From: an uncultured delta proteobacterium
GTDB taxonomy: Bacteria; Desulfobacterota; Binatia; Binatales; Binataceae
DNA length: 64,000 nt
Direction: 5' to 3'
Assembly (NCBI GenBank): GCA_963724765.1
Contig: CAVRVY010000003.1
Location: forward strand, 192,001-256,000
A model generated the notes under the pieces. That model worked only from the letters and a program-made list of their open reading frames with translations. It searched no databases and had not been told where the DNA came from. This document shows, one piece after another, positions 1 to 64,000 of this stretch. The translations under genes and the position numbers were made by a program. Within the stretch, counting starts at the first letter, position 1, and each line of letters begins with the position of its first letter.

Positions 1-58
1 TCGCGGCTGATTCTCTCGCGCGGCGGATATCTCTAAAAAATAGCCGACTAGCGCATTT

Positions 59-883
59 ATGAAAGTTCTATCGCACACCTTGGCAGGCACGGCCGACATA
101 TCGCCGAACGGTTCAAATCAACCGGTCGAGCATTCTCGCCTGAAGATGAACATTGTGGATCTGAACTTTTACTACGGAAAGTCGAAAGCACTTCACAATA
201 TCAACCTCCAAGTCAGGGCCAACCACATCACCGCTCTCATCGGTCCGTCCGGCTGCGGCAAATCCACTTTCATTCGTACCTTGAACCGGATGTACGAACT
301 TGTACGTCATACTCGCGTCGAGGGCGAAGTGACCCTCGATGACGAAAGCATTTTCGCCATGGACGTTTCAGACTTAAGACAACGAGTTGGGATGGTGTTC
401 CAGAAAACCAATCCGTTCCCGAAATCCATCTTCGAGAATGTTGCCTACGGGCTGCGAGTTAAGGGTCACCAACAAAAGAGCGTTTTGGCGGATGCTGTCG
501 AACATAGTCTGAAAAGGGCGTCGCTGTGGAAAGAAGTCCAAGACAAGCTGCAGGAGTCGGCTCTGTCGCTCTCAGGCGGTCAGCAACAACGCCTATGTAT
601 TGCTCGGGCGCTCGCGGTCAACCCTGAAGTATTACTACTGGATGAGCCGTGTTCCGCGCTGGACCCGATCTCGACGGCAAAGATAGAGGCGTTGCTGATG
701 GAACTTAAGCAATCCTGCACAATTGTGATTGTAACGCACAATATGCAGCAGGCTTCAAGAGTCTCGGATTATACGGGATATTTTTTACTCGGAGAGCTTC
801 TTGAGTTCGACAGGACTCCAACGATATTTCAGAAGCCGTCTCGTAGGGAGACAGAAGATTACATAACAGGGCGCTTCGGATAA
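59..883 (+). CDS. pstB: phosphate ABC transporter ATP-binding protein
   Basis: Walker [31 protein letters not shown], signature [14 protein letters not shown]-terminal [10 protein letters not shown]. The start could be the later ATG at 146. Confidence 0.95.
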
Positions 884-1035
884 GCTCGGATCGTTCAACG
901 AGTCTAACGAAGGACGATCCAGCGCACGGAATGTGACTACAGGCACGTCTAGCTGTCTCGTTCCAATATGATTTGTCCAACTTTTTTCCAAACGTGCCAA
1001 ACAGGAAAACCTAATTTCGGCAGCGGAGTGAAACG

Positions 1036-1721
1036 ATGTCACACCTAAGAAAGATCCGTACAATTCTATTCGTAATCCCTGTCATTGTGACGTCTTCTGC
1101 TCGCTCTTCTGTCTCGATCAATGGCGCCGGACTGACGCTGTCAAAGACCAACTCGGCGCGATTGGGTATGTTGAGCTGAGTTACGCGATCGCGAAAGACC
1201 TTGCTTATGCGCTACTACTGAACCGCGCCGGCACCTGGGTCGACGCCAACCCGCAAACGATTAGCGCCGCCGCCGCGAGTATCGCGGATCAGATGCCGGG
1301 CGACCTCCAACAATCAATAACCCACGCACCTGCTCCATCCGCCTACCCGATTAGTTCCTACAGCTATCTGCTCCTCTTCAAACAGCAGAGCGATTCCACG
1401 AAGACCGACTCTTTCCGCAAATTTGTGAACTGGATCCTCCATGATGGCCAGGCGTACGCTGCGCCCCAACATTATGCGCCGCTGCCGGAAAAGGTTGTGG
1501 ATCGAGCGGAGCTTCAACTAAAGCAGATCGAGGTCGTGACCGGAGCCGGAGTAGCCGCCGCCTCGTGCAGGCAAAGCTTGGGTTTGGCCAAACCCAACAC
1601 CCATCTAGGACGTAGCTGGTTCCTTGTCCTCAGACTGACGATTCAGTCACCAACTTTAACCGCAAACGACCTCGCTGCGCTTGATCTTCTGTTCATTTCT
1701 ATGATACCAGAAATATCGTAA
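1036..1721 (+). pseudogene. pstS: phosphate-binding protein PstS with internal deletion and frameshift
   Basis: ATG 1036 reads a signal-like N-terminus ending SINGAG. The sequence then changes frame into TDAVKDQLGAIGYVELSY...AYPISSYSYLLL...HYAPLP (PstS C-terminal half); the central part is missing. Confidence 0.85.
1695..1714. promoter_or_regulatory. inverted repeat ATTTCT-N8-AGAAAT, candidate ArsR operator
   Basis: Palindrome directly upstream of the arsR start. ArsR repressors typically bind such repeats at their own promoter. Confidence 0.5.
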
Positions 1722-2140
1722 TGAAGCGGCGCGTCGAACAGTTCAGTGCCTTGGGGCAAGAGGACCGGTTGGAAATCTTCCGGCTATTGGTCCGCGCGGG
1801 ACCGGAAGGCAATTGCGTAGACAACATCAAGCGGCGGCTTAGGATGCCGGGCTCCACCCTTTCCCATCATCTCGACGCGCTGACGCGCTCTGGTTTGATC
1901 ACGGCACGGCGCTCCGGTCGCTTCATCTTCTACGCCGTGAACTGGCGGGAAACCGCGAACCTGATTCGGTTTCTGACCGAGGATTGCTGTGCCGAAATGC
2001 ATACCAAGTTCGCGGCATCTGGTGAGCCGCCAGCTCCCCAAATTCCTGACACGCGCAGAGACGGGTGCTGTGCCGAAGTACAACCGGCGGTTCCTCGCAT
2101 CGTTCGAAGGGCCGCGGTTCTGAAAGCTGAGGAAACCTGA
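1721..2140 (+). CDS. arsR: ArsR/SmtB family transcriptional repressor
   Basis: ALGQEDRLEIFRLL, STLSHHL HTH, GRFIFY, LTEDCC vicinal cysteines; upstream of arsI and arsM. Confidence 0.9.
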   Translation: MKRRVEQFSALGQEDRLEIFRLLVRAGPEGNCVDNIKRRLRMPGSTLSHHLDALTRSGLITARRSGRFIFYAVNWRETANLIRFLTEDCCAEMHTKFAASGEPPAPQIPDTRRDGCCAEVQPAVPRIVRRAAVLKAEET

Positions 2141-2291
2141 AAAATGGCGGGCCGAGCTTGTGCATATCCGACAAATGCGAGAGCGCTGCTCAGACAAGAA
2201 GCGGAGCGCTCCTGACGAGCGGCCTTTTTCGTCTTTCTACGTCTACAGAACTGAACGATGCATCGAGAAATTTCAGAGGGAGTAAAAGAGC

Positions 2292-2822
2292 ATGAAGCGC
2301 TTCCACGTACATGTAGCGGTTGAGAACCTCAGCGATAGCGTAAGGTTCTACTCGGACTTGTTCGGCATGAAGCCAACGGTCGAACGGCCAGACTATGCCA
2401 AGTGGATGCTCGAGGACCCGCGTCTGAATTTTGCGATTTCGTCGCGGGGCCACAAACCCGGCGTGAACCATTTGGGATTCCAGGCCGATGATCCGGCGGA
2501 ACTGGCGGAGCTAGGCGCGCGAGCCGATCGTGCTTCTGGATCGGCGGTTCTGAAAGAGACCGAAGTCGAATGTTGCTATACCAAGGGTAACAAGTACTGG
2601 GTGATCGACCCTCAAGGCCTGGCGTGGGAGCACTTTCAGACGCTGGGCGAAGTGCCAATCTTTGGTGAAGACACGAGGATGAATCAAGACGAAGGGGAAG
2701 CGTGCTGCATCCCGCTTCATAGTGGCAAAAGCTCCGCTGCTGAGGAGTCAAAAGGGGCGTGCTGCGTGGCCGCAGCTTCGCAGGATACGGTTCAGGCACG
2801 CAAGGCGGGAGCATGTTGCTGA
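2292..2822 (+). CDS. arsI: ArsI/CadI family VOC (glyoxalase-like) protein, probable C-As lyase
   Basis: MKRFHVHVAV, YAKWMLEDPRLNFAIS, NHLGFQ, ECCY, KYWVIDPQGLAWEHF; Cys-Cys-rich tail. Confidence 0.85.
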   Translation: MKRFHVHVAVENLSDSVRFYSDLFGMKPTVERPDYAKWMLEDPRLNFAISSRGHKPGVNHLGFQADDPAELAELGARADRASGSAVLKETEVECCYTKGNKYWVIDPQGLAWEHFQTLGEVPIFGEDTRMNQDEGEACCIPLHSGKSSAAEESKGACCVAAASQDTVQARKAGACC

Positions 2823-2901
2823 TCAGCAATGATCAGAAGCAGAGCGTTTGATCGACATGGACCGCAGGATCTAATCCTCAATCGAAATGGAGAGAGATGC
2901 G

Positions 2902-3723
2902 ATGAGCAACAACGAATCGATCAAGGAGGCAGTCCGCGAGAACTATGCGCGCGCGGCGCTGCGGGTCGTCAATAACGAAAGTACTTCATGCAGCGGGACG
3001 GCGGCTCCCGCGGGAAATCCGATCACCTCGAATTTGTACGCTGACGGCGAAACCGGGTCTCTTCCGAAGGAAGCGATCGCGGCGTCATTGGGATGCGGCA
3101 ATCCAACTGCGCTAGCCGAGCTTAGGCCGGGCGAGACAGTGCTCGACCTCGGCTCCGGCGGTGGCATCGACGTATTGCTCTCCGCGCGCCGCGTGGGGCC
3201 GGCAGGCAAAGCTTACGGTCTCGACATGACCGACGAGATGCTTGCCCTGGCGCGCGAGAACCAGCGCAAGGCGGGGGCGCAAAACGTCGAGTTTCTGAAG
3301 GGCGAGATCGAAAACATCCCGTTGCCCGACAACTCAGTCGACGTGATCATCTCGAATTGCGTGATCAACCTTTCGGGCGACAAAGACCGCGTGCTGACGG
3401 AGGCGTTCCGCGTGTTGCGCCCGGGAGGCCGCTTCGCAGTCTCGGACGTGGTGGTGCGTGGCGAGGTCCCGGCCCAGATCCGTCGCAACGTTGAGTTATG
3501 GATCGGATGCGTCGCCGGGGCGCTGGAGGAATCCGAGTATCGGGCGAAATTGAGCGGCGCTGGATTCGCGGAGGTCGAGGTCGAGCCGACCCGCATCTAC
3601 CGCGCGGAGGACGCGAAGGAGTTTTTCGCCCAAGCGAATCTCGACATCGAAAAAATCGCGCCGCTGGTCGAGGGCAAGTTCATGAGCGCCTTCGTCCGCG
3701 CGCGCAAACCAATCGACGATTAA
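2902..3723 (+). CDS. arsM: arsenite S-adenosylmethionine methyltransferase
   Basis: SLGCGNP, VLDLGSGGGID SAM motif, IISNCVINLS, LWIGCVAGAL conserved cysteines. Confidence 0.93.
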   Translation: MSNNESIKEAVRENYARAALRVVNNESTSCSGTAAPAGNPITSNLYADGETGSLPKEAIAASLGCGNPTALAELRPGETVLDLGSGGGIDVLLSARRVGPAGKAYGLDMTDEMLALARENQRKAGAQNVEFLKGEIENIPLPDNSVDVIISNCVINLSGDKDRVLTEAFRVLRPGGRFAVSDVVVRGEVPAQIRRNVELWIGCVAGALEESEYRAKLSGAGFAEVEVEPTRIYRAEDAKEFFAQANLDIEKIAPLVEGKFMSAFVRARKPIDD

Positions 3724-4450
3724 CGAATCGAACGCCACGGGCATCCGAGGGCCGCAGACTGACAGGAGACAGGGCGCGACAGCCTCACCCGCCAACGGAA
3801 TTTCCAATGATATACCAATTTCGGTCGGCTTCAGCTGTACGCGTTAGATTAAACCCGATTGTGCTGAACCGAGTTCGTTGGCCAAGCCCAGGCGGCGGCA
3901 CCGGATCGCCGCGGCGTGCAGAACGGACGGCATTGGGTGGGCAGGCAAATCGAGCTCGGTTATGGCCGCGATCACTCCGCTGCGACCACTCAGAATCCGC
4001 ACGGCCGCCCGTGCTACGGCCGCGCGCCAGTTCGAACGCCGGCAAATGGCAGCCCCCGACTGCCGCTCTTCGGTTCCACCAGTCAGATATCTTGAGACGT
4101 AATAGCGATAGCGGCGTTCGCCTTTGACCGCGTTACTCGGCGTCAGACCTGACCGCGCTCGTCGAACAGCTTCCCGATGAGCGCGCTCGACTCGACCCCA
4201 CGGCTTCGACTCTCATGACGAAGGGCCTTTCCGGCCAGCTTCGCACGGGTCTGGAGCTCTCGAATTTCGAACGTCGAAATAGCCTTGTGCGAATTCCGCG
4301 AATCATTACTTTGTTACTTTGCTCCCTTTTTGCTCGGCTGAGACCGTAAACCCGAGCGCGCCCCATAACTCTCTTCGGCGGTGGTCAGGAGTAAGGAAAT
4401 GGGTGTTTAAACGATATATCAGAGGGTTTCGGATTTGATGACCGAGAGCG

Positions 4451-4477
4451 GTAACCTTTTCCTACGGCGCATCGTCT
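4451..4477 (+). promoter_or_regulatory. ECF-type promoter GTAACC-N16-CGTCT (probable autoregulation)
   Basis: Matches the AAC/CGT ECF promoter pattern with a 16-nt spacer, 20 nt upstream of the sigma gene and its GGAGG RBS. Confidence 0.6.
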
Positions 4478-4496
4478 CTACCAAGGGAGGATTGTT

Positions 4497-5081
4497 ATGC
4501 CGGTAGCCTCGGATATCTCCGCCCTTTACGAGCGGTTTGGCAGTCGAATCTACAGCTATCTGCGTCGTCTCACCCAAAATGCCGAACTGGCTGAGGATCT
4601 CACCCAAGGTACCTTTCTCCGAGCGGTGGAAAGTTTCCAATCTTTCCGTGGTGAAGGAGAGGTCTCGAATTGGCTCTACCGCATTGCAACCAACCTCTTC
4701 CGCGATTACCTCCGTGCTCGCAAAGGCAGGGAACAGGACGCTTGGGACGAAGAAATGCCGGATATTTCTCAGGTACCGGCCACTGACCCTCCTGTCACGC
4801 AGTTTCTAGAACGTAAGGAGGTCACACAGTGCGTTCGTGACTGTATCGCCGCACTGCCAGCACCATATCGCGCCGCGCTTCTACTTTATGCGATTGAAGG
4901 CAAAACCGTCGAAGAGAGCGCTGCCATCCTGGGCTGCAGCAAGGAGGCGGTCAAAGTCCGTCTCCATCGCGGGCGCCATCTATTCAAATCGCTCGCCACT
5001 GAGCGATGTGAGGTTTCGGTTGAACCCCGTGGAGGCGTTACCTGCCTGCCGAAGGAATCGCGCAAGGAGTCCCCGTCATGA
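4497..5081 (+). CDS. ECF RNA polymerase sigma factor with short Cys-containing C-terminal extension
   Basis: Region 2 AEDLTQGTFLRA/NWLYRIATNLFRD, region 4 VKVRLHRGR; tail RCEVSVEPRGGVTC. Confidence 0.92.
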   Translation: MPVASDISALYERFGSRIYSYLRRLTQNAELAEDLTQGTFLRAVESFQSFRGEGEVSNWLYRIATNLFRDYLRARKGREQDAWDEEMPDISQVPATDPPVTQFLERKEVTQCVRDCIAALPAPYRAALLLYAIEGKTVEESAAILGCSKEAVKVRLHRGRHLFKSLATERCEVSVEPRGGVTCLPKESRKESPS

Positions 5082-5317
5082 ATTGTCAGGAATTTCTCGA
5101 ATCGATGTTTGAGTTCTGCCGCGGAGAAGGGAAGCCCGAGGAAAGGACACTTAGTCAGGCTCATTTGACAAGTTGCGCTCGCTGCACGCAGGAGTTGGCG
5201 GAAACCGAGACATGCTTTTCCATGATGAAATCCTGCTGTGGCGCGGAGAAGATTCCTGAAGACCTGGAACTGAAACTCAAGGAACTGATGGCGAGCTGCT
5301 GCGGCAGCCGGAAGTAG
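5078..5317 (+). CDS. zf-HC2 anti-sigma factor, cysteine-rich
   Basis: NC...HLTSCARC (HxxxCxxC), ATGA overlap with the sigma gene, two extra SCCG motifs. Confidence 0.85.
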   Translation: MNCQEFLESMFEFCRGEGKPEERTLSQAHLTSCARCTQELAETETCFSMMKSCCGAEKIPEDLELKLKELMASCCGSRK

Positions 5318-5328
5318 GAAAGAGCAAC

Positions 5329-5502
5329 ATGTGCCTGATTGGATACGGATGGCTCCCGCTACTCGGTCTTTTGCTGATGGCCGGGATGATATTGCTGTGC
5401 GTACGGAGATGTCGCTGCTGTATGGTTAGACACAATGAGCGTCACAGCAAGCCGGTAACCATTGCCACTGAGAGGCCGTCTGTACAAGGTGAGCGCCCTT
5501 AG
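5329..5502 (+). CDS. small (57 aa) single-TM cysteine-rich protein, absent from the ORF track
   Basis: MCLIGYGWLPLLGLLLMAGMILLCVRRCRCCMVRH...; AGGA RBS; 11 nt after the anti-sigma stop. Confidence 0.55.
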   Translation: MCLIGYGWLPLLGLLLMAGMILLCVRRCRCCMVRHNERHSKPVTIATERPSVQGERP

Positions 5503-5535
5503 AGGCGTACTACCTTTCACCAGGAGCAGAAGCGA

Positions 5536-5613
5536 ATGGAAACACGGCTCTCGCAGAAAGAAAAAGAACTCGTCGTAGTGGGCGCCTCGGTCGCTGCGGG
5601 CTGTATTCCCTGT
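5536..5613 (+). pseudogene. carboxymuconolactone decarboxylase (CMD/AhpD-like) protein, truncated by IS
   Basis: AGGAG RBS; METRLSQKEKELVVVGASVAAGCIPC is cut exactly at an IS terminus. Confidence 0.7.
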
Positions 5614-6711
5614 TGTGCCTCCCAAAAACCTTATCCCGGATGACGCGCGGGTAAGCGTATGGTAATGAAGCGGCCGATGGTGGCGTTTCTGAGCCAGCTG
5701 CTGCTTGCTATCCGGTCGCGGTTCACGGGGCGCGCGCGGCTTGAGGCCGAGAATCTCCTCCTGCGCCAACAACTGGTAGTTCTGCGGCGCAAGTTCCCGA
5801 CGCGCGTGAGACTGTGGAACATCGATCGCTTGCTGTTGGTATGGCTGTATCGACTGTACCCGTCGCTCCTGGACGCGATCACCATCGTCCAGCCGGAGAC
5901 CGTGATCCGCTGGCACCGACGCGGTTTCCGCGCCTATTGGCGCTGGAAGTCCCGCCACGTCGGCGGCCGTCCAAGGATCGATTGCGAGATGCGAGCGCTG
6001 ATCCGGCGGGGATGAGCCGCGAGAACCCGCTGTGGGGCGCACCGCGGATCCACGGCGAATTGTTGATGCTTGGAATCGAGGTCGCTGAATCAACCGTCGG
6101 CAGGTATATGGTCTGGCGCCGCCGACCACCGTCCCAAGGTTGGAAGACTTTCCTGCGCAATCACGTTGGCGGCATCGCTTCGCTGGATCTGTTCGTCGTA
6201 CCCACGTCTCGTTCAAGCTGCTGTACGGCTTGGTGATCCTGCGTCACGCCCGCAGGCGACTAGTCGCGATCAGCGTCACTACCAATCCGACTGCCGAGTG
6301 GATCGCTGGACAGGTGACTGACGCTTTCCCCTGGGACGAAGCGCCGCGTCACCTGATTCGCGACCGCGACGGGGGCCTTCGGCCCAGCCTACACCCATCG
6401 CATTCGGGCAATGGGGATCCGCGATCATCCGACCGCGCCGCGTTCACCGTGGCAGAACGGCCACGTCGAGCGCCTCATCGGCTCGATCCGGCGCGAAAGC
6501 CTCGATCACTTGGTCGTGTTCGACGAAGCGCAGTTGCGTCGCGTTCTGAAGAATTACGTTTCTTATTACAATCGGGTCCGAACGCATCTCTCATTGGACA
6601 AGAATGCGCCGGATTTTCGACGCCCACAGAAGCTCGGCCCCATCGCAGCCATCTCAATTCTGGGTGGGCTGCACCACCAATATGTAAGGGTTTAGGTTTT
6701 GACTAAGCACA
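5614..6711 (+). mobile_element. IS481-like (integrase-core/rve) element, transposase frameshifted
   Basis: Ends TGTGCCTCCCAAAAACC and GGTTTTGACTAAGCACA; fragments ENPLWGAPRIHGEL, IRDRD, SPWQNGHVERLIGSIRRE, GGLHHQY. Confidence 0.88.
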
Positions 6712-7740
6712 ACCGTCCGGGAAAGGGCTGTATGGTGGCTACTCCTACTGATTTTTGTTGGCTGGAGGATTTTCGCACAAAGTAACGCTGCCGATGATCG
6801 AAACTTTTCGTTCATTGACGTATGAATTCGAGCCAAAGCGCTCCGATGTTATCTTCGAATGCATATTCTATTGGGATGTTTTTTTCGACGATGTTTGTCG
6901 CGGGTCTCGCTGGATTAGTTCACAGCTAAATCCTGTGCCGTGCCTAGTCAAAACCTAGACCCGGACGTATTGATGATGAATTCCGCCGGGACTGGTATCG
7001 CTGCTCTTTATCCAAGATAAGTCCGGACTTCATTGTAATACGAGGCGCACACCTTTAGAACGTCGTGCAAGTGCGCCTAGCCGAACACGATTAGGTAGTC
7101 GAGAGATTCGCGACAGATCGATCCGGTGAGCCGCCGGTCAGCGTGGCCATTCGGAGCAGAAAGACCATTGAGTTGCAAACACGAAGGCAACGGTTCTTGA
7201 TGGCGATTGCCGTATTCCACATTCGTGCAGTGGGGATCCGAGATCACCCTCTCGCCCCACGCTCACGGAGTCAGATTCAGGATTTAAAAAGGTGCCCGGC
7301 GGTTCAAGGAGACCGCTAGATGACCGTCGCCGGGCCACTCATGCGATACGAAGTCCGCCGCATCACGCTTGGGCGTCGCCCTGTTTGCGACCGCGCGCGA
7401 TTCGAGACAGGTCGCGTTGGTCCAAAGTCGCACCGATTTTCATCACCGCGGTCCACGATCAGGCTGACACCTCGAACTCATCCGCGCCTTTGCGAGCCGT
7501 CCGGACCACCCTTTGCGTCTCCGTGCGCCCGGATTATTAATAGATTTTTGAGAAGCGACAGGCGGCGAAGGCTCTTTGGACGCCACGCAGGACGCCGTAA
7601 ACTGAACCCTGGCCGCGCCCTTGAAAAGACGCACAACTTGGCCTAAACCGTCAAGCAACCGTGAGGCAAAACGGAAATTCCGGCCACAACCCGTTAGCAG
7701 GCATTGTCCTTAAGAACATACTTTCATTTTGGGGGCATGA

Positions 7741-8265
7741 ATGAACTGGGCAACAGGAAAGAGATTTTTTCTGATTCGGCTGCTGGTTTTGCCCCTCCTG
7801 ATTAACGCGATGCTGACGTCTTGTGCACCGACCCACGACAATATCGCGGACCAAATGTTGGTAGACACTCAAAAGCAGGCGGATGATGGCTTGCTAAAGC
7901 TTGAAAATCTCGGAGACGAAATCGATCGCCTCAAGAAGAGTGGTAACGCAGCCGACCAGAAAGTAGTAGCTGACGCCGAGGCTCAGGCCAGCTATGCATC
8001 CAATATAGACTTCTACAGCAAACTTCAGTCGTCGATGACAGTGCTTGACGCGCGAATGACTTCTAGCCCAGATCTTTCCACGCAGAAGATCACTACCTCA
8101 CTTGGAGACCTGGAAAAGAACATCGATTCCGCGCGTCAGGTTCATGCAAGCCAAAATACGTTGGGACCGGATTTCGCAAAGCAAATGAGGCAAACGTTGG
8201 ACCAACAGTTCAAGGTGCTGACGGTCTATGAGCTGACGATTAAAAATGGCAGTAAGCCGCAGTGA
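7741..8265 (+). CDS. predicted lipoprotein, helical, unknown function
   Basis: Basic N-terminus, hydrophobic stretch, lipobox LTSC; GTGA overlap with the next ORF. Confidence 0.7.
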   Translation: MNWATGKRFFLIRLLVLPLLINAMLTSCAPTHDNIADQMLVDTQKQADDGLLKLENLGDEIDRLKKSGNAADQKVVADAEAQASYASNIDFYSKLQSSMTVLDARMTSSPDLSTQKITTSLGDLEKNIDSARQVHASQNTLGPDFAKQMRQTLDQQFKVLTVYELTIKNGSKPQ

Positions 8266-8282
8266 CCTTGGCTGAGGGGGCG

Positions 8283-8618
8283 ATGAACATGGCCATCGAT
8301 TGGACGCAAGTGGGCAAGGACGTTGAAGCGGCGGTCATTAATGTTCTAAAAGGCTCTTGGAGTACTGTCTCGACTGCCGCCGGCCCTCAAATTCAGGCAA
8401 TGATCAGTATCGGGCAGAGTATCGAGCAAAGTAATAATCAAGGTCGGCTGACTCCTTTAGAGTACAGCACGCTGCGCTCGGCGCAGAAGAACGCGCTAGA
8501 AGGAATACTGTGCGGTTATGAGGCCATTGGTATAGTTGTTGCGGAACAGGCAGCGGACGCGGCCTGGAACGTTATTTCTCAAACGCTGATAAAAGGGGCA
8601 GGCATCGCATTTGCTTAA
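8283..8618 (+). CDS. hypothetical amphipathic helical protein
   Basis: GAGGGG RBS, directly follows the lipoprotein; Ala-rich amphipathic helices, hydrophobic C-terminus. Confidence 0.7.
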   Translation: MNMAIDWTQVGKDVEAAVINVLKGSWSTVSTAAGPQIQAMISIGQSIEQSNNQGRLTPLEYSTLRSAQKNALEGILCGYEAIGIVVAEQAADAAWNVISQTLIKGAGIAFA

Positions 8619-8639
8619 TACCTGACCCGAAAAACGTCG

Positions 8640-8810
8640 ACCTGTTCTCGGACGGTCTCTTAGGCGGTCGTTGAGCTGCGTGGTAGAGATGTCAGCGTGG
8701 CCCAACCATTCCTGACCTTCGCCATGTCAGGCTCATGCGAGAGGGTATTGATCGCTGCGGTGGCGCGGAGCGAATGCACGCAAAGACCGTTCGCTTCGGC
8801 GCTGATACCG
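8640..8810 (-). pseudogene. tyrosine recombinase C-terminal fragment
   Basis: VHSLRATAA (HxxR) and, in another frame, GHADISTT. Confidence 0.75.
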
Positions 8811-8960
8811 CCTTCCGGAGGATACAGATTGCGGCGAAGCTTTTGACCTGAGCGTCTGAGTGATGAGATGTGACGATGTGTTAAGAAACCGAGCAGAGTC
8901 GGATCAGCTATTTGTGTATAATCAGGCAACAGCGGTCAACGACTCAATAGGAGACCTCGA

Positions 8961-9902
8961 GTGGCCAACTTTCGAATACTTTCTTTCGACGGTGGTGGAA
9001 TCCGGGGAGTGCTGACCGCGGTTCTGCTCAATCGAGTATTAACCGAGTATCCGACGTTGTTGCAAGATCGACCCAACACGATCACGATGTTCGCCGGCAC
9101 CTCGACCGGCGGGATCTTGGCTCTCGGTATGGCTGCTGGGCTCAGCCCTACGCAGATCCGCGATCTCTATGTTACGAGCGGAAAGTTGATCTTTGATTCC
9201 TCGTGGGCGCGCGATGTGGTCGAGCTAGGCGGAGTCAGCGGATCGAAGTACGACAACGTGCAGCTCAAGCAAATTTTGCAACAGACTTTCGGCGCTCTGA
9301 GACTCAGGGACTTAACGCCACGCGTGCTGATCGCATCGTTCAGCTTAGACAATCAGGCGCTTGATCCGTCCGACCGTACTTGGAACCCTAAATTCTTCCA
9401 CAACTTTCCTGGCGCGGACAGCGACGGCGAATCTCTGGTGGTTGACGTCGCCATGTCCACCAGCGCCGCGCCTACGTACTTCCCTTCGTATGGCGTGTAC
9501 GTCGATGGCGGTGTGATCGCCAACAATCCGAGCATGGCGGCCGTTGCGCAGGCGCTGGATGGGCGTAATCAAGCAAACGAACGCGCCACGCTGGACGAGA
9601 TCAAGCTACTGTCGCTTGGTACGGGCACCTCGCTGCAATACATCCAGGGACAGGATCTCGATTGGGGCGACGCGCAGTGGATCAAGCCAATTCTTAACGT
9701 GATGATGGACGGCAGTGTAGGCGTAGCCGATTTCCAATGCGAGCAACTGCTTGGCAATCGTTATCGCCGTCTTGAACCCATATTTCCGGCCGGAAGGTCG
9801 TTCCCTATGGACGATGTCAGCAAGATCGTAGACTTGATGGACTTCGCACAGTCATTTGACCTGACCAGCACCATCGCGTGGCTGCAAGCCGCAGCATGGT
9901 GA
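8961..9902 (+). CDS. patatin-like phospholipase
   Basis: DGGGIRG, GTSTG nucleophile, SAAPTYF, DGG; GGAG RBS and GTG start. Confidence 0.92.
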   Translation: MANFRILSFDGGGIRGVLTAVLLNRVLTEYPTLLQDRPNTITMFAGTSTGGILALGMAAGLSPTQIRDLYVTSGKLIFDSSWARDVVELGGVSGSKYDNVQLKQILQQTFGALRLRDLTPRVLIASFSLDNQALDPSDRTWNPKFFHNFPGADSDGESLVVDVAMSTSAAPTYFPSYGVYVDGGVIANNPSMAAVAQALDGRNQANERATLDEIKLLSLGTGTSLQYIQGQDLDWGDAQWIKPILNVMMDGSVGVADFQCEQLLGNRYRRLEPIFPAGRSFPMDDVSKIVDLMDFAQSFDLTSTIAWLQAAAW

Positions 9903-9967
9903 CACGTTCACAGCGGGTTCTCGCAGCTAATCCGCCGGATCAGCGCTCGAATCTCGGAATCAATCCT

Positions 9968-11492
9968 TGAGACTGACCCAAAACCCGAGAAGTATGCCGG
10001 CCATAAGTTGAGAGAACGGCTGGAGGTGTGGTCCTCTGCAAGCAGCCTGAGGAGGGCAGCGGGATGCCGAAGAAGGGCCACGGCGAGGAGCAGATCCTGC
10101 GCGCCTTGCGTCAGGCGGAGAGCGGCACGCGGGTGAGCGAGATCTGCCGCGAGTATGGGATCAGCGACGCGACGCTTTACGTCTGGAAGAAGAAGTACGC
10201 CGGGCTGGGGCTGAGCGAGCTGCGCGAACTGCGGCAGCTGCGCGAGGAGAACGGCAAGCTCAAGCGGCTGGTCGCCGACCTGTCGTTCGATCGTCACATT
10301 CTCCAGGAGATCGTGCAAAAAAAGCTGTAAGGCCCCGTCAGCGGCGCGAGCTCGGGCTGTGGACCCAAGCGGTCTTTGCCCTGAGCGGACGCCGGGCGGC
10401 GGGGCTGATGAACATCACGCGCAAGACCTTGGTGTACCGGAGCCGGCGACCACCGCAGGACGCTCTGCGCATGCGACTGCGTGAGCTGGCGGCGAGCCGG
10501 GTGCGCTTTGGCTATCGGACGGTTGACCGTGATCCTCAGGAGAGAGGGCTGGCGGGTGAACCCAAGCGCATCTACCGACTCTACACCGAGGATGGGCTCA
10601 CGGTGCGGACCAAGCTGCGCAAGAGGCTGGCGCGGCGAGCGCGGGTGGCGACGCCCAAAGCGACGCGGCCGAATGCCAAGTGAAGCATGGACTTCATGAG
10701 CGCAAAACTCCTTGATGGGCGCTGGTTTCGTGTGCTGACGGTAATTGATCAGTTCACGCGGGAATGCCTGACGCTGGTCGCCGACCGCGCGCTCAACGGC
10801 CACCGCGTGGCGCTCGCGCTTTCGCAGGTGGTCGCCGAGCGAGGAACGCCCGAATCGATCACCGCCGATAACGGCAGCGAATTCGCCAGCAAGGCGATGG
10901 ACGGGTGGAGCTACCAGTACGGGGTTCGCCTGGAGTTCATCCGTCCGGGAAAGCCGATTGACAATGGCTACATCGAATCGTTTAACGGTCGGCTTCGCGA
11001 TGCTTGAACGTCGAAACCTTTTTCGATCTGAGTGACGTCCGGGAGAAGCTCGAGCACTGGCGACTGGACTACAACCAGGCGCGACCTCACAGCGCGTTGG
11101 GCGATCGTTCTCCCGAGGAGTTCGTGCGCGAGTGGAAAGAATCGAGCGCGGGCTCTCTGCGCACGGCTGGGCCGGCTAGCGAAACGCCGGCCGGCGCCGT
11201 GCACGACAGCAAGTCCGCCGAAGCAAAACGTTTACCGCTTTTCGTCCCGCCCTCGGATGTGAAGGGCGGGGCCGAAAAGCGGTCCGGGGACACGGCAGAG
11301 CCGGGAGCCGAAAAGGGCCAGTTGTTAGAGGTTGTCAATTGAGTATGTTGAGTGCGTTAAACGCCGGAAATACCGGTACCAATCGACCACACCAGGCCGA
11401 AATCTTTACCGTCGGTCGGCATACTTGCACGGGGCGAGTCATTCCGGGCAGACACTAACCTATCGGTGGGATACTTCGTTGGGGTAAGGTCA
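9968..11492 (+). mobile_element. IS3-family element (orfA 10064-10330 intact, orfB disrupted), inserted in an IS481-like remnant
   Basis: TG...CA ends with imperfect IR, A7G slippery site at 10317-10324, orfB motifs DNGSEF and GKPIDNGYIESFNG, internal TGA at 10681. The flanks rejoin as an IS481-like transposase sequence. Confidence 0.88.
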
Positions 11493-11692
11493 AGACGGCC
11501 GCCGACTCGGCGGGACTTCCAGCGCCAGTAGGCGCGGAAACCGCGTGGGTGCCAGCGGATCACGGGCTGGGCGGGGCCGGCGCGAAAGGCCAGAGTGGAG
11601 GTTCGAATTTCAGCGTCACACTCTAAAGAGCGCTCAGCGCAGGTATTTTGGGGAGCGGGCTCGCAGTGCGTACCAAGGGGAGTCACATCACG

Positions 11693-12622
11693 CTAAAGAC
11701 CCAAGGCGGCGCGCGTTGCCGGGCCCACGATGCCGTCGGCGGTGAGCGCGTATTTTTGCTGAAAATCGGTGACCGCGGCCACCGTCGCCATACCGAAAAC
11801 TCCATCGATGACCAGCGCATAGCCCTTCGCCTTGAGGGCATTTTGCACACTCTCGACGTCGCTGCCCTGCAATAAAGGATCGCGCAGCGACAGCAGTCGT
11901 TCGTCGACGATCTGTGCAGAGGCTCTTACCGTGTCGCCCGCAAGAGCCGACGAGTCGATAGTGACGCTGCGAACTACGATGGGGAGATCGAGATTCCACT
12001 GATTGGCCACGATGAGTTTTCCAAGTTCGACCATTCGGTAGACCGTTTTTTGCAAAAGCGGATTCGCATTCGTAGCCAGCCATTGCTGGCGAACCGAGAT
12101 ATACTGACTGACCCAAGCGTTCTCGCCCAACTTCTGACAGGAGCCACACTGAGCATTGGTGCGATCCCGCATCAGGACCCAACTGCCGTGAACGAAACTG
12201 TCGTATATCACGCAGCATCCGAGAGCGGACGTTATTCCAAGGCCAGTCGCGGACGTCAGCGCGGGGGTCCAATAGACCCGGTTGAAGAATGCGTCCTGAA
12301 CCTGATGCATGACCAGGTCCGAACCCGCCTGATGAAGCAGGTCTTTGAAACCGTGGTCGTTATCGAGCGAGGGATCCTTCAGTTGCAGTCTGCCCATGAA
12401 TGGCTGGAATGAATCGGCGTATTGAGCCCCGGCAGCCGCGACATAAGCCTTTATCAGGAGAAACAGATTGCCGCTCGCCAGCGTCGTCTGCGATCTGCCG
12501 TAGGTCAGATGGCCCGAATCACCCGCCAGCAATGTCACGTTGCCATAGTTGCCGAGCACCCGCCCTGTCTCAAAGATGTTGACGATGGCTTCGGCGGTAG
12601 CCTTTTGGATATCGGTCGGCAT
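11693..12622 (-). CDS. lysozyme-superfamily (chitosanase/GH46-like) glycoside hydrolase with C-terminal peptidoglycan-binding domain
   Basis: IVNIFETG, GDSGHLTYGRSQTT, IYDSFVHG; tail GSDVESVQNAL...DGVFG...FQQKYALTADGIVGPAT (PG_binding_1). Confidence 0.85.
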   Translation of the reverse strand: MPTDIQKATAEAIVNIFETGRVLGNYGNVTLLAGDSGHLTYGRSQTTLASGNLFLLIKAYVAAAGAQYADSFQPFMGRLQLKDPSLDNDHGFKDLLHQAGSDLVMHQVQDAFFNRVYWTPALTSATGLGITSALGCCVIYDSFVHGSWVLMRDRTNAQCGSCQKLGENAWVSQYISVRQQWLATNANPLLQKTVYRMVELGKLIVANQWNLDLPIVVRSVTIDSSALAGDTVRASAQIVDERLLSLRDPLLQGSDVESVQNALKAKGYALVIDGVFGMATVAAVTDFQQKYALTADGIVGPATRAALGL

Positions 12623-12678
12623 TGGCGTTCACTCCTGAGCGACGCGCAATCGGCTTAAGAAACTTGCGTCGTACAACG

Positions 12679-14562
12679 TCATTTGGTGATGATTACGACC
12701 GGCCACGCCGCCATCTGTCCATCGGGATTGGTCACCGAGAGTTCCGGCTTTTTGGTCGGCTCCGGAGGAGGTGCGACAGCGCCTGCTCCGGCGGCGCCAG
12801 CGCCTCCGGCAAGCGGAGCGGTTGGTCTCGGCGCCTGCATCGCGACGATCTTGTCGATCAAGTCTTTGTCTCGCACCGTCAGCCGTAGTTCGGATGCCAA
12901 GTTGTCGTCAGTGGCCTTGTCGTCGCGGGTTACCATTTCGACCACATTTTTGGTTGCTCCAGCCGCGGAGGCTTTCACGTAAGGCACCTTCAATTCGCCG
13001 AATCTGATACCGCAATCGGTGGCCAGACTCTGGCCGATGATGCTGACGGTCAGCCTGTCGTTGCGCCCTGCCGCAGGCGGTGGAACGATATCCGGTTCCC
13101 ACGATGCCATGGTCGCCATGATGATTGGCCCGGGTTTACGCACCATCTTGCCGCCCAGGTATCCAGCCGAACTTGCGCCCATCAGTAAAAGGAATCCTTG
13201 CGGAACCGCCGGCAGGTTATGGAGCGAGCTCGGATCTGCTAGAAAGGTCAGCGATAGAAACGATACAACGCCTACGATCGTCCATACGACAAACTGGACT
13301 CGCTCTGGCACCACAACGCCACCGACCGTCAGCAGGTCGGCCCAGCCGGGTTGGACTTTTCCGGCGCCTTTCGATCCCACTGCGGACGCTATGCCGGTCG
13401 CGACCACGGAAGTTCCGACGCTCAATCCCAGGATGCCAGGCAGATTTCCGGGAACGTCAGAAAACTCGAATGTTCCCTGGATCAGGCTGCGCACCAGGGT
13501 GAGGTACGAATATCCAAGGACTACTCCAAACGTCCATAAATAGAATTGAAACTTGGAGAGGCTATAAGTGTCGGTTTCTGCATCCAGCATGAGGGCGGTC
13601 ATCAACTTGTATGACTTTCCGGCGATTTTTTTCTGCGCGGGGCGGCTTAGGATCAGACTCAAGATCGCAATAATCACGGCCACAAAGATCAACGCCCACC
13701 ATCGCGGGGTTGCGCTGTTAACGCGTGAAATCGTCACTGTCCTGAGGGCCGAGGATTGTGTTCCGATGTTGACCGCGAGGCTGTCGATGCCGCCATAGGT
13801 TGCGATGGGAATGCCGGTTAGACGAATTTCGCGGCCATTTTGATCGACCGTTCCGACTATGTCGCACGCCGCGCATGGCTTCGGGTCGCCGCAATTCCAG
13901 CAAACTTTCAACTCGTTGTTGTTAACCAAGATGCGATTATCCTTGCCGGCGAGACTGAAATTATCGCCGCTTAAGATCAGGTTTGCGCTCTGGGCGGGCT
14001 GAGAAGGGCCGTTGGTGGAAGATTCCAGGCATCCATTGGTGTTGTTGGCCGGGTAGGCCACCTCGGGCGTGACACCGAGCAAAGCAGGCCCCTCGCTGGT
14101 CTCGCGCACAACCCTGAGAGGCACGAAGGGGGACGTGCCGAGACCGGAGGTCGAAACCGGCACTGCTTTATATAGGCGGATTTCATAGGTCCCAATCGGG
14201 AGATCGAATGGAACTATCGCGCCGCAGGAACCGTCGCCTGCTTTTGCCCGGACACACGGCACCAGCTTTTGCGTCGAATTGTCGCATCCATTTTCGTTTG
14301 GTTTACTATGCGGCACACAGGCTTCCATGAACACAGCAACGGTTTGGTCCAGGAGGTCGTTCGGGCTAACTGCATTGAGTTGGACGGTCGCTCCGCGCGC
14401 CGCCTGCCCGGGCCCGGCTGAAGTCAGAGGTATAAGGTGATCCGAACCTGAATCGTCGGCGAGCGCAGTCGACGTTACTGAAAGGGCGGGCGAACCGGCG
14501 AGTGCCAATATGACGGCGGCTATGATCGCCCGCGCAGGTACCCATCGAAGTTCCCAATCCAT
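12679..14562 (-). CDS. secreted/membrane protein with Cys-containing Ig/IPT-like domains and a duplicated multi-TM unit
   Basis: Signal peptide; repeated motif (SKFQFYLWT...PGILGLSVGT / ERVQFVVWT...LLLMGASSAG); GGAGG RBS. Confidence 0.7.
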   Translation of the reverse strand: MDWELRWVPARAIIAAVILALAGSPALSVTSTALADDSGSDHLIPLTSAGPGQAARGATVQLNAVSPNDLLDQTVAVFMEACVPHSKPNENGCDNSTQKLVPCVRAKAGDGSCGAIVPFDLPIGTYEIRLYKAVPVSTSGLGTSPFVPLRVVRETSEGPALLGVTPEVAYPANNTNGCLESSTNGPSQPAQSANLILSGDNFSLAGKDNRILVNNNELKVCWNCGDPKPCAACDIVGTVDQNGREIRLTGIPIATYGGIDSLAVNIGTQSSALRTVTISRVNSATPRWWALIFVAVIIAILSLILSRPAQKKIAGKSYKLMTALMLDAETDTYSLSKFQFYLWTFGVVLGYSYLTLVRSLIQGTFEFSDVPGNLPGILGLSVGTSVVATGIASAVGSKGAGKVQPGWADLLTVGGVVVPERVQFVVWTIVGVVSFLSLTFLADPSSLHNLPAVPQGFLLLMGASSAGYLGGKMVRKPGPIIMATMASWEPDIVPPPAAGRNDRLTVSIIGQSLATDCGIRFGELKVPYVKASAAGATKNVVEMVTRDDKATDDNLASELRLTVRDKDLIDKIVAMQAPRPTAPLAGGAGAAGAGAVAPPPEPTKKPELSVTNPDGQMAAWPVVIITK

Positions 14563-14868
14563 CGCTGCCTCCCTGTCAAGGTGCGGCCTGGCTCACTATC
14601 GAGGGCGGTGCAATGAGCGACCCTGCTTCCGCCTTCGAGGAGATGGAAATCCTTAGAAGCTCACAAGACCCATTTCGTTTCGCATCGTCTTGGGGGAACT
14701 ATTGTCCGCTTTTACAGAGTGGGCCATCGAATGTCTAGCGAACGTAAACCGATAGTGAACACAATTCCACACACGTTTAGCATCATACGACGGCGAACTG
14801 GTTGTGTTAGGCGTCTCTTAGGGCTAGTAAGCAGAGAGATTTGCAGACTAGACAGGGGGGTCGAACAG

Positions 14869-15846
14869 ATGAACGCGGATGTCGCACATATATATCAGTA
14901 TGCAACCACCATCATCACCAAGGCGTCGCTGTTCCTGAATGTCATGAGGCCGTCAATGGGTGGCCAGGATGATCCCAGCCAGAATCTGAGGCTCACGACC
15001 TCGACGCAGGAAACGGTCAGTGCGGAACTCATAAGGCAGCTAAAAGACAGCAACATCGTGTCACCGTCCGCGATTGGGCTGATATTTGCGACCGCGTTGC
15101 CAATCGTGCTGGACGGCGCAAACCAGGGCGGACAGGGTTCGCTGCTCGGGTTCGTCGGCACTTCGGCGGCACTTCCGTTCAAACTGATCAGAGATGTGGT
15201 TACGGGAAAAGACCCGCTGGGTGAGATTCAGAGTTTGCCCGGGGAACTGCGCGGGGCATTGTCTCAGATGGCCCCCTCGCTTTTCCATCTGTCGTTTCTG
15301 CTGGTGAACCAGGTAGAGGTCGCACTGTCAGTCCTGCCTACGTTGCAAATGTTCAAGCAGTCCGAAGCTGCAATGGCGAATGTCGAAAAGGCTCTGGGCG
15401 ATTATTTCTTCACTGACGGTTTCGCCACGATCGATGGCGATAGGATCTCGCGTCCCCAGTTTACGGACGTCGCAACCGGAGACCTGCGGACGCTCAAATC
15501 GCTGGTATCACAGAAATCGGGAGCTGACTTCGTTCGCAACGCCGTGCGGATACCTATAGAAGCGGGCGCCGACGTCGAATACGACCTGCAAAAAAGACTG
15601 GCCCACGCGATGACCAAGGTTTTTGGCGCAGCTCCGACAGCCACTCAGCACGAGAAGCTGAGGTCGTGGATGAAGGGGTTCGCTTCGAACGCGGAATCTA
15701 CCACTACCGCGGCAGTCGAAGCCCTTGTGTTGGGCGCGGGAGCGGCCCAGTCTAACTCGCTGATTGGAGCAGCTAGTGGTACCGCCGCCGGCACGATCGC
15801 CAGAAAGGCGACGCAACATGTATTTCTCAGGGAACTCGGAGTCTAG
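14869..15846 (+). CDS. hypothetical protein with hydrophobic hairpin and C-terminal Gly/Ala zipper
   Basis: Long ORF with a G-rich RBS before ATG 14869; LGAGAAQSNSLIGAASGTAAG; 63 nt before the second patatin. Confidence 0.65.
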   Translation: MNADVAHIYQYATTIITKASLFLNVMRPSMGGQDDPSQNLRLTTSTQETVSAELIRQLKDSNIVSPSAIGLIFATALPIVLDGANQGGQGSLLGFVGTSAALPFKLIRDVVTGKDPLGEIQSLPGELRGALSQMAPSLFHLSFLLVNQVEVALSVLPTLQMFKQSEAAMANVEKALGDYFFTDGFATIDGDRISRPQFTDVATGDLRTLKSLVSQKSGADFVRNAVRIPIEAGADVEYDLQKRLAHAMTKVFGAAPTATQHEKLRSWMKGFASNAESTTTAAVEALVLGAGAAQSNSLIGAASGTAAGTIARKATQHVFLRELGV

Positions 15847-15909
15847 ACGAGCCTCTTTCCTTCGACCGTAACTGCCACAGACTCAAGTGGTTCATGCGAG
15901 GGGGACGCG

Positions 15910-17628
15910 ATGACGGACGAACGACGACTTGCGATTTGCATCAAGGGCGGCGTATCACTGGGTGCGTACGAGGCGGGCGTTTTGGCGAAGACGCTTGAAC
16001 TCATTGCGAACAACAACTTTATAGCCGACAACATCCCGCAGGCGCACGCGATTCCCTGGTACATCGACACGTTGGCGGGCGCGAGCGCGGGATCGATGAC
16101 ATCCGTAGCCACCGCCTGCATCCTGCTAAATAGCAGCAGCAATTATCTCGCTGAGATGTGGGTTCACAAGGCCGCGCTCTCGACCCTGGCCCCCGATTCC
16201 TCCATTGGTACAGATTTGGGTTACCAGAAAGGCGATGACATGCTGGCGGCGTCTTCGCTCGATGCGCTGGCGATAGATTTTGACGCACCACCGCCGTTGG
16301 TAACGAAACGTCATCCGGCGCTGCGCCCGGGCTACGCGATTATCCGAACGATTTTCTCGCTCTCGAACATCAACGGCGTTCCCAATCCCGTCGATACGCT
16401 CAATGGTAGCTCGCTGGTGTTTCGTGAGTACGCCGATGCGGCCCGATTCGACATTACCGTCGATGATGCCGGCAGGTTGTACGTAAGCGGCTCCGACACA
16501 CGGGCTGCCGCCTCTATTCAAGCGAATGACGACAGCGGTACTGCGTGGTATGCCATGATTCAATCGGCAATTGCTTCGGGGTCTTTCCCATTGGCTTTTT
16601 CCCCGCGTGGATTGTGGCGGTGGCATGCGGATCGTCACGAGTATTCTGCCGAGTACTACTCGGACGGTGGGCTATTCGATAACGATCCTGTCGGCAAGCT
16701 TATCAATCTGGCACACGAGACGGATTGGGCTCCCGGAAACGCCGTCTATCAGGACAATCAGCGACGATTCATGGTGGTGCACACCGCTCCCACTGATTTG
16801 TCCGACCCATCTATCAAAGCTCCTTGTCCAACGCTGGAGCTTAATCCAATCGACTTGGCCAGAAAGCTGATTCCCGCGTTCGTCAACGAATCGATGGAGA
16901 GCGGTTTGCGAGGGATCACCACAGTCAATCTCCAGTTCGCGCAGCGAATGTCGGTCCTCAATCGTCTGGCCAAGTTCGCCGCCACGTCTTCTGTCGCCCC
17001 TGGCGGGCCTTCTCCACTTATGGCCGCGATCTCCGCATTGGCGACACTGCGCGGATTCAGTGACGATCAGATCAATCAATTACGCGGATTCCTGATTCCG
17101 GATCTGAAGGACACCGATCCAATTCTCCACGACTATGTGATTAAGCTTCCTGCTGGGGCCCAGAGGGTATTCGAGGATTTTGCCATTTTCTTCGACCTTT
17201 CCTTTGACCTGGCAGACAAGGTTCCGATCAAGCCTATCCTGATCGCCCCCTCACCGGGCGAGTCTCTTTCAGGAGATCCACTCTTCGCCTTCGCAGGATT
17301 TTTTTCTCAGACCCTGCGAGAATGCGACTTTGCAAGAGGCCAGTACGACGCGTTCAAGGCTTGGGAGGCGATAAGCAAAGGACCCGAGAAGGACTTTACA
17401 ATCGAGGGCGTCGAGGCTCCTTCTCCGGTCGGCGATCGCCAACCGGACACAGATGCGCCCTCATCATCGAGCGAATACACCAAAGGCCTTGAAGTATTCC
17501 GGAAGCGGCTGAAACTCGTCATCGATAGGGCTGTGGATGAGCTGAAATCCGAATCGGGGCTTGCCGCTAAGGTTGGGTTGGATCTCCTTCAGATACTTGC
17601 CAACCTCGGTGTGGGCACAATCGGTTGA
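15910..17628 (+). CDS. large patatin-like phospholipase
   Basis: KGGVSLGAY, GASAG, ASGSFP, YSDGG. Confidence 0.88.
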   Translation: MTDERRLAICIKGGVSLGAYEAGVLAKTLELIANNNFIADNIPQAHAIPWYIDTLAGASAGSMTSVATACILLNSSSNYLAEMWVHKAALSTLAPDSSIGTDLGYQKGDDMLAASSLDALAIDFDAPPPLVTKRHPALRPGYAIIRTIFSLSNINGVPNPVDTLNGSSLVFREYADAARFDITVDDAGRLYVSGSDTRAAASIQANDDSGTAWYAMIQSAIASGSFPLAFSPRGLWRWHADRHEYSAEYYSDGGLFDNDPVGKLINLAHETDWAPGNAVYQDNQRRFMVVHTAPTDLSDPSIKAPCPTLELNPIDLARKLIPAFVNESMESGLRGITTVNLQFAQRMSVLNRLAKFAATSSVAPGGPSPLMAAISALATLRGFSDDQINQLRGFLIPDLKDTDPILHDYVIKLPAGAQRVFEDFAIFFDLSFDLADKVPIKPILIAPSPGESLSGDPLFAFAGFFSQTLRECDFARGQYDAFKAWEAISKGPEKDFTIEGVEAPSPVGDRQPDTDAPSSSSEYTKGLEVFRKRLKLVIDRAVDELKSESGLAAKVGLDLLQILANLGVGTIG

Positions 17629-17867
17629 GAAAACCACAGCCCTGTTTTGTTGGTGACGCGCGCCGTCACCTCACGCTGGCAACGCCAGCGTACCCGGTTC
17701 GAGATGCCTTGGGGCACTGAGTAGTCGGGATCAGGCCGCTTCGATTGATGAGAGTTGCGCGCAGCTCTTGGCCACGAGCACTTTGCAGTACCGCGCCCAA
17801 TTCATCGCCGATCGCCCGCGGCGGTTTCGCCCGCCGGGTCCGGAACGAAATAGCACAACATCTGGGT

Positions 17868-18062
17868 ATGCCGTGGTAGAACGGCCACGTCGAGCGGCTC
17901 ATCGGCTCGATCTCGAGCGAATATCTTGATCACCCTCGTCCAGGCATATCTCCTTTTGGACAAGAATGCATAGGATTTTCGGCGCCCGCCGAAGCTTGGC
18001 CCATCAATTTTGCGCGCGCTTTACCATCAATACGTCGGGGTTTAGTGCTTGACTTAAGCACA
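17868..18062 (+). mobile_element. IS481-like 3' remnant
   Basis: PW*NGHVERLIGSI; terminus ...GACTTAAGCACA. Confidence 0.7.
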
Positions 18063-18558
18063 GGCAATAGAGCGAACAGCAGACATAGAGGTGAACCAAC
18101 CACCTGGTGCACACTCATACAATTAAATATGAGTTGCCTTTGTTCGGTCTGCTTCATTGCCCTTTCCTGGTGCTGCTCGGTGTTGGTCTTTTTAACTGTC
18201 TGTGGCTCGGCGGATTGCTCCCGGTTAGACTTCTTTCTCGCTGGCCAGATCCGATTGGCGGCCAGATCCGATTGGCGTTCCTCCGATCGACCTCGCTTTT
18301 CAAGCTCCTCTTTCTTGGCGATCTCAGTAGTTACCTGCCTTAAGCCGCGATTCCCTTAATGCGAGTTGCATTTTTTCTACGAGATCTGGTTGAAACACCT
18401 ATAACCGGGACTCGCCCCGCTCGTCCAAAAAAACCGCTTGTCTGGCATCCTCGAGTAGCTTTGCGGTGCTGTGATCGCATGACGCCATACGGGCTCGCCG
18501 CAACTTAGATATCAACCCGAATCCTTTCGCGGACCGCGCTGCTTGGCGGAGGTTTGAA

Positions 18559-18654
18559 AGGCCCCTTGTGCTGGAGGAATTTGATACGACGGTTGTGGTC
18601 CCCCCCGGGTTGGCCGCCTCGCTCGACCGACTCGGCAATATAATTATTCGCACC
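18559..18654 (+). pseudogene. hydantoinase/oxoprolinase C-terminal fragment
   Basis: PLVLEEFDTTVVVPPG...LDRLGNIII. Confidence 0.6.
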
Positions 18655-18853
18655 CGTACTCAGGAAAGCTTAGTAGTCGTCATCCAACGATATAGATAGA
18701 CGTGGTTCTTTGATATGGGTGGTTGGCTAGGCGACCGAAAATCTGAGGAATGTGCGCAGTTGTGTTTCGTGAGTTCGGCCGTCCAGGAGTGCTTAAGAGC
18801 TCTGTTCCACCATGACCGCGTCTCCTGCGTTGTGAGTTCAAATTTAAGACACC

Positions 18854-20088
18854 TCACGCTTTACTCGCTATCTCTTCTGGGGACCCAACTGTCAACAACT
18901 TGACCAATTTATCCATAGCTGCAAATACGATCTCGACGCTGTAACCAGCCAAGAAAGCTAGAGCGACTGAGGATATGGACTTCGATTGTAAAAACCAAAC
19001 AACGGCCACTCCAGTTAAAGCGCCGATAATGACTCTCAGGTGGTAGCCATAGCTGGTCGATGCCGTATAAGTTTTCTGCTGAATCTCTAAATTTAGGCTG
19101 CGTAAGATGTACACTAGGGTACCAAGCAGCCCATAAAGAAATGGAAGTACAAATTGTTGAAGTGCCTGTAGCGCAAATGAAGCCTGGACTTTCATTTTCG
19201 CTATGACAACTGTCCTGCGGCCGTCAAACCAACCAGCCGGACCTCTTCTGGACCGCCCTCGCTTTTCGCACCTGGAACCGTCTCTGTTCGGAACAGGAGC
19301 TTTTCATCCTGTTCCTGTTCCTCAACTGACATTCGCCAGGGTGTTATCAGGTATCGCCAAACATGTGTCCAGCCCCGCAACGTGACATAATACCCCGCAA
19401 GAATGGCCACGTGGTCATAGAATCTCTGTCTCAGTTGAAACATCTCGCTCGGCGTCGGAGTGGGTGCAACTAGAGACTCACTTGACCCAGTCTGCTCGTT
19501 TGGGGACTCAGTCGCCTTGCTTACGTCTGGCTGGCTCTTAAAAGGTGCTTCAGCTGCCATTCTCGCTGTATTATCGTTCGAGCCCGTTAAATTTTCACCA
19601 GTTTTAAACCCATATAACTGAGCTACATAGCTTGCCAATTGGTACTGTGTCTGGTCGATGGACTGAGTTATGTCATGACCGATTAGCCAATAGATTTGTG
19701 CCGCCACAAGCAAGAGGAATGTGATGGCTGTAAGTGTCGTGTATCTTCTAATAGCGCGGCGCGCTAGGGATGCACCAAACCACCTATCTGGTATCTCTGT
19801 TATTGCTTTCAGGCTCTCGACCGTTACAGGCTTTGCTAGGCTGCAAAGTTTCGCATAGATGACCCAAAAAGCAGCTTCCTCAGTTGGGTCCAAGTCTGTG
19901 CCAGCGGTTATCTTTTCCTCAATGCCGATGAGAGAAGAGACTTCTGTCTGGTCAACGTTAAGACCCACCTTCACCGCGTGGGTCAACAACAACATGGCGT
20001 CATCAATTTCAGTTTGCGCGCTAGGATGGTGTTGAGCTGTGGATGGTGGAAGCTTTTTATGAGCTTCTTGGGCAGCGTCGTGTTTCAT
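18854..20088 (-). pseudogene. multi-TM hypothetical protein split by a frameshift (19201-20088 and 18854-19195)
   Basis: The two ORFs are 5 nt apart in different frames. The C-terminal part has LPFLYGLLG...RVIIGALTG...LAFLAGYSVE TM motifs and stays open upstream of its ATG. Confidence 0.6.
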
Positions 20089-20744
20089 TTCGTTTTACCT
20101 ATGCCCACGAGCCTGATTCGGTGCTTGGATTCTTAACCGGAATTTCCTTTTTAAATCCTGATTCAGACTCACACCAAGACTGTTTGGTTTGCAAACGCAA
20201 AGATCAAGCCGGGTTTTGAGCGCGAAGGGCCTTCCACCGCGCCGCAACAGACCGGTTTTGCCTCGTGTTGACATAAGATCCCGAAACCGCCGCTTCTCCG
20301 ACCGAATTCTCAGACACTTCCGCCTGCGCCCCAGCATCGTCACCGAAATTTGCTCCGCCCTGTGCTCGCCTTATCCCGCCGGCGACGGCAGCGCCGCGAT
20401 CTTCCGCAGCATGCCGGCAAACAGCCGCCGGGTCAGATGTCCCTCGGCCAACAGCAACCAGTAGTAGCGCGCATGTTGGATGAGCCGTCCGCCGGTCTTC
20501 ACCAACCGCTGCTGCAAGCTGGTCAGCGACCACTTCCCGATCGGCGCGGGCAGCGCCAGCCGCCGCCACAAATTCCCCAGGTTATAGGCGATGACGCTCA
20601 GCCACAGTCGCACCTCGTTGGCGCGGAAGCGCTGGCAGGAAAGCCGCGTCATCTTCACTGCTTGCTTGCCTTCCTTGATCCATTGCTCCGCAGTGCCGCG
20701 TTTGTTGTAGAAGCGCACCACCGTCCGGCTTGAAGTCCCAAGAT

Positions 20745-22171
20745 TGATGGGATGGACTGCTCCCCACTTGGACGCCAGCCCAGTGGGCCACGATGGTACG
20801 TTTGACTATCAGCAACCAATGCGAGGAGGGTCAGCGATGAAAGTTACAACGTTAGGAATTGATCTAGCAAAGAACGTGTTCCGGGTGCATGGCTGCGATG
20901 CGAGCGGCAAGGTGGTAGTGAGCAAATCGCTTACGCGGCGACAGCTTCAGGTATTGGTTGCCAACCTACCGCCCTGCTTGGTCGGGATGGAGGCGTGTGC
21001 TACGGCGCGCTACTGGGCGCGAGAAATTCAAAAGCACGGCCACGAGGTGCGGTTGATGGCGCCCCAGTTCGTGCGTCCCTATGTAAAGGCCAACAAGAAC
21101 GACACCCGCGATGCCGAGGCTATCTGCGAAGCGGTGCGGCGGCCGACCATGCGTTTCGTCGCGGTGAAAAGCCCGGCGCAGCAGGACGTGCAGGCGCTGC
21201 ATCGGGTTCGTCAACAGCTGGTCAAGGAGTTGACGGCACTGAGCAATCAAGTGCGCGGCCTGCTCGCCGAGTATGGGTTGGCAATTCCGTTGGGTTTCGC
21301 GGCGCTGCGGCGCGCGCTGCCTAGGATTGTCGCAGAGGACGACAACGGGCTCAGCGGTTTGATGCGCGAATTGGTACTCGACCTCAGAGAACGGTTCGAC
21401 CACACGGAGCAGCGGCTGCGCCGCTACAACCAGCAGATCATTCAACTGCTCCACCATGATGAGCGCTGCCAGCGCCTGGCTGAAGTGCCGGGGGTAGGTC
21501 CGCTGACCGCCACAGCAGTGGTCGCGGCCGTTGGTAATGCCCGGGACTTCAGAAGTGGGCGCGAGCTGGCTGCCTACCTTGGGTTGGTTCCACGCCACCG
21601 CGCCAGCGGTGGGCCGTACTGTTATGCTCGGCATCAGCAAGCGGGGTGATAGCTATCTGCGAACCCTTTTGGTCAATGGCGCACGTGCCGCAATGCGTAA
21701 CGTCGGGCGCCGCCGGGATCCGCGCAGCGTCTGGGCCAGTCGTCTCAAACTACGTCGGGGGGCCAATGTTGCAACGGTGGCGCTGGCCAACAAGAACGCT
21801 CGCGTGATGTGGGCATTATTGACTCGAGGTGAGAACTACCGCGCCGTACCCCACCCCGCGCGGATTCCGCAACGCGGCTGACGCGCGGAGAAAATCAGAA
21901 CCAGGAAGTTAACCTACCAAGAGTTGCGCAAGCTGTGAACGAAACGGTGATGGCGAACCGGTCGGACCGGCACTTTCTCAAACCTAGCCGTGACCAAGGC
22001 CTTCGAGGCCGCAAAATTGATAAGGCGAAAGTGCGCGGATTTCCATCAGGGCCCGGGGCAATAGCAACAAAGTGCAGCCCCACTCCAGAGAGGCCGAATA
22101 TATGGTTGCAACCGGATCATCGCTCAATCGAATCGCATCCACAGCTTCGCACCGGGGGAGCGGTCCATATA
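20745..22171 (+). mobile_element. IS110 family, IS1111 group element (transposase 20837-21881, one frameshift near 21612)
   Basis: GIDLAK, MEAC, KND.RDA, SGG motifs; subterminal IRs ATGGACTGCTCCCC / GGGGAGCGGTCCAT, 7 and 3 nt from the ends; long 3' non-coding region. Confidence 0.93.
21900..22150 (+). ncRNA. bridge/seek RNA of the IS1111 element (boundaries approximate)
   Basis: Stem GCACTTTC/GAAAGTGC encloses CGTGACCAA and CAAAATTG (target guides); CCATCA and ATATATG match the circle junction. Confidence 0.8.
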
Positions 22172-23270
22172 TGGTCACGATGAACCCCACGCGGGGGAAC
22201 AATTCCCCGCAATGGAATTCGACCTTCGCCACCACCCGCCGGGTCATCGTCCAACTCGCCGCCTGGTAAAGAAAACTCTTGTACCGCACCACCGGCTTGT
22301 AGCTTGGCCGTCCCGCTGGCCGGGTCAACAACTCCGTAATGTTCCGCTGCAGATGGTCGTTGGCAGGAATACGAATGGCATACTTCACCGTCCGTTCTTC
22401 CAGCGCCTCGTAGAGCTCCGGCTTGGCAAAGGCGGCGTCGCCACGGAAGGTCACCTCTTTGCCCTGCGCCTGCTGCCGATCGATCTCGGGTAGCAGCAGT
22501 TCCTCCCAACCCTCGGCGCTGTGGACGTTGCCGGGGCGCAGCTTCGCCGCTAGGCAGTCGCCTTCGCGATTGAACAGCAGCAAGGGATGATAACAGGTGG
22601 ACTCGAAGTGGCCGTTGTACGCACTGTGCTCCTGCCGACCATGGACCGGGATTTCCGTGCTGTCCATATCAAGCACTACCCGCCGCGGTGAAGCGATGGC
22701 CTCTGCCTTGGCGAGCAACTCCCGGTTGAGCGCGGCCAGCCCGGCAAGGTTTTCTCCTTGCGTCAGCACTTGGGTCTCGAATGATTGCAAGCGCGAGGTC
22801 AAGGCCGCGCCCCGCTCCCAGATCTTCCGCGAGCCGATGAGCCGGAAGGTCGGATCCTGGGACAGCCGCTCGGCGTCGTTGACATCCTCATACCCCGCCA
22901 AGCGGCTATAGATCGACTGCCGCAGCAGGTCCGCCAAAGGCAATTGGATATTCTTGCCGCGGCGGAAATCGCTCAAGTGCCGGTCCACGAGTGCGCTCAA
23001 GCCGAGATGTTCGTCCAGCTCGCGCACCAGAACTAATCCACCATCCGAGGTCACCCGTGAACCTTGGAAGTCCACCCTCAAGGAGCCGTTGAACGAGAGC
23101 TGAAAGGGCCGTCGTTGCGTCTCACCCACTGCCTCGCCACCTCCACACCACCCCGATCGCATCCAAACCCACGTCCATCAGCGCGTTTGTCGCATTTTAT
23201 CAAATTGCTAGCTCACTGAGAAAATGGGAATGTGGGTTAAAAAAAGAGGAACCCTCCTGGCCGCGTTCCT

Positions 23271-24146
23271 CTATTTGCATCCAATCGTACACGTAGACGG
23301 GGGAGGGTGAGACACCATAACGATTTCTGGCGCTAGTATAAAATTCAAAGTACCGTCCGCCCCTACGCTGATATCATACAGAATATACCAAGCTTTTTGG
23401 CTCGGTGGACAATCCGTGTAGTATCTCTGAATATCAAGTTGCTGAATGCCTGCGCTGATTCGAAGTCTCCCACCGCATCCTCCATAAGGGCCATTGTCCA
23501 CATCGAAGTAGACCGCGGCCGTACTGCCAGGCACCAGCTTGTAGGTTACATCGACCCATCCTGAATCCTCACCAAACTTTAAGGCGGGAAATAGAGCCAC
23601 GCCGTTTAATTTTACATTGGCATAGTCGTCGATATCGGACGCTCGCACCAGGAGTCTTACTCGTCTTCCTAGTAGACCTTTTGCAATTTCGGATTCCGGT
23701 AGCGCTTCGGAACTCGCGATTGCCTCTAGTTGAGGTCGCCCCGAAACTTTCATGCGCTCAAGAACACGGAGTGCTGATTGTCCTACGACGTTAGGACCGT
23801 AATTGTTAGGATAGGCAAAGCGGAGCGCAATTGGTACCGCATAACTAGGCTCCAGCGCAATATCCAGATCATCGATCAGGTTGGCTCGATCATGTTCAGT
23901 AGTTGTTGAAATGATTTTGTTGAGATACGCGGCACTCAGTTGACGTTCGGACACGCTAAGTTGCGCCTTAGCAACGCTGTCGGCGGCCGCCATCTGAGCT
24001 TTCGTTATTTTCCGCTGGGCGCGATTGATCAGCACAGTGACTAGAACTCCTAACGCCGCGATGAGCACGCCGGAGGTCAGTTGTCCGATAACACCGAGCT
24101 TATCCCAAGTATCCTTGGGCTCTCTATTCTTGGCGGAAATGTACAT
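23271..24146 (-). CDS. hypothetical protein with N-terminal TM, coiled coil and beta-rich C-terminal domain
   Basis: 291-aa ORF; WDKLGVIGQLTSGVLIAALGVLVTVLI TM segment. Confidence 0.65.
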   Translation of the reverse strand: MYISAKNREPKDTWDKLGVIGQLTSGVLIAALGVLVTVLINRAQRKITKAQMAAADSVAKAQLSVSERQLSAAYLNKIISTTTEHDRANLIDDLDIALEPSYAVPIALRFAYPNNYGPNVVGQSALRVLERMKVSGRPQLEAIASSEALPESEIAKGLLGRRVRLLVRASDIDDYANVKLNGVALFPALKFGEDSGWVDVTYKLVPGSTAAVYFDVDNGPYGGCGGRLRISAGIQQLDIQRYYTDCPPSQKAWYILYDISVGADGTLNFILAPEIVMVSHPPPSTCTIGCK

Positions 24147-24715
24147 TTCGAACGTTCGTTAGAATCTCACCAACAACAGTTCGTCTGCAAACGCAAAGAT
24201 CGAGCCCAGTTTTGATTCAAAGGCGTCTTCCAAGCAGCACGAATCGTTTCTTTCCCGCGTGGACCTCCAAACGGTTGAAAACAATATGGTTCCGTCAAAT
24301 GTTGCAAGCTGTCCTCCCCTGGAAAGTCCCGTTATGCAGCGGTGGGAAGGGAGGTGATGGTCTTACTTGTGGTTTCTCAAAAACCTAATCCGCGATGGTT
24401 TCGATGATAGCCTACCGTGCGTTGGCGATGCCGACAAGCGAATCATTCCTGGTGACCCGAAGCGGCGGGACCCCAACTCGCACCACGCTCCTGTTGGACG
24501 ATCGCGTGGCTTCTCAAAACCCGGTCCACGCAAAAAGCGACATCCTGATTCGCGCATGAGCGGGGTCTTGGTGAGGCCCGAGACTCCAGACGGCGGACTT
24601 CGCACCGCAACGGCGATCGGCAGACGATTGTTACGCGCTTGCTGGAGACCTGTCGCTACCGAAAACCTCGTCCGGGGTGACGGAGTGCAACAGCTGTTGT
24701 GCTTAGTCAAAACCT

Positions 24716-25616
24716 TGTATCTGCAAATCGGCGTATGAAGGTAGTAGCGGGCGCGGCAGACCGTTAAAACCTGGGTCGGCAGAGACCGTGGTTTAGCCAG
24801 GATCGTCGCGTCCGCTAAATCAAGCGTCCACAGCTCGAACAGTTGACGGGGCCGCGCGCAAGGCACGAGCCCGCATGTACAAGGACGGGTTAGGACGCGG
24901 AGTGAGGAGCAGCGGGGTGATGGGCGAAGAGGTGTATGTTGGGATCGATGTAAGCAAGACCGAGCTAGTGGTGGCGGTGCGCCCCAGCGGACAGAGCTTC
25001 ACGCTGGCCTACGATCGGGTGGGGCTGAAGCACTTGGTGGGTCGTTTGGGCAAACTGCAGCCCAAGCTGGTGGTGGTGGAAGCGACTGGCGGATTGCAAC
25101 GGCAGGTGGCGGCGGCGCTGTGGACCGCGGGGGTCGCGGTGGCAGCCGTCAATCCGAGCTGGGTACGGAGCTACGCGCGGGGTAGCGGACTATTGGCGAA
25201 GACCGACCGCATCGATGCCAAGCTACTCGCACTGTTTGCGCAACGCGAGCAACCCGCGCCGCGGCCGCCGCTGGATGCGGAGACCCAGGCGCTGCAGGAA
25301 TTGGCCACCCGGCGCGACCAATTGCTCGAGATGCGCGTGGCGGAGCAACAGCGGCTGCAGCGCGCAGGTCCGTAAAGAGTTGCGCCACCATATCGCTTAC
25401 CTAGAGGGCCGGATCACAGAGATCGACGATGACATCGATAAGTCCGTGCGGCGCTCCGCGGCCTGGCGGCGCAAGAGCGAGGTGCTCCGCAGCTTTCCGG
25501 GCGTGGGCAAGGTGTTCTGCGCCACGGTGCTGTCCAAGTTGCCGGAACTGGGCACGCTCAGCGGTAAAGCCGCCGCAGCCCTGGTCGGAATCGCTCCGTT
25601 CCCCGATGATAGCGGC
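24716..25616 (+). mobile_element. IS110-group element, truncated (5' non-coding region plus transposase from ATG 24920, frameshifted)
   Basis: YVGIDVSK, VEATG, AKTDRIDA, PGVG, PELG, PFPDDSG; begins CT-TGTAT directly after an IS481-like terminal repeat. Confidence 0.9.
24740..24900 (+). ncRNA. bridge RNA of the IS110 element (second copy on the minus strand, about 25983-26143)
   Basis: Stem TAGCGGGCGCGGC/GTCGCGTCCGCTA encloses TTAAAACCT and GGTTTAG; TACAAG is complementary to the element end CTTGTA. Confidence 0.78.
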
Positions 25617-26241
25617 GGCCGCGGCGCGGGTTGCTCGCGTTGCGCAAACAGTGCGAGTAGCTTGGCATCGATGCGGTCGGTCTTCGCCAATAGTCCGCTA
25701 CCCCGCGCGTAGCTCCGTACCCAGCTCGGATTGACGGCTGCCACCGCGACCCCCGCGGTCCACAGCGCCGCCGCCACCTGCCGTTGCAATCCGCCAGTCG
25801 CTTCCACCACCACCAGCTTGGGCTGCAGTTTGCCCAAACGACCCACCAAGTGCTTCAGCCCCACCCGATCGTAGGCCAGCGTGAAGCTCTGTCCGCTGGG
25901 GCGCACCGCCACCACTAGCTCGGTCTTGCTTACATCGATCCCAACATACACCTCTTCGCCCATCACCCCGCTGCTCCTCACTCCGCGTCCTAACCCGTCC
26001 TTGTACATGCGGGCTCGTGCCTTGCGCGCGGCCCCGTCAACTGTTCGAGCTGTGGACGCTTGATTTAGCGGACGCGACGATCCTGGCTAAACCACGGTCT
26101 CTGCCGACCCAGGTTTTAACGGTCTGCCGCGCCCGCTACTACCTTCATACGCCGATTTGCAGATACAAGGTTTTGACTAAGCACAGGGTATTTGACGTTG
26201 TGCTGATCCGCGATGTACATGTGAACAAAAGGAGACCATCG

Positions 26242-26811
26242 ATGGATCGCATTAGCAAAGTTCCGTTGGAGCTTCTTGATCCGGAAATGAAGGCAATAAT
26301 GCGCGCGAGCGACGAAGCGCTCGGCGGTTCGGAGTGGATTCAATACTACGCGCACACGCCTGATCTGTTTAAGCAATTCGTGAAATTCTACTACGCTCAC
26401 ATCATGAACGATGACGCGGGGATCAGCGTCAAGCTCACCGAACTGATTCGGCATAAAGTAAATCAATACAATCAGTGCCAGCTTTGAATGCGGGCGGTTT
26501 ATGCCTCGGCGAGGCAGCAGGGACTTACGGACGAGATGCTCGCGGCACTTCCATCGTTCGAGCAGAGCGCACTGTTCAGCCCACGGGAGAAGGCGGCGCT
26601 CAAGTTCGCTGAAGTGCTGACGAGCGAGCATCGGAAGACTTCCGACGAATTGTTTATCCGCCTGCGGGAGCATTTTTCAGAAAGTGAAATTCTTCAACTC
26701 GGTTGGAGAATAGCAATGTTTATCGGATATGGACGGCTGTCCTTTGCCTTAGGCCTGCAAGATGTAGGCAAGCTATGCTTCGTACCCGAAAAACACTCTG
26801 AGTTAAGGTGA
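26242..26811 (+). CDS. CMD/AhpD-like protein with in-frame UGA, probable selenoprotein (CxxU)
   Basis: AAGGAG RBS; ...NQCQL-TGA-MRAVY... continues in frame into FSPREKAALKFAE...LREHFSESEI; hairpin TGCCTC-GGC-GAGGCA 14 nt after the UGA. Confidence 0.8.
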
Positions 26812-26823
26812 TCAAGGAGCGTT

Positions 26824-28220
26824 ATGAGCGAGCTAGCAATTGCCACCATGTCCGGGTCTTTCGCTGCCGTTCCAGAGTCGGCTGTCAGCGAGTACCGGGC
26901 GGCTCTGCGTGGAGCTGTTCTGTCGGCTGCGGACCCTGGCTATGACGATGCCCGCAAAATCTGGAACGGAATGACAAAAAAGCGGCCGGCGCTCATAGCT
27001 CAATGCCGGGGCACCGCCGACGTCATGACATCGATCAAGTTTGCAAAGGCCCACGGCCTTCTCGTGGCAGTCAAAGGCGGCGGCCATAGCATCGCAGGTC
27101 ATTCGTGTGCGAAGGCGGGCTCATGATCGACCTCTCACGTATGAATAGCGTGCTCGTAGATCGAGGCCGTCGCGTCGCACGCGCAGCCGGTGGAGCCAAA
27201 TGGCTCGACTTTGACCACGAGACTCAGGCGTTCGGACTGGCAACCACCGGAGGGACGAACTCAGACACGGGCATCGGAGGCCTGACACTTGGCGGCGGAA
27301 TCGGTTGGCTCGCGGGTAAATACGGCCTCACCTGCGACAATCTGCTTTCTGCTGACGTTGTAACGGCAGACGGGATGTTGGTTACGGCCAGCGCAACGGA
27401 GAATTCAGACCTCTTCTGGGGCCTCCGCGGCGGCAGCGGCAACTTCGGCTTAGTGACTTCATTCGAATACCAGCTGCACGAAGTGACTATGGTGCTCGCC
27501 GGACTGGTGATCCACCCATTCGAACGCGCCAGGGAGATGCTCAAGTTCTACAGCGAGTTCTCCAGGGCGATACCGGACGAACTCAACACCGTTGCCGTCC
27601 TCTTGACTCTGCCCGACGGGATGAAAGCAGCGGCGATTGCCGTTTGCTACAACGGTGATCTCGGTGAAGGCGAAAAAGTCCTGCAGCCGTTGCGTGACTT
27701 CGGTCCACCGGCAATGGCTCAACTCGGCCCCATGCCTTACACGGCAGTCCAGACCATGCTCGATCCGTCCTTCCCGGTCGGGCGGCAATACTACTGGAAG
27801 GCCCACCTGATGGGTGAGATATCAGAGCAGGCCATAGACGTCATGGTCCAGTTCTACGCCAAGGTCCCTTCACCCTTCAGTGCTCTGGGGTTTCAGCAAC
27901 TCGGCAACGCTGCCAACCGCGTCTCTCCCGACGCGACAGCGTTCAGCCATCGCGACGCCTTGTACGATTTCCTGATGCTCTCGGGATGGGAAGACCCAGC
28001 AAGCGCGGAAGATAACATTGCCTGGACGAGAACGCTGTACGACACGATGCTGCCGCACCTGCACCGCGGCATCTACGTTAACGGCCTAACCGAAGACACG
28101 GCGCAGCCGACAACGGCAGCCTTCCGGCCCGAGACCTATCAGCGTCTGGCCGCACTGAAGGAACGCTACGACCCCACGAACTTCTTCCGGCTCAACCCGA
28201 ACGTCAAGCCGATGGCCTGA
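26824..28220 (+). pseudogene. FAD-binding oxidoreductase (berberine bridge enzyme-like), frameshift near 27105
   Basis: RPALI, VKGGGHS, GIGGLTLGGG, DLFWGLRGGSGNFG, YDPTNFFRLN. Confidence 0.85.
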
Positions 28221-28796
28221 GGATGTTCAGAACTGGGCTGAAAGCAGCGGTATGAACGGCTGGGAAACCGTGAGTGCGCTGTTCTTTCGTTATCAGTTTT
28301 CTGGCGTTCTCTCGCGGAAAGGTCATATGAGATGCGTGAGACGACAAAGTGAAATAGTTCGTAAACCGGTATCATCTGAGCCGCAAAGGCTTCGACGAAC
28401 AACGCCATCCCTCGTCGATGTCTGAATACCCGGCCGAGGCTTCAACTCGCAGGTGCGCCACCCGCGAATATGAAGTTCGTGGGATTCGTTAGAGCAGATA
28501 AGTTGGACGGTCCGGACGGATCGGACGGTAGTTTTATACTTGTTGTTCGCTACATCTTGCCTGACTCTCCAAAATGATCTTCGGCTGGTCCAAACACCAA
28601 GAAATAACCATCCAAAGCATCTGTCGTCGGGCAAGGGTCATCCCGTGAGATGTGTTTGGTTGCGCAGCAGGAAACCGGAAAGCTCAGGAAAGCCTGCGGC
28701 TGGTTTTCTCGAATGCTTCGGGCTGCTGGCGATTGCTATTACACAACTTGATTACGACGCGGCAAGCTCAACGGCTCGCTCTCTTCAGACCCATCA

Positions 28797-29216
28797 TCAT
28801 CTGTTTCCTTCTAGGTTCAAGTTTGAAACTTGCGAGAAGTGTTCACGGTGGTAATCAAGATGGGCCGCGCTAACCTTATGATCTGGGTGCATTCGCAGAC
28901 TTCCGGAAAGTCCGCGTAGAGAGAACTCGGGATCAATCGTAAAGGCTCCGCAATCAAAAAGTACATGATGGTTGGGACAAAGACACAATACGTTATCCGG
29001 CGCATCCGGTCCTTGGTGAGGAGTGCCGAGAGGCCTTATGTGCGCTGCTTCTGCATACGGTCCGACCGGGGTACTAAGAATTACGCCGCATACCTGACAG
29101 GTGTGCCCATATAGTTCCTTCACTGATCGGCCCACTTCTGTAGAACGGATGACTCTAACTATCGTACTGGCTCGCCGCCCGGGTCTCTGCGTACCGCTCG
29201 GTAGGCCCCAATACAC
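28797..29216 (-). pseudogene. HNH endonuclease domain (restriction-type), probably N-terminally truncated
   Basis: CQVC, AEAAHIRPL, DNVLCLCPNHHVLFD. Confidence 0.75.
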
Positions 29217-29609
29217 GCATCAAAGTATCGACGGGTTCAGCTCAACTGCCAGCTGCGGAGCGCTTTCAACTAAGGAACTACCGGTGAGCATCGGGCCTGT
29301 CGCAGATCGCGATCGAGTTGTGTCTGAATGGGGCGTAGATCCTCTCAAGATTCATAACGATTCTTCGTGTGGCCTTTTGCTGTGGCCTTTTGCTGTACGC
29401 ATGTGATTGCCACTACATGTATCAACACCCTATAGTGGCATGAAACTTACCAGAACAGAAGAGAACGAAGACGGCTCGCGAGTCTACCCGAAGCGGATAG
29501 GGCCGTGCCCGTCCCACGGCTCCGCGAGCTGGAAGCTACTACCGCTTCGCGGTTCAACAGACTGGTGACCGCTCGAGCGTTCTTGAAGCGCGGCCGCGGC
29601 TTATGAAGC

Positions 29610-30727
29610 CCACCGGAATACGATTGCCACGCTTGACAAGGCTCTGCAGGACGCGAACGAGGCGATCCGCGTCGTTAAGGAGCAGGCGGCAGCCGGGAAT
29701 CCGTCAGCAATCGCCGCCGATCTCGCGCGGCTCAGGGCTGTAAAGGCGCGGCACACACCCGACATTGCGGCGCGTTGCTGTGACTATCTGACCGAGAAGG
29801 CCGCCAAGTCTCAAACCGAGCAGCAACGGGAGCAGGCGCAAACTACGCTGAACCAGTACCGGACGAACGTGTTCCCCGGCTACCAGACCGATGTCAACCT
29901 CTACCTTCAGCGATTTAATGCCGGCTTCCGGCTGGACAACGTGATTTCCGCGAACACACGGGGCGGCCCGGCTTGCAACTACAATGTGATCATTAACAAC
30001 ACGCCAGTGGCTGTCGCGGGAGGAGGACCATCGCCGGGCGCGCCATCGTTTCGTAATACACTCAGCGCGGGCGATCGCGACACGCTCGCCCTTGCCTTCT
30101 TCTTCGCGTACCTTGGATCAAGATCCCGAACTGGCCAACAAGGTGGTCGTAATCGACGACCCTGTCTCAAGCCTGGATGACCACCGCTCGCTGACGACGG
30201 TACGGGAAATACGGCGCCTCGTCGGCCGGACACGGCGGGTCATCCTGCCTTCTCACAGCAAACCGTTTCTATGTCGCATTTGGGAAAACGCAAACCCCGT
30301 CTCGCGTGTCGCGCTGGAGGTGGCGCGCGATGGTACGGGATCAACCTTGCGCGCCTGGGACGTAAACCGTGACTGTGTCACGGAATACGACCGGCAGCAT
30401 GAAATGCTGCGCGAGTATCTTCGTTCCAATTCCTCGAACCTCCGCGAAGTGGCGCGCGCCATCCGGCCGCTGCTCGAGGCTTTCACGCGCGTGGCGTACC
30501 CGGAGCATTTCCCGCCGGGATCGCTGCTCGGCACTTTCCGGTATTTGTGCGAACAAAGGACAGGCACACCGCAGGAAATACTGAACAGGCGCGACACGGA
30601 GGAACCGCGGGACCTGGTGGAATACGCAAACGAATTTCATCACGAAACCCTGCGTGCGATACAGAGGTCATCAACAACGCGCAGCTCAGGGGCTTCGTGG
30701 AGCGTGCGCTCGCGTTTACGGCCGTGA
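29610..30727 (+). pseudogene. AAA/ABC-type (RloC-like) ATPase C-terminal fragment, frameshifted
   Basis: Coiled coil, TLSAGDRDTLALAFF, VVIDDPVSSLD; no Walker A present. Confidence 0.75.
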
Positions 30728-31287
30728 GAGAGGCAATGAGTAAAGGATGTCTCTCATTTTGTTGGTTTTCCTCTGGATTCGGCGCCGGGGACAGAAGAAC
30801 CATGGGCACTGAGGTTCTGACAATTCGAAATCGGCAGGGCTTTGCTGATGGAGCGGGTATCGCGTGATGCTCAGTGAAGTGGATACTTCTCGAAAATATG
30901 TCGTACCGAAGCTCCTCGCGGCCGGATGGGGCACCGGGGCGTTGCGATGCAGAGAGATTCGGCGAAAACGTCCGAAATTGCCCGGCGCGCTGATTCTCCG
31001 GTGTCCTTAAAATCGCACGAAGCCCTGCACGCCTGTGTTAGGGAGAATTTGTTGCCTGGGACTCGGCTCTGCTTCGGGTCCCTTTCGCTACCCGGCCATA
31101 GATCCCCACAGCGGACAGCGCGTTTGGATGGCAGACGCAAAGCTCAAGAACGTAGCTTTGCGTTCGCCGAGACACTCGCAAAAATTGACCGCCTACCACG
31201 CGGTCGAGCCTGCACGAGGGCATCAAGGAACTGGAAAGTCGTATCGAGATAATGTGGACACGTTGAGCCGTGATTCCTGGAGAGAAC

Positions 31288-31530
31288 TCATGGCCGAAGA
31301 GCTGTCGCGGGATAATAAATTCCCTCCGGCTGCCGCACCCACCACGCGCCTGTGGCTTCTTTTTCTTCACGGCTGGAAAAGCGATAGTCGTAAAGCAAGG
31401 CGCGCACGTAAAGAGGCGGTTTATGAGGAAACGGATTGCTGCCGAGCAGCGCAGTCACCTCCGGCGAATTTTCCAGCAACCGCTGCAAGAACCGCAAAAA
31501 CCAGGGATTTTGCGACGCTGTACGCTCGCG
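31288..31530 (-). pseudogene. lipase maturation factor family C-terminal fragment
   Basis: PWFLRFLQRLLEN...NPFP..PP.YVRALLYDYRF...GAWWVR. Confidence 0.7.
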
Positions 31531-31744
31531 GCGGACCGTGTTTGTTGTTTGCATAGCGCCAGATTATGCCTGAAGACTAAAAGAGGGTCGCGGCGGACCC
31601 TAATCCGGAGGGCAGTCTTTGCTTTCTACTAAACTACACCGGTGCCCAGCAGTCCACTTCCAGTCGTGGAGATACTATCTTCGGATCTGGCTTTTCGGCA
31701 GGGGCTGTTTTGGTTCAGCCTCGCCGTAGAACGTAGCTCAAGAC

Positions 31745-31778
31745 AAAAAAGGGCCGAGCCCTTTAGAGCCCGGTCCCT
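31745..31778 (-). terminator. intrinsic terminator
   Basis: GC-rich hairpin followed by T6 on the minus strand, just after ORF 31799-32128. Confidence 0.6.
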
Positions 31779-31798
31779 CATCTCACGTCGTGGTCGAA

Positions 31799-32128
31799 CT
31801 ATTTCTTGACCTTCGCCTTTCTCGCCCGTGCTGCTGATCCATAGCGTCTACTAAAACACTTGCGGCATCGGCGATCCCGCCGCTTGATGAAACTCGGAGC
31901 CAGGTCATCGCTCCCGCAATAGCGGCAAACCAGTTTGTCTGATTTCGACTTACTGCCTACCTCCTTCCGGAGCGGCCGTGCAGACTCAGCCTTTTTCCGC
32001 GCAGTTTTCTTCCGGGCCGTCTTCCTACCGACCGACCGCGCCGCATCCATCTGATCCCGCAGGGCGGGTGATGGGGAGTGTCCGATCGGTTTATGCGCGT
32101 TTCCGTTTGCCAATTTCGGGTGTTCCAT
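31799..32128 (-). CDS. small basic protein with CxxC...CxxC zinc ribbon
   Basis: CRYCGS...RCRKC, Lys/Arg rich, AGGAG RBS, divergent from DUF2924. Confidence 0.6.
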   Translation of the reverse strand: MEHPKLANGNAHKPIGHSPSPALRDQMDAARSVGRKTARKKTARKKAESARPLRKEVGSKSKSDKLVCRYCGSDDLAPSFIKRRDRRCRKCFSRRYGSAARARKAKVKK

Positions 32129-32465
32129 TCTCTCTAAATCTCCTAAGCCGTAACGGCTCGCTGGGATGTTCGCTCCGTTGCGTGCATGAAGCGAGTGATT
32201 TCGTCCCCTATTCCCAGGTCATTCGCGCGGAAACGGAGAGGCTGGCGATTGGAAGGCGAATAGGACCGGCGAAATTGCAGCAGAGAAAGCGAGGCCTCTA
32301 GTAAGAGCGGAAACCGCCCGAAATCTCCCGCCGCGCACGACTGGCTGCGTGCCGGGAAACGAGCAATGTGTGTGTCATTGGGGTAGCAAATCGTGCGCCT
32401 CGAGGAGGGCCACATATGAGCTTGGATGCCGAGCGGAAGGTCCCGAAATATCGACAGGAACGATC

Positions 32466-32948
32466 ATGAAGCGGAGGGCGCCGGTTCTAGACGGAGATGC
32501 GCTCGCCGCAGAGATTGCCGCTCTGTCAAGGGCCAGTATCAAGGACCTTCGCCAGCGGTGGAAGACCTTGTATGGCAAGGAGCCGTCAAGCCATATCGGC
32601 CGGTCCTTTGTGATTCGGGCGATCGCCTACCGCCTCCAGGAAAAGGCTTTCGGCGGTCTCAAGCCGTCGACCCGACGCCTGCTCGCTCGCGTCGCAGAAG
32701 AGACCGCGGCCGGGAGTTCGCCGAAGAGCCCGTCGATTCGAAAGGCGGAACCGGGAACGATTCTGGTCCGCGAATGGCAAGGGAAGACGCACCGGGTTAC
32801 GGTGCTTGGCGACGGAGTGTCCTTCAAGGGCAAGCGTTACCGTTCGCTCTCCGAGATCGCGCGCGAAATCACCGGCAGTCGTTGGTCAGGACCGCGATTC
32901 TTCGGGCTACGATTGCCTGCGATGGAGAACAATCATGGAACGCCCTAA
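32466..32948 (+). CDS. DUF2924 domain protein
   Basis: IAYRLQEKAFGGL, LVREWQG, YRSLSEIAREITGSRWSGPRFFGL. Confidence 0.9.
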   Translation: MKRRAPVLDGDALAAEIAALSRASIKDLRQRWKTLYGKEPSSHIGRSFVIRAIAYRLQEKAFGGLKPSTRRLLARVAEETAAGSSPKSPSIRKAEPGTILVREWQGKTHRVTVLGDGVSFKGKRYRSLSEIAREITGSRWSGPRFFGLRLPAMENNHGTP

Positions 32949-34609
32949 ATCACCAATTCGACGCTGCGCGATCTACACCCGCAAATCTTCCGAAGAAGGA
33001 TTGGAGCAGGACTTCAACTCGCTGCACGCGCAGCGCGAGGCTTGCGAAGCGTTCATCAAGAGCCAGGCCGGTGAAGGATGGCGTCTGGTCAAGACGGCCT
33101 ATGACGATCGTGCCCTGTCCGGCGGAACGATGGAGCGGCCGGCACTGCAGCGTCTGTTGTCCGATATCAGCCAGGGCCTGATCGATGTCGTGGTGGTCTA
33201 CAAGGTGGACCGGTTGACCCGCTCTCTGAGCGACTTCGCAAAGATGGTCGAAGTGTTCGACGCGCGGGGTGTCTCTTTCGTTGCTGTCACGCAGCAGTTC
33301 AACACGACGACATCGATGGGACGCCTGACGCTCAACGTCCTGCTGTCCTTCGCCCAGTTCGAGCGCGAGGTGACCGGCGAACGGATCCGGGACAAGATCG
33401 CCGCTTCCAAGCAGAAGGGAATGTGGATGGGTGGTCTGGTCCCACTTGGCTACGACGTAATTGATCGTCGCCTCGAGGTATCAATCGGAGGCGCAGAAGG
33501 TCCTGGAAATCTTCCGCCGTTACCTGGAACTCGGGTCCGTTCGGCTCCTGATGGAAGATCTGAACCGCCGCGGCATCCGATCCAAAGTCCGGGTTGCAAA
33601 GAACGGTAGGAAGTCCGGCGGGAACCCGTTTTTCCGTGGCGCGCTCTATGTGCTGCTTTCGAATCCCATCTATATCGGCGAGATTCGTCACAAGGGTGTC
33701 CGCCATCCGGGTCTGCACGAACCGATCGTGGATCGAGAGCTGTGGGAGAAAACCCAGCTGTTGCTGCGCAGCCAGGCGGTTCGGGGCGCGTCGCGCACGA
33801 AAGCGGTCGCCAGTCCGCTCATGGGTAGACTCTTCGACGAAAGCAGCCAGAGCCTGACACCAAGTCACGCGGTGAAGGGCGAACGGCGCTATCGCTATTA
33901 CGTGTCGCGCAGCCTGATCAAAGGGACGGCGGCGGATTCGGCCGGACGCGGCTGGCGCTTGCCGGCGCCAGAGATCGAGCGAACCGTCGCGGCTTCGGCT
34001 TGCCAAATCTTGAGCGACAGGACCGCAATCGCCGCGGCTGCCCAAGCGATCGGTCTAGCGGACAATCGACTTCCATCGCTCTTCTCGGCGGCAGCAGCGT
34101 GGAGAGAGCGCCTGCGGTCGGAGGTCGAAGCCGGAGCAGCCCTGAATGTCTTGGTCGATCGCGTAGACCTGACCGATACCCGCATCCGCGTATCGCTCAA
34201 GCTGCCGATACCCGACCCGGTGACGCGGCCCGCGGCGCTGGTCATTACGCGTTTCTTTCCCATGACAATCAGGCGGCGTGGTGTCGAGATGCGTCTGGTC
34301 ATTGAAGGCAATCGTGCGCCCGCGCCACAAGCTGATTCGGCACTATTGAAAGCTGTCGCCAGGGCGCGGCAATGGTCTGAAGACCTGCTGATGGGCAGAG
34401 CAAAGTCAGTTGCAAAGATCGCTGAACGCGAAGGGGTCTCAGACCGCTACGTCAGACGACTAACGCGGCTGGCATTCCTGGCACCGGAGATTGTCGAAAT
34501 GGTCGCAGCCGGCAGGCAGCCGCCAGAGCTCACCGCCGAGGCCTTGGCCGAACGGATCGATCTTCCTCTTCTTTGGACCGCACAAGAACAAGCCGTGGGA
34601 ATCGCATAG
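32935..34609 (+). pseudogene. large serine recombinase, frameshift near 33480
   Basis: CAIYTRKSS, VYKVDRLTRS, FAQFERE, LSNPIYIG, LAFLAPEIVE. Confidence 0.9.
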
Positions 34610-34839
34610 TTCCTCTTAAGTTCGATCACTTCCGCACCATCCTGGCCGAGCACGTCGGCGAATCGGATCCTGGCGTGCGTCGGGCGTGGATGGAACCGCC
34701 TCACTTGCCAACAGAGACTTTGGCCGCGTCTTGCGTGCGAACCGCAAAAGGTGGTTTTCTCCGGCGCCGCCAAATCTGCAAATGACGCCGCAATCGCGCG
34801 CTATTTCGCCGTCTTGAGGGGAGTGTCCCCAGAGATAGG

Positions 34840-34876
34840 GACTCGTTGGCGGAGCGAGGTGAATTCGAACTGCCGG
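34840..34876 (-). other. degenerate tRNA 3'-end copy (att-like site)
   Basis: GACTCGTTGGCGGAGCGAGGTGAATTCGAAC resembles GACTCGATGGCGGAGAGGGGGGGATTTGAAC at the tRNA-Ser end; it lies about 230 nt downstream of a recombinase, as the tRNA does. Confidence 0.7.
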
Positions 34877-35113
34877 TACCGATTTGTGAACAGTTAGACG
34901 ACAGCCTCGGTTTAAGCTTTACGGTACCGAGACGAACTGCAAGCGCTATCGCCCTGCGGCGCATTCCTAGTGCGCTTTCGGGTCGGGGATCGACCGGGGC
35001 AAAATGGCCTGCTCTTTTATTTGATCGCTACTGCGACATCAGTCTTCGATGTCGTTCATCGCCCGGACTCGCCGAGGCACACGCAACCTCGTAGCATAGG
35101 CTCTTTGCATTGA

Positions 35114-35557
35114 CTACGAGAAGGCGGCGTCCAGAAACTGAATTTGGGCGGGCGAGAGACGCCAGCCGGACGCCTGGCAATTCTCGGCGACGCGGCTCAC
35201 GCTATTCGACTTTGGGATAGCGACGACGTTGGGCCGCGAGGTACACCAGTTCAGTGCGACCTGGGCTAGAGTCTTTTGCACCTGTGCCGCCACCATTTCC
35301 AGAGCTTGCATCCTTGAGTTTGATGGGATCTGCGACCGCGTCGCCAGACGGCCATCATCGAGCGGCGTGTAGGCGATGACCGTCACGCGGTTCATAAAAC
35401 AGTAGGGCAGCAAGTCGCGCTCGATTTCCCGACGGTTCAGGTTGTACAAGACCTGGTTGGAAACGATGGGATACTTACTCATGGCTTCCTGGGCCGCATG
35501 TAGCTCGAAAGTGGAGAAGTTGCTTACGCCGATGTATCTGACTAGGCCGCGATCCAC
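35114..35557 (-). pseudogene. aldo/keto reductase C-terminal fragment
   Basis: RYIGVSNF, NQVLYNL, IAYTPL, AQVALNW, IPKS; the catalytic N-terminal half is absent. Confidence 0.85.
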
Positions 35558-35605
35558 GAACTCTTAGCAGCGTTTTAGCCGGCGAGCAGCGAGGAGAAGA
35601 CAGTC

Positions 35606-36181
35606 ATGAGTGACTCGAAATTAGGGAGTGGTGTTTCCTCAGACGCAACGACAGCATCCTCCCTCCCAGAGATCCTCAATGCACATGCAAGAATGGAAAC
35701 GCAGTGCGGGGAAATTTACGTGCAGTTCGCCGCGGCTTTCGGTAAACACCCAGAGCTAAGGCGAATGTGGACCGCAATGGCGTTGGAGGAGGGCGGACAC
35801 GCAGCACTGGTGCGCGCGGTCAATAGAGGTCTACTTTCAGGCGTGCTTAGGGCGAAGTCTCTTGTACTTCCCCTCGAATACCTCGACTCCCTCTCCGTGC
35901 AGTTGAAAGGGTATCAGGAACAGGCACAAGAAGGGATCTCCCTGGACCGGGCACTGCGGATCACCTGGGAACTGGAATGTTCTGAGCTGGACTTTATGCG
36001 CGAACTGCTGGTTTCCTCGAACAATCTAGCCGAACTAGGATTTCCCACGGATGACGAGGGTAAGGACGAGCACGTTGGCCGCTTGAGACCGCTAATCCAG
36101 AAATACACGACTGACGAGGAGCTTCGGCGTGAGGTGAAGTTCGGAGTGTTCGGGTCGACCCTGGAACAGATAAAAGTTTGA
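35606..36181 (+). CDS. ferritin-like (rubrerythrin-type) protein
   Basis: E..C..IY..FA, MALEEGGH and later ExH motif; GAGGAG RBS. Confidence 0.6.
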   Translation: MSDSKLGSGVSSDATTASSLPEILNAHARMETQCGEIYVQFAAAFGKHPELRRMWTAMALEEGGHAALVRAVNRGLLSGVLRAKSLVLPLEYLDSLSVQLKGYQEQAQEGISLDRALRITWELECSELDFMRELLVSSNNLAELGFPTDDEGKDEHVGRLRPLIQKYTTDEELRREVKFGVFGSTLEQIKV

Positions 36182-36399
36182 GACCAGCGTCCCCAGCGAT
36201 TCGAGCTCCCGATAGGCGCCGGGCCCGAGCCAACACATTCGGCCTCAACGAAGTCGACCTCGCCGTGCGCACGCTGGCCGGCCGGGGTCGAGGGCCAAAA
36301 CGCGATTCACGTGATGGTGGTCCCAAACTCTGAACCACAGGAGGGTTTTCGATCATATCGAGCGCACGAGTGGCAGTCCGAACTTGGAGGAGCTGTACC

Positions 36400-36670
36400 A
36401 AAAGCGGCTCAACTCAAAGCCTACGACCAGGCAGGCATGTGGGGCTATCACCTCGCAGAGCATCACCAGACTCGGCTCGGATGGCCCGGTCGTCAAATCT
36501 CTTTCTAGCTCTTTCTAGCCGCCGCCGCCCAGCACACGCGCCATCTTCGGCTTGGAACGGCGGTCTACCTGCTCCCGTTCTACAGCCCGCTTCGCCTGAT
36601 CGAAGAGATCTGCATGCTCGACCATTTAAGCGGCGGGCGGCTTGAGATCGTGTCGGCGCCGGGTATCGCC
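36400..36670 (+). pseudogene. LLM-class flavin-dependent oxidoreductase N-terminal fragment
   Basis: YHLAEHH, RLGTAVYLLPFYSPLRLIEEICMLDHLSGGRLE. Confidence 0.75.
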
Positions 36671-36925
36671 CTTTGAGTCTTAGCGGACGCGCCGCGGCGT
36701 AAGTGCGTTTCATCATGGTCATCAAGGTCTTCCACTTGGCTCAGCCCGATCTTCCAGTGCTCGAGGTGCCGCGGCACTGGAACACCGCGGACCAAAACCG
36801 GCTCAACCTTGCCAAAGGCATTTCGGTTTGGCCTCCGCGTTTGCGGATCGCTTGATGTTGGTGTGATGCTGAAACAAAGATCCAAAAGGGAATCTCGGGC
36901 AATACACCTTCGCTAGTGAAGACGG

Positions 36926-38049
36926 ATGCGCCTTTCTGAATTCATCCGAGCCAACGTCGACCAGATAGTCCACGAATGGGAGGAGTTTGCGAAAACTCTC
37001 AGCGCGGACACAGCTCTGCCTCGATGGATTCTTCGGATCATGCCCCCGCCATCGTCAAGTACATCGCCGACAATATGGAGGTGCCCCAGACTCCCGTCGA
37101 GGAAGAAGCGAAAAGCAAAGGCGAGCAGCCGAGCGGCCCGATCGAACATGCCGCCGCAGTTCACGTCAGCCTGAGAATCGAGTCAGGATTCGACTTGGTG
37201 CAGATAATGGCCGAGTATCGCGCGCTGCGCTCGTGCGTTCTCCGGATGTGGCGTCAAAGTTACCCCGATAGTTTCGCACGCGGCGCTGCGGAGATAAGCA
37301 GGTTCGCCGAAGCGATCGATCAAAACGTCGCGGATGCAGTTCCCTACTACCAAGAGCGCGAGACTCAATATCGCGATCGATTCCTCGGCATTTTGGGACA
37401 CGATTTGCGAAGCCCCATCAATGCCATCACGCTCGGAGCGTACCTGCTCACCTCGAACGGATTGAACGAAAAGCAGCGCGGCACAGTTTCGCGAATTTTG
37501 AACAGCGCGCGACACTTGAATCGCATGGTCAGTGACCTGCTCGACTTCTCGCGCGGCCGCCTTGGCAGTCCAATGCCGATTGCGGCGACCGAGGCCAACC
37601 TCGGACAGCTCGTCAGTGAGGTTGTCAATGAAGTTCAGACCGCTAATCCGCAGTTCATTGTTAATTTCGACTCGAACGGCGACCTGGAAGGCCAGTGGGA
37701 CGTCGAACGATTGAAGCAGGTCGCCTCGAATCTGATGCTGAACGCGATTCAGCATGGCGCCGGCAAAGCGATCAAAGTCACTGCCACCGGCGAGGAAAAC
37801 TCGGTGATGCTAACGGTAGAGAACGAGGGTCCGCCAATACCGAAAGAACTGCAGGCGACGATACTCGATCCGCTGGTTCAGGGCAAGACGCCCGATCCGA
37901 CTCGGACCGGGCTCGGTCTGGGGCTTTTTATCGTGAATGAAATAGTCGCCGCGCACCACGGAACGATCATGGTGACTTCGACTCAAGATTCCGGCACGAT
38001 TTTCTCGGTGCGCCTGCCGCGTCGCTGGTTCGGACCAAATGCTAGCTGA
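36926..38049 (+). pseudogene. sensor histidine kinase (RsbRD-like N-terminal domain), frameshift near 37030
   Basis: MRLSEFI..N...IV.EWEEFA; H-box LGHDLRSP, N-box NAIQHG, GLGLGLFI. Confidence 0.85.
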
Positions 38050-38356
38050 ATCAACGCGTGACCGGGTCGAAGGGCCGACGCCCGCAGGACCCTTATGAAA
38101 ATCTCGCCTGTTACACGGTGGAACTGACGACCGGGGTCGAGCCACCCCCGGCTAAGTGCTCGGGGGCGCAAGTTCGGCGGCTGCGCGCGCAGTCTTTCGG
38201 CCTCACTGCATCGCCGTGCCCTTGATCGACTTCACGGGCGCCACTGGAAGCTCGGTATAAGTAACGGTCATGGGCTTTGCTATGATGTGGCTGGACTCGT
38301 ACACGTCCGATTCGCCTTGCGAAGTGCGCTATCTTGGGCAGAGAGCTTACAGGAGC

Positions 38357-39656
38357 TGTCCCTGCTGAAAATTCTCTACCAACAAAATGAGGATAGGTGC
38401 GAAAGCCAAGAGCGAACAGCGACCAGCTGCGATGAACCGGCGCGCGTCGCAGGCTGTACCATATGCGGCTGTCGCCTGATCCAGATCTAAGCGCTATCAA
38501 CACGAGGATTCGACCGTGTGGTAGCGGCCGCTGCGCAACCAATGGCAAGCAGTAGTTGGTGCCGTCAGGCCGCGAGGCGCTGGTAGCGATGATGCAACCC
38601 GCCGACTTGCGGGATGGCGATGACGCGGCCGGTCGGCGGTGGCTGGATGGGACGCGAGTGCGGACAATCCTTGTCGAGTGACAGATGCGTTCGGGCTCGG
38701 TGGTAGTAGGCCACGTAAGATGAAAGGACGTGGCGCAAATGGCGCTCGTTGAAGATCACGACGTGGTCGAGACATTCGCGACGAATCGAGCTGATCACGC
38801 GCTCGACGTAAGCGTTCTGCCATGGGGAGCGGTGCCGTGACGACCTCAGTAATTCCCATCGCCGCGACCCGCTGGCTGAAGACCGAGCCGTACGAGGCGT
38901 CGCGGTCGCGCAGCAGAAAGCTGGGAGCTGTGTCCACGGAAACGCTTCAATTACCTGCTGCGAAGGCCACGCTGCCGTGGGATGCTGCGTAACATCGAAC
39001 CGCACAATCCTTCTGCGCCCGTGAGCCAGGATGATCATGACGTACAGCCGTCGAAACGAGGCCGACACGGCGACGAACATGTCGATGGCGGCGATGCCGA
39101 TTGCTTCGTTGCGCAGAAAGCTACGCCATGTCGGTGAAGGCGTTCCGATTCGGCGCACCATGTACTTTGCGACCGTGGCTTGGCTGACCTCAATGCCGAG
39201 CTTCAGCAGCTCGCCGTGGATGCGAGGCGCACCCCACAATGGGTTGGCGCTGTTCATCTGCCGGATCAGATCACGAACTTCGCGACCTACTGACGGCCGT
39301 CCAGACCTTGAGCGCCAGCGCCAATAGAGCCGGAAGCCTTGGCGGTGCCACTGGACCACGGTGGCCGGCTTCACCAACATCATGATGTTCAGGCACCGCG
39401 GCCAGACCCGGTAAAGCCAGATCCAGAGTATGCGATCGAGCGCGAAGAGCTGGGGGCGGCCAGGACGCTGGCGACGCAGGACTGCCAATTGGTGGCGGAG
39501 CGCAATGACCTCGAGCTCCAATTCCGCGCGGCCGCGAAACCGACCAGCGAGCCATGAAAGAAGCGCCAAGCTGTATGCGAGCATGCCCGTGACACTACGG
39601 CCGAGCTAGATAAATCGCTAGCCTTTTCCACGCTTTCCGAGTTTTCAGTAGGCACA
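38357..39656 (-). mobile_element. IS481-like element (transposase 38565-39584, internally frameshifted segment)
   Basis: WGAPRIHGEL, SPWQNAYVER, GGLHHRY; TGT...ACA termini. Confidence 0.85.
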
Positions 39657-39663
39657 AGGGACC

Positions 39664-40762
39664 TGTGCTTAGTCAGAACTAACCCGGATATATTGATGAT
39701 GCAGCCCACCGAGAATTGGTATCGCTGCGATGGGGCCGAGCTTCTGCGGGCGCCGAAAATGGGGCGCATTCTTTTCCAATGAGAGATGCGTACGGATTTT
39801 GTTGTAATAAGACGCGTAATTCTTTAGCACGCGACGCATCTGCGCTTCGTCGAACACGATGAAGTGATCGAGGCTTTCGCGCCGAATCGAACCGATGAGG
39901 CGCTCGACAGTGGCCGTTTTGCCACGGCGAGCGTGGTGCGGTCGGGTGATCCCTGATCCGCATTGCACGAATGCGGCGTATATAAGCAGGACCGAATGCG
40001 CCGTCGCGGTCGCGAAGCAGATGATGTGGCGCTTCATCCCAGGGAAAGGCGTCAGTCACCTGGCCTGCGATCCATTCGGCGGTCGGATTGTTCGTCACCC
40101 TGATGCTCACCAGTCGCCTACGAGCATGGCGAAGAATGACCAGACCGTAGAGCAGCTTGAACGAGATCGTCCGAACTACAAACAGATCCAACGAGGCGAT
40201 GCCAGCGGCTTGATTGCGCAGGAAAGTCTTCCAACCTTGGGACGGTGGTCGGCGGCGCCGGACCAATACCTGCCGACGGTCGACTCTGCGACGTCGATCC
40301 CAAGCATCAATAATTCGCCGTGAATGCGAGGCGCGCCCCATAGCGGGTTCTCGCGGCTCATGCGCCGGATCAGCGCTCGAATCTCGGAGTCTATTCGTGG
40401 GCGGCCGCCGACGTGGCGGGATTTCCAGCGCCAGTAGGCGCGGAAACCGCGTCTGTGCCGACGGATCACGGTCTCCGGCTGAAAGATGATTATCGCGTCC
40501 AGGAGCGACGGGGACAGACGATACAGCCACACCAACAGCAAGCGATCGATGTTCAACAGCCGCACGCGCTTTGGGTGCTGGCGGCGTAATACTATGAGCT
40601 GTTGGCGTAGTAGGAGATTCTCGGCCTCAAGCCGCGCTCGTCGCGCGAACCATGATCGGATAACAAGCAGCAGCTGGGTCAGAAACGCGACCATCGGCCG
40701 CTTCATTACCATACGGCCACAAGTGCGTCACCCCACCCCGGATATGGTTTTCGGGAGGCACA
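39664..40762 (-). mobile_element. IS481-like element, frameshifted, close relative of 5614-6711
   Basis: Same N-terminus MVMKRPMVAFL; ends TGTGCTTAGTCAGAAC / GGTTTTCGGGAGGCACA. Confidence 0.88.
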
Positions 40763-40966
40763 GGTCGTCCGAAGTGGTCGGCGAATAGATAGTGGGACTG
40801 CAGCTCGCTGAAGATCCGGGAGCCCGTCGACCCCATCCGCACGCCTCAGGGATTGTAAAGCGTCGACTCCGTGGCGAGTCTGCGCTCGGGCCACTCATTC
40901 GGCGAGGCGTATCAAGATCGAAGGTCAGACAAACAAAATGTTGCGCCATTGTTCGATCTCCTTGAA

Positions 40967-42376
40967 TTATGAGTCTTGCTGGTCGGGCCAGCGCGGCGGG
41001 TGAGTGCCGAGTGGAACCGGCGGGCGGGTCCATCGCGCCTTCGTCTCGGACATTTGCACGACTGGCGCGAGATGACGCAAGCGGCCAAGCGGCGTCCGCG
41101 TTTCGATAGTGAGACGCGCGATCTCGTCCGCCGGCAGGTCATCGGGAACGCCTTCGAGCGCGGCGGCGTCAAGCAGGCCGCGATCGACGATGAATTTACC
41201 AGCGCGTGCCAATGATACGCGCACCAGCCAGCTTCCTCCCTCCCGGACGCGACGCGCCAACGCGACCATAGCGCCAAACGCCATCAGATGGCCGCTGACG
41301 TAATCGATCGCGGATACGGGCGTTAGCCGCGGCTCCGTGCCACCGCCCGACACCAACGCCATCCCCGTAGCGGTTTGCACGATCGTGTCGAAGCCACGCC
41401 GCTCGCGCCACGGACCCTCGCGACCCCACGCGCGCAACTCGACGCAGACGATCCCGGGACGCATCTCCGCGAGGGCTTCCGGCGAAAAGCCGCGGCCGGC
41501 GAGCGCTCCCGGCCGATACGACTGTGAGAATACGTCGGCGTCGCACACGAGTGCCCGCAGCATCTCGACGTCCTGCTGATTACGCAGATCCAAATGCGCG
41601 GACAGCTTGCCGAGGCCGGTGTCCAGTTCGACCGAGCCGGAATTGGGCAGATGCGGAGCGGTGATCTTGAGGACCTCAGCGCCATGCTCGGCGAGGGTCC
41701 GCGCGCAGGTCGGCCCGGCAAGCACCCGAGTGAGATCGAGCACACGGACGCCCGCGAGCGGACGCTCACCCCTTGGCAACGGCTCGGGGGGTGCGTCGCC
41801 GATCCGCACGATCTCCACCAACGGTAGCGACGCGACTGCCGCAACTTGCGGATGTTGCACCCATTCCTCGGTCGTGCGAGCGAAAGCGCCGCATCCGCCC
41901 GACGTCATAAACGCGTCCTCAAGCGCCTTTCCCTCCCATCTCGCGGCGGCGGCCGCCATGTCTTCCTTTTTTTGGGCCGCGACGCCGAGCACCGCGAGGT
42001 TGCGGTCGCGATGGTTCGGGAAATTGCAGTGGACGAAGACCCAGCGCCCGCGGCTTACCTTGTAGAAGCCCGATAGCGGATCCATCGGATCGCGCTGGGC
42101 GGGACCGTCGAGCTTCATATATCTAGCGCTGCGCAACGATGCGACGGCAGCGCGAACATCTACTTCGACTTCCTGTCTGCGGCCCGTTCGCATCTCCCAG
42201 ATCGAGGCCGCAGCGAGGCCAGCCGCCGCAATCACCGCTGAACCGGCGGCGCCGATGCGATAGCGCGTCGGAATTACAGGGTCGTCACCGACGAGACGCG
42301 CATTGGCCGCGCTCGCTGTGACAACGCCGGCAGATTTGAGAATTTCCGCAAGAGCAACTTCAGGCGCTGAGCTCAT
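40967..42376 (-). CDS. CoA-transferase family III (CaiB/BaiF)
   Basis: PLAGVRVLDLTRVLAGPTC, DVFSQSYRPG, RRGFD; AAGGAG RBS. Confidence 0.9.
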   Translation of the reverse strand: MSSAPEVALAEILKSAGVVTASAANARLVGDDPVIPTRYRIGAAGSAVIAAAGLAAASIWEMRTGRRQEVEVDVRAAVASLRSARYMKLDGPAQRDPMDPLSGFYKVSRGRWVFVHCNFPNHRDRNLAVLGVAAQKKEDMAAAAARWEGKALEDAFMTSGGCGAFARTTEEWVQHPQVAAVASLPLVEIVRIGDAPPEPLPRGERPLAGVRVLDLTRVLAGPTCARTLAEHGAEVLKITAPHLPNSGSVELDTGLGKLSAHLDLRNQQDVEMLRALVCDADVFSQSYRPGALAGRGFSPEALAEMRPGIVCVELRAWGREGPWRERRGFDTIVQTATGMALVSGGGTEPRLTPVSAIDYVSGHLMAFGAMVALARRVREGGSWLVRVSLARAGKFIVDRGLLDAAALEGVPDDLPADEIARLTIETRTPLGRLRHLAPVVQMSETKARWTRPPVPLGTHPPRWPDQQDS

Positions 42377-42579
42377 CGCTGACTCCTTCGCAATACAAGC
42401 AAGCCAAAAATGCCTCCGGAGCAGCGCTCCGTAGGCACCGTCGCGCTGTCCCTTCGCTATCTCTAATCCGGTTTCACCCGTGCGCCAATGCTGGCGCATC
42501 GGTGCCGATTATCACTTCTGCAAACAGGCGAAAGAGAAATGCTCGCAGCCGAACTGTATCTGCTGCTGTTTTCCCCTGG

Positions 42580-42754
42580 GGCGATGTGGGGCTGACGAAG
42601 CGAGGACTTCTAGTTCCAGATCCGCCCGGCTACGGAATCGGCAGGCAAGAACAGAAACGATCGAACGCACGAGCGTAAGCATGCCGGCGACACTACGGCG
42701 GTGACTCGTAAAACTCCAGCCTTTTCCGCGCATTCGGAGTTTTTGGTAGGCACA
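42580..42754 (-). mobile_element. IS481-like 5' remnant
   Basis: FRSRADLELEVLA; terminus GTTTTTGGTAGGCACA. Confidence 0.65.
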
Positions 42755-42873
42755 GGAAGAATTGGAGGAAACTATGTTTGTCTGCAAGGTGCCTTGTGTC
42801 CGCGACGCGGTCCCCCTGGTCAGACTCGAGGCCGAGGTTGTCGTTTAGGGCATTAAGGCTTTCTTAGCAGTCA

Positions 42874-43580
42874 TCAAACCTCAATCGGCTGGGACAGTCT
42901 CGGGACGAACGGACGCCGGTTTTTCGCGACGCTGTACACCGCAGCGAGCAGCTTGTGCATGCAGGCGATCATCGCGACTTTTGCTCGCTTGCCGGCGCGG
43001 CGGAGACGCGAGTAATACGCGCGGAGCCAAGGTTGAGGCGCACAGCAACGAGGACTGGCATCCATAGGGCGCGCCTGAGGCGAGCATTTCCGAGCGGCAT
43101 CGCGATTCTACTCGAGAACCTTCGTTTCCCGGATTGATGTAGGCGAGGGACTACGCCGACGTAGCTGGCAAGAGCAGCGAAGCTGCGGAAGCGAGCCGGG
43201 TCGCCCGCTTGCGCAATGATGGTCGCGGCGGTGAGTGGGCCCGCCGGTGATGGTCGTGAGAAGTCTCCCGACCTCATGCGATTCGAGCCTTTGTCCTGTC
43301 ATACGCTCAAGATCACGAGCTCTTTGGCGCAGCCGACGATGTCGTCGCACACGTATCGTATATGCAGCTCGTGCACGCCGTGCTGGCGCTGGCCGACTGA
43401 AGCCTTCGCGGCAGCGATCAGAGCTGTGGCGAGAGCTGTTCCAACTCGCTTGTCGACTGCGAAACGAAGCATGGAGAGTTTCTTGGCTGAAGCCTGACGA
43501 AGAGCTGCAGCGGTTGGATACTTAGACAGGATAGTCGTGGCGAGCTCTGTGTCGAGACCCCGAACGTAGCGGGGAACGTT
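42874..43580 (-). pseudogene. IS110 transposase C-terminal fragment
   Basis: GPLTAATII, LASYVGVVP..QSG, GNARLRRAL, KLL..VYSV. Confidence 0.8.
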
Positions 43581-44007
43581 ACGGGACTTGACGACGTCGT
43601 CAAATCCCGTAACGTCCCCCTTGTTTTGTGGTGTTGTTCCGATCCTGCCGAAGGCCGCCATCACCACCATCCTGGCGCCGTCTGCTTCTACGTCTCCGAT
43701 GGAAGGATTTCCTCTTGTTTCAGAGGAGCTGCGGAGATTGAGAAACGAGACGAGTTTTCTAAACCGCGCCCGAGCTCACATAGGCTGAGCCCTTATCCGG
43801 ATTTACGGCCGTCAGATCGATCATCTCGAAATCCGTGGATCCGTTCCCCGCGTTTCCGTATCCGCTCGAAAAAGCCCGGGTGTGCGGATCTGACCGACAG
43901 TTGACGAGGCAACGAACTCGGCGCTGAAGTGAACGATAGGAGTGGCTTTAACTCGCTTACAAACTACGCTCGCATCAGGACCGCCAGACCAAAGGAGAAC
44001 GGAGACC

Positions 44008-44484
44008 GTGCGTAAAACCCTAATCGACCCGGCAACCGTGCACTCGGAGCTGCGCACCAAACAAGAATGGCTCGATCTCGAAGAGGTGGCCAAAGTTGAA
44101 GTCACATCGGAGGATCCGAGCTTCCCGGTTGAGTCTGCCTTGGTCTCGGGGAAGGGACCGGGCTGGCGGGCGGCCCAAAGAGGTAAGCAGATCATCCGCA
44201 TAATATTCGATAAGCCAACGCGGCTCCGCCGAATCAGACTCGAGTTTTTGGAGATGGAAATCGCGCGGGCTCAGGAGTTCACTCTTCAGTGGTCGGCCGA
44301 GCCAGGCGGGCCATTCAGCGAGATCGTTCGCCAGCAGTGGAGTTTCAGTCCGCAAGGCTCGACAAGTGAAATCGAAGACTATCAAGTCAATTTAGCTACC
44401 GTCTCGATCTTAGAGTTGGCTATTAAGCCCGATCTCACGCCCGACAATGCATTCGCAACCCTGGCAAGGTGGCGCATGATATAA
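44008..44484 (+). CDS. discoidin/galactose-binding-fold-like hypothetical protein
   Basis: VEVTSED..FPVESAL, GWRA, QEFTL.WS, IVRQQW.FSP; GGAG RBS and GTG start. Confidence 0.65.
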   Translation: MRKTLIDPATVHSELRTKQEWLDLEEVAKVEVTSEDPSFPVESALVSGKGPGWRAAQRGKQIIRIIFDKPTRLRRIRLEFLEMEIARAQEFTLQWSAEPGGPFSEIVRQQWSFSPQGSTSEIEDYQVNLATVSILELAIKPDLTPDNAFATLARWRMI

Positions 44485-44670
44485 GGCGGCCTGAGTATGA
44501 ACGGATGACACCGCTCCATTCGCCTATCAAGTTTGGGCGAAACTCATGACCCATAGATCCTATGCACAAGGGCGCGAAGAGTTTCCTGAGACGCAATGGG
44601 ATTTCGTAGAACTCGAGTTGTCACTTGCCGCAGGCGGAGGACGGTCATCTGAGGACTGGGAGGATGGACG

Positions 44671-45030
44671 ATGAACAGTCCAAGCCCACAGCGCCTGCTT
44701 TCGATCGTTGGTGCTATGACGTTAACTTCCCTCATCAACGGCTGCACGCTTTTCACTCCGCAACCGAAAGGACAGATCGTTGTGCAGGCAGTATCCTGGA
44801 CTCTCGTCAAGAAATGGGCTGAACCTGACGCGGGCTTGCCGGGGCACAAGGTGATAGTGCAGAAAGCCGAAGATCACAGCGTCATCGCGGAGAAGACCAC
44901 CAATGCCTCAGGTATCCTCGCATTCGATGTTCCCGCGGGCAGATACATCGTGCTCGGCCTCGGGGATCAGCCCGAAACCATAACCGTCGAATCTGGTCGC
45001 GCAGTCAAGCTGAAATTAGTCGTGCATTAG
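44671..45030 (+). CDS. small lipoprotein with beta-sandwich domain
   Basis: Lipobox INGC; TNASG..F.VPAG.Y motif. Confidence 0.6.
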   Translation: MNSPSPQRLLSIVGAMTLTSLINGCTLFTPQPKGQIVVQAVSWTLVKKWAEPDAGLPGHKVIVQKAEDHSVIAEKTTNASGILAFDVPAGRYIVLGLGDQPETITVESGRAVKLKLVVH

Positions 45031-45354
45031 CGTTGTTTTAGATACGTTGACGGACACAAAGCTCGTTTCGGCTGCTGTATCTAGTGATCATCCTGGCCCA
45101 CGATCGTAGGAAAATTGTGCCATGTCATCCTAAGTCAGACCGCAGGCTGGCCATCACGTCAAGTAATCGCGGCATTCCCGTGGGACACGGCTCCGCGCTA
45201 CCCGCTGCGCGATCGCGACGCCTCGTATGGCCGGTACTTCCAGCCGAGTCGCAGCGATGGGGATCAGGAAGTCATTACGGCGCCGCGTTCTGCCAGGGCG
45301 AAGATCGTTAAGATATAATGCTCATGAACCGATGGGAGTGCGCGGGGATGCCAC

Positions 45355-45762
45355 GTGGATACGCCAAGAACCAAGCGGCAATACGTATGGGAAAAGACTG
45401 GCGGCTTTTGCTGGTACTGCGGAGCACGGCTATACCTACGGGAGGACGCTGACGAAGAGCTCAAAAAGCGGCTCGTGTTCACGGTCGACCATCTGCACCC
45501 TCGCGTGCATGGGGGCCGCGGTCGTGCGAATAAAGTGCCGGCGTGTAAGTACTGTAACTCGCACAAGAGCTGGCGGAGCGTCGAACAATTTCGGGAATGG
45601 GTTCGGGTCCGGCTATCTGGCCAGGCGAAAAACGCTGTTCCTCAGGCCTGGAAGGTCAATGCGGAAGGTGTGATCTTTTACTTTGAGCTTGCCCGTTTTG
45701 GGCACAGCCGGAGAGCAGCGAGAGAGAGCTTAGGGAAACATCCAACGAATTCCGGACCATGA
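45355..45762 (+). CDS. HNH endonuclease
   Basis: CWYCG, TVDHLHP..GG, N.VPACKYCN..K. Confidence 0.85.
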   Translation: MDTPRTKRQYVWEKTGGFCWYCGARLYLREDADEELKKRLVFTVDHLHPRVHGGRGRANKVPACKYCNSHKSWRSVEQFREWVRVRLSGQAKNAVPQAWKVNAEGVIFYFELARFGHSRRAARESLGKHPTNSGP

Positions 45763-45894
45763 GCTTTTTCATTGAGCGTCCATACTCGACAGCAAGGAGG
45801 ACATGCCAAGGATAGCCGATCCGGCGCTGCTCAAGGCGGTGGCGCGAGGCATTGGTTCGAGGAAATCGACTCTGGTCGAGTGCGCTCGGCTGAG

Positions 45895-46345
45895 ACTCGG
45901 CGGTCGGATTGTTCGTCACGCTGATGCTCACCAGTCGCCTGCGGGCGTGACGAAGAATGACCAGGCCGTAGAGCAGCTTGAAGGAGATAGTTCGAACCAC
46001 GAACAGATCGATGGACGCGATCCCAGCGCCATGGTTGCGCAGGAATGTCTTCCAACCCTGGGAGGGTGGCTGCTGCCTCCTGCTCATGTACCTCGCTACG
46101 GTTGATTCGGCGACCTCGATCCCGAGCATCGGCAGTTCGCCGTGTATCCGCGGCGCTCCCCACAGTGGGTTCTCTTTGTGCGACGGCCACCACATCGGCG
46201 GGATTTCCAGCGCCAATAGGCCCGAAAGCCGCACCGATGCCACCGGATCACGGTCGCGGGCTTGACCACGGTGATCGCATTCAGAATCGTTGGGAAGAAT
46301 CGGTACAGCCAGACGAAGATCAGCCGATCGATGTTCCGCAGCCGC
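45895..46345 (-). mobile_element. IS481-like internal remnant
   Basis: ENPLWGAPRIHGEL, SQGWKTFLRNH. Confidence 0.75.
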
Positions 46346-46628
46346 TGTGGCTCCTCAAAACCTGATCGGCGCGGATTGGTGGATGGTTTTGATCGTCTGC
46401 GGATAGGCAGCCTTCATGGGCGACGCCTGTAAGACGAGGACTCCCCGTTGCGTTGTTCATTCGTTGTGGGCACTTGGCAGTCTCCACAGAAGATCGATGC
46501 GATAAACACGGCCGGTGGCCCGTGTCGCGAGGCGAAGGACTCGCGAACTAAGCAGACCAGAGAGCGACTGGATGCGTGCCGGGAAACGAGCGATGTGTGT
46601 GTCTGCCCGGAGAAGGAGCCGGGCAGAC

Positions 46629-47108
46629 ATGAAAAGTAGCCCATCAGACGCCGAGCCCGATAAACTCTACGGCGAACTCGCCAGCCTTCCCGCGCTGGGT
46701 CCGGAGCGATTGAAGGAGCGGTGGCGGATTCTTTACGGCACCGAACCGCCACCCCGCATCAGCGAAGATCTGCTGAGACGCGCGATCGCCTACCGGCTCC
46801 AGGAGCGCGCGTTCGGCGGCCTCAAGCCTTCCACGCGCCGACTGCTCCAGCGGATCGCCGAGGACGCACGACCGCGTTCGTCATCGGCCACGCCAAGACG
46901 CAAGCTCTCTGCGGGCGCGGTTCTGATTCGGGAGTGGCAGGGAACCAGTCATCAGGTGACAGTGCTCGAGGACGGCGTGCTGTTCCGCGGCAAGCGCCAT
47001 CGCTCACTGTCGGAGGTCGCGCGCAAGATCACCGGCAACCGCTGGTCGGGTCCGCTGTTCTTCGGACTCAAGGCACCCGTAGGGGAGAACCACGATGGAA
47101 CGCGGTAA
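46629..47108 (+). CDS. DUF2924 domain protein
   Basis: IAYRLQERAFGGL, LIREWQG, RSLSEVARKITGNRWSGPLFFGL. Confidence 0.9.
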   Translation: MKSSPSDAEPDKLYGELASLPALGPERLKERWRILYGTEPPPRISEDLLRRAIAYRLQERAFGGLKPSTRRLLQRIAEDARPRSSSATPRRKLSAGAVLIREWQGTSHQVTVLEDGVLFRGKRHRSLSEVARKITGNRWSGPLFFGLKAPVGENHDGTR

Positions 47109-48768
47109 ATCTCAGCCTCGCCGTTGCGCCATCTACACCCGCAAGTCCTCCGAGGAGGGGCTGGAGCAGGATTTCAACTCGCTACAGGCTCAACGTGAGG
47201 CGTGCGAGGCGTTCATCAAGAGTCAGCACGGCGAGGGCTGGCGGCTGGTCAGGGCCGCTTATGACGACGGCGGGTTCTCGGGCGGAACCATGGAGCGTCC
47301 GGCCCTGCAGCGGCTGCTGGCCGACATCCGCGAGCGGGTCATCGATGTCATAGTGGTGTATAAGGTGGATCGGCTCACCCGCTCCTTGGCCGACTTCGCC
47401 AAGATGGTCGAGCTGTTCGACGCGCACGCGGTGTCGTTTGTTGCGGTCACCCAGCAGTTCAATACGACCAGCTCGATGGGCCGCCTGACGCTCAACGTGC
47501 TCTTGTCGTTCGCGCAGTTCGAGCGGGAGGTGACCGGAGAACGGATTCGGGACAAGATCGCCGCTTCCAAGCGCCGGGGGATGTGGATGGGCGGCACGGT
47601 AGCACTGGGCTACGACGTTAGCGATCACCGTCTGGTGATCAACCCGGCCGAGGCCGAGACCGTCAGGGAAATCTTCCAGCGTTACCTGGAGCTGCGCAGC
47701 GTGAGGCTGCTCAAGGACGATCTCGACCGACGTGGTATCATCTCCAAGATTCGGCTCTCCAGGAACGGCAACCGCTCGGGAGGGAAGGCATTCTCTCGCG
47801 GCGCGCTCTACGAGTTGCTTTCCAACCCGGTCTACATCGGCGAGATCCGGCACCGCAAAGAACGCCACCCCGGCCAGCACGAGCCGATTATGGACCGTGA
47901 GCTGTGGGAGCAGGCTCAGCGCCAGTTGCGCGATCAAGCGGCCAGGTGTAGAACGCCCGCTACCAAGGCGGGCCCGAGCCCGCTGGCGGGCAAGCTGTTC
48001 GATGCAGACGGCGAATGCCTTTACGTGGCAGGAGCCGCCAAGGGCGAGCGGCGCTATCGATACTATGTCTCGCGCCGCCTAGTCACGGGCTCCGCAGAGA
48101 AGATGCGGAACGGCTGGCGGCTGTCGGGTCCAGAAATCGAGCGAACCGTGGCTGTAGCCGCTCGACAGCTCCTCAATGATCACGCGGCCGTCAGTGCCTC
48201 TGCTTGCAACCTCGGCGTTGGCGCAGGCGATATTCCCGCCGTGCTGGAAGCGGCAGGCGAATGGAGCCGGCGGCTCCAGTCAGAAGCGGATGGCGCGGCA
48301 GCGCTGAGCGGGTTGGTCGACAAGGTAAATCTGAAACCGGGCGGCATCGAGCTTTCGATCAACCTCCCGTTGCCAGTCGATGGTACCCACGGTGCCGCGG
48401 CGATGCTGCCGATTACACAGTTCTTCGCGATACGAATGAAGCGCCGGGGTGTGGAGATGCGGCTCATAATCGGAGGCGCAGACGCACCGCCGCGCAAGCC
48501 TGATGCTGCGCTGCTCAAGGCGATCGCACGGGCCCATCGGTGGTTCGAGGAACTCATTTCCGCCCGGGCGACATCGCTGGCCGCGATCGCCAGCCGCGAG
48601 GGCGTAACTGATCGATACGTCGCCCGCCTCATCCGGCTGGCGTTTCTCGCGCCGAAAATCGTCGAGGCGATCGCCGAGCGCGGAGAACTGGCCGATCTGA
48701 AACTCACCCCGCATGTCGACCTGCCGTTGGACTGGACGACCCAGAAGCGAGCGGTCGGCCTCGAATAG
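47095..48768 (+). CDS. large serine recombinase (intact), probable island integrase
   Basis: CAIYTRKSS catalytic Ser, DGGFSGG, DRLTRS, recombinase domain; points toward tRNA-Ser. Confidence 0.93.
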   Translation: MERGKSQPRRCAIYTRKSSEEGLEQDFNSLQAQREACEAFIKSQHGEGWRLVRAAYDDGGFSGGTMERPALQRLLADIRERVIDVIVVYKVDRLTRSLADFAKMVELFDAHAVSFVAVTQQFNTTSSMGRLTLNVLLSFAQFEREVTGERIRDKIAASKRRGMWMGGTVALGYDVSDHRLVINPAEAETVREIFQRYLELRSVRLLKDDLDRRGIISKIRLSRNGNRSGGKAFSRGALYELLSNPVYIGEIRHRKERHPGQHEPIMDRELWEQAQRQLRDQAARCRTPATKAGPSPLAGKLFDADGECLYVAGAAKGERRYRYYVSRRLVTGSAEKMRNGWRLSGPEIERTVAVAARQLLNDHAAVSASACNLGVGAGDIPAVLEAAGEWSRRLQSEADGAAALSGLVDKVNLKPGGIELSINLPLPVDGTHGAAAMLPITQFFAIRMKRRGVEMRLIIGGADAPPRKPDAALLKAIARAHRWFEELISARATSLAAIASREGVTDRYVARLIRLAFLAPKIVEAIAERGELADLKLTPHVDLPLDWTTQKRAVGLE

Positions 48769-51460
48769 ACCGATTGCTCCAACCATGGGGTCGCCTGCTC
48801 ATTTCCATGTCCGCGTTCACATTGGCCGCAACCGCTCTTGTAATAATCGATGGGGACCTTAAGGCAACGGGCTATGGCCGCCTTCGCCAAACCGGGGCTC
48901 CGCCTCGCGCAACCGACCGGTTGGTTCGATCAGCTTGCTGCGTTGCTGGCTCGGGAGCTTGCGCCCAACTCACGAAAACTCCGCACGGCCCTTCGCATGA
49001 CCACGATTGCCACGCTCGGCGCAGGCCTAGTCGCGAGTTGTCACGTCGACAACGAGCTCGGCACTTACATCGTGTGGCTCCTGGTCGGCGCGGGACCAAT
49101 GATGTCTGTGCGCAAGGCGGGTGCGTTTCTGGTCGCAGAAGCGCTCGCGCTTATCTCATCAGTGGTGATGGCGCGCGCCTTGGCGGAAACGCCGTGGCTA
49201 ATGCTCCCGTTTCTCTTCGCATTGCTTTCATTTTCAACCTACCTAGGAATGATTTGGAAGCTAGGCGCTCCGCTCCTCCTCATCGAGGTGGTCTGCCTCG
49301 ATACTTTCTATGGCGTGGTGTTTGCGCCTCAGGAGATTGGTTGGAGCGCGGCCGGTGCGTTTGGCGGCAGCGTGATCGCCTTCGGCACGCTCGTTCTATT
49401 CGACAACTGGCTGTGGCCCGATCGCGGCGAAGGGATCCTGCTGGAATCGCTGGGAGCGAGCGTCGCGCGCGATCGTTCGCGGCTGCTCGAGGCTTCAAAT
49501 TTTTATCTGGATCGCCGAAGCGCGCCGCGACCGCCGCTGCCACCGCCGACTTCGGATCTTCCCGAACACATGGATCTTCTGAATCGAGCCGTGGCAGAGG
49601 GTGTGTCTGAGCATCGCCATGCGATCCTGCTTGCGGCTGTCACGCGCGTGGCGCGCATTGGTCTTGAAATGGATCGCCTGACCGTCGCGGCGCGCCAGAA
49701 CGTACCAGGAGAAATTCGCGCTATGGTACGGCCCGAGATTCAAGCGACGGTGGAGGCGATCGCGGTGGTATTGGACGAGTTCGCCCGCGAACTGCCGACG
49801 CACATCGCTGTTGGCGTTGACAAAACGCCTCCCGCCTCACGGACCCGCGCGCGATCGACGCTAGACAATCTCAGTGCTCGCATCATCCAGGTCAGACCAA
49901 CATATATCGGCAAGGCGAGTTCCTCAGAGCTCGAGAATTTCGCAGACTTCACCGATTCGCTGGCTGCGCTGACCGGACATATCGAGCGCCTGCTCGATGA
50001 GCCTCCGCAGCCGCCCGCCGCGGCGCCGGCGAATAGCGCGGTTCGGCGGTTGACCGACGCTCCCGATCCTGCCCTTGTCCGCTATTCCCTGAAGGTCGGT
50101 GCCTGCGTGATGATCGGTTATGTGGTCGGCATCGTTAGCCATCGCTCCGAGCTAAACACAATCCTGACGACGGTAATAATAACCGCGCTTCCCACCTACG
50201 GCGCAGCCCTGCGCAAAATGAATCTGCGGATCGTCGGAGCGATAATCGGCGGAGCGATTTCTCTTCTGGCAATCATCATCGTCACGCCCAACTTCGAAAC
50301 TCTTCCGGCTTATCTGCTCGCCGTCTTCGTAGTCTTCTATGTCTCCGCGTACTGCTCTCTCGGCAGCGGACGTGTTGCATACGCAGGAAAGCAGATAGGT
50401 ACGACATTCGCGTTGGTGTTCACCGGCTTGAGCCCTGCCCTCGACATCTATGAGCCGCTCTGGCGTATCTGGGCAATTTTGCTTGGCACGCTTGTCGTAG
50501 CAATCGTCACTTTCGTGTTGTGGCCGGAATACGCCGGTGATTCCTTGTTGCCGAGGCTGCGTAAAGTTATTCGCGATACGCTGGCGCTGGTGCCCGGCGG
50601 TTCCGCCGCGAACACTGAGGATGCGATCCAGCAGCTTAACTCTGGGACCATGCGCGCGCTCGCCGAAATCCTGGAGGTCGCGGATGACGCGCAAGTGGAG
50701 GGCCGCACCAGCACGGTCAACCATAACGCGATCGTCGAGGCGGCCGGAACGCTCCGGCGCATCGCGAACCGGCTGGCCTCAATAGCGACTGGGCGCATAA
50801 TCACTCCTGCGCCGCGACTAGACCCGGTGACCGAATCGGCGCGCGAGGCGGTGCTCGACGCAATTCGTCGGCACCTTCAGTCCTGGCTCGACTTTTTCGG
50901 CGGTGCTGACAGCCTCAGGGCCTCGGCCGCCCAGGCAATCGCACGAGCACACTCAACGGATGATATGAAAATGCCGCTCGAGCAGCTCAGCTCACGGCTG
51001 GAAGAGCGAGAATTCGCGCGAATCGAAGCGTGGACTCTCGAGCAGCGGCGCGCGATCCTAGCTGAATTACACTCGATGCGCCGTCTCGAATACCTGGTCT
51101 CCGAATTGAATCGATGGCTCGCACAAATTCCGGGCCACGCGTCGAACCTCGCGCGCTAAGCCGTGCAAGGCAATTTGATGTCGTCAGGCTTCGGCCGCAG
51201 ATCGTCCGCTCTTCCCGGACATCTGCGATTCGCATGTGCGACCGGCACCATCCTCGTCGCCACCGCTGCACAAGAACCGCCCGCAGGGCCGCTGGTCGAG
51301 CGATCCAACTGCCCGCCTCATCCGGCTGGCGTTTCTCGCGCCCAAAATCGTCGAGGCGATCGCCGAGCGTCGAGAACTGGCCGATCTGAAACTCACCCCG
51401 CATGTCGAACTGCCGTTGGACTGGACGACCCAGAAGCGAGTGGTCGGCCTCGAATAGACC
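48622..51460 (+). repeat. 150-bp direct repeat (48622-48771 / 51311-51460) of the recombinase 3' end
   Basis: Manual comparison gives 145/150 identical bases. Confidence 0.92.
48850..51159 (+). CDS. FUSC/aromatic acid exporter family membrane protein
   Basis: Two TM clusters; YSLKVG, K..LRIVGAIIGG, R...ILLG....VLWP. Confidence 0.8.
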   Translation: MGTLRQRAMAAFAKPGLRLAQPTGWFDQLAALLARELAPNSRKLRTALRMTTIATLGAGLVASCHVDNELGTYIVWLLVGAGPMMSVRKAGAFLVAEALALISSVVMARALAETPWLMLPFLFALLSFSTYLGMIWKLGAPLLLIEVVCLDTFYGVVFAPQEIGWSAAGAFGGSVIAFGTLVLFDNWLWPDRGEGILLESLGASVARDRSRLLEASNFYLDRRSAPRPPLPPPTSDLPEHMDLLNRAVAEGVSEHRHAILLAAVTRVARIGLEMDRLTVAARQNVPGEIRAMVRPEIQATVEAIAVVLDEFARELPTHIAVGVDKTPPASRTRARSTLDNLSARIIQVRPTYIGKASSSELENFADFTDSLAALTGHIERLLDEPPQPPAAAPANSAVRRLTDAPDPALVRYSLKVGACVMIGYVVGIVSHRSELNTILTTVIITALPTYGAALRKMNLRIVGAIIGGAISLLAIIIVTPNFETLPAYLLAVFVVFYVSAYCSLGSGRVAYAGKQIGTTFALVFTGLSPALDIYEPLWRIWAILLGTLVVAIVTFVLWPEYAGDSLLPRLRKVIRDTLALVPGGSAANTEDAIQQLNSGTMRALAEILEVADDAQVEGRTSTVNHNAIVEAAGTLRRIANRLASIATGRIITPAPRLDPVTESAREAVLDAIRRHLQSWLDFFGGADSLRASAAQAIARAHSTDDMKMPLEQLSSRLEEREFARIEAWTLEQRRAILAELHSMRRLEYLVSELNRWLAQIPGHASNLAR

Positions 51461-51681
51461 ATTTCTATGTCCGCGACATCGGCAAACCAGGGTCCCCGCG
51501 GTGTTTAGCCGAAGCAATTGCGAAACCGAACCAACCTGTGTCCGCGGGGAGAGAAGCACTCGCACAGCCTCGAATGACGCCGATATTCGTCCCTCTCTGG
51601 TTCGGTTGAGCGCTCAAAACGGGCCACAAAGGCGGCCATTTCGCCCTGTTCACCGGAGATTGCCGCAACAGCCAGACTCGA

Positions 51682-51773
51682 TGGCGGAGAGGGGGGGATT
51701 TGAACCCCCGAAACCCTTCCGAGTTTACACGCTCTCCAGGCGTGCGCCTTAAACCGGGCTCGGCCACCTCTCC
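51682..51773 (-). tRNA. tRNA-Ser(GGA)
   Basis: Acceptor GGAGAGG/CCTCTCC+GCCA, anticodon arm CACGC-CTGGAGA-GCGTG, long variable arm, GTTCAAATC T-loop. Confidence 0.96.
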
Positions 51774-51952
51774 GCGTGCGGCAGCCAGTATGCCATTTGC
51801 GCGCGCCCGCCTGCCACAGGCCGCTCTGTCGCACGAGGGCACGCGGGCGCGGCCTGCCATGCGCGGGAATTGGTCCGCCGTATACGAGCGCGACCCGCCA
51901 CGCGGAGCGCGGTCTATCGTATGAGCGCGCCTCGGTCCGGCGCGCGCGGACC

Positions 51953-53548
51953 TTAGGGGAAGGTCTGTGGTTGCAACCCGCCGCGTATCGGCACGCCATC
52001 AAGGTGCGCCGCGCGCGAGTTCGCGCGCGCGAACATCAATACCCAGGGATCGCTGTAAATGAGCTTCCAGTCAGGCCGGCGTTCCATCAGCTCGCGCACC
52101 GGAGAGGCCGGCGTCATCAGCACGTAGTCGTGCGGATAAGCATCGAGCACCGCCGCCGCGCGCGGACTACCGAATTTGAAATCGAAATAGTCTCTGATCA
52201 CCGGCATCGAATAGGCAAAGTCGTAGCGGCCGTCGATAAACACTTTCGATGAGGGCGCCATCCGCCAGATGAGATAATCACCCCAGCTGAAGTCACCCAG
52301 CAGATTGCCGCGGAGCTGATGGGCCTGCATGAAATCGACCGCGCCCTTGGGAATTCCGAATTGCACGATCAGGGTGCGCGAAAAGAGCCCGCTCTGCAAA
52401 ACGATCAGCAGGGCGAGCGCGCCCACCAGGATCTCGTTGGAGGCCTGGCGCGGCGCGACCGCCGCCGGATCGCCGAAGCGCCGCTTCTCGAGCACCACTC
52501 CGGCGTGGCGGCATAAGGGCGCCACCGTCACGATCACCGCCAGCGCCATATTGCGCACCGAAAGCCAAGCGCCGAGCGCCATCAGCGCAGCGACCGCGAC
52601 CAGCGCCAAGTCATCGCCGCGCGGCCGGATCACAAAGCAGACCGCGAGCGCGAGCGGCAAGGCGATAACCACGGCGTAATTGAGCGCGGTCCCTGGTGAC
52701 TCGTGCCACTGCTGTACCATCTTGAACAGCAAGGGCTGCCATTCGCTAATGATCGCGCGCGTCATCGGATTCCGTATCGCCCGTGCAACCGCGAGCCAGT
52801 TGCCGAAGCCGTATGGATTGACCAGCGTCGCGGCCGCGCAGGCGAGCGTAACGCCACCCAGCCGAATCGACGTCCGCAAGCCTCGTCCCCGCACGAGATC
52901 CTCGAGCCCGCGAACTCCCGCATAGAGCGCCAGCACCGCCAGCCCGGCAGCCACGCCACCGTGAGTGTTCGCCCACAACGCGAAGATCGGAAGCGCGAGC
53001 CATATCGAGGCGCCGGACGGACGAAAACTGTCGCGCGCAAGCAGCACCATCAGCGCGCTCAACAGCATGAAGGTGAAGAGCTGCGGCCGAAACTGCATCA
53101 TCGGAATCAGCGCGACGCCGGCCACCGTCAGCACCGCGAGCTGAATCCGGACCGAGGCGCGGGTCTCTGCCGCAGCAAGCGCCATCAGCGACACGGTCAC
53201 CGCCGTCGCGGCAAACTTCATCAGCTTCAGCCCGACGACGCCGAAAGTGTCATAGGCGAGAGCGAGCAGCGCTTCGGCGAGCCATTCAGGATCGCGCCAG
53301 AGATATCCGGGGGCACTGTAGGACCAGGGATTTCGCGCCGGCGCGTGCCCGAGCGTGAGGACGAGCTGACCGAAGCGGATGTGGCCCCAGAGGTCGGGAT
53401 CGGCCCAACGGCCGACGTCGGTGACCGCGATGATAAAGGCGATGAGCGCCGGTGAGTAGCGCAGCAGCGAGACTGCGGCCGGCCTCGCGGCGCCGCTGAC
53501 TTCGAGTGCGCCGCCGCCGTTGTTCGCCGCGTCCGCTTCCATCCCCAC
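51953..53548 (-). CDS. GT-C-like polytopic membrane protein, paralogue 4
   Basis: DPDLWGH, EWL, RPQLF, WAN.HGG, NPYG, EWQP, WG.YLIW, FIDGRYD. Confidence 0.75.
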   Translation of the reverse strand: MGMEADAANNGGGALEVSGAARPAAVSLLRYSPALIAFIIAVTDVGRWADPDLWGHIRFGQLVLTLGHAPARNPWSYSAPGYLWRDPEWLAEALLALAYDTFGVVGLKLMKFAATAVTVSLMALAAAETRASVRIQLAVLTVAGVALIPMMQFRPQLFTFMLLSALMVLLARDSFRPSGASIWLALPIFALWANTHGGVAAGLAVLALYAGVRGLEDLVRGRGLRTSIRLGGVTLACAAATLVNPYGFGNWLAVARAIRNPMTRAIISEWQPLLFKMVQQWHESPGTALNYAVVIALPLALAVCFVIRPRGDDLALVAVAALMALGAWLSVRNMALAVIVTVAPLCRHAGVVLEKRRFGDPAAVAPRQASNEILVGALALLIVLQSGLFSRTLIVQFGIPKGAVDFMQAHQLRGNLLGDFSWGDYLIWRMAPSSKVFIDGRYDFAYSMPVIRDYFDFKFGSPRAAAVLDAYPHDYVLMTPASPVRELMERRPDWKLIYSDPWVLMFARANSRAAHLDGVPIRGGLQPQTFP

Positions 53549-53683
53549 CCCGCGGCATCATCCTAGCCGCGGCTCCGGGCTTCTCAAAGCCCCCGCCGGT
53601 CTACAGATGCTGCGTGAGATACCACGCGAGATGCCACGCGGAAGATCGCATCGGCGGTCAGCCGCGCCCCGCCCAGGGTGCGA

Positions 53684-55228
53684 CTACGGAAAGAGGTTCG
53701 GCCCGGAACTACCTTCTACCGGAAGGCCTTTTAGCTGCGCAGCGGGCGAGTTCGCACGTGCAAACAGGGCGGCGATTTTATCCCGATAAACGATCCGCCA
53801 TCCCGGTTGCGCCAGCATAAAATCGTAGGTCGCCGAGGAAGTTCTCAGCAGCACGAAGTCATGCGGATAGGCGTCCAGCACCGCGCCTGCACGCGGGCCC
53901 ACGAGGAAGAAGTCCAGGTAGTCGGCGAGCACCGCTTGCGGATAGACCATGTCGAAGCGGCTATCGACGAAGACTTTGGATTCGGGCGCGAGGTGAAAGA
54001 TCAGGTACTCGCCCCAGCCGAAATCGTCGAGCACGTTGCCATGCAGTCCGTGCGCCTGCATGAATTCGATCGCGCCCTGCGGCTGGGGATATCCGTTGGG
54101 CAGGCGCGGCGAGAAGAGCCCGCTCGCAAGCGCGATCACGAACGCGATCGCGCCGACCAGCATCTCATGGGACCGCTTTCGCGGCGCAGGCGCCGCTGGA
54201 TTGCCGAAACGCGTGGCCTCGAGTGCGAGTGCGGCGTGGCGGCACAGCGGAGTTATCGACGCGATCACCGCGAGTGCCATGTTGCGCACGGCCAGATACG
54301 CGGCGACTCCCATCATCGCCGCTATTACCAGCAGTGCGAGGTCGCCGCCGCGAGGCCTGAGCGCGAAGCACAGCGCCAGCGCGGCGAACGGCACGATCAC
54401 GAGCGCGAAGTTGACCGCGGTCTTAGGCGACTTGTGCCACTCCTCGGCGATCTTGAACAGCAACGGCTGCCATTCGCTGACCATCGCGCGCGTAAGCGGA
54501 TTGCCCAGCGTATGCATCACCGTGAACCAGTTGCCGATACCGTCGGGATTGAGCAGCGTCGCGAGCACGCAAGCCGCGGTCACGCCGCCAAGACGCGTCG
54601 CGCGCTGAAGACCGTCACCCGCCGCCAAATCCTCGATCACGATCACCGCTGTATACACCGCGAGCACTGCGAGACCGACGAAGAAACCGCCGTGCAGATT
54701 GGCCCACAGCGCGAAGATCGGGATAGCGAGCCATAGCCGCCCCGCATGCCGATAACTGTCGCGGGCGAGCAGCAGAAGCAGCGCGCTCAGCGCAACGAAG
54801 TCGAACAATTGCGGCCGAAACTGCATCATCGGCGCGATCGCGACCGCGCCCGTCGTCAGCACCACCATTTGCAGCGGTATCGGCGCGCCAGTCTCGGCCG
54901 CGCCCATCGCCAGCAGCGTGATGGTCGCCGCCGTGGCGGCAAGTTTCATCAGCTTGAGCCCGACCACTCCAAGCGCGCCCCAGCAGAGCGCCAGCACGAC
55001 TTCGGAGAGCCATTCGTGGTCGCGCCAGGGCAGGCCGGTTGCGCTGTAGGAGTAGATGTCGCGCGGCGGCAGACGGCCGTGCATCAGGATGAAGCGGCCG
55101 AAAACCAGGTGGCCCCAGAGGTCAGGGTCAGCCCAGCGACCGGCGTCGGCGACTACGATAATGAACGCGAGGAATGCCGGCGAGTAACGCGGTAGCGAAA
55201 GCTTTCGCACGCGCCGCGAGGATGTCAT
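53684..55228 (-). CDS. GT-C-like polytopic membrane protein, paralogue 3
   Basis: Same motifs; ATGA overlap with the upstream paralogue. Confidence 0.75.
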   Translation of the reverse strand: MTSSRRVRKLSLPRYSPAFLAFIIVVADAGRWADPDLWGHLVFGRFILMHGRLPPRDIYSYSATGLPWRDHEWLSEVVLALCWGALGVVGLKLMKLAATAATITLLAMGAAETGAPIPLQMVVLTTGAVAIAPMMQFRPQLFDFVALSALLLLLARDSYRHAGRLWLAIPIFALWANLHGGFFVGLAVLAVYTAVIVIEDLAAGDGLQRATRLGGVTAACVLATLLNPDGIGNWFTVMHTLGNPLTRAMVSEWQPLLFKIAEEWHKSPKTAVNFALVIVPFAALALCFALRPRGGDLALLVIAAMMGVAAYLAVRNMALAVIASITPLCRHAALALEATRFGNPAAPAPRKRSHEMLVGAIAFVIALASGLFSPRLPNGYPQPQGAIEFMQAHGLHGNVLDDFGWGEYLIFHLAPESKVFVDSRFDMVYPQAVLADYLDFFLVGPRAGAVLDAYPHDFVLLRTSSATYDFMLAQPGWRIVYRDKIAALFARANSPAAQLKGLPVEGSSGPNLFP

Positions 55229-56850
55229 GGAAATGCGCATGGCAGAGCGGGCGTGGTTGCGGGTAAGTCGGGCAGGCTTGCCGTGGGGGCGCTCGCGCGT
55301 GCGTAAAGGAGTGCGTCGTCGTCGCGGTAGAGCAGTTTCCAATCACGCTGCCGCACCATCAGGCGGCGCGCGGGCGCACGCGACCCGATCAGCACGAAGT
55401 CGTGAGGATAGGAATCGAGCACCGCGCCGGCGCCCGACTGGTCGAAATAAAATTCGAGATAGTCGCGGATGACCTTGAACGGATAGACGGTGTCGTAACG
55501 GCCGTCGATAAAGACCTTGTCCTGCGGCGCGGCGTGCCAGATGAGATACTCGCCCCATCCGAACTCGCCCAACACATTGCCATGCAGGCCATGCGCGCTC
55601 ATGAAGGCAAGCGCCGCCCAAGGATAGGCACGGTCCGGCACAAGCCGGCGCGAAAACAGTCCGCCGCGGAGGGCCATCACGCAGGCCAGCGCAAGCATCG
55701 CGAAATGACTCGCCGGGGACCACGGCGCCACGGGCAGACCGGCCCCGGCGCGCCGCGCGCGCAGCATCGCGAGATGGCGCGCGAGCGGTCCGCTCACCGC
55801 CAACGCGGCCAGCGCCATATTGCGCACGGAAAGAAAGGCCGCGAGCGCCATCATTGCGGCCACCGCGACCAGCGGCAGATCGTCCGCGCGCGGCGCCGCC
55901 GCCAATACGACCGCCAGTGCGGCAACCATCGCTATCACAACAAGATAGAGCACCACGCCCGAGGGCGCGGAATGCCACTGCGCCAGCATCGCCCACCAAA
56001 GCGGCTGCCAATCATTTACCACATTGCGCGTGTAGGGATTGCGCAGCGCGTGCGCCACCGTCTCCCACATCCCGGCGCCGTAAGGATTGATCAGCGTGGC
56101 CGCGGCGGCGGCCACGGTAAGCAGCGATAATTTCGCCCCGCGCCACCATCCCGCGCCCGCGGCGAGATCGCCAACCGCTGCGACGGCCGAGTAGAGCGCC
56201 AGCGTGGCGATACCGATGAAGAAGCCGCCGTGCAGATTCGCCCACAGCGCCATCAGCGGCACCGCCAGCCAGAGCCGCGCACCGCCGCGCCGGTAATTGT
56301 CGCGCGCAAGCAGGGCGAGTAGCGCACCCAGCAAAGCGAAGCTGAACATCTGCGGCCGCAACTGCGCCTGGAGCAGGAATCCGCACGCCGCCGCGAACAG
56401 GACCGCAAACTGGATGGTGGGCGGCGCGCCTGTTGAGGCCTCGGTGTCGGCGACAAACAGCAACGCCGCCGCCGTGCAGGCGAACTTCCACAGCTTGAGC
56501 CCGGCCACGCCGGCAGCGTTGTAGGCGAACGTCATCACGACTTCGGCCAGCCACTCGTGATCGCGCCATCGATGACCCGCCGCAGAGTAAGAATATATAT
56601 CAAAATGTAGCAGATGGCGTCCGGCGATGAAGGCCTCGCCGAAGCGCAGATGGCCCCAAAGGTCGGGATCGGTATGGCGGTTGGAATCGGCGAGCAGGAT
56701 CGCGATCAGCACGGCGGCGGGCGCATAGCGCAAGAGCGAGCACGCCGGCCGCACAATCTCAGTGCGCGCCGCACGCCGGTGAGTTGATGATTCGGGTGAT
56801 GGTTGGGGCCGTGCGTCGGAAGCTGCCATGCACTCGCTCGCAGCCTTCAC
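55225..56850 (-). CDS. GT-C-like polytopic membrane protein, paralogue 2
   Basis: Same motifs. Confidence 0.75.
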   Translation of the reverse strand: MKAASECMAASDARPQPSPESSTHRRAARTEIVRPACSLLRYAPAAVLIAILLADSNRHTDPDLWGHLRFGEAFIAGRHLLHFDIYSYSAAGHRWRDHEWLAEVVMTFAYNAAGVAGLKLWKFACTAAALLFVADTEASTGAPPTIQFAVLFAAACGFLLQAQLRPQMFSFALLGALLALLARDNYRRGGARLWLAVPLMALWANLHGGFFIGIATLALYSAVAAVGDLAAGAGWWRGAKLSLLTVAAAAATLINPYGAGMWETVAHALRNPYTRNVVNDWQPLWWAMLAQWHSAPSGVVLYLVVIAMVAALAVVLAAAPRADDLPLVAVAAMMALAAFLSVRNMALAALAVSGPLARHLAMLRARRAGAGLPVAPWSPASHFAMLALACVMALRGGLFSRRLVPDRAYPWAALAFMSAHGLHGNVLGEFGWGEYLIWHAAPQDKVFIDGRYDTVYPFKVIRDYLEFYFDQSGAGAVLDSYPHDFVLIGSRAPARRLMVRQRDWKLLYRDDDALLYARASAPTASLPDLPATTPALPCAFP

Positions 56851-56884
56851 GCTACAGGCTGCAAGCGGCGCCGCAAAGCTGCGT

Positions 56885-58537
56885 CTAGGGAAATCCGCCC
56901 GGATGCGCGGCGCCGGTCACGGGCAGGTCCGGCAGGCCGGCCGCAGGTGCACTCGCGCGTGCGTAAAGAAGCGACTCGTCGTCGCGATAAAGCAACTTCC
57001 AGTCATGTCGCCGCTCCATCAAATGACGTGCTGGAGCAGCGGTAGGGATAAGCACAAAATCATGCGGATAGGCATCGAGAACGTGAGCCCCGCCCGGCAG
57101 GTCGAATCGAAACAGCAGGTAATCGCGGACCACGTCCGGCGGGTACACAGTATCGTTGCGGCCGTCGATAAAAACCTTGTCGGCCGGGAAGGTGTGCCAG
57201 ATGAGGTATTGGCCCCATCCGAAATCGCAGAGCAGGTTGCCATGCAACTGGTGTGCACGCATGAAGCTAACCGCGCCCGCGGGATAGGCCTTGTCCTCTG
57301 CAAGCCGGCTCGAAAACAGGCCGCCCTGAAGCATCAGTACACCGCATACCGCCAGCATCAGCCACTGGTTCACCGACCGCGAGTCAGGCGCGGGTGCACC
57401 GTGGCGGCGGCGCTCGCTCAGCACCGCAAGATGACGTGCGAGCGGACCGCTCACCGCGATGACCGCGAGCGCCATATTGCGCACAGACTGGAACGCCGCA
57501 AGCGACATGAACGCGGCGATCGCGACCAGCGGCAGATCTCCCGCGCGCGGCGACGCGACGAACGCGGCCGCAAGCGCCGCAATCAATCCGATCACCGCAA
57601 GATAGATCAGGACGCCGGAGAACCCCTGATGCCACTGCACGGCCAACGCGTGAGTGAGCGGCTGCCAATCGTTGACGATGCCGCGCGTGTAGGGATTGCG
57701 AAGCGCGTAGACGACCGCCTTCCAGATCCCAATGCCGTAAGGATTGAGGAGCGTCGCCGCGGTGGCGGCGAGCGTGACCAGGCCGAGCCGGATCGCGCGG
57801 CGCAACCCCTCGCCAGCGGCGAGGTCGCACGACGCCACGGCGCCCGTATAGAGCGCGAGCGTCACGATTCCCGCAACGAAGCCGCCGTGCGGATTCGCCC
57901 ATAGCGCCATCAGCGGCACCGCCAGCCAGATCGTCCCCCCGCGCCGGTAATTGTCGCGCGCGAGCAGCGCGACGAGGGCGCTTAGGCAAACCAGCGTGAA
58001 CATCTGCGGCCGGAATTGCGTCTGCAGTATCAGCCCAACTGAGGCCACGAGCAGCACCGGAAGTTGAATCGAAGGCGGCGCGCCGGTTGCGGCCTCGGCG
58101 TCGGCGATGAACAGAACCGTGAGCGCGGTGAAGACGAATTTCCACAGTTTGAGACCGACCACGCCCGCGGCGTTGTACACGGCCGCCATCACCACCTCGG
58201 CAAGCCATTCATGATCCCGCCAGAGATGGCCCGCGGCGGAGTAGGAATAAGGATCGCGATCGATCAGATGGCGTTTGGCGATAAATGCCTGGCCGAATCG
58301 GACATGGCCCCAGAGATCGGGGTCTGTGTGGCGATTGGAGTCGGCGATCAGAATCGCCAGCAGAACCACCGCGGGCGAATAGCGCAAGAGCGAATTGCGC
58401 GTGAGCCGGGACGCGGTGGCGCCCGGCGAGCCACGCTCAGCCGCGTCCGTCGGCGCGAAAGCCGCCGCTGCCGGAGCGCCGTTATAGGCGATCATGTTCG
58501 GCGGTGCTGCCGCCCGCCCCTCCCCGCTGGTCTTCAT
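56885..58537 (-). CDS. GT-C-like polytopic membrane protein, paralogue 1
   Basis: Same motifs. Confidence 0.75.
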   Translation of the reverse strand: MKTSGEGRAAAPPNMIAYNGAPAAAAFAPTDAAERGSPGATASRLTRNSLLRYSPAVVLLAILIADSNRHTDPDLWGHVRFGQAFIAKRHLIDRDPYSYSAAGHLWRDHEWLAEVVMAAVYNAAGVVGLKLWKFVFTALTVLFIADAEAATGAPPSIQLPVLLVASVGLILQTQFRPQMFTLVCLSALVALLARDNYRRGGTIWLAVPLMALWANPHGGFVAGIVTLALYTGAVASCDLAAGEGLRRAIRLGLVTLAATAATLLNPYGIGIWKAVVYALRNPYTRGIVNDWQPLTHALAVQWHQGFSGVLIYLAVIGLIAALAAAFVASPRAGDLPLVAIAAFMSLAAFQSVRNMALAVIAVSGPLARHLAVLSERRRHGAPAPDSRSVNQWLMLAVCGVLMLQGGLFSSRLAEDKAYPAGAVSFMRAHQLHGNLLCDFGWGQYLIWHTFPADKVFIDGRNDTVYPPDVVRDYLLFRFDLPGGAHVLDAYPHDFVLIPTAAPARHLMERRHDWKLLYRDDESLLYARASAPAAGLPDLPVTGAAHPGGFP

Positions 58538-58645
58538 CCGCTGCCGTGCCGCCCAGGCCGCGATCGCCGCCGCGGCGCGACCGCCTCGAAGCTACCAGAT
58601 TCGCGATGACACCGCATCGCCAGGCGCGGCAGCGACGACCGCGGT

Positions 58646-59506
58646 CTAGGCGCGCGCGGCGAAGCAGATGGTCACGTTGGGCAGCCGAAGTGAGCCGTCG
58701 GCCCGGCGATAAGGCGCCGCCGCGTCGGCGGTCGCGTGCATGATCTGTTCGCGCACCTCAGGCGTGCATCGCTCCAGCACCATCCGCAGCGGAGCTGACA
58801 CGCCCGCGCGAAAGCGCGTGAATTCGTCGGTCGAGGCAAACTCGAATACCACCTCAAGCGGCTCGCTGCGCACCTCGCTGAAGCCGGCGCCTTCGAGCGC
58901 GCGCGTCAGGATCGACACCTCGGCGAGCCGGAACGGATCAAGCGCTCCCGGCTGGCGCGGCGGCAGGCCGGCGAGCGTGCGCATGGCCTCGCCGCCAAGA
59001 CTGATCATCGGGACCTTGTCGGGCGCCGACCAGACGGCGGTGGCAAAGCGTGCGCCGGGCCTGAGCGCGCGGCGGATTCCGCGCACGGCCGAACCAAGGT
59101 CGGGCACGAACATCAGGCCCCAGCGGCAGATCGCAGCGTCGAAGCTGTGCTCGTCCGCCTCCAACGATTCGATATCGCCGACGCGAAACTCCAGGTTGTC
59201 GAAGCCGAGCGCCGCCGCCCGCTCGCGCGCCACCGCGAGCATCCCGGGCGACTGATCGATCGCGACGACGCGGCCTGCCGTGCCGACGCGGCGCGCGGCG
59301 GTTATCGCGGGCTCGCCAATTCCGGTGGCGAGGTCGGTCACGCGATGGCCCGGCCGCACGGCGGCCAGTTCGACCAGGCGGTCGCTGACGTGCTGCGCGG
59401 CGCGCTCGAAGGTGCTCCACCATTGCTTCCATCCGGCGGCCGCGGCGTCCCAATCGATTCGCTGCTGCTGCTTGAGCTGGCTCGCCGATTGATCCTGCTC
59501 GCTCAT
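58646..59506 (-). CDS. class I SAM-dependent methyltransferase
   Basis: DLATGIGEP, AIDQSPGML, SFDAAICRWGLMF, LRPG; AGGAG RBS. Confidence 0.9.
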   Translation of the reverse strand: MSEQDQSASQLKQQQRIDWDAAAAGWKQWWSTFERAAQHVSDRLVELAAVRPGHRVTDLATGIGEPAITAARRVGTAGRVVAIDQSPGMLAVARERAAALGFDNLEFRVGDIESLEADEHSFDAAICRWGLMFVPDLGSAVRGIRRALRPGARFATAVWSAPDKVPMISLGGEAMRTLAGLPPRQPGALDPFRLAEVSILTRALEGAGFSEVRSEPLEVVFEFASTDEFTRFRAGVSAPLRMVLERCTPEVREQIMHATADAAAPYRRADGSLRLPNVTICFAARA

Positions 59507-59530
59507 GACATCATCTCCTGCCGACGCGTC

Positions 59531-59560
59531 TCACTTTTGACTTTCACTTTTCACTTTTCA
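59531..59560. repeat. short tandem heptamer repeat (about 4 x TCACTTT)
   Basis: tcacttt-tgacttt-cacttt-tcacttt-tca in the intergenic gap. Confidence 0.6.
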
Positions 59561-61111
59561 CCGCGTGCGGGTGCCGCGGCCGTATACCTGTACGTCACGA
59601 AAGGCGGCCAACGGATGCGTATACTGCGCGAGCAGCTTCGCACCTTCCTCCCGCGCATGCCACTGGTCGCCGATTACGAGAACTTGTCCGTCGGAATCGT
59701 CCGCGGGCACCGCGGCTCCGGCGGCCTGCGTAGAGCGCAGATAGTAGCGCACCGCGTTGACCGCGTACGGCGGCGCGACGGCGATTTTCATGCCGGGCGC
59801 GAGCGCGGCGGCGGCTGCGCTCGCGGCCTCGCGCCACTGAGTATCGTGGGGGCGCTGCCGGTAGGTGTGGAGATGCCCGAGCGCCAGCGCCACCGACAAT
59901 GCAATCGCGCCAATGGCGGCAATCTTGCCAATCGCGACCGCACGCATCGACGCACTGGGGAGTTCCCACGCGCCGAGCGCGGCCAGCATGAAAAACGGCA
60001 CAAAGCACCACAGCGCATACCGCTCAACGAACATCGGCGAGAATGCATACGAAGCGACGAGCATCAGCAGCGGCGGCAGCCACATCCATGCGAGCGCGAA
60101 CGCCGTTGCCGCGCGCGAGCGAAGCCATCCCCGCCACGCCCCCCATCCCGCCAGCGCAGCCATCACCGGGAACGCGAAGCTGCCGACGCCCTTGTTGAAC
60201 AGCGCGAGCGGCGCCCACCATCGCGGCCGCTCGATCCATCCCGTCGCGCCGTTGGCAAAGGCGCTCGCGCCCGTGCGCAGCGCCGGCAGCGCAACGATCA
60301 GGAACAGCGCCGCGCCCGCGCCGAGCGCGGCGGCGATCGTAAACGGCGGGGTCATCCGAAAACTCTGCGCGCTGCGCCACTGCATCAGCGGCAAAGCGAT
60401 AAGGCACAGCCCTTCGGCCACGATCATGAAGGCGGCGCTGAAATGAGTGGCGACGGCAAGCACGGTCAGCACGGCGAGCGGCGCGAGATCGAAGAGATTG
60501 CCGCGCCGCACGGCGCGAATGAAAAACCATACCTGGAGCAGAACGAGCAGCAGCGCGAGCGGATACATTCGAAGCTCGCGCGCGTATTTGATCGTCACCA
60601 GGTTAACCGCGAAAAACAGCGCGGCAAGCGCCGCAACCATCTCGGCCTCAGCGCAAGGGATTCCGCGGAATCCGGCGCTCTCGCTTTCACTTTGCGGCGC
60701 TGAGGATCGTGCGCGAAGGAGTTCGCGCACGAGCACGAACACCACCACGATGCTGAAGGTGTCGAGCAGCGCCGAGAGCGCCCTCATCGCGCCGAGTCCG
60801 TCGCCAAAAAGCCCTATCCAGCCGTGCAGCACGATTTCGTAGACTGCGAGCTTGCCAGGATTGAGCACCGCCTGGATACGCACCACCTCGGCGAGACTCG
60901 GGGCGGCGGCGGCGGCCCATGATGCGCCTTCGTCGGCCGACATCTCGCGCGCGCCGATCGCCGCAAAGCGCTGCCATCCGCCGAGCACTATCGCAACTGC
61001 GAGCAGCGCCACGCTGAGCGCTCGCACCGGAGCGCGCGCGGCCACGACGGGCAAGTGGGGCGGGGCCGATACGGATGCGGCAGGCGCGCTACTTTGAGAG
61101 TCGACGGTCAC
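59558..61111 (-). CDS. glycosyltransferase family 39/83-like (PMT/ArnT, GT-C) membrane protein
   Basis: DE motif (MSADEG), RALSAL, YARELRMY, THF, ERY; many TM segments. Confidence 0.8.
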   Translation of the reverse strand: MTVDSQSSAPAASVSAPPHLPVVAARAPVRALSVALLAVAIVLGGWQRFAAIGAREMSADEGASWAAAAAPSLAEVVRIQAVLNPGKLAVYEIVLHGWIGLFGDGLGAMRALSALLDTFSIVVVFVLVRELLRARSSAPQSESESAGFRGIPCAEAEMVAALAALFFAVNLVTIKYARELRMYPLALLLVLLQVWFFIRAVRRGNLFDLAPLAVLTVLAVATHFSAAFMIVAEGLCLIALPLMQWRSAQSFRMTPPFTIAAALGAGAALFLIVALPALRTGASAFANGATGWIERPRWWAPLALFNKGVGSFAFPVMAALAGWGAWRGWLRSRAATAFALAWMWLPPLLMLVASYAFSPMFVERYALWCFVPFFMLAALGAWELPSASMRAVAIGKIAAIGAIALSVALALGHLHTYRQRPHDTQWREAASAAAAALAPGMKIAVAPPYAVNAVRYYLRSTQAAGAAVPADDSDGQVLVIGDQWHAREEGAKLLAQYTHPLAAFRDVQVYGRGTRTR

Positions 61112-61175
61112 GAATCAGCCGATGAGGCGACGGCGCCGGCGGCAGTCCCGGCGGATGTTCTACAGCCTCTCTTTG

Positions 61176-61445
61176 CTACAGCCCCTTTTTGAGCTGCGGT
61201 GCGGGGCGAAAGCCAACGGTGCGCGCGGCCGGAATTGTCATCGGACTCTGCGTGCGCGGGTTGTAGCCCGCGCGCGGGCGACGGCGGCGCACTGAAAAAG
61301 TGCCGAAGCCGGGCACCCAGAAGCGCTTGTCCTTGCGAATCGCGCGCGCGATGTGGTCGAAGGTCAGCTCGATGGTGCGCGCGGCGGTTTTTTTTTCCAG
61401 GTGCGTCGCACGCGCGACAGTCTCGATCAGTTCGGCCTTGGTCAT
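61176..61445 (-). CDS. hup: HU family DNA-binding protein
   Basis: MTKAELI, GFGTF, GYNPRT, IPA, F.P...LK; GGAGG RBS. Confidence 0.92.
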   Translation of the reverse strand: MTKAELIETVARATHLEKKTAARTIELTFDHIARAIRKDKRFWVPGFGTFSVRRRRPRAGYNPRTQSPMTIPAARTVGFRPAPQLKKGL

Positions 61446-61559
61446 GGGTTGATGCCTCCCCGGTCCCACCGTATTACTGCCGTTATACCGCGGGCGCACG
61501 CCGCATCAAGAACAGAAAAGCGCGAAATAAAAGCTGCGTGGTGCGGGGGCACCTATCGA

Positions 61560-62504
61560 TTAGGACGGCTTTGGCGGCGGCTGTACGGCGCCGGCGCCCA
61601 GTTCGCGCCATACCAGGCCCCATCGCACACCCTGGTCGCTCACCGTGACGTTGCTCGCCTCGGCCTCGCACATCACGCGCTCGAGAATCGCAGTGCCGGC
61701 GAAAATAACGTCGGCGCGCGCGGGATCGAGGCCCTTGAGTTTGCGCCGCTCCGCCAGCGGCTTCGAGCCGAACAGGCCCAGCACCCGCTCGACCTCCATG
61801 CGCGAGAGCCGATAGCCGTGCACGCGATCGGCGTCGTAGGTCTCCATCTGAAGTGCGACCGCGCAGACCGTGGTCACGGTGCCGGCGATTCCGACCAGCG
61901 CGTCGGTCTCGAGCTTCCATCCCAGCCCCGTGAGTTCGGCATCGATGGCCATGCGGAGGTCGGCGGCCTCGCGCGCCGTTGGCGGATCGTGATGGATGAT
62001 TCGCTCGGTCAGGCGCACCGAGCCGATCTGCAGGCTCGTCATCTGCAGCTTGGCGTCCGGCTCGGCGCGGATGAACTCGGTCGAACCGCCGCCGATGTCG
62101 ATGATGAGCAGGCGTTGTGAAACGTCCAGGTGCAGGCCGTGCAAGACCGCCACGTAAGACAGCCACGCCTCGGTCTCGCCCGACACGATCTCCAGTTCGA
62201 TGCCGGTGCGCTCGCGCACGCGGCGGATGAAGTCCTCACCGTCGGCGGCGTCGCGCAGCGTCGCGGTGCCGGCGGTCACGATTTTCGCGGCGCCAGCGGC
62301 GCGCGCCTGTTCGACGAATTCCGCGATCGTGTCGAGCGTGCGAAGCGCGGCCTGCGGGTCCAGGCGATGGTTCCGGTCGACGCCCTGCCCCAGGCGCGTG
62401 ATGCGCGCAAGGTCGATCACCCGGCGCGCGCCGCCGTCGGGCGTGGTCTCGGCCACCAGCATCAGGACCGTGTTGGTGCCGACGTCGAGTGCGCCAATCT
62501 TCAT
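61560..62504 (-). CDS. ppx: Ppx/GppA family exopolyphosphatase
   Basis: ALDVGTN, TRLGQG, TATLRDA, DIGGGSTE, GSVRLTE, RADVI. Confidence 0.92.
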   Translation of the reverse strand: MKIGALDVGTNTVLMLVAETTPDGGARRVIDLARITRLGQGVDRNHRLDPQAALRTLDTIAEFVEQARAAGAAKIVTAGTATLRDAADGEDFIRRVRERTGIELEIVSGETEAWLSYVAVLHGLHLDVSQRLLIIDIGGGSTEFIRAEPDAKLQMTSLQIGSVRLTERIIHHDPPTAREAADLRMAIDAELTGLGWKLETDALVGIAGTVTTVCAVALQMETYDADRVHGYRLSRMEVERVLGLFGSKPLAERRKLKGLDPARADVIFAGTAILERVMCEAEASNVTVSDQGVRWGLVWRELGAGAVQPPPKPS

Positions 62505-63850
62505 GGAGTCTCCTGCGGCAGCGACGATGCGGCGAACTCGGCGCTCGCGCACGCGGCGGCAAACTCGTCGATCGCGCCAAGTGCGCGCGCCGCCATATCG
62601 ATCTTCTTTTGCCGGCCGCGCGAGCGCGTTCCAAGCTCCGGCATCAAGCCGTAGTTCGCATTCATCGGCTGGAAATCCCGCCGGCCCTGGTCGGTGATAT
62701 AGGCGACCAGCGAACCGAGCGCGGTTACCGGCGGCGGCACTGCCAGCGGACGGCCGCTCAGCAGGTTGAACGCGTTGAGCGCCGCGAGCAGACCGGCGGC
62801 CGCCGATTCGACATAGCCCTCAACGCCGATCATCTGGCCCGCCACGAACAGGTCGTCGCGTCCGATCAATTGAAGCGTGGGACGAAGCAGCCGCGGCGAA
62901 TCGATAAAGGTGTTGCGATGGAGCGAGCCCAGCCGCACGAACTCGGCGCGAGCAAGCCCTGGAATCATCCGCAACACGCGGCGCTGCTCGGGATAAGTCG
63001 TCTTGGTCTGAAAGCCGACCATGTTGTACAGGCGCGCCGCGCGATCGTCCTGACGCAACTGCACCACCGCGAACGGACGATGGGCGCCGCGCGGATCGTC
63101 AAGCCCCACCGGACGCATCGGACCGAAGGCGAGCGTCTGCGGTCCGCGCCGCGCCATCTCCTCGATCGGCATGCAACCCTCGAAATACACGGGACGCTCG
63201 AAAGGATGGGCCGCGACCTTGTCGGCCGCGAGCAACGCAGCAATGAACGCGTTGTACTCGGCCTCGTTCATCGGGCAGTTGATATAATCGTCGCCGCCGC
63301 GGCCCCATCGCGAGGCGCGGAAGGCAATTTCCATGTCGATCGATTCGGCGCTGACGATGGGCGCGATCGCGTCGTAAAAATAGAGATGGCGCGCGCCGAT
63401 CAGGCGGTTCAGATCGGCTTCCAGGGCCGGGCTGGTAAGCGGACCGCTGGCGAGGATGGTTACTCCGCCGGGAATCGCGGTAACTTCTTCACGCACGACC
63501 TCGACCATCGGATGGGCGGTGAGCGCTTCGGTAAGCGAGCGCGCGAATTCGTCGCGGTCCACCGCGAGCGCCGAGCCGGCCGGAACGCGAGTGCGATCGG
63601 CAGCGGCGATGACCAGGGAGCTGAGCCGGCGCATCTCTTCCTTGAGTACGCCGACCGCGGCGTCCATCGAATCGCTGCGCAGCGAGTTCGAGCACACCAG
63701 TTCGCCGAACAGCGCGGTCTGATGCGCCTCGGTCATGCGCGTCGGGCGCATCTCGAACAGCCGCACGGGCACGCCACGGCGCGCGAGTTGCCACGCGGCC
63801 TCGCTGCCCGCCAGCCCTGCACCGATTACGTTGACGGTTGGAGAACTCAC
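62501..63850 (-). CDS. trmFO: methylenetetrahydrofolate-tRNA-(uracil-54)-methyltransferase
   Basis: VIGAGLAGSEAAWQ, ELVCSNS, YFEGCMPIE, GFQTK, GVEGYVES, FQPMNANYG. Confidence 0.96.
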   Translation of the reverse strand: MSSPTVNVIGAGLAGSEAAWQLARRGVPVRLFEMRPTRMTEAHQTALFGELVCSNSLRSDSMDAAVGVLKEEMRRLSSLVIAAADRTRVPAGSALAVDRDEFARSLTEALTAHPMVEVVREEVTAIPGGVTILASGPLTSPALEADLNRLIGARHLYFYDAIAPIVSAESIDMEIAFRASRWGRGGDDYINCPMNEAEYNAFIAALLAADKVAAHPFERPVYFEGCMPIEEMARRGPQTLAFGPMRPVGLDDPRGAHRPFAVVQLRQDDRAARLYNMVGFQTKTTYPEQRRVLRMIPGLARAEFVRLGSLHRNTFIDSPRLLRPTLQLIGRDDLFVAGQMIGVEGYVESAAAGLLAALNAFNLLSGRPLAVPPPVTALGSLVAYITDQGRRDFQPMNANYGLMPELGTRSRGRQKKIDMAARALGAIDEFAAACASAEFAASSLPQETP

Positions 63851-64000
63851 CGGAAGTGCCGTACGAAGGCTAGCTTGCCCGCGCAAGCCAGGGCAAGCTC
63901 AACCGCAATCAGCAAAGGATGAGACCGAGGAAGCGACGCATAGGAAAGGCATCAGCGCTTCCTCGCTCGACCCCCACCTCAATCCTCTCCCAAGACGACC

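Follow-up and report, generated by a model that had tools for sequence, protein, structure and literature searches.

An undescribed anchor-hydrolase gene pair within a patchwork accessory island of Binataceae DNA

Introduction

The 64,000-nucleotide window analysed here, from an uncultured bacterium of the Binataceae, contains a 16-kb stretch (7741-24146) in which lipase, cell-wall hydrolase and membrane protein genes stand among IS debris. The locus raises the question of whether these genes form one system acting on the cell envelope, as the first-pass annotation had proposed for a set of ten genes. We found that the stretch is a patchwork, an IS-riddled accessory island carrying several unrelated units (Table 1). 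Inside it lies an undescribed two-gene unit, present in several phyla, which consists of the gene for a membrane protein, hereafter called the anchor, and the gene for a hydrolase.

Table 1. Features of the 16-kb stretch; coordinates are positions in the window
Feature	Coordinates	Strand	Basis
Lipoprotein (7741-8265) and ~110-aa helical partner (8283-8618), outside cassette	7741..8618	+	
Stand-alone CapV-like patatin, outside cassette	8961..9902	+	PADLOC, NCBIfam, Pfam
IS3-type remnant with pieces of rve and rve_3 in two frames	9908..11686	.	Pfam; abuts hydrolase gene 3' end
GH46-like (lysozyme-superfamily) glycosidase, no signal peptide, C-terminal PG_binding_1	11693..12622	-	Pfam
Anchor, 627-aa membrane protein	12679..14562	-	AF2 model, internal repeat, homologues
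Divergent intergenic region, 306 bp, between anchor operon and partner/patatin operon	14563..14868	.	
325-aa partner protein of large patatin, restricted to this lineage	14869..15846	+	Homologues
572-aa patatin-like phospholipase without signal peptide	15910..17628	+	Pfam; GxSxG and DGG present
Split gene (two frames) of ~400-aa membrane-protein family	18854..20088	-	Profile positions
IS110-type and DDE_Tnp_1_4 transposase remnants	20095..23162	.	Pfam
Orphan 291-aa protein, one N-terminal TM segment, outside cassette	23271..24146	-	TM scan

Results

The stretch does not form a single ten-gene system

The ORFs of the stretch were present at the coordinates given by the first-pass annotation, and several of its individual assignments were borne out. 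These were the lipoprotein at 7741 (lipobox-like N-terminus, LTSC, with one hydrophobic segment at residues 7-30), the patatins at 8961 and 15910 (87.6 and 38.8 bits in Pfam, cut-off 27.7), and the GH46/lysozyme-like peptidoglycan-binding enzyme at 11693 (Glyco_hydro_46 at 52.8 bits, cut-off 27, and PG_binding_1 at 64 bits in Pfam), which has no N-terminal hydrophobic stretch, in line with the claimed lack of a signal peptide. The TM segment of 23271 and the IS insertions were likewise found, the latter as Pfam-detected debris of rve and of IS110-type and DDE_Tnp_1_4 transposases.

The co-occurrence of homologues, whose absence the first-pass annotation had itself named as refuting its reading, was assessed across 79 anchor loci from other genomes, with 10-kb flanks, and the results were against the ten-gene reading. 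Homologues of 7741, 8283, 8961 and 23271 were found at none of the 79 loci. The 7741 and 8283 genes had 64 homologues, the named ones from Binataceae, and were adjacent in all five other genomes, where no other window gene, including the 8961 patatin, lay within 8 kb; 8961 and 7741 were on separate contigs in two genomes (G001 and G519). The 7741-8283 pair is a separate two-gene unit seen only in Binataceae. For 23271, the 120 family genomes yielded one marginal match (E 2e-5).

The two TM proteins that had been described at 18854-20088 do contain TM segments in both ORFs (18854 and 19201) but are not two intact genes. The ORF 18854-19195 corresponded to profile positions 280-384 and the ORF 19201-20088 to positions 17-157, in different frames, so that a single protein is divided between them, with its C-terminal part in the first ORF and its N-terminal part in the second. 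This large, uncharacterised family has 1677 representatives, mostly of 360-430 aa. It occurred at one of the 79 anchor loci (L035), directly upstream of the anchor, and neither an anchor nor a GH46 gene was found at 80 loci of the family. The link of 18854-20088 to the cassette is weak.

That the whole 7741-24146 set is a single multi-gene envelope system is largely refuted and scarcely credible. All the genes do fall inside 16 kb of accessory island, and L035 joins a homologue of 18854-20088 with an anchor, a GH46 gene and lipases; against this stand the absences and separations above, the IS remnants between the genes and the use of both strands. The core idea was kept for a sub-set, in which, across several phyla, the anchor is linked to peptidoglycan hydrolases that lack signal peptides and signal-less lipases of several families recur alongside. 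The suggested conflict, lysis or export system is plausible for a unit of two to four genes but not for ten.

The 8961 patatin matches PADLOC models of CBASS effectors

The first-pass annotation had reported no recognisable CBASS genes. This needs correcting: 8961 matched PADLOC models of CBASS-type phospholipase effectors at 205 and 203 bits, the former (PDLC00758) over residues 3-297. Its likeness to CBASS with a CapV effector lies in these model matches, which span almost the whole protein. It differs from CBASS in that its score against NCBIfam CBASS_lipase NF041079 was 175 bits, under the model cut-off of 200, and that no SMODS cyclase was found in its own 97%-complete genome. A further difference is that 8961, present in 17 of the 120 family genomes, had no conserved partner, and no neighbour was conserved beyond one genus among eight related loci.

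The anchor combines Ig-like domains with a duplicated membrane core

The description of 12679 as an Ig-like protein with duplicated TM segments agreed with its AF2 model (pLDDT 84.9), in which beta domains occupied residues 46-278 and 480-626 and five helices residues 284-474. The TM core is an internal duplication, whose two halves aligned with a hhalign probability of 97.2% (E 2.8e-11). From an N-terminus that is signal-like, the protein runs through about three Ig-like domains and TM1 into a repeated pair of helical hairpins with xQFxxWT motifs, and it ends in a TIG-like domain. Because the mean K+R contents of the loops were 4.0, 0.26, 1.3, 0.5 and 1.7, we infer an N-out, C-in topology; the Ig-like domains are predicted to be periplasmic and the TIG domain to face the cytoplasm. 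The core was 40-80% identical across phyla, and in its cytoplasm-side loops many polar positions were invariant (D, T, S, K, Q, R), including S-x-x-K-like and KGxG strings. An enzyme or a lipid-binding site could also carry such residues.

The anchor family had 119 homologues, none informatively named (one carried a JGI automatic name). By record title, the 79 loci belonged to Acidobacteriota, Verrucomicrobiota, Gammaproteobacteria, Planctomycetota, Myxococcota, cyanobacteria and Binataceae. The anchor had no match in Pfam, NCBIfam, PADLOC or PHROGs, and for 34 family members nothing was found in Pfam even at E up to 5. The family profile matched no solved chain, and Foldseek matched the Ig-like domains alone, with no channel similarity obtained for the core. 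The viral contig collection gave one weak match, and the anchor is not a phage gene. Its distribution was sporadic (5 of 120 family genomes and 9 of 250 genomes of another order, about 4%), and it was flanked for the most part by housekeeping genes rather than by defence or mobile islands. Distant short variants adjoined ABC, HlyD and M23 genes, with one (L234) next to an M23/Csd3-like peptidase and an ABC exporter; these neighbours point towards a regulator-type or transporter-accessory role.

Signal-less peptidoglycan hydrolases follow the anchor

A signal-less peptidoglycan hydrolase followed the anchor on the same strand in about one third of loci. The PG_binding_1 (PGB) profile detected 27 ORFs at 25 of 80 anchor loci, within 1.5 kb of the anchor at 21 of them, and all 27 lay downstream on the anchor's strand and within 5 kb, out of about 1.5 Mb of flanks. 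Among 51 downstream ORFs scanned, 17 carried wall-hydrolase or PG-binding domains and 19 had no Pfam family, many of these 19 probably being spurious ORFs. The types found were GH46+PGB, Amidase_2+PGB, Phage_lysozyme, Amidase_2+M15+Glucosaminidase, GH19+PGB (also at L078-L081), PGB+Peptidase_C1 and PGB alone, so that at least five catalytic families occupied the downstream slot. An N-terminal hydrophobic stretch was absent from all 19 peptidoglycan hydrolases examined, and likewise from the Tle1-like, Lipase_3, PLC-like and C1 neighbours. Other neighbours of the anchor elsewhere included a caspase, a nuclease and papain-like peptidases, and L019 had in addition a signal-bearing, immunity-like LprI lysozyme inhibitor. 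An apparent anchor-hydrolase fusion in L068 was a frameshift read-through. About two thirds of anchor loci had no recognisable adjoining hydrolase, indicating that the anchor can work alone.

In the window, the GH46 gene starts 56 bp downstream of the anchor on the same strand, and in other genomes GH46 followed the anchor at 15 loci, with a fragment of it in L004. Five of the eight anchor-GH46 junctions read had an ATGA stop/start overlap, and the two genes are probably co-transcribed. Chitosanases were the nearest solved relatives of the enzyme (E 4e-16), and E18 and D35 were invariant across 13 homologues; from the chitosanase literature, we take these to be the putative catalytic pair. The enzyme is a candidate peptidoglycan glycosidase, with peptidoglycan or chitosan as its possible substrate. 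The identities of anchor and GH46 co-varied (Mantel r 0.85, 0 of 5000 permutations), a correlation expected from co-inheritance alone.

Lipases recur beside the anchor

Patatins are defined by a GxSxG nucleophile motif and DG(G/A), and we found GASAG/DGG in 15910 and GTSTG/DGG in 8961. The 14869 partner had only 13 homologues, of Binataceae type, and its start was supported by where their alignments begin. In L004/L199, L053 and L200 it immediately preceded the patatin, and the divergent arrangement of the window was repeated in G474/L199, G017/L053 and G471/L198. Of the 13 family genomes carrying the 15910 patatin, 4 had it next to the anchor; in one of these four it was directly behind a short anchor-like gene, with a weak match in a fifth genome. 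In L205, and weakly in L207, a short anchor variant immediately preceded a patatin. The anchor unit and the patatin unit also occurred apart (G456, G507), and the patatin's link to the anchor rests mainly on related Binataceae genomes.

Beside the anchor/hydrolase pair we found a patatin in the window, L004, L005 and L053, a Tle1-like enzyme with a Lipase_3 in L035, a Lipase_3-like enzyme in L051, a PLD-like enzyme in L019, and a PF04185 phosphoesterase in L075, L071, L082 and L052. Lipases of five families, the 15910 patatin included, thus recurred beside the anchor in a partial census, which counted relatives of 9 query proteins and scanned 76 of 290 candidate neighbour ORFs.

Discussion

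Our preferred reading, tentative and falling just short of probable, is that the anchor serves as a gate in the inner membrane through which signal-less envelope hydrolases are exported or released, in a logic similar to that of holins and the T10SS but unrelated to either. The hydrolases would be synthesised inside the cell and dock on the anchor from its cytoplasmic side. Its conserved five-helix core, TM1 plus the duplicated helical hairpin, would act as the gate through which they reach the wall and outer layers, with either the export of enzymes that degrade the envelope or a controlled lysis as the outcome. In this lineage, the divergent pair 14869-17628, encoding the partner and the signal-less patatin, joins the cassette. 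If such a gate exists, antagonism or secretion would be its leading use, though short of an even prospect, self-lysis or abortive infection a substantial second possibility, and another function a minor one.

A wider claim, that the Ig/TIG five-helix anchor is the core of an unrecognised route moving folded, signal-less, envelope-degrading enzymes out of bacteria without a T6SS, is doubtful at present. If true, its cargo would include wall glycosidases, amidases and peptidases together with patatin, Tle1-like, PLD and PLC-type lipases. It would then amount to a novel system for secretion or lysis, in which the enzyme slot is exchangeable and which serves to attack competitors or to bring about programmed lysis.

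Instead of exporting anything, the anchor could be a membrane regulator or scaffold of wall remodelling that places or activates wall hydrolases in growth, shape or division, similar to FtsX-EnvC or to other activators of hydrolases. This is unlikely, although the mostly housekeeping flanks, the many anchors standing alone and the short variants beside the M23/Csd3-like peptidase and ABC exporter (L234) or beside ABC or HlyD genes fit it, and the large periplasmic Ig-like domains of the AF2 model could contact the wall. The partner hydrolases have no signal peptide, and therefore the normal route to the wall is closed to them. None of the lipases, papain-like peptidases, caspase and nuclease among the partners counts as a remodelling enzyme, the sporadic spread is unlike that of a housekeeping factor, and no ABC ATPase adjoins the window's anchor gene.

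Quite unlikely is that the core is itself an enzyme or a module binding lipid carriers and works on wall precursors or membrane lipids, with the hydrolases as related neighbours rather than cargo. The invariant polar residues of the cytoplasm-side loops favour it, as does the identity of the core across phyla; most holins are less tightly conserved. Membrane domains of comparable size that target the head groups of lipids, in wall metabolism as well as in conflict, have been described (PMC12419801). The lack of any match to Pfam or to a solved chain speaks against it. Finally, that the adjacency reflects shared descent or chance among independent accessory genes is very improbable: synteny common to related genomes, the Mantel correlation and the spurious L068 fusion agree with it, but descent cannot explain adjacency when at least five unrelated hydrolase families share one same-strand slot, and the stop/start overlaps at five loci and the uniform placement of all 27 PGB ORFs also contradict it.

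Comparison with known systems

The gate reading can be set against three known arrangements. The anchor resembles FtsEX-EnvC as a polytopic protein with a periplasmic domain that is genetically tied to wall hydrolases, and its distant short variants are near ABC and M23 genes. It differs in that the window cassette has no ABC gene and no ABC ATPase partner, that the anchor matches neither FtsX nor MacB_PCD, and that its partner enzymes, lipases among them, lack signal peptides.

The peptidoglycan glycosidases, amidases and phospholipases (Tle1-like, patatin, PLD-like) near the anchor resemble T6SS effectors (Tle, Tge/Tae), and the periplasmic lysozyme inhibitor found at one locus (L019) may be an immunity gene, similar to effector-immunity pairs. 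The first-pass annotation had seen no T6SS, and this agreed with our searches: VipB/TssC and Hcp were not found in the genome itself, TssC was not found in five other cassette genomes, whose completeness was not given, and VgrG, PAAR and Hcp domains were absent from the scanned neighbours of the anchor.

Holin families are small and phage-derived, whereas the anchor, with its 627 aa, its Ig-like/TIG domains and its duplicated core of five helices, matches none of them in Pfam, PHROGs or NCBIfam and is nearly absent from viral contigs. Unlike in holin-endolysin systems, no spanin was seen, and most anchors have no adjoining hydrolase. Reported T10SS examples are ChiW/ChiX of Serratia, TtsA-dependent export in Salmonella and T10SS-dependent Tc toxin release in Yersinia (PMC4259817, PMC10109510, PMC10847048, PMC13284979). 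Holin-endolysin and T10SS loci share two features with the cassette: the anchor gene adjoins a muralytic enzyme without a signal peptide, and the signal-less degradative enzymes nearby are possible cargo.

Composition of the accessory island

All of the ORFs named in the first-pass annotation are present in the window. They lie in an accessory island that runs from ~5 to 48 kb of the window in a genome of 5.4 Mb. The island also carries truncated genes, an HNH gene, transposase fragments (IS110, IS3 and DDE) and two pairs of a DUF2924 gene with a serine-recombinase gene. Several of the window proteins have near homologues labelled 'Candidatus Binataceae bacterium' by source, and the organism is therefore presumed to belong to Binataceae. 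On strand and spacing, the named ORFs split into separate units, listed below with the other features of the window; proteins are called here by the first coordinate of their ORF.

Coordinates of the units and neighbouring features in the window
Feature	Coordinates	Strand	Content
Unit A1	7741-8265, 8283-8618	+	lipoprotein and helical protein
Unit A2	8961-9902	+	CapV-like patatin
Unit B	12679-14562, then 11693-12622	-	627-aa membrane protein (anchor), then GH46+PG_binding_1 protein
Unit C	14869-15846, then 15910-17628	+	325-aa partner, then patatin
Unit D	19201-20088 and 18854-19195	-	membrane-protein family, split
Unit E	23271-24146	-	one-TM protein
IS remnants	9908-11686 and 20095-23162
HNH_2 ORF and AAA_13-matching fragment	28797-29216 and 30092-30727
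DUF2924 genes with serine recombinases	32349-34609 and 46515-48768
Four tandem paralogous ORFs	51953-58537	-	531-552 aa

Pfam bore out the patatin calls for 8961 and 15910, and the call of 11693 as a wall enzyme with peptidoglycan binding (Glyco_hydro_46 plus PG_binding_1). The remaining seven of the ten proteins had no match in Pfam, NCBIfam or PHROGs, and the sole PADLOC match among them was a marginal one of 23271 to LeoB (E 0.002). Paralogues elsewhere in the genome were found for none of the ten (0/10).

We then searched the ten proteins by tblastn against the flanks (up to 10 kb) of 79 anchor loci, the best 80 of 105 matches to a profile from 25 homologues in one-genome-per-species contigs. 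The results showed that, among these 79 loci, 11693 was matched in 23, 15910 in three, 14869 in two and 18854 in one (L035), while 7741, 8283, 8961, 19201 and 23271 were matched in none. The anchors in all loci positive for 14869 or 15910 were those most similar to the anchor of the window. Because of this distribution in the 79 loci (best 80 of 105 matches), in which five of the ten proteins are absent, the proposal that the ten genes form one system is not supported. In IS-rich islands, gene clusters can pass for systems though most of their members are unrelated.

Several other features of the window were recorded. Behind each DUF2924 gene comes a large serine recombinase with Resolvase and Recombinase domains, and the first DUF2924 copy is split between frames; the two pairs suggest that part of the island is bounded by what is left of two integrative elements. 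A decayed gene pair of defence type may account for the HNH_2 endonuclease ORF and for the fragment with a match to the C-terminal part of AAA_13. The four tandem paralogues share 49-66% identity and an N-terminal motif, LLRYSPA...DPDLWGH, in a stretch with an unusually high AT skew (0.21-0.23) and a GC content of 65-66%.

The anchor is genetically coupled to exchangeable wall hydrolases

The anchor has a GH46+PG_binding_1 gene behind it in a further 15 loci, and a fragment in L004 (79 loci, best 80 of 105 matches). A PG_binding_1 (PGB) profile built from these loci was run on 80 loci, namely those 79 (best 80 of 105) and the window, and matched 27 ORFs in 25 of the 80, all downstream of the anchor and on its strand. 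The PGB ORF lay within 1.5 kb of the anchor in 21 loci and was 2.2 to 3 kb off, behind two unannotated genes, in L078-L081; one extra match, in the tblastn flanks, lay just upstream of the anchor at a contig end (L029). L078-L081, from Pyrinomonadaceae/Blastocatellia and Acidobacteriota MAGs by record title, form a four- to six-gene variant of the cassette: anchor, a 126-158-aa gene and a 554-691-aa gene (both without a Pfam family), and one to three GH19-like PGB proteins.

Pfam assigned wall-hydrolase or PG-binding domains to 17 of the 51 downstream ORFs that were at least 150 aa long: GH46, with or without PGB, in ten loci; Amidase_2+PGB in L016; Phage_lysozyme in L019; Amidase_2+Peptidase_M15+Glucosaminidase in L024; PGB+GH19 in L076; PGB+Peptidase_C1 in L042 and L060; and PGB alone in L011. 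The other ORFs encoded a Peptidase_C1 (L027), a caspase (L031), members of 13 unrelated families, and 19 proteins without a family, several of which look like spurious high-GC ORFs. The ORFs upstream of the anchor (n = 42) were mostly housekeeping genes, with exceptions encoding an M15 peptidase (L038), a Peptidase_C1 (L051) and an S1/P1 nuclease (L027).

Stop and start codons overlapped as ATGA at five of the eight anchor/GH46 junctions read. Pairwise identities of anchor and GH46 were correlated over 13 pairs (Mantel r 0.85, 0/5000 permutations), which shows inheritance as a unit and does not by itself imply co-evolution. The first-pass annotation had described the wall hydrolases as lacking signal peptides, in agreement with the 19 partner enzymes examined, of which none (0/19) begins with a hydrophobic stretch; the domain of the GH46 partner genes starts near residue 12. 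A scan for promoters and terminators gave fewer sites than in shuffled sequences. A 1106-aa anchor+GH46 ORF in L068 was rejected as a gene fusion and not counted as evidence: Arg-rich out-of-frame residues precede the hydrolase and the C-terminal motif of the anchor is missing. The ORF is a frameshift read-through.

The absence of a T6SS was upheld, TssC/VipB and Hcp being missing from the 97%-complete genome of the window; TssC was also missing from five other cassette genomes. A search of a viral contig collection with the anchor profile gave one weak match, in line with the earlier view that no recognisable phage genes are present. These results show genetic coupling of a conserved membrane protein to a set of exchangeable envelope hydrolases that lack signal peptides, with neither a T6SS nor a phage context.

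Architecture and distribution of the anchor family

In the AF2 model of the anchor (pLDDT 84.9, pTM 0.70), the N-terminus is hydrophobic and disordered, residues 46-278 and 480-626 form beta domains, and helices span 284-305, 335-362, 374-395, 419-441 and 455-474. A hydrophobic N-terminus was present in 60 of 80 family members. The 203-residue core was 36-81% identical to that of the window in 33 relatives, and its 18 invariant positions, mostly polar or glycine, cluster in the loop that follows TM1 and in that joining helices 3 and 4. Since its two halves align to each other, the core consists of TM1 plus two copies of a hairpin, each beginning K/R-x-Q-F-x-x-W-T. The five loop regions average 4.0, 0.26, 1.3, 0.5 and 1.7 K+R residues, from which, under the positive-inside rule, we infer that the Ig-like domains would be periplasmic, and the conserved loops and C-terminal TIG domain cytoplasmic.

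Foldseek with the whole model returned Ig-like folds only, leaving the core unmatched; the family profile had no match among solved chains, Atlas entries were unnamed or TIG clusters only, and Pfam at E up to 5 gave nothing consistent on 34 core sequences. None of 119 homologues had an informative name, a few being labelled TIG. The family is sporadic, occurring in 1/60 relatives, 5/120 genomes of the family Binataceae and 9/250 genomes in the order of L064's genome. The genome of L061/L238 was not counted as alphaproteobacterial, because its record title (Lichenicola sp.) conflicts with the genome collection, which assigns it to the order of an Acidobacteriaceae MAG. Cultured carriers, by record title, are Tunturiibacter gelidiferens M8UP28, Sorangium sp. 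So ce1000, Altericista sp. CCNU0014 and Desulfopila sp. IMCC35006.

We found no published description of the anchor family in the literature searched: queries combining the TIG domain with endolysin and transmembrane returned no paper, those on GH46, peptidoglycan and membrane proteins and on T10SS returned no description of it, and nothing matched its architecture in passages of PMC12419801 (Lipocone superfamily).

Lipases beside the anchor

The richest version of the cassette among the loci seen is L035 (coordinates 4624-13454; Steroidobacteraceae MAG by record title, with no TssC in its genome), which encodes in order a LytS-type kinase, a LytTR regulator, Lipase_3, a homologue of the unit D family, the anchor, GH46+PGB and a Tle1-like phospholipase (236 bits). 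In L019, the anchor is followed by a phage lysozyme, an LprI lysozyme inhibitor with a signal peptide and a PLD-like lipoprotein, and in L075 by GH46+PGB and a PF04185 phosphoesterase, relatives of which lie within about 5 kb in L071, L082 and L052. L051 has a Lipase_3-like gene. These lipase numbers are minimums, because the count covers relatives of nine query proteins and Pfam on 76 of 290 candidate neighbour ORFs.

Among 120 genomes sampled from the family, 13 carried the 15910-type patatin and five the anchor core; the two were adjacent in G017, G471, G474 and G369. G369 has a short, 326-aa form of the anchor (core E 2e-23, plus TIG), with a 34%-identical patatin 43 bp downstream of it on the same strand, and in G029 another patatin is preceded, 24 bp upstream, by a partial ORF that matches the core weakly (E 7e-7). 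The units are also found separately, with partner and patatin but no anchor in G456 and an anchor but no patatin in G507. The partner 14869 has only 13 homologues. In G456, the next gene after the partner and patatin pair, at L200:7760-11209, encodes 1149 aa with zinc-ribbon, Guanylate_cyc and AAA_16 domains, placing a nucleotide cyclase beside a patatin where the anchor is not present.

Units outside the cassette

All 64 homologues of 7741 were 45-89% identical, the named ones being from Binataceae. It was present in 5/120 other family genomes, and a phylum sample of 400 genomes gave two marginal matches only. A homologue of 8283 directly followed that of 7741 in all five family genomes, in which no other window gene lay within 8 kb of the pair and the flanks had no synteny with the window.

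The earlier statement that CBASS genes are lacking held for the cyclase, with no SMODS cyclase in the genome, and failed for 8961, which matched PADLOC CBASS phospholipase effector models (205 and 203 bits) and NCBIfam CBASS_lipase (175 bits, under the model cut-off of 200). It occurred in 17/120 family genomes at up to 84% identity, and on a different contig from 7741 in G001 and G519. Comparison of eight loci revealed common neighbours within one genus only. 8961 is a predicted stand-alone CapV-like lipase.

Unit D had been read as separate TM genes, a reading overturned by the profile of one family, which spans both ORFs in two frames (profile positions 17-157 and 280-384); the downstream frame is open for 36 codons upstream of its ATG. 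The L035 homologue is one 439-aa protein, of which residues 77-172 match 19201 (E 2e-6) and 332-431 match 18854 (E 4e-16). Unit D is thus one split gene, probably through a frameshift. At E up to 0.001, its family comprises 1677 representatives, most of them 360-430 aa long, and corresponds to no Pfam family. It was rejected as a cassette part: a homologue occurred in L035 only of 79 anchor loci (best 80 of 105), and 80 metagenome loci of the unit D family (447 kb, many short) contained no anchor, GH46 or conserved neighbour. For 23271, one marginal match was found in 120 family genomes.

A possible role for the cassette

We propose that the hydrolases would be made in the cytoplasm, beside the putatively cytoplasmic TIG domain of the anchor, and that the anchor core would either let them cross the barrier or itself break it. 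The presence of a periplasmic lysozyme inhibitor in L019 suggests that the enzyme gains access to the periplasm, whether of the producer or of its kin. The LytS/LytTR pair of L035 presumably resembles the regulators of holin-like murein-hydrolase control. An anchor acting as a regulator or scaffold, which we consider unlikely, would also fit the housekeeping flanks, the anchors that stand alone and the short variants beside ABC, HlyD and M23 genes. The same observations leave room for a core that is itself enzymatic, a reading we regard as slightly less probable again.

To our knowledge, phage-type holins, type 10 secretion and injection machines are the only routes for which the exit of signal-less wall hydrolases and lipases from the cytoplasm is understood, and we know of almost nothing on antagonism and autolysis in the soil phyla Acidobacteriota, Verrucomicrobiota and Binatota. 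A widespread membrane protein with a conserved, duplicated core, and with an exchangeable slot for signal-less enzymes immediately downstream of its gene, would provide these phyla with a new export or lysis route, or with a new control of wall hydrolases. The family has cultured carriers, and the question is therefore directly testable. The export or lysis cassette proposed here is alike in logic to holin/endolysin pairs and to type 10 secretion, but its anchor is unrelated to the membrane component of the former and is likewise an unrelated component relative to the latter.

Follow-up and report, generated by a model that had tools for sequence, protein, structure and literature searches.

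An IS1111-type insertion sequence with a candidate four-guide RNA 3' of its transposase gene, inserted in an IS1380-family transposase gene

The window analysed here is a 64,000-nucleotide stretch of DNA from an uncultured delta proteobacterium. Within it, a minus-strand transposase gene of the IS1380 family is cut in two by an insertion sequence of the IS1111 group, IS110 family. The inserted element carries a plus-strand transposase gene, spread over two reading frames, and a downstream non-coding region in which we identified a structured RNA with segments matching both the insertion site and the element ends. The features are as follows.

20371-20744, minus strand: IS1380-family transposase gene, C-terminal part (PF13701 positions 317-434; NF033539 positions 319-418)
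22172-23162, minus strand: the same gene, N-terminal 330 codons, cut by the insertion (PF13701 positions 2-311, 276.6 bits)
20745-22171, plus strand: IS1111-type insertion sequence, 1427 bp by the junction reading, with the shared TG counted once
20745-20751, plus strand: left terminal extension TGATGGG, 7 nt, its first six bases complementary to donor guide 1
20752-20765, plus strand: left subterminal inverted repeat ATGGACTGCTCCCC, matching the reverse complement of 22155-22168 at 13 of 14 positions
20837-21649, plus strand: first transposase frame, covering the DEDD/RuvC-like domain and the Tnp domain as far as GLVPRHRASGG
21607-21613, plus strand: transposase reading-frame break, placed by aligning both frames to the protein of a relative (L009)
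21614-21881, plus strand: second transposase frame, C-terminal part (the open frame itself begins at 21531)
21922-22115, plus strand: predicted bridge/seek RNA, 194 nt, with an outer helix, a 5' hairpin, a target-binding loop and a donor-binding loop
21971-22033, plus strand: target-binding stem-loop (outer stem 21971-21977/22027-22033; inner hairpin 21998-22001/22007-22010)
21989-21997, plus strand: target guide 1, CGTGACCAA, pairing with the top strand of the core and right flank; exact complement of TTGGTCACG
22012-22019, plus strand: target guide 2, CAAAATTG, in the same sense as the left flank and core, pairing with the bottom strand
22043-22048, plus strand: donor guide 1, CCATCA, complementary to the first six left-end bases; also the 3' strand of predicted helix 2
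22098-22104, plus strand: donor guide 2, ATATATG, in the same sense as the right end and core
22155-22171, plus strand: right subterminal inverted repeat (22155-22168) and 3-nt right extension ATA

The left junction of the element reads CCAAGAT-TG-ATGGG, with the TG at 20745-20746, and the right junction CCATATA-TG-GTCACG, with the TG at 22172-22173. The terminal extensions, TGATGGG and ATA, show the asymmetry of IS1111 elements (left 7 or 6 bp, right 3 bp), a 7-nt left extension being described as the norm of the group (PMC11187229). The match of 13/14 between the subterminal repeats agrees with the near-perfect repeats, usually of 11-13 bp, found in such elements. An inverted-repeat search of positions 20050-23450 returned neither IS1380 element ends nor these subterminal repeats, which it missed because they hold no 9-nt exact seed; they were checked by hand. 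The element also has the long non-coding region downstream of the transposase gene that is typical of the IS1111 group, with 290 nt after the stop codon (21882-22171) versus 92 nt before the start.

The element boundaries are fixed because empty sites are seen in IS1380 paralogs, in a close relative and in metagenome contigs. The N-terminal host piece matches positions 1-313 of NF033539 (246.5 bits, cut-off 180), and the two host pieces occupy adjoining positions of both profiles (2-311 and 317-434 in PF13701, 1-313 and 319-418 in NF033539), together matching the curated IS1380-family model across its length. A 91%-identical IS1380 relative (L089) has the exact site uninterrupted, translated as G F I V T N L G, and three paralogs (C1:624k, C2:36k and C1:609k) are likewise uninterrupted at the insertion point. 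Two contigs of metagenome run X5 skip exactly 1427 bases, from 20744 to 22172, with 2 ambiguous letters. The original prediction had rejoined the host frame as GFIVT/NLG, and both the adjoining profile positions and the uninterrupted relative bear this out. These observations are consistent with an insertion of exactly 1427 bp, with a 2-nt ambiguity and no target duplication. No contig spanning a circle junction turned up, although contigs are an unreliable record of such junctions.

The first transposase frame matches PF01548 (74.8 bits), positions 1-52 of PF02371 and positions 2-268 of NF033542, the "IS110 family RNA-guided transposase" (282 bits, cut-off 140), and the second frame continues with positions 54-78 of PF02371 and 271-342 of NF033542. 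Taken together, they describe a DEDD (RuvC-like) transposase with a PF02371 C-terminal domain, as in the IS1111 group. The first frame ends with GLVPRHRASGG, which is an example of the GL-P----S(T)G motif as defined in PMC11187229. On the 347-aa protein of L009, the best relative found (71% identical transposase), the two frames align one behind the other, and the switch between them falls just after SGG. When joined, they have the length of an IS1111 transposase (about 330-350 aa), here not encoded in one open frame.

Since the frame is broken just after SGG, the catalytic-serine motif, this copy is probably not autonomous, and its sequence suggests that 20745-22171 is most likely a fixed, non-autonomous copy. 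It is likely that the guides described below record a past insertion and that the copy is immobile alone because of its frameshifted transposase, at most being mobilised in trans by a related enzyme. This would supplement, and not replace, our main reading of an RNA-guided insertion. The frameshifted form recurs in contigs of runs X1 and X4, which come from different studies; the genome has a single full copy of the element and four truncated paralogs of which only the 3' parts are kept; and target guide 2 is mismatched to its target. One X5 contig, however, is without one base at 21611, and a single-frame variant may therefore exist, although the depth of 3.7 makes an assembly error possible. 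The genome also encodes an intact 346-aa paralogous transposase, about 60% identical, at C3:109603, and seekRNA is described as not strictly limited to closely related transposases (PMC11187229), both of which count against a dead relic. Searches for a guide-loop pattern gave no further copies in either the genome contigs or the metagenome contigs, and a 20-nt right-end pattern had a single match in the metagenome contigs (L169), which is unrelated.

The RNA downstream of the transposase gene was described with a covariance model, R1, of 182 positions, built from 6 copies in this genome. R1 has its sole match in the window at 21922-22115 (173.2 bits, E 2.4e-46). It matches 72 of 80 loci that encode relatives (47-71% identical), in each case directly 3' of the transposase gene, and 5 of the 8 loci missed do not have that stretch on their contig. 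Across 35 base pairs, 94.6% of cells are paired, compared with 73.9% in shuffles, and none of 500 shuffles reaches the observed values. Compensatory changes occur at 28 of the 35 pairs among 65 distinct family sequences, in an alignment that was fitted to R1 and thus favours its structure; sliding the partners by 1-3 columns brings pairing down to 27-43%. In the target-binding loop, the same 65 sequences show compensatory changes at 7/7 pairs of the outer stem, whose strand GCACTTTC (21970-21977) faces GAAAGTGC (22027-22034), and at 4/4 pairs of the GGCC/GGCC inner hairpin formed by 21998-22001 with 22007-22010. The 3' region has a conserved predicted structure that it shares with its relatives and that holds the guides in internal loops, as bridge and seek RNAs do. 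The single-sequence fold of 21925-22125 is no more stable than shuffles (z = 0.90), and the case for the RNA structure is a comparative one.

A search of 20600-22400 against Rfam in evalue mode gave no matching family, and a scan of 20600-22300 found no sigma-70-like promoter. In 20600-22300 the minus strand has two terminator-like sites and the plus strand none, no more than chance would give. None of the 20 listed runs holding the stretch is recorded as RNA. We also considered RNA-only mini-elements and rejected them, as each extra RNA copy is either truncated or preceded by a transposase remnant, and the left-end motif does not occur within 1700 nt upstream of them.

The second loop of the RNA contains two segments that read the two element ends, an arrangement known from bridge and seek RNAs. 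We compared them with their own DNA in 50 non-redundant relatives, with junctions placed by a motif rule; of the 65 distinct RNAs, 12 had been excluded because their flanks were short or their left end was unclear, and a further 3 because they were duplicates. The reverse complement of donor guide 1 equals the ATGx of the left end in 48/50 relatives, and does so in 10 of the 11 that have a non-consensus base. For donor guide 2, agreement with the 3 variable bases of the right end is seen in 49/50, over 6 kinds of end (the fraction among cross-pairings is 0.29), and agreement with the first core base in all 50. The original prediction that CCATCA and ATATATG match the donor junction therefore holds for both segments, which also covary with the ends, with the qualification that CCATCA lies in a predicted helix as well.

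This double role allows another interpretation, in which CCATCA is a structural strand of helix 2 only and the left end is recognised otherwise, for example by the protein through the subterminal repeat. RNAalifold pairs CCATCA with TGATGG at 21948-21953. Over 65 distinct sequences, pairing in this helix amounts to 95.8%, and 4 of its 6 pairs show compensatory changes. The segment is also nearly invariant, and its cross-pairing median of 5 equals the self median, so that a match to the left end says little by itself. Nevertheless, of the 11 relatives whose left end is not ATGG, 10 show the matching change in the reverse complement of the segment, and in L082 and L079 the segment, unlike the 5' strand of helix 2, tracks the left end. 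Its position, moreover, mirrors that of target guide 1: a GGCC stem closes the internal loop, and the segment lies on the 5' side. We regard a purely structural role as unlikely and favour CCATCA as a donor guide. Another unlikely idea is that the RNA of this clade holds a copy of its own left end (TGATGG, 21948-21953) that masks the right-donor guide CCATCA until donor DNA displaces the mimic. If true, the masked guide would be an RNA-level switch on donor capture, which to our knowledge has not been described for bridge or seek RNAs.

The junctions of the relatives differ in their core. The left junction has an A in 45/50 relatives where the guides and the right junction specify a G, and therefore only one base is common to both junctions in these relatives. 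This departs from IS621, which has a two-base core; the element at 20745-22171 is among the few with TG on both sides. The idea that a mismatched two-base core resolves equally into both products is unsupported, as the reciprocal arrangement of G on the left and A on the right occurs in 0/50 relatives. A handshake-like extension beyond the core in donor guide 2 was looked for and rejected: its first base agrees with the first right-flank base in 25/50 relatives versus 0.28 expected, a weak signal, and its second base gives none (16/50 versus 0.33).

The target guides behave similarly. Two overlapping target segments are present, with the top-strand complement first, as in bridge and seek RNAs. 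The exact complementarity of guide 1 to TTGGTCACG is confirmed, as is the 7/8 match of guide 2 to CAAGATTG, whose one mismatch is an A at 22015 where the target has a G; the longest exact run of guide 2 is 4, under the family median of 6. Among the 50 relatives, guide 1 has a median exact run of 7 against its own right flank versus 3 in cross-pairings, with 38/50 beyond the 95th percentile, and guide 2 has a median of 6 against its own left flank versus 3, with 34/50 beyond it. Covariation between guides and DNA is also visible among the 6 copies in this genome. As originally proposed, the motifs lie at 21989-21997, 22012-22019, 22043-22048 and 22098-22104, with the stem and GGCC hairpin in place, and target and donor guides alike covary with the DNA they match. 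The occupied site has 1 mismatch to the guide-specified 14-mer, and the present genome holds no site with one mismatch or fewer, 26 with 2 and 278 with 3.

With the covariation across the family and the empty sites both in support of the original proposal (an IS1380 transposase gene interrupted by an IS1111-type element whose 3' side encodes a four-guide RNA), we consider it very likely that 20745-22171 is an RNA-guided element whose RNA of about 190 nt, with two loops, specified the site in the IS1380-family gene. In the first loop, CGTGACCAA would pair with the top strand (core and right flank) and CAAAATTG with the bottom strand (left flank and core), the two jointly specifying a 14-nt site. 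The second loop would work likewise, with CCATCA and ATATATG reading the abutted ends of the excised circle on either side. By analogy with ISEc11, ISPa11, ISKpn4 and IS621, the RNA-bound transposase may have brought the circle junction together with the site CAAGAT-TG-GTCACG. Strand exchange at the shared TG would then have produced the insertion inside the IS1380-family transposase gene without a target duplication.

The location inside another mobile element had raised the question of whether IS1380 is a preferred target. IS1380-family transposase genes could be an evolved safe harbour and the insertion no one-off. The site is within a conserved coding stretch (GFIVTN) of IS1380 relatives, and paralog C1:609k has AAAATT at the site, the same as guide 2. 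Elsewhere in this genome, an IS1111-type remnant (C1:654k) lies directly against an IS3-type gene, at the C-terminal part of its rve_3 integrase core, and a transposase-type Pfam domain is found in an open frame beside a junction in 9/50 relatives. IS1111-family elements IS4321 and IS5075 reportedly target the terminal repeats of Tn21-family transposons, and they resemble the present element in having a specific target in another mobile element. They differ in their many independent insertions at one transposon feature, compared with the single IS1380 insertion here. Among 80 IS1380 relatives, by contrast, none holds such an insertion at the site (79 are uninterrupted and 1 is cut by a contig end). 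The guide-perfect 14-mer is absent from all of them, the occupied site is confined to L089, and a search of 13 of these relatives with R1 gave no RNA. The other three genome paralogs with a readable right junction adjoin catalase-like, AMP-binding and hydrolase-like frames, and the pattern scans gave no additional copy. Insertions within IS copies are also neutral and tend to persist, which creates an observation bias. We consider a preference for IS1380 improbable and retain the reading of a single RNA-guided insertion, as an element inside another IS is no evidence of preference for that IS.

As a control, the motifs were sought in 200,000 random 290-nt windows of this genome. The 9-mer matching TTGGTCACG occurs in 0.13% of windows, ATATATG in 0.35%, a 7-of-8 match in 8.8% and CCATCA in 10.3%. 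All four together occur in 2 of the 200,000, where about 3 are expected to overlap the element itself, leaving none outside. That the matches are accidental and the protein alone picked the site might be argued from the shortness and frequency of CCATCA and the 7-of-8 match, but it is almost inconceivable given how rarely all four coincide and given a family-wide covariation of each guide with its own DNA that cannot be accidental.

An RNA-guided mechanism was already published in 2024 (PMC11187229, PMC11208160), and the element adds no new principle. Like ISEc11, ISPa11, ISKpn4 and ISPst6 as described in PMC11187229, it encodes a DEDD-type transposase, about 340 aa long, in which the GL-P----SG motif occurs, and it shares with the IS1111 elements described there the subterminal inverted repeats, the 7-nt left and 3-nt right extensions, the long non-coding region 3' of the gene and the lack of a target duplication. 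The seekRNAs of that report likewise have two overlapping target matches, with the top-strand complement 5' of the bottom-strand match, and a long form of 145-170 nt that encloses a shorter target-reading part. Unlike those elements, the present one is frameshifted and known from sequence alone, and its target is an IS1380-type coding stretch, whereas the elements described there target a REP, an attC site or, in the case of ISEc11, a short linear sequence. The IS621 bridge RNA is, similarly, one RNA with two internal loops for target and donor, each loop reading one strand on either side of a short core, with guides that covary with the DNA (PMC11208160, PMC11208158). It differs in lying in the left end, 5' of the gene, with its guides in reverse order, as opposed to 3' of the gene here; for IS1111 elements, Durrant et al. 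2024 (PMC11208160) predicted bridge RNAs in the right end in 93% of cases. IS621 also has short subterminal repeats and a CT core (PMC11208160, PMC11208158), and the handshake guides described for it have only a weak counterpart here, in the first base after the core. ISPpu9 of Pseudomonas putida, an IS110-family element, likewise has an RNA gene (Ssr9) downstream of its transposase and extra copies of it elsewhere in the genome (PMC12288879). The extra RNA copies here differ from those described for ISPpu9 in following C-terminal transposase remnants or being truncated, and resemble decayed 3' ends more than modules of their own.

The locus is a natural example in which the element, its guide RNA, the occupied and empty targets and the donor ends are all readable. 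It is a useful test case, with covariation across about 50 relatives behind every guide, and it adds a 182-position covariance model for an IS1111 clade without an Rfam match. The frameshift and the guide mismatch suggest what such an element resembles after it has stopped moving. Elsewhere in the window, two truncated IS110-type N-terminal fragments are present at 24875-26008.

The insertion that divides the IS1380-family transposase gene is an IS1111-type element with target and donor guides in a putative 3' RNA, as originally predicted. All of the motifs in that prediction were found at the positions it gave, and the guides are placed by homology with the family structure described below.

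20745-22171, + strand: IS1111-type element; left boundary CCAAGAT-TG-ATGGG, right boundary CCATATA-TG-GTCACG
20752-20765 and 22155-22168: subterminal inverted repeats, 13 of 14 positions matching
20837-21649 and 21531-21881, + strand: transposase in two overlapping open frames that jointly match the IS110-family transposase
21971-21977 with 22027-22033: outer closure of the first internal RNA loop; the inner closure is the GGCC hairpin
21989-21997: target guide 1, CGTGACCAA, 5' side of the first loop
22012-22019: target guide 2, CAAAATTG, 3' side of the first loop
22043-22048 and 22098-22104: donor guides CCATCA and ATATATG, opposite sides of the second loop
22050-22053 with 22092-22095: inner stem of the second loop
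Both sides of the element, - strand: the two parts of the IS1380-family gene (NF033539 profile 1-313 and 319-418; PF13701 2-311 and 317-434)

The repeats, the terminal extensions (7 nt left, 3 nt right) and the 290-nt non-coding stretch 3' of the transposase stop codon are defining features of the IS1111 group according to PMC11187229. The transposase matches PF01548 at 74.8 bits. The PF02371 match passes from one frame to the other between profile positions 52 and 54, and NF033542 (NCBIfam, "IS110 family RNA-guided transposase") is also split, with 2-268 of its profile in one frame and 271-342 in the second. Alignment to the 347-aa protein of L009, the closest relative found (71% identity), places the frame switch immediately after GLVPRHRASGG, which corresponds to the GL-P----SG motif that the same paper gives for IS1111 transposases. 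The frameshifted form recurs in contigs of metagenome runs X1 and X4, which belong to different studies. A single base at 21611 is missing from one X5 contig, which departs from the window at four other places; at a depth of 3.7 the missing base could be an error. Given the frameshift, the window copy is most likely not autonomous, and it is probably immobile.

Other sequences bear out both the element boundaries and the empty site. The predicted rejoined sequence exists exactly, reading GFIVTNLG, in a 91% identical relative of the host gene (L089), and three IS1380-type paralogs in the same genome run across the insertion site without a gap. Among the 80 best host-protein relatives in other genomes, 79 are uninterrupted there and the remaining one stops at a contig end. 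In metagenome contigs compared with the window at 90% likeness, X1, X3 and X5 span the junctions in the window's arrangement, and two X5 contigs pass straight from 20744 to 22172, omitting exactly 1427 bases (two letters are ambiguous); these two, which show the empty site, may derive from a different strain or organism.

Target guide 1 is the exact 9-nt complement of T+TG+GTCACG, and target guide 2 matches CAAGATTG at 7 of 8 positions, so that it differs from the occupied site at a single base. Of 200,000 windows of 290 nt drawn at random from this genome, 2 contained all four motifs, about the number expected to overlap the element itself. Since the present genome holds no site within one mismatch of the guide-specified 14-mer, 26 with two and 278 with three, the occupied site was the best available, which fits RNA guidance without any preference for IS1380. 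A search of 20600-22400 matched no Rfam family, and a sigma-70 scan of 20600-22300 found no promoter-like site. Roughly 30 nt ahead of the right subterminal repeat, most relatives have a conserved motif, CTTGCAA or CTTGGCAAA, that resembles a -35 hexamer (the window counterpart, at about 22143-22151, is CTTCGCA); PMC11187229 describes how joining of the ends creates a promoter.

This genome has a single full copy of the element along with five related 3' regions. Four of the five are partial IS1111-type 3' ends that keep the RNA scaffold (L003-L006):

Contig C3, 17233-17339
Contig C4, 1700162-1700321
Contig C1, 276078-276270
Contig C1, 654055-654212

Across an alignment of these copies the scaffold is kept and the guide-1 position differs in every copy. 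It is the reverse complement of the copy's own right flank in the window element and in the copies at C3:110k, C1:654k and C4:1700k, more weakly so at C3:17k; the right end of C1:276k is missing. The C4:1700k and C3:17k copies are alike in both guide-1 sequence and right flank (AGGGAC...), and in C3:17k the donor loop has lost its inner hairpin.

A covariance model of 182 positions and 35 pairs (R1), based on all six copies, gave 76 matches at 72 of 80 loci encoding transposase relatives in many bacterial phyla, nearly all directly 3' of the transposase gene; five of the eight loci without a match have less than 400 nt of contig beyond the protein match. Among 65 distinct sequences, in an alignment fitted to R1 and so biased toward its structure, 94.6% of cells were paired against 73.9% in shuffles, and 28 of the 35 pairs showed compensatory change. 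None of 500 shuffles reached the observed values, and sliding partners by 1-3 columns reduced pairing to 27-43%. One Pseudomonadales MAG locus (L055) carries three identical RNA copies at 516-nt spacing downstream of a single transposase gene:

L055, 3108-3292
L055, 3624-3808
L055, 4140-4324

The guides themselves covary with DNA. Junctions were set independently of them, using the point where the right subterminal repeat ends and, upstream, the best match to the reverse complement of that repeat; removing 12 of the 65 RNAs (short flanks or unclear left end) and 3 duplicates left 50 relatives. Target guide 1 matched its own right core and flank with a median exact run of 7, against 3 in cross-pairings, and exceeded the 95th percentile in 38/50; for target guide 2 and its own left flank the values were 6, 3 and 34/50. 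Donor guide 2 agreed with the three variable right-end bases in 49/50, over six kinds of end (cross-pairing rate 0.29), and with the first core base in all 50. Donor guide 1, as reverse complement, agreed with the left-end ATGx in 48/50, including 10 of 11 where the base is non-consensus. These matches to own flanks and ends therefore place all four predicted segments at guide-like positions across the family.

The core base preceding ATGG at the left junction is A in 45/50 (L009-L088), whereas the same position at the right junction is G in 41/50, so most relatives have a single base common to both junctions. TA/TG (left/right) is the most frequent combination, with 23 relatives, followed by CA/CG with 11; none of the 50 shows the reverse arrangement (left G, right A). 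TG stands at both junctions in the window element (20745-20746, 22172-22173) and in two relatives.

CCATCA is also the 3' strand of a predicted helix 2, with TGATGG at 21948-21953 as partner; this helix is 95.8% paired, and four of its six pairs show compensatory changes. Where the left end varies, however, as in L082 and L079, the segment at its position tracks the DNA even if the opposite helix strand stays behind; for that reason we retain it as a guide. TGATGG, in the 5' part of the RNA, reads the same as the left end of the element and may serve as a donor mimic within the RNA. In L077 and L047, among other relatives, compensatory changes preserve the pairing.

The mechanism is a known one, of which the window element is a tidy natural example. 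Its anatomy matches that of the IS1111 seekRNA elements (Siddiquee et al., PMC11187229) and the two-loop bridge RNA (Durrant et al., PMC11208160); the latter study predicted that 93% of IS1111 elements have a bridge RNA in their right end. IS621 differs in RNA location, guide order, core sequence and the long subterminal repeats of the window element, and its handshake guides (PMC11208158) have a weak counterpart in this family.

The suggestion that IS1380 is a preferred target found no support: none of the best 80 IS1380 relatives carries such an insertion, R1 matched none of the 13 searched, and pattern searches of genome-contig and metagenome-contig collections returned no further copy of the element. 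A transposase-type Pfam domain lies in an open frame adjoining a junction in 9 of the 50 relatives (IS66, DDE_Tnp_1, HTH_Tnp_1 twice, IS110, rve, IS240, Tn3 and one HTH_21/HTH_28), and the others adjoin ordinary or unassigned sequence. The right flank of the C1:654k remnant (L003) codes for the C-terminal part of an rve_3 integrase core (E 1.2e-11, profile 36-67). Three other remnants in this genome adjoin frames of catalase-like, AMP-binding and hydrolase-like type. Insertion into another mobile element is thus common but not the rule, with neutral insertions preferentially retained. The C1:654k remnant is a second IS1111-type copy in this genome within another IS gene, and it has an additional right-end-like motif (GGACCATATA) farther upstream.

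Two further features lie nearby in the window:

24875-25375 (+) and 25397-26008 (-): two truncated, facing IS110-family N-terminal fragments (PF01548 profile 1-148 and 1-112)
26824-27126 and 27105-28220 (+): FAD_binding_4/BBE oxidase gene (profile 1-41 in one frame, 43-138 in the other)

The fragments may be the other IS110-family element of the original prediction; an R1 search of the window found no such RNA with them. The oxidase gene, seemingly split over two overlapping frames, is a second frameshifted gene near the IS cluster. Among the relatives, the left flank of L075 codes for the extreme C-terminal stretch of a Tn3-family transposase (PF01526, profile 310-389 of 389), which recalls the IS1111 members that target Tn21-type transposon ends.

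Follow-up and report, generated by a model that had tools for sequence, protein, structure and literature searches.

The window analysed here, a 64,000-nucleotide stretch of the genome of an uncultured delta proteobacterium, very probably holds the left end of an IS110-family (IS110-group) insertion sequence with a 5' non-coding region that encodes a bridge RNA, the target loop of which is programmed for the right end of an IS481-like insertion sequence and the donor loop of which recognises the element's own ends. The same reading had been put forward in an initial annotation made from the sequence alone, and it is supported by the family assignment, the RNA layout, both junctions of a full-length copy on contig C4 of the genome, the recurrence of the insertion site in relatives and the covariation of guides with flanks. 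The features of the locus and of the host element are as follows, LTG and RTG being the guides for the left and right target, and LDG and RDG the two guides of the donor loop.

5613 to 6711, plus strand: full-length, frameshifted IS481-like copy with an unoccupied target at its right end
24698 to 24715, plus strand: outer 18 nt of the IS481-like right terminal inverted repeat (TGTGCTTAGTCAAAACCT), corresponding to left target plus CT core; same sequence as the intact ends, window 6694-6711 (minus strand)
24716 to 24916, plus strand: IS110 left end, putative bridge-RNA gene (95.5% of alignment cells paired, 36-42% when slid; nine pairs changed on both sides)
24750-24762 with 24801-24812, plus strand: target-loop stem (consensus fold)
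24764-24772, plus strand: LTG, 8/9 to the left target
24774-24777 with 24784-24787, plus strand: target-loop hairpin, GGTC/GACC
24790-24796, plus strand: RTG, GGTTTAG, 7/7
24827-24837 with 24886-24895, plus strand: donor-loop stem (consensus fold)
24839-24845, plus strand: LDG (ACAGTTG), against the element's right end
24877-24883, plus strand: RDG (GTACAAG), against the element's left end
24917 to 25375, plus strand: 5' part of the IS110 recombinase gene with the DEDD/RuvC-like domain (PF01548, 84.1 bits; comparison with the C4 and G014 copies)
25376 to 25610, plus strand: continuation of the recombinase gene in another frame to the conserved Ser-Gly, cut at the fold-back junction (ORF 25215 to 25712 and alignment to IS621)
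25611 to 26185, minus strand: inverted duplicate arm of 575 nt, 100% complementary, with host-IS tip (26168-26185), second bridge-RNA gene and 5' part of the recombinase

The IS110-family element starts at 24716, where TGTATCTG directly abuts the outer 18 nt of the IS481-like right terminal repeat, TGTGCTTAGTCAAAACCT at 24698-24715. Its non-coding end carries TTAAAACCT (24764-24772), GGTC (24774-24777), GACC (24784-24787), GGTTTAG (24790-24796) and TACAAG (24878-24883). These strings and the junction were all found where the initial annotation had placed them, and the intact IS481-like right end that it had cited, the reverse complement of window 6688-6711, indeed reads TGTGCTTAGTCAAAACCTAAACC. 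At the RNA level, the first internal loop contains UUAAAACCU, an 8/9 match to TCAAAACCT, and GGUUUAG, the exact complement of CTAAACC (7/7). A chance origin of these guide-like matches is unlikely, because only 17 of 200,000 mononucleotide shuffles of the 204-nt non-coding region held both a match of at least 8/9 to TCAAAACCT and an exact GGTTTAG, and only 3 of 200,000 held the pair in the same order within 40 nt. The 16-mer of the IS481-like end occurs six times in the window at up to three mismatches, against 0.20 occurrences expected.

The non-coding regions of 12 diverse IS110 homologues were aligned and their consensus fold was derived with RNAalifold and pair counts. The fold begins with a basal stem and an internal loop capped by a short hairpin; a further stem and internal loop follow, in agreement with the IS621-type bridge-RNA layout proposed earlier. 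In the consensus, 95.5% of the cells are paired, compared with 36-42% when the partners are slid by 1-3 columns, and nine pairs are changed on both sides, compared with 1-4 after sliding; none of 500 shuffles attains the observed values in four of five structure measures. The structural support comes from this comparison of homologues and not from folding energy, as the window sequence folded alone is unremarkable (z = -1.57; 14 of 200 shuffles fold at least as well). In the donor loop, the RDG GUACAAG pairs by eye with CTTGTAT, one G-T pair included, in line with the complementarity of TACAAG to the donor end CTTGTA that had been pointed out before.

The assignment to IS110 in the initial annotation is upheld by three protein models, all above cutoff: PF01548 (cutoff 29) gives 84.1 bits for the window fragment and 77.1 bits for the C4 copy, PF02371 (cutoff 21.3) gives 62.6 bits for the C4 copy, this domain being incomplete in the window copy, which is truncated right after Ser-Gly, and the NCBIfam equivalog model for IS110, NF033542, gives 213.9 bits (cutoff 140). 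The 319-aa protein of the C4 copy aligns end to end with the solved transposases of IS621 (8wt6_A, E 1.3e-31) and ISCro4 (9t56_A, E 1.9e-32). The catalytic residues of IS621 are given in its structural description as D11, E60, D102, D105 and S241 (Hiraizumi 2024, PMC11208158), and in the alignment of the G014 homologue to IS621 the residues D, E, D, D and Ser-Gly (S241-G242) are all matched. The corresponding motif reads KTDRIDA in the N-terminal fragment of the window and KTDRIEA in the C4 copy. Glutamate as the fourth DEDD residue is found in the C4 copy only, 1 of 43 motif instances, the other 42 reading KTD..DA; it aligns with D105 of IS621, the alanine mutant of which is inactive according to the same paper (Hiraizumi 2024, PMC11208158). 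In the window, the recombinase frame stops at TAA 25373-25375 because one unit of an 8-nt tandem repeat is absent; a contig of public run X3 has eight additional letters after 25357.

The host element is 1094-1099 bp long, within the 1-1.3 kb or so of the IS481 family, and has TGT...ACA ends with imperfect repeats (left, TGTGCCTCCCGAAAACCT.ATCC; right, TGTGCTTAGTCAAAACCTAAACC) and a single 344-aa ORF with an rve_3 domain (54 bits). Among NCBIfam models its transposase scores best with IS481 (96.4 bits, cutoff 224), and IS3 gives 84.3 bits (cutoff 160). IS481 elements make a direct target duplication of several bp; in the seven copies checked here, the longest direct repeats are 0, 0, 3, 0, 0, 0 and 2 nt. 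Because the IS481 score is below the cutoff and no target duplications are visible, 'IS481-like' seems a fair label only and does not amount to proven membership. With 10 loci of at least 600 bp in a simple census by genome self-comparison, the element forms the largest repeat family of the genome, the next two having 8 and 8 loci, which bears out its earlier description as the most abundant IS here. The sole block conserved between its left and right repeats is AAAACCT.A.CC, and the IS110 insertion falls in the middle of this block, between CCT and AAACC. The element had been described as inserting just inside the host end and leaving the TGT terminus intact; this is what the junction shows, 1.25 kb being placed between the TGT tip and the rest of the host element. 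The interrupted host-IS end would likely lose its function, and the earlier idea that the IS110 element could disable its host appears plausible from this arrangement.

BLAST against the four contigs of the genome identified two further IS110 copies. The first, at C4:1580527-1579273, spans the whole element (1255 bp, one CT counted) and shares 91% identity with the copy in the window. Its left junction reads ...TGTGCTTAGTCAAAACCT then TGTATCTG, and its right junction ...ACGGTTGCT, also given as ...CAACACGGTTGCT, then AAACCCTTACATATTGG and the body of the host IS. It supplies both junctions inside an IS481-like right end, and the right junction predicted in the initial annotation, TCAAAACCT to the left and AAACC to the right, was observed there. 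The copy at C3:45445-45160 is a 286-bp stump joined to the host-IS interior at a 13-nt stretch common to both elements. The IS110 junctions have the CT core at both ends and no target duplication, and a search for inverted pairs found no terminal or subterminal inverted repeats, none of the 25 longest connecting the two ends of IS110. The empty target site reads TCAAAACCTAAACC; the genome contains 12 unoccupied sites, seven perfect and five with one mismatch, every one of them in an IS end, next to four occupied left junctions (two of them the arms in the window) and one occupied right junction. The right end of the C4 copy, ACGGTTG, differs at one position from its own LDG ACAGUUG (6/7). The C4 copy, the only complete one in the genome, may be impaired and the lineage inactive here, which would fit with 12 good target sites still being empty.

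Relatives were collected from 41 genomes in the same class, 14 of which gave a match, from a scan of genome contigs (10 loci) and from a scan of metagenome contigs (24 loci); four loci were left out as repeats of places already collected, which gave 21 distinct left and 19 distinct right junctions. Sixteen of the 21 left junctions belong to elements with the RTG GGTTTAG, and in 15 of these 16 the element immediately follows an IS end of the form TGT...AAA(A)CCT, which occurs in at least 10 sequence variants and with different outside flanks. The exception, L060, has a mutated tip and still has the IS body on the right. All 13 right junctions of the GTTGCT type are in IS ends (nine AAACCC with the IS body, one AAAATCC and three AATCCG), the AATCCG ends being those of a second IS481-like subfamily with a degenerate transposase gene adjoining. 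None of these 13 junctions has CATCC or TATCC, the type present at the left end of the main host element. The flanks of other copies, which had been proposed as a check, are in 15/16 left and 13/13 right cases sites of the same kind.

Guide-target covariation across homologues, the other proposed check, was observed for both target guides. The non-core bases of the RTG match the right flank at 5/5 positions in 8/8 elements with a known right flank, across six distinct right-target guides (GGUUU, GGGAG, GGGGG, GUCGA, CUAGC and CGCUC), compared with a mean of 1.35 and a maximum of 4 in non-cognate pairs (n = 52). For the LTG, 9-nt identity in the best register is 6.25 on average (range 4-8) for 12 cognate pairs versus 4.22 for 120 non-cognate pairs, three of which reach 7 and none 8. 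Three cognate pairs are weak (4-5/9), namely G020 and both site types of G024; 'half-match' insertions are described for IS621 in a 2026 preprint, and the weak cases may be of this type. In no case does the LTG match the C at target position -8. The close relatives L039, L051 and L052 have different guides and are located outside IS ends, and their left flanks match their own LTGs (in L051, guide UUGUAACCU and flank GTGTAACCT). Seven diverged lineages (~65-68% DNA identity) are located in REP-like hairpins or other sites, and those in REP-like hairpins also begin with TGTAT right after CT. In 8 of 9 lineages the 7-mer of the LDG is the same as that at the right end (motif AC[A/G]GT[T/C]G), and the two variable positions of this guide change along with the right end, both as judged by eye.

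Taken from the two-loop bridge-RNA mechanism of IS621, as given in its two descriptions (Durrant 2024, PMC11208160; Hiraizumi 2024, PMC11208158), the course of insertion would be as follows. The target loop would be programmed for the 14-bp sequence TCAAAAC-CT-AAACC, which lies 16-18 bp inside the IS481-like right terminal inverted repeat, and the donor loop would recognise the joined ends of the element, the LDG ACAGUUG with ...ACAGTTG-CT and the RDG GUACAAG with CT-TGTAT.... The recombinase would then exchange strands at the CT cores, and the element would land at one position and in one orientation, with the conserved inner block of the host repeat split and the TGT tip left. We infer that the RNA is produced and directs the recombinase, and that the host-IS end is crippled by insertion.

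The window IS110 forms the left arm (24698-25272) of a perfect inverted repeat whose other arm is 25611-26185 (575 nt, 100% complementary, 338 nt between), an arrangement absent from the initial annotation. The window accordingly contains the left junction and guide region twice, in opposite orientations, and lacks the right end of IS110. The fold-back junction is an 11-nt microhomology, AGCGGCGGCCG (25611-25621), and the same 11-nt stretch is also present inverted within the recombinase gene, inside one intact copy. Both ends of the fold-back stop exactly at the TGT tip of the host IS, with unrelated flanks, the right flank being sequence upstream of a gene that is free of insertions in G002 and G014. 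Pure replication template switching, by a single switch, was rejected as origin, as the two outer flanks are not reverse complements of each other; compared with action of the host transposase, the simplest other origin is a deletion joining two inverted IS::IS110 composites at the 11-nt microhomology. The fold-back is taken from the assembly: the best public run contains 0.59 of the sampled words, and none of the public-run contigs examined bridges the junction at 25611. With its gene frameshifted and truncated, its right end absent and a 575-nt perfect fold-back around it, the window copy is dead and immobile.

A quite unlikely alternative to guided insertion is that one ancient IS110 insertion in a host-IS end gave rise to a composite that was then spread by the host transposase. 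The observation that both fold-back arms end exactly at the host-IS TGT tip, with unrelated flanks, is the only hint of host-transposase action, and the C4 and C3:45k copies are also identical at 286/286 positions in tip and IS110 (193/197 in the host part), yet differ in their outside flanks. However, the deletion between inverted composites at the 11-nt microhomology explains the fold-back as simply, none of the genomes searched has several composite copies and the matches in relatives are single-copy, and guide and site agree here and vary in concert among relatives. The host ends themselves also argue against joint spread: L049 and L060 are 99.05% identical in their IS110 bodies and 88.3% in their host flanks, both are 98.9% identical in IS110 to L006, the host end of which is of a different subfamily, and L037 and L049 are 96.3% identical in IS110 and 84.8% in the host flank. 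Since near-identical IS110 bodies sit in far more diverged host ends, the insertions were independent and not carried along, and the hitchhiking suggested in the initial annotation finds no support, with copies 99% alike in host ends that are 88% alike or of the other subfamily. It is conceivable but unlikely, as an extension of guided insertion, that the lineage is a hyperparasite specialised on IS481-like elements in this soil-bacterial group, with the interrupted end still a substrate of the host transposase; if this were true, the host enzyme would have moved the tip-IS110/IS110-tip palindrome of the window as a pseudo-composite, and a guided element would both cripple its host IS and ride on it.

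Two other explanations were considered. It is scarcely credible that the 18 nt TGTGCTTAGTCAAAACCT are part of IS110 itself, or that the guide matches are coincidental and no other IS is targeted. Homology among the three copies in the genome does begin at 24698 and not at 24716, but the same 18 nt run into AAACC... at seven perfect unoccupied IS ends, and these empty sites together with both C4 junctions contradict the assignment of the 18 nt to IS110. Elsewhere the 18 nt vary (at least 10 variants) with the IS110 left end constant, diverged relatives in REP-like hairpins start at TGTAT after CT, and coincidence would have to account for two matches that occur together in only 17/200,000 shuffles. 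We also consider it very improbable that the recombinase protein reads the site directly, or the DNA structure of the repeat, with the complementary RNA segments being incidental. A recent preprint reports that structure adds to RNA pairing for ISPpu10; against direct recognition, six RTGs each match their own flank perfectly, with recombinases related at ~65-68% DNA identity, and reprogramming by RNA is shown experimentally for IS621 in Durrant 2024 (PMC11208160). Guided insertion into the IS481-like end remains the preferred reading.

Among known systems the element is closest to IS621 of E. coli, the prototype of the IS110 elements with a bridge RNA, and to ISCro4 (PDB 9t56), with which its recombinase aligns over the whole length with DEDD and Ser-Gly in register. 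Like IS621, it has a two-loop bridge RNA in the 5' non-coding end, a CT core and no terminal inverted repeats, and its LTG reads as the top strand and its RTG as the reverse complement of core and right target. The left end of IS621 begins with TGTAT, as does the window IS110. Unlike in IS621, the target is the terminal repeat of another IS and not a REP, the right end has a conserved ~70-nt hairpin that is also found alone in a related genome, and the LDG positions opposite the core are, by eye, mostly not CT in this clade, unlike the IS621 description. The RTG is 7 nt here versus 4 nt in IS621 in Durrant 2024 (PMC11208160), where IS110-family elements are also described as choosing multi-copy repeats such as REPs. 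The IS1111 group is characterized by subterminal inverted repeats and a long 3' non-coding region encoding a seekRNA (Siddiquee 2024); neither is seen here, the guide region being 5' of the gene and the 25 longest inverted pairs including none that connects the two ends.

Targeting of one mobile element by another has a precedent in the IS110/IS1111 family (IS4321, IS5075), and knowledge of the mechanism is unchanged by the present case. In work of Partridge and Hall from 2003, IS4321 and IS5075, members of the IS1111 group, are said to target the terminal repeats of Tn21-family transposons. Like them, the element described here belongs to the DEDD family and enters another transposon's terminal repeat at a specific site and in a specific orientation; their host is a Tn3-family transposon, and here it is an IS481-like IS. 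With ISPpu9/ISPpu10 and other REP-targeting IS110 elements it shares a multi-copy repeat as target, and its closest diverged relatives (G020, G024 and G006) are in REP-like hairpins, CT then CTCCC...GGGAGAG, as ISPpu9/ISPpu10-type elements target REPs. Unlike ISPpu9/ISPpu10, this lineage has been naturally retargeted from REP-like hairpins to an IS end. The literature searched holds no IS110-group element aimed at an IS481-like end; one may be listed in the supplementary target tables of Durrant 2024 and Siddiquee 2024. From its sequence, the element would be a naturally occurring case of RNA-guided insertion directed at the terminal repeat of a second mobile element. The same RNA scaffold with at least six right-target guides, each matching its own site (REP-like hairpins, IS ends), constitutes natural reprogramming data for bridge recombinases, and is relevant to how mobile elements choose harmless multi-copy landing sites and possibly to how they restrain each other.

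For the IS110 non-coding region, Rfam has no family at threshold; weak antisense matches to sX15 (24.5 and 28.8 bits, gathering score 55) were rejected, and two miRNA matches were attributed to chance. Contigs of the RNA-library run X17 cover 24699-24810 and carry neither strand nor transcription information. A promoter scan of 24600-25000, in the integrated context, found no sigma-70-like promoter and no terminator. At a circle junction, as judged by eye, the right end, the core and the first base of the left end would read TTGCTT, with TATGAA 17 nt on at 24734-24739, which would make a candidate promoter.

The IS110 element and its host, the roughly 1.1-kb IS481-like element whose TGT-tipped right terminal repeat is the IS110 target, were found in several rearranged and reduced forms in the source genome and its relatives. 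These forms, together with the sole complete IS110 copy in the source genome and the hairpin at its right end, are as follows:

Window 24698-26185, fold-back made of the host-IS tip and the 5' part of IS110, with perfect 575-nt arms as assembled
Contig C4:1579272-1580545 of the source genome (locus L001 2773-4046, minus strand), complete IS110 copy
L001 2790-2863, right-end hairpin of that copy
Contig C3:45160-45445 of the source genome (locus L002), IS110 stump joined to host-IS interior
Locus L013 1520-1677 (genome G011), 158-nt internally deleted IS110 derivative

The fold-back arms meet in an 11-nt inverted microhomology (25611-25621), the TGT tip of the host IS is the exact outer limit of both, and the sequences outside them are unrelated to each other. 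Such a structure may have arisen either from two inverted composites with a deletion between them or through movement by the host transposase. At the stump fusion, the 13-nt stretch GCGGTGCGCCCCA is common to both elements; IS110 and the host IS recombine through short homology. Of IS110, the 158-nt derivative keeps the left and right ends together with portions of the two guide loops. Its insertion site, TGTCCCTGGTCAAACACCT|...|AATCCGG, is a further variant of the IS end, and the derivative resembles a MITE.

In the complete copy, the left donor guide, the segment matching the element's own right end, has one mismatch to that end, and the fourth DEDD position is changed from D to E, in this copy alone of 43 motif instances. 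At the IS110 right end lies a conserved nested hairpin, about 70 nt long, with perfect arms of 14 and 10 nt. Copies about 90% identical to this hairpin are present in genome G020 (loci L022 and L032), where a DNA search identified hairpin-like copies in at least nine places, and no IS110 recombinase gene was found within about 1.5 kb on each side of the two copies checked in their fetched loci.

In two diverged elements the bridge-RNA region, read as its reverse complement, aligns to the whole Rfam model of sX15 (RF02234), a Xanthomonadaceae sRNA; at 24.5 and 28.8 bits, both matches fall short of the threshold of 55. The sX15 annotation may represent the antisense of an IS110 bridge RNA. The sub-threshold Rfam matches are:

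Window 24739-24880, minus strand, sX15
Window 26003-26144, plus strand, sX15
L016 1351-1493, minus strand, sX15

To the left of IS110, window 24368-24715 holds a stack of four IS-end-like sequences in one common orientation:

About 24368, first, TGTGGTTTCTCAAAAACCTAATCC
About 24510, second
About 24658, third, TGTCGCTACCGAAAACCTCGTCC
24698, fourth

The stack looks as if IS481-like elements had inserted repeatedly, each just inside another's end. Elsewhere, four tandem units (window 52481-58235; repeat families D1-D6), each about 1.55-1.73 kb long and 61-78% alike, may form a paralogous gene array.
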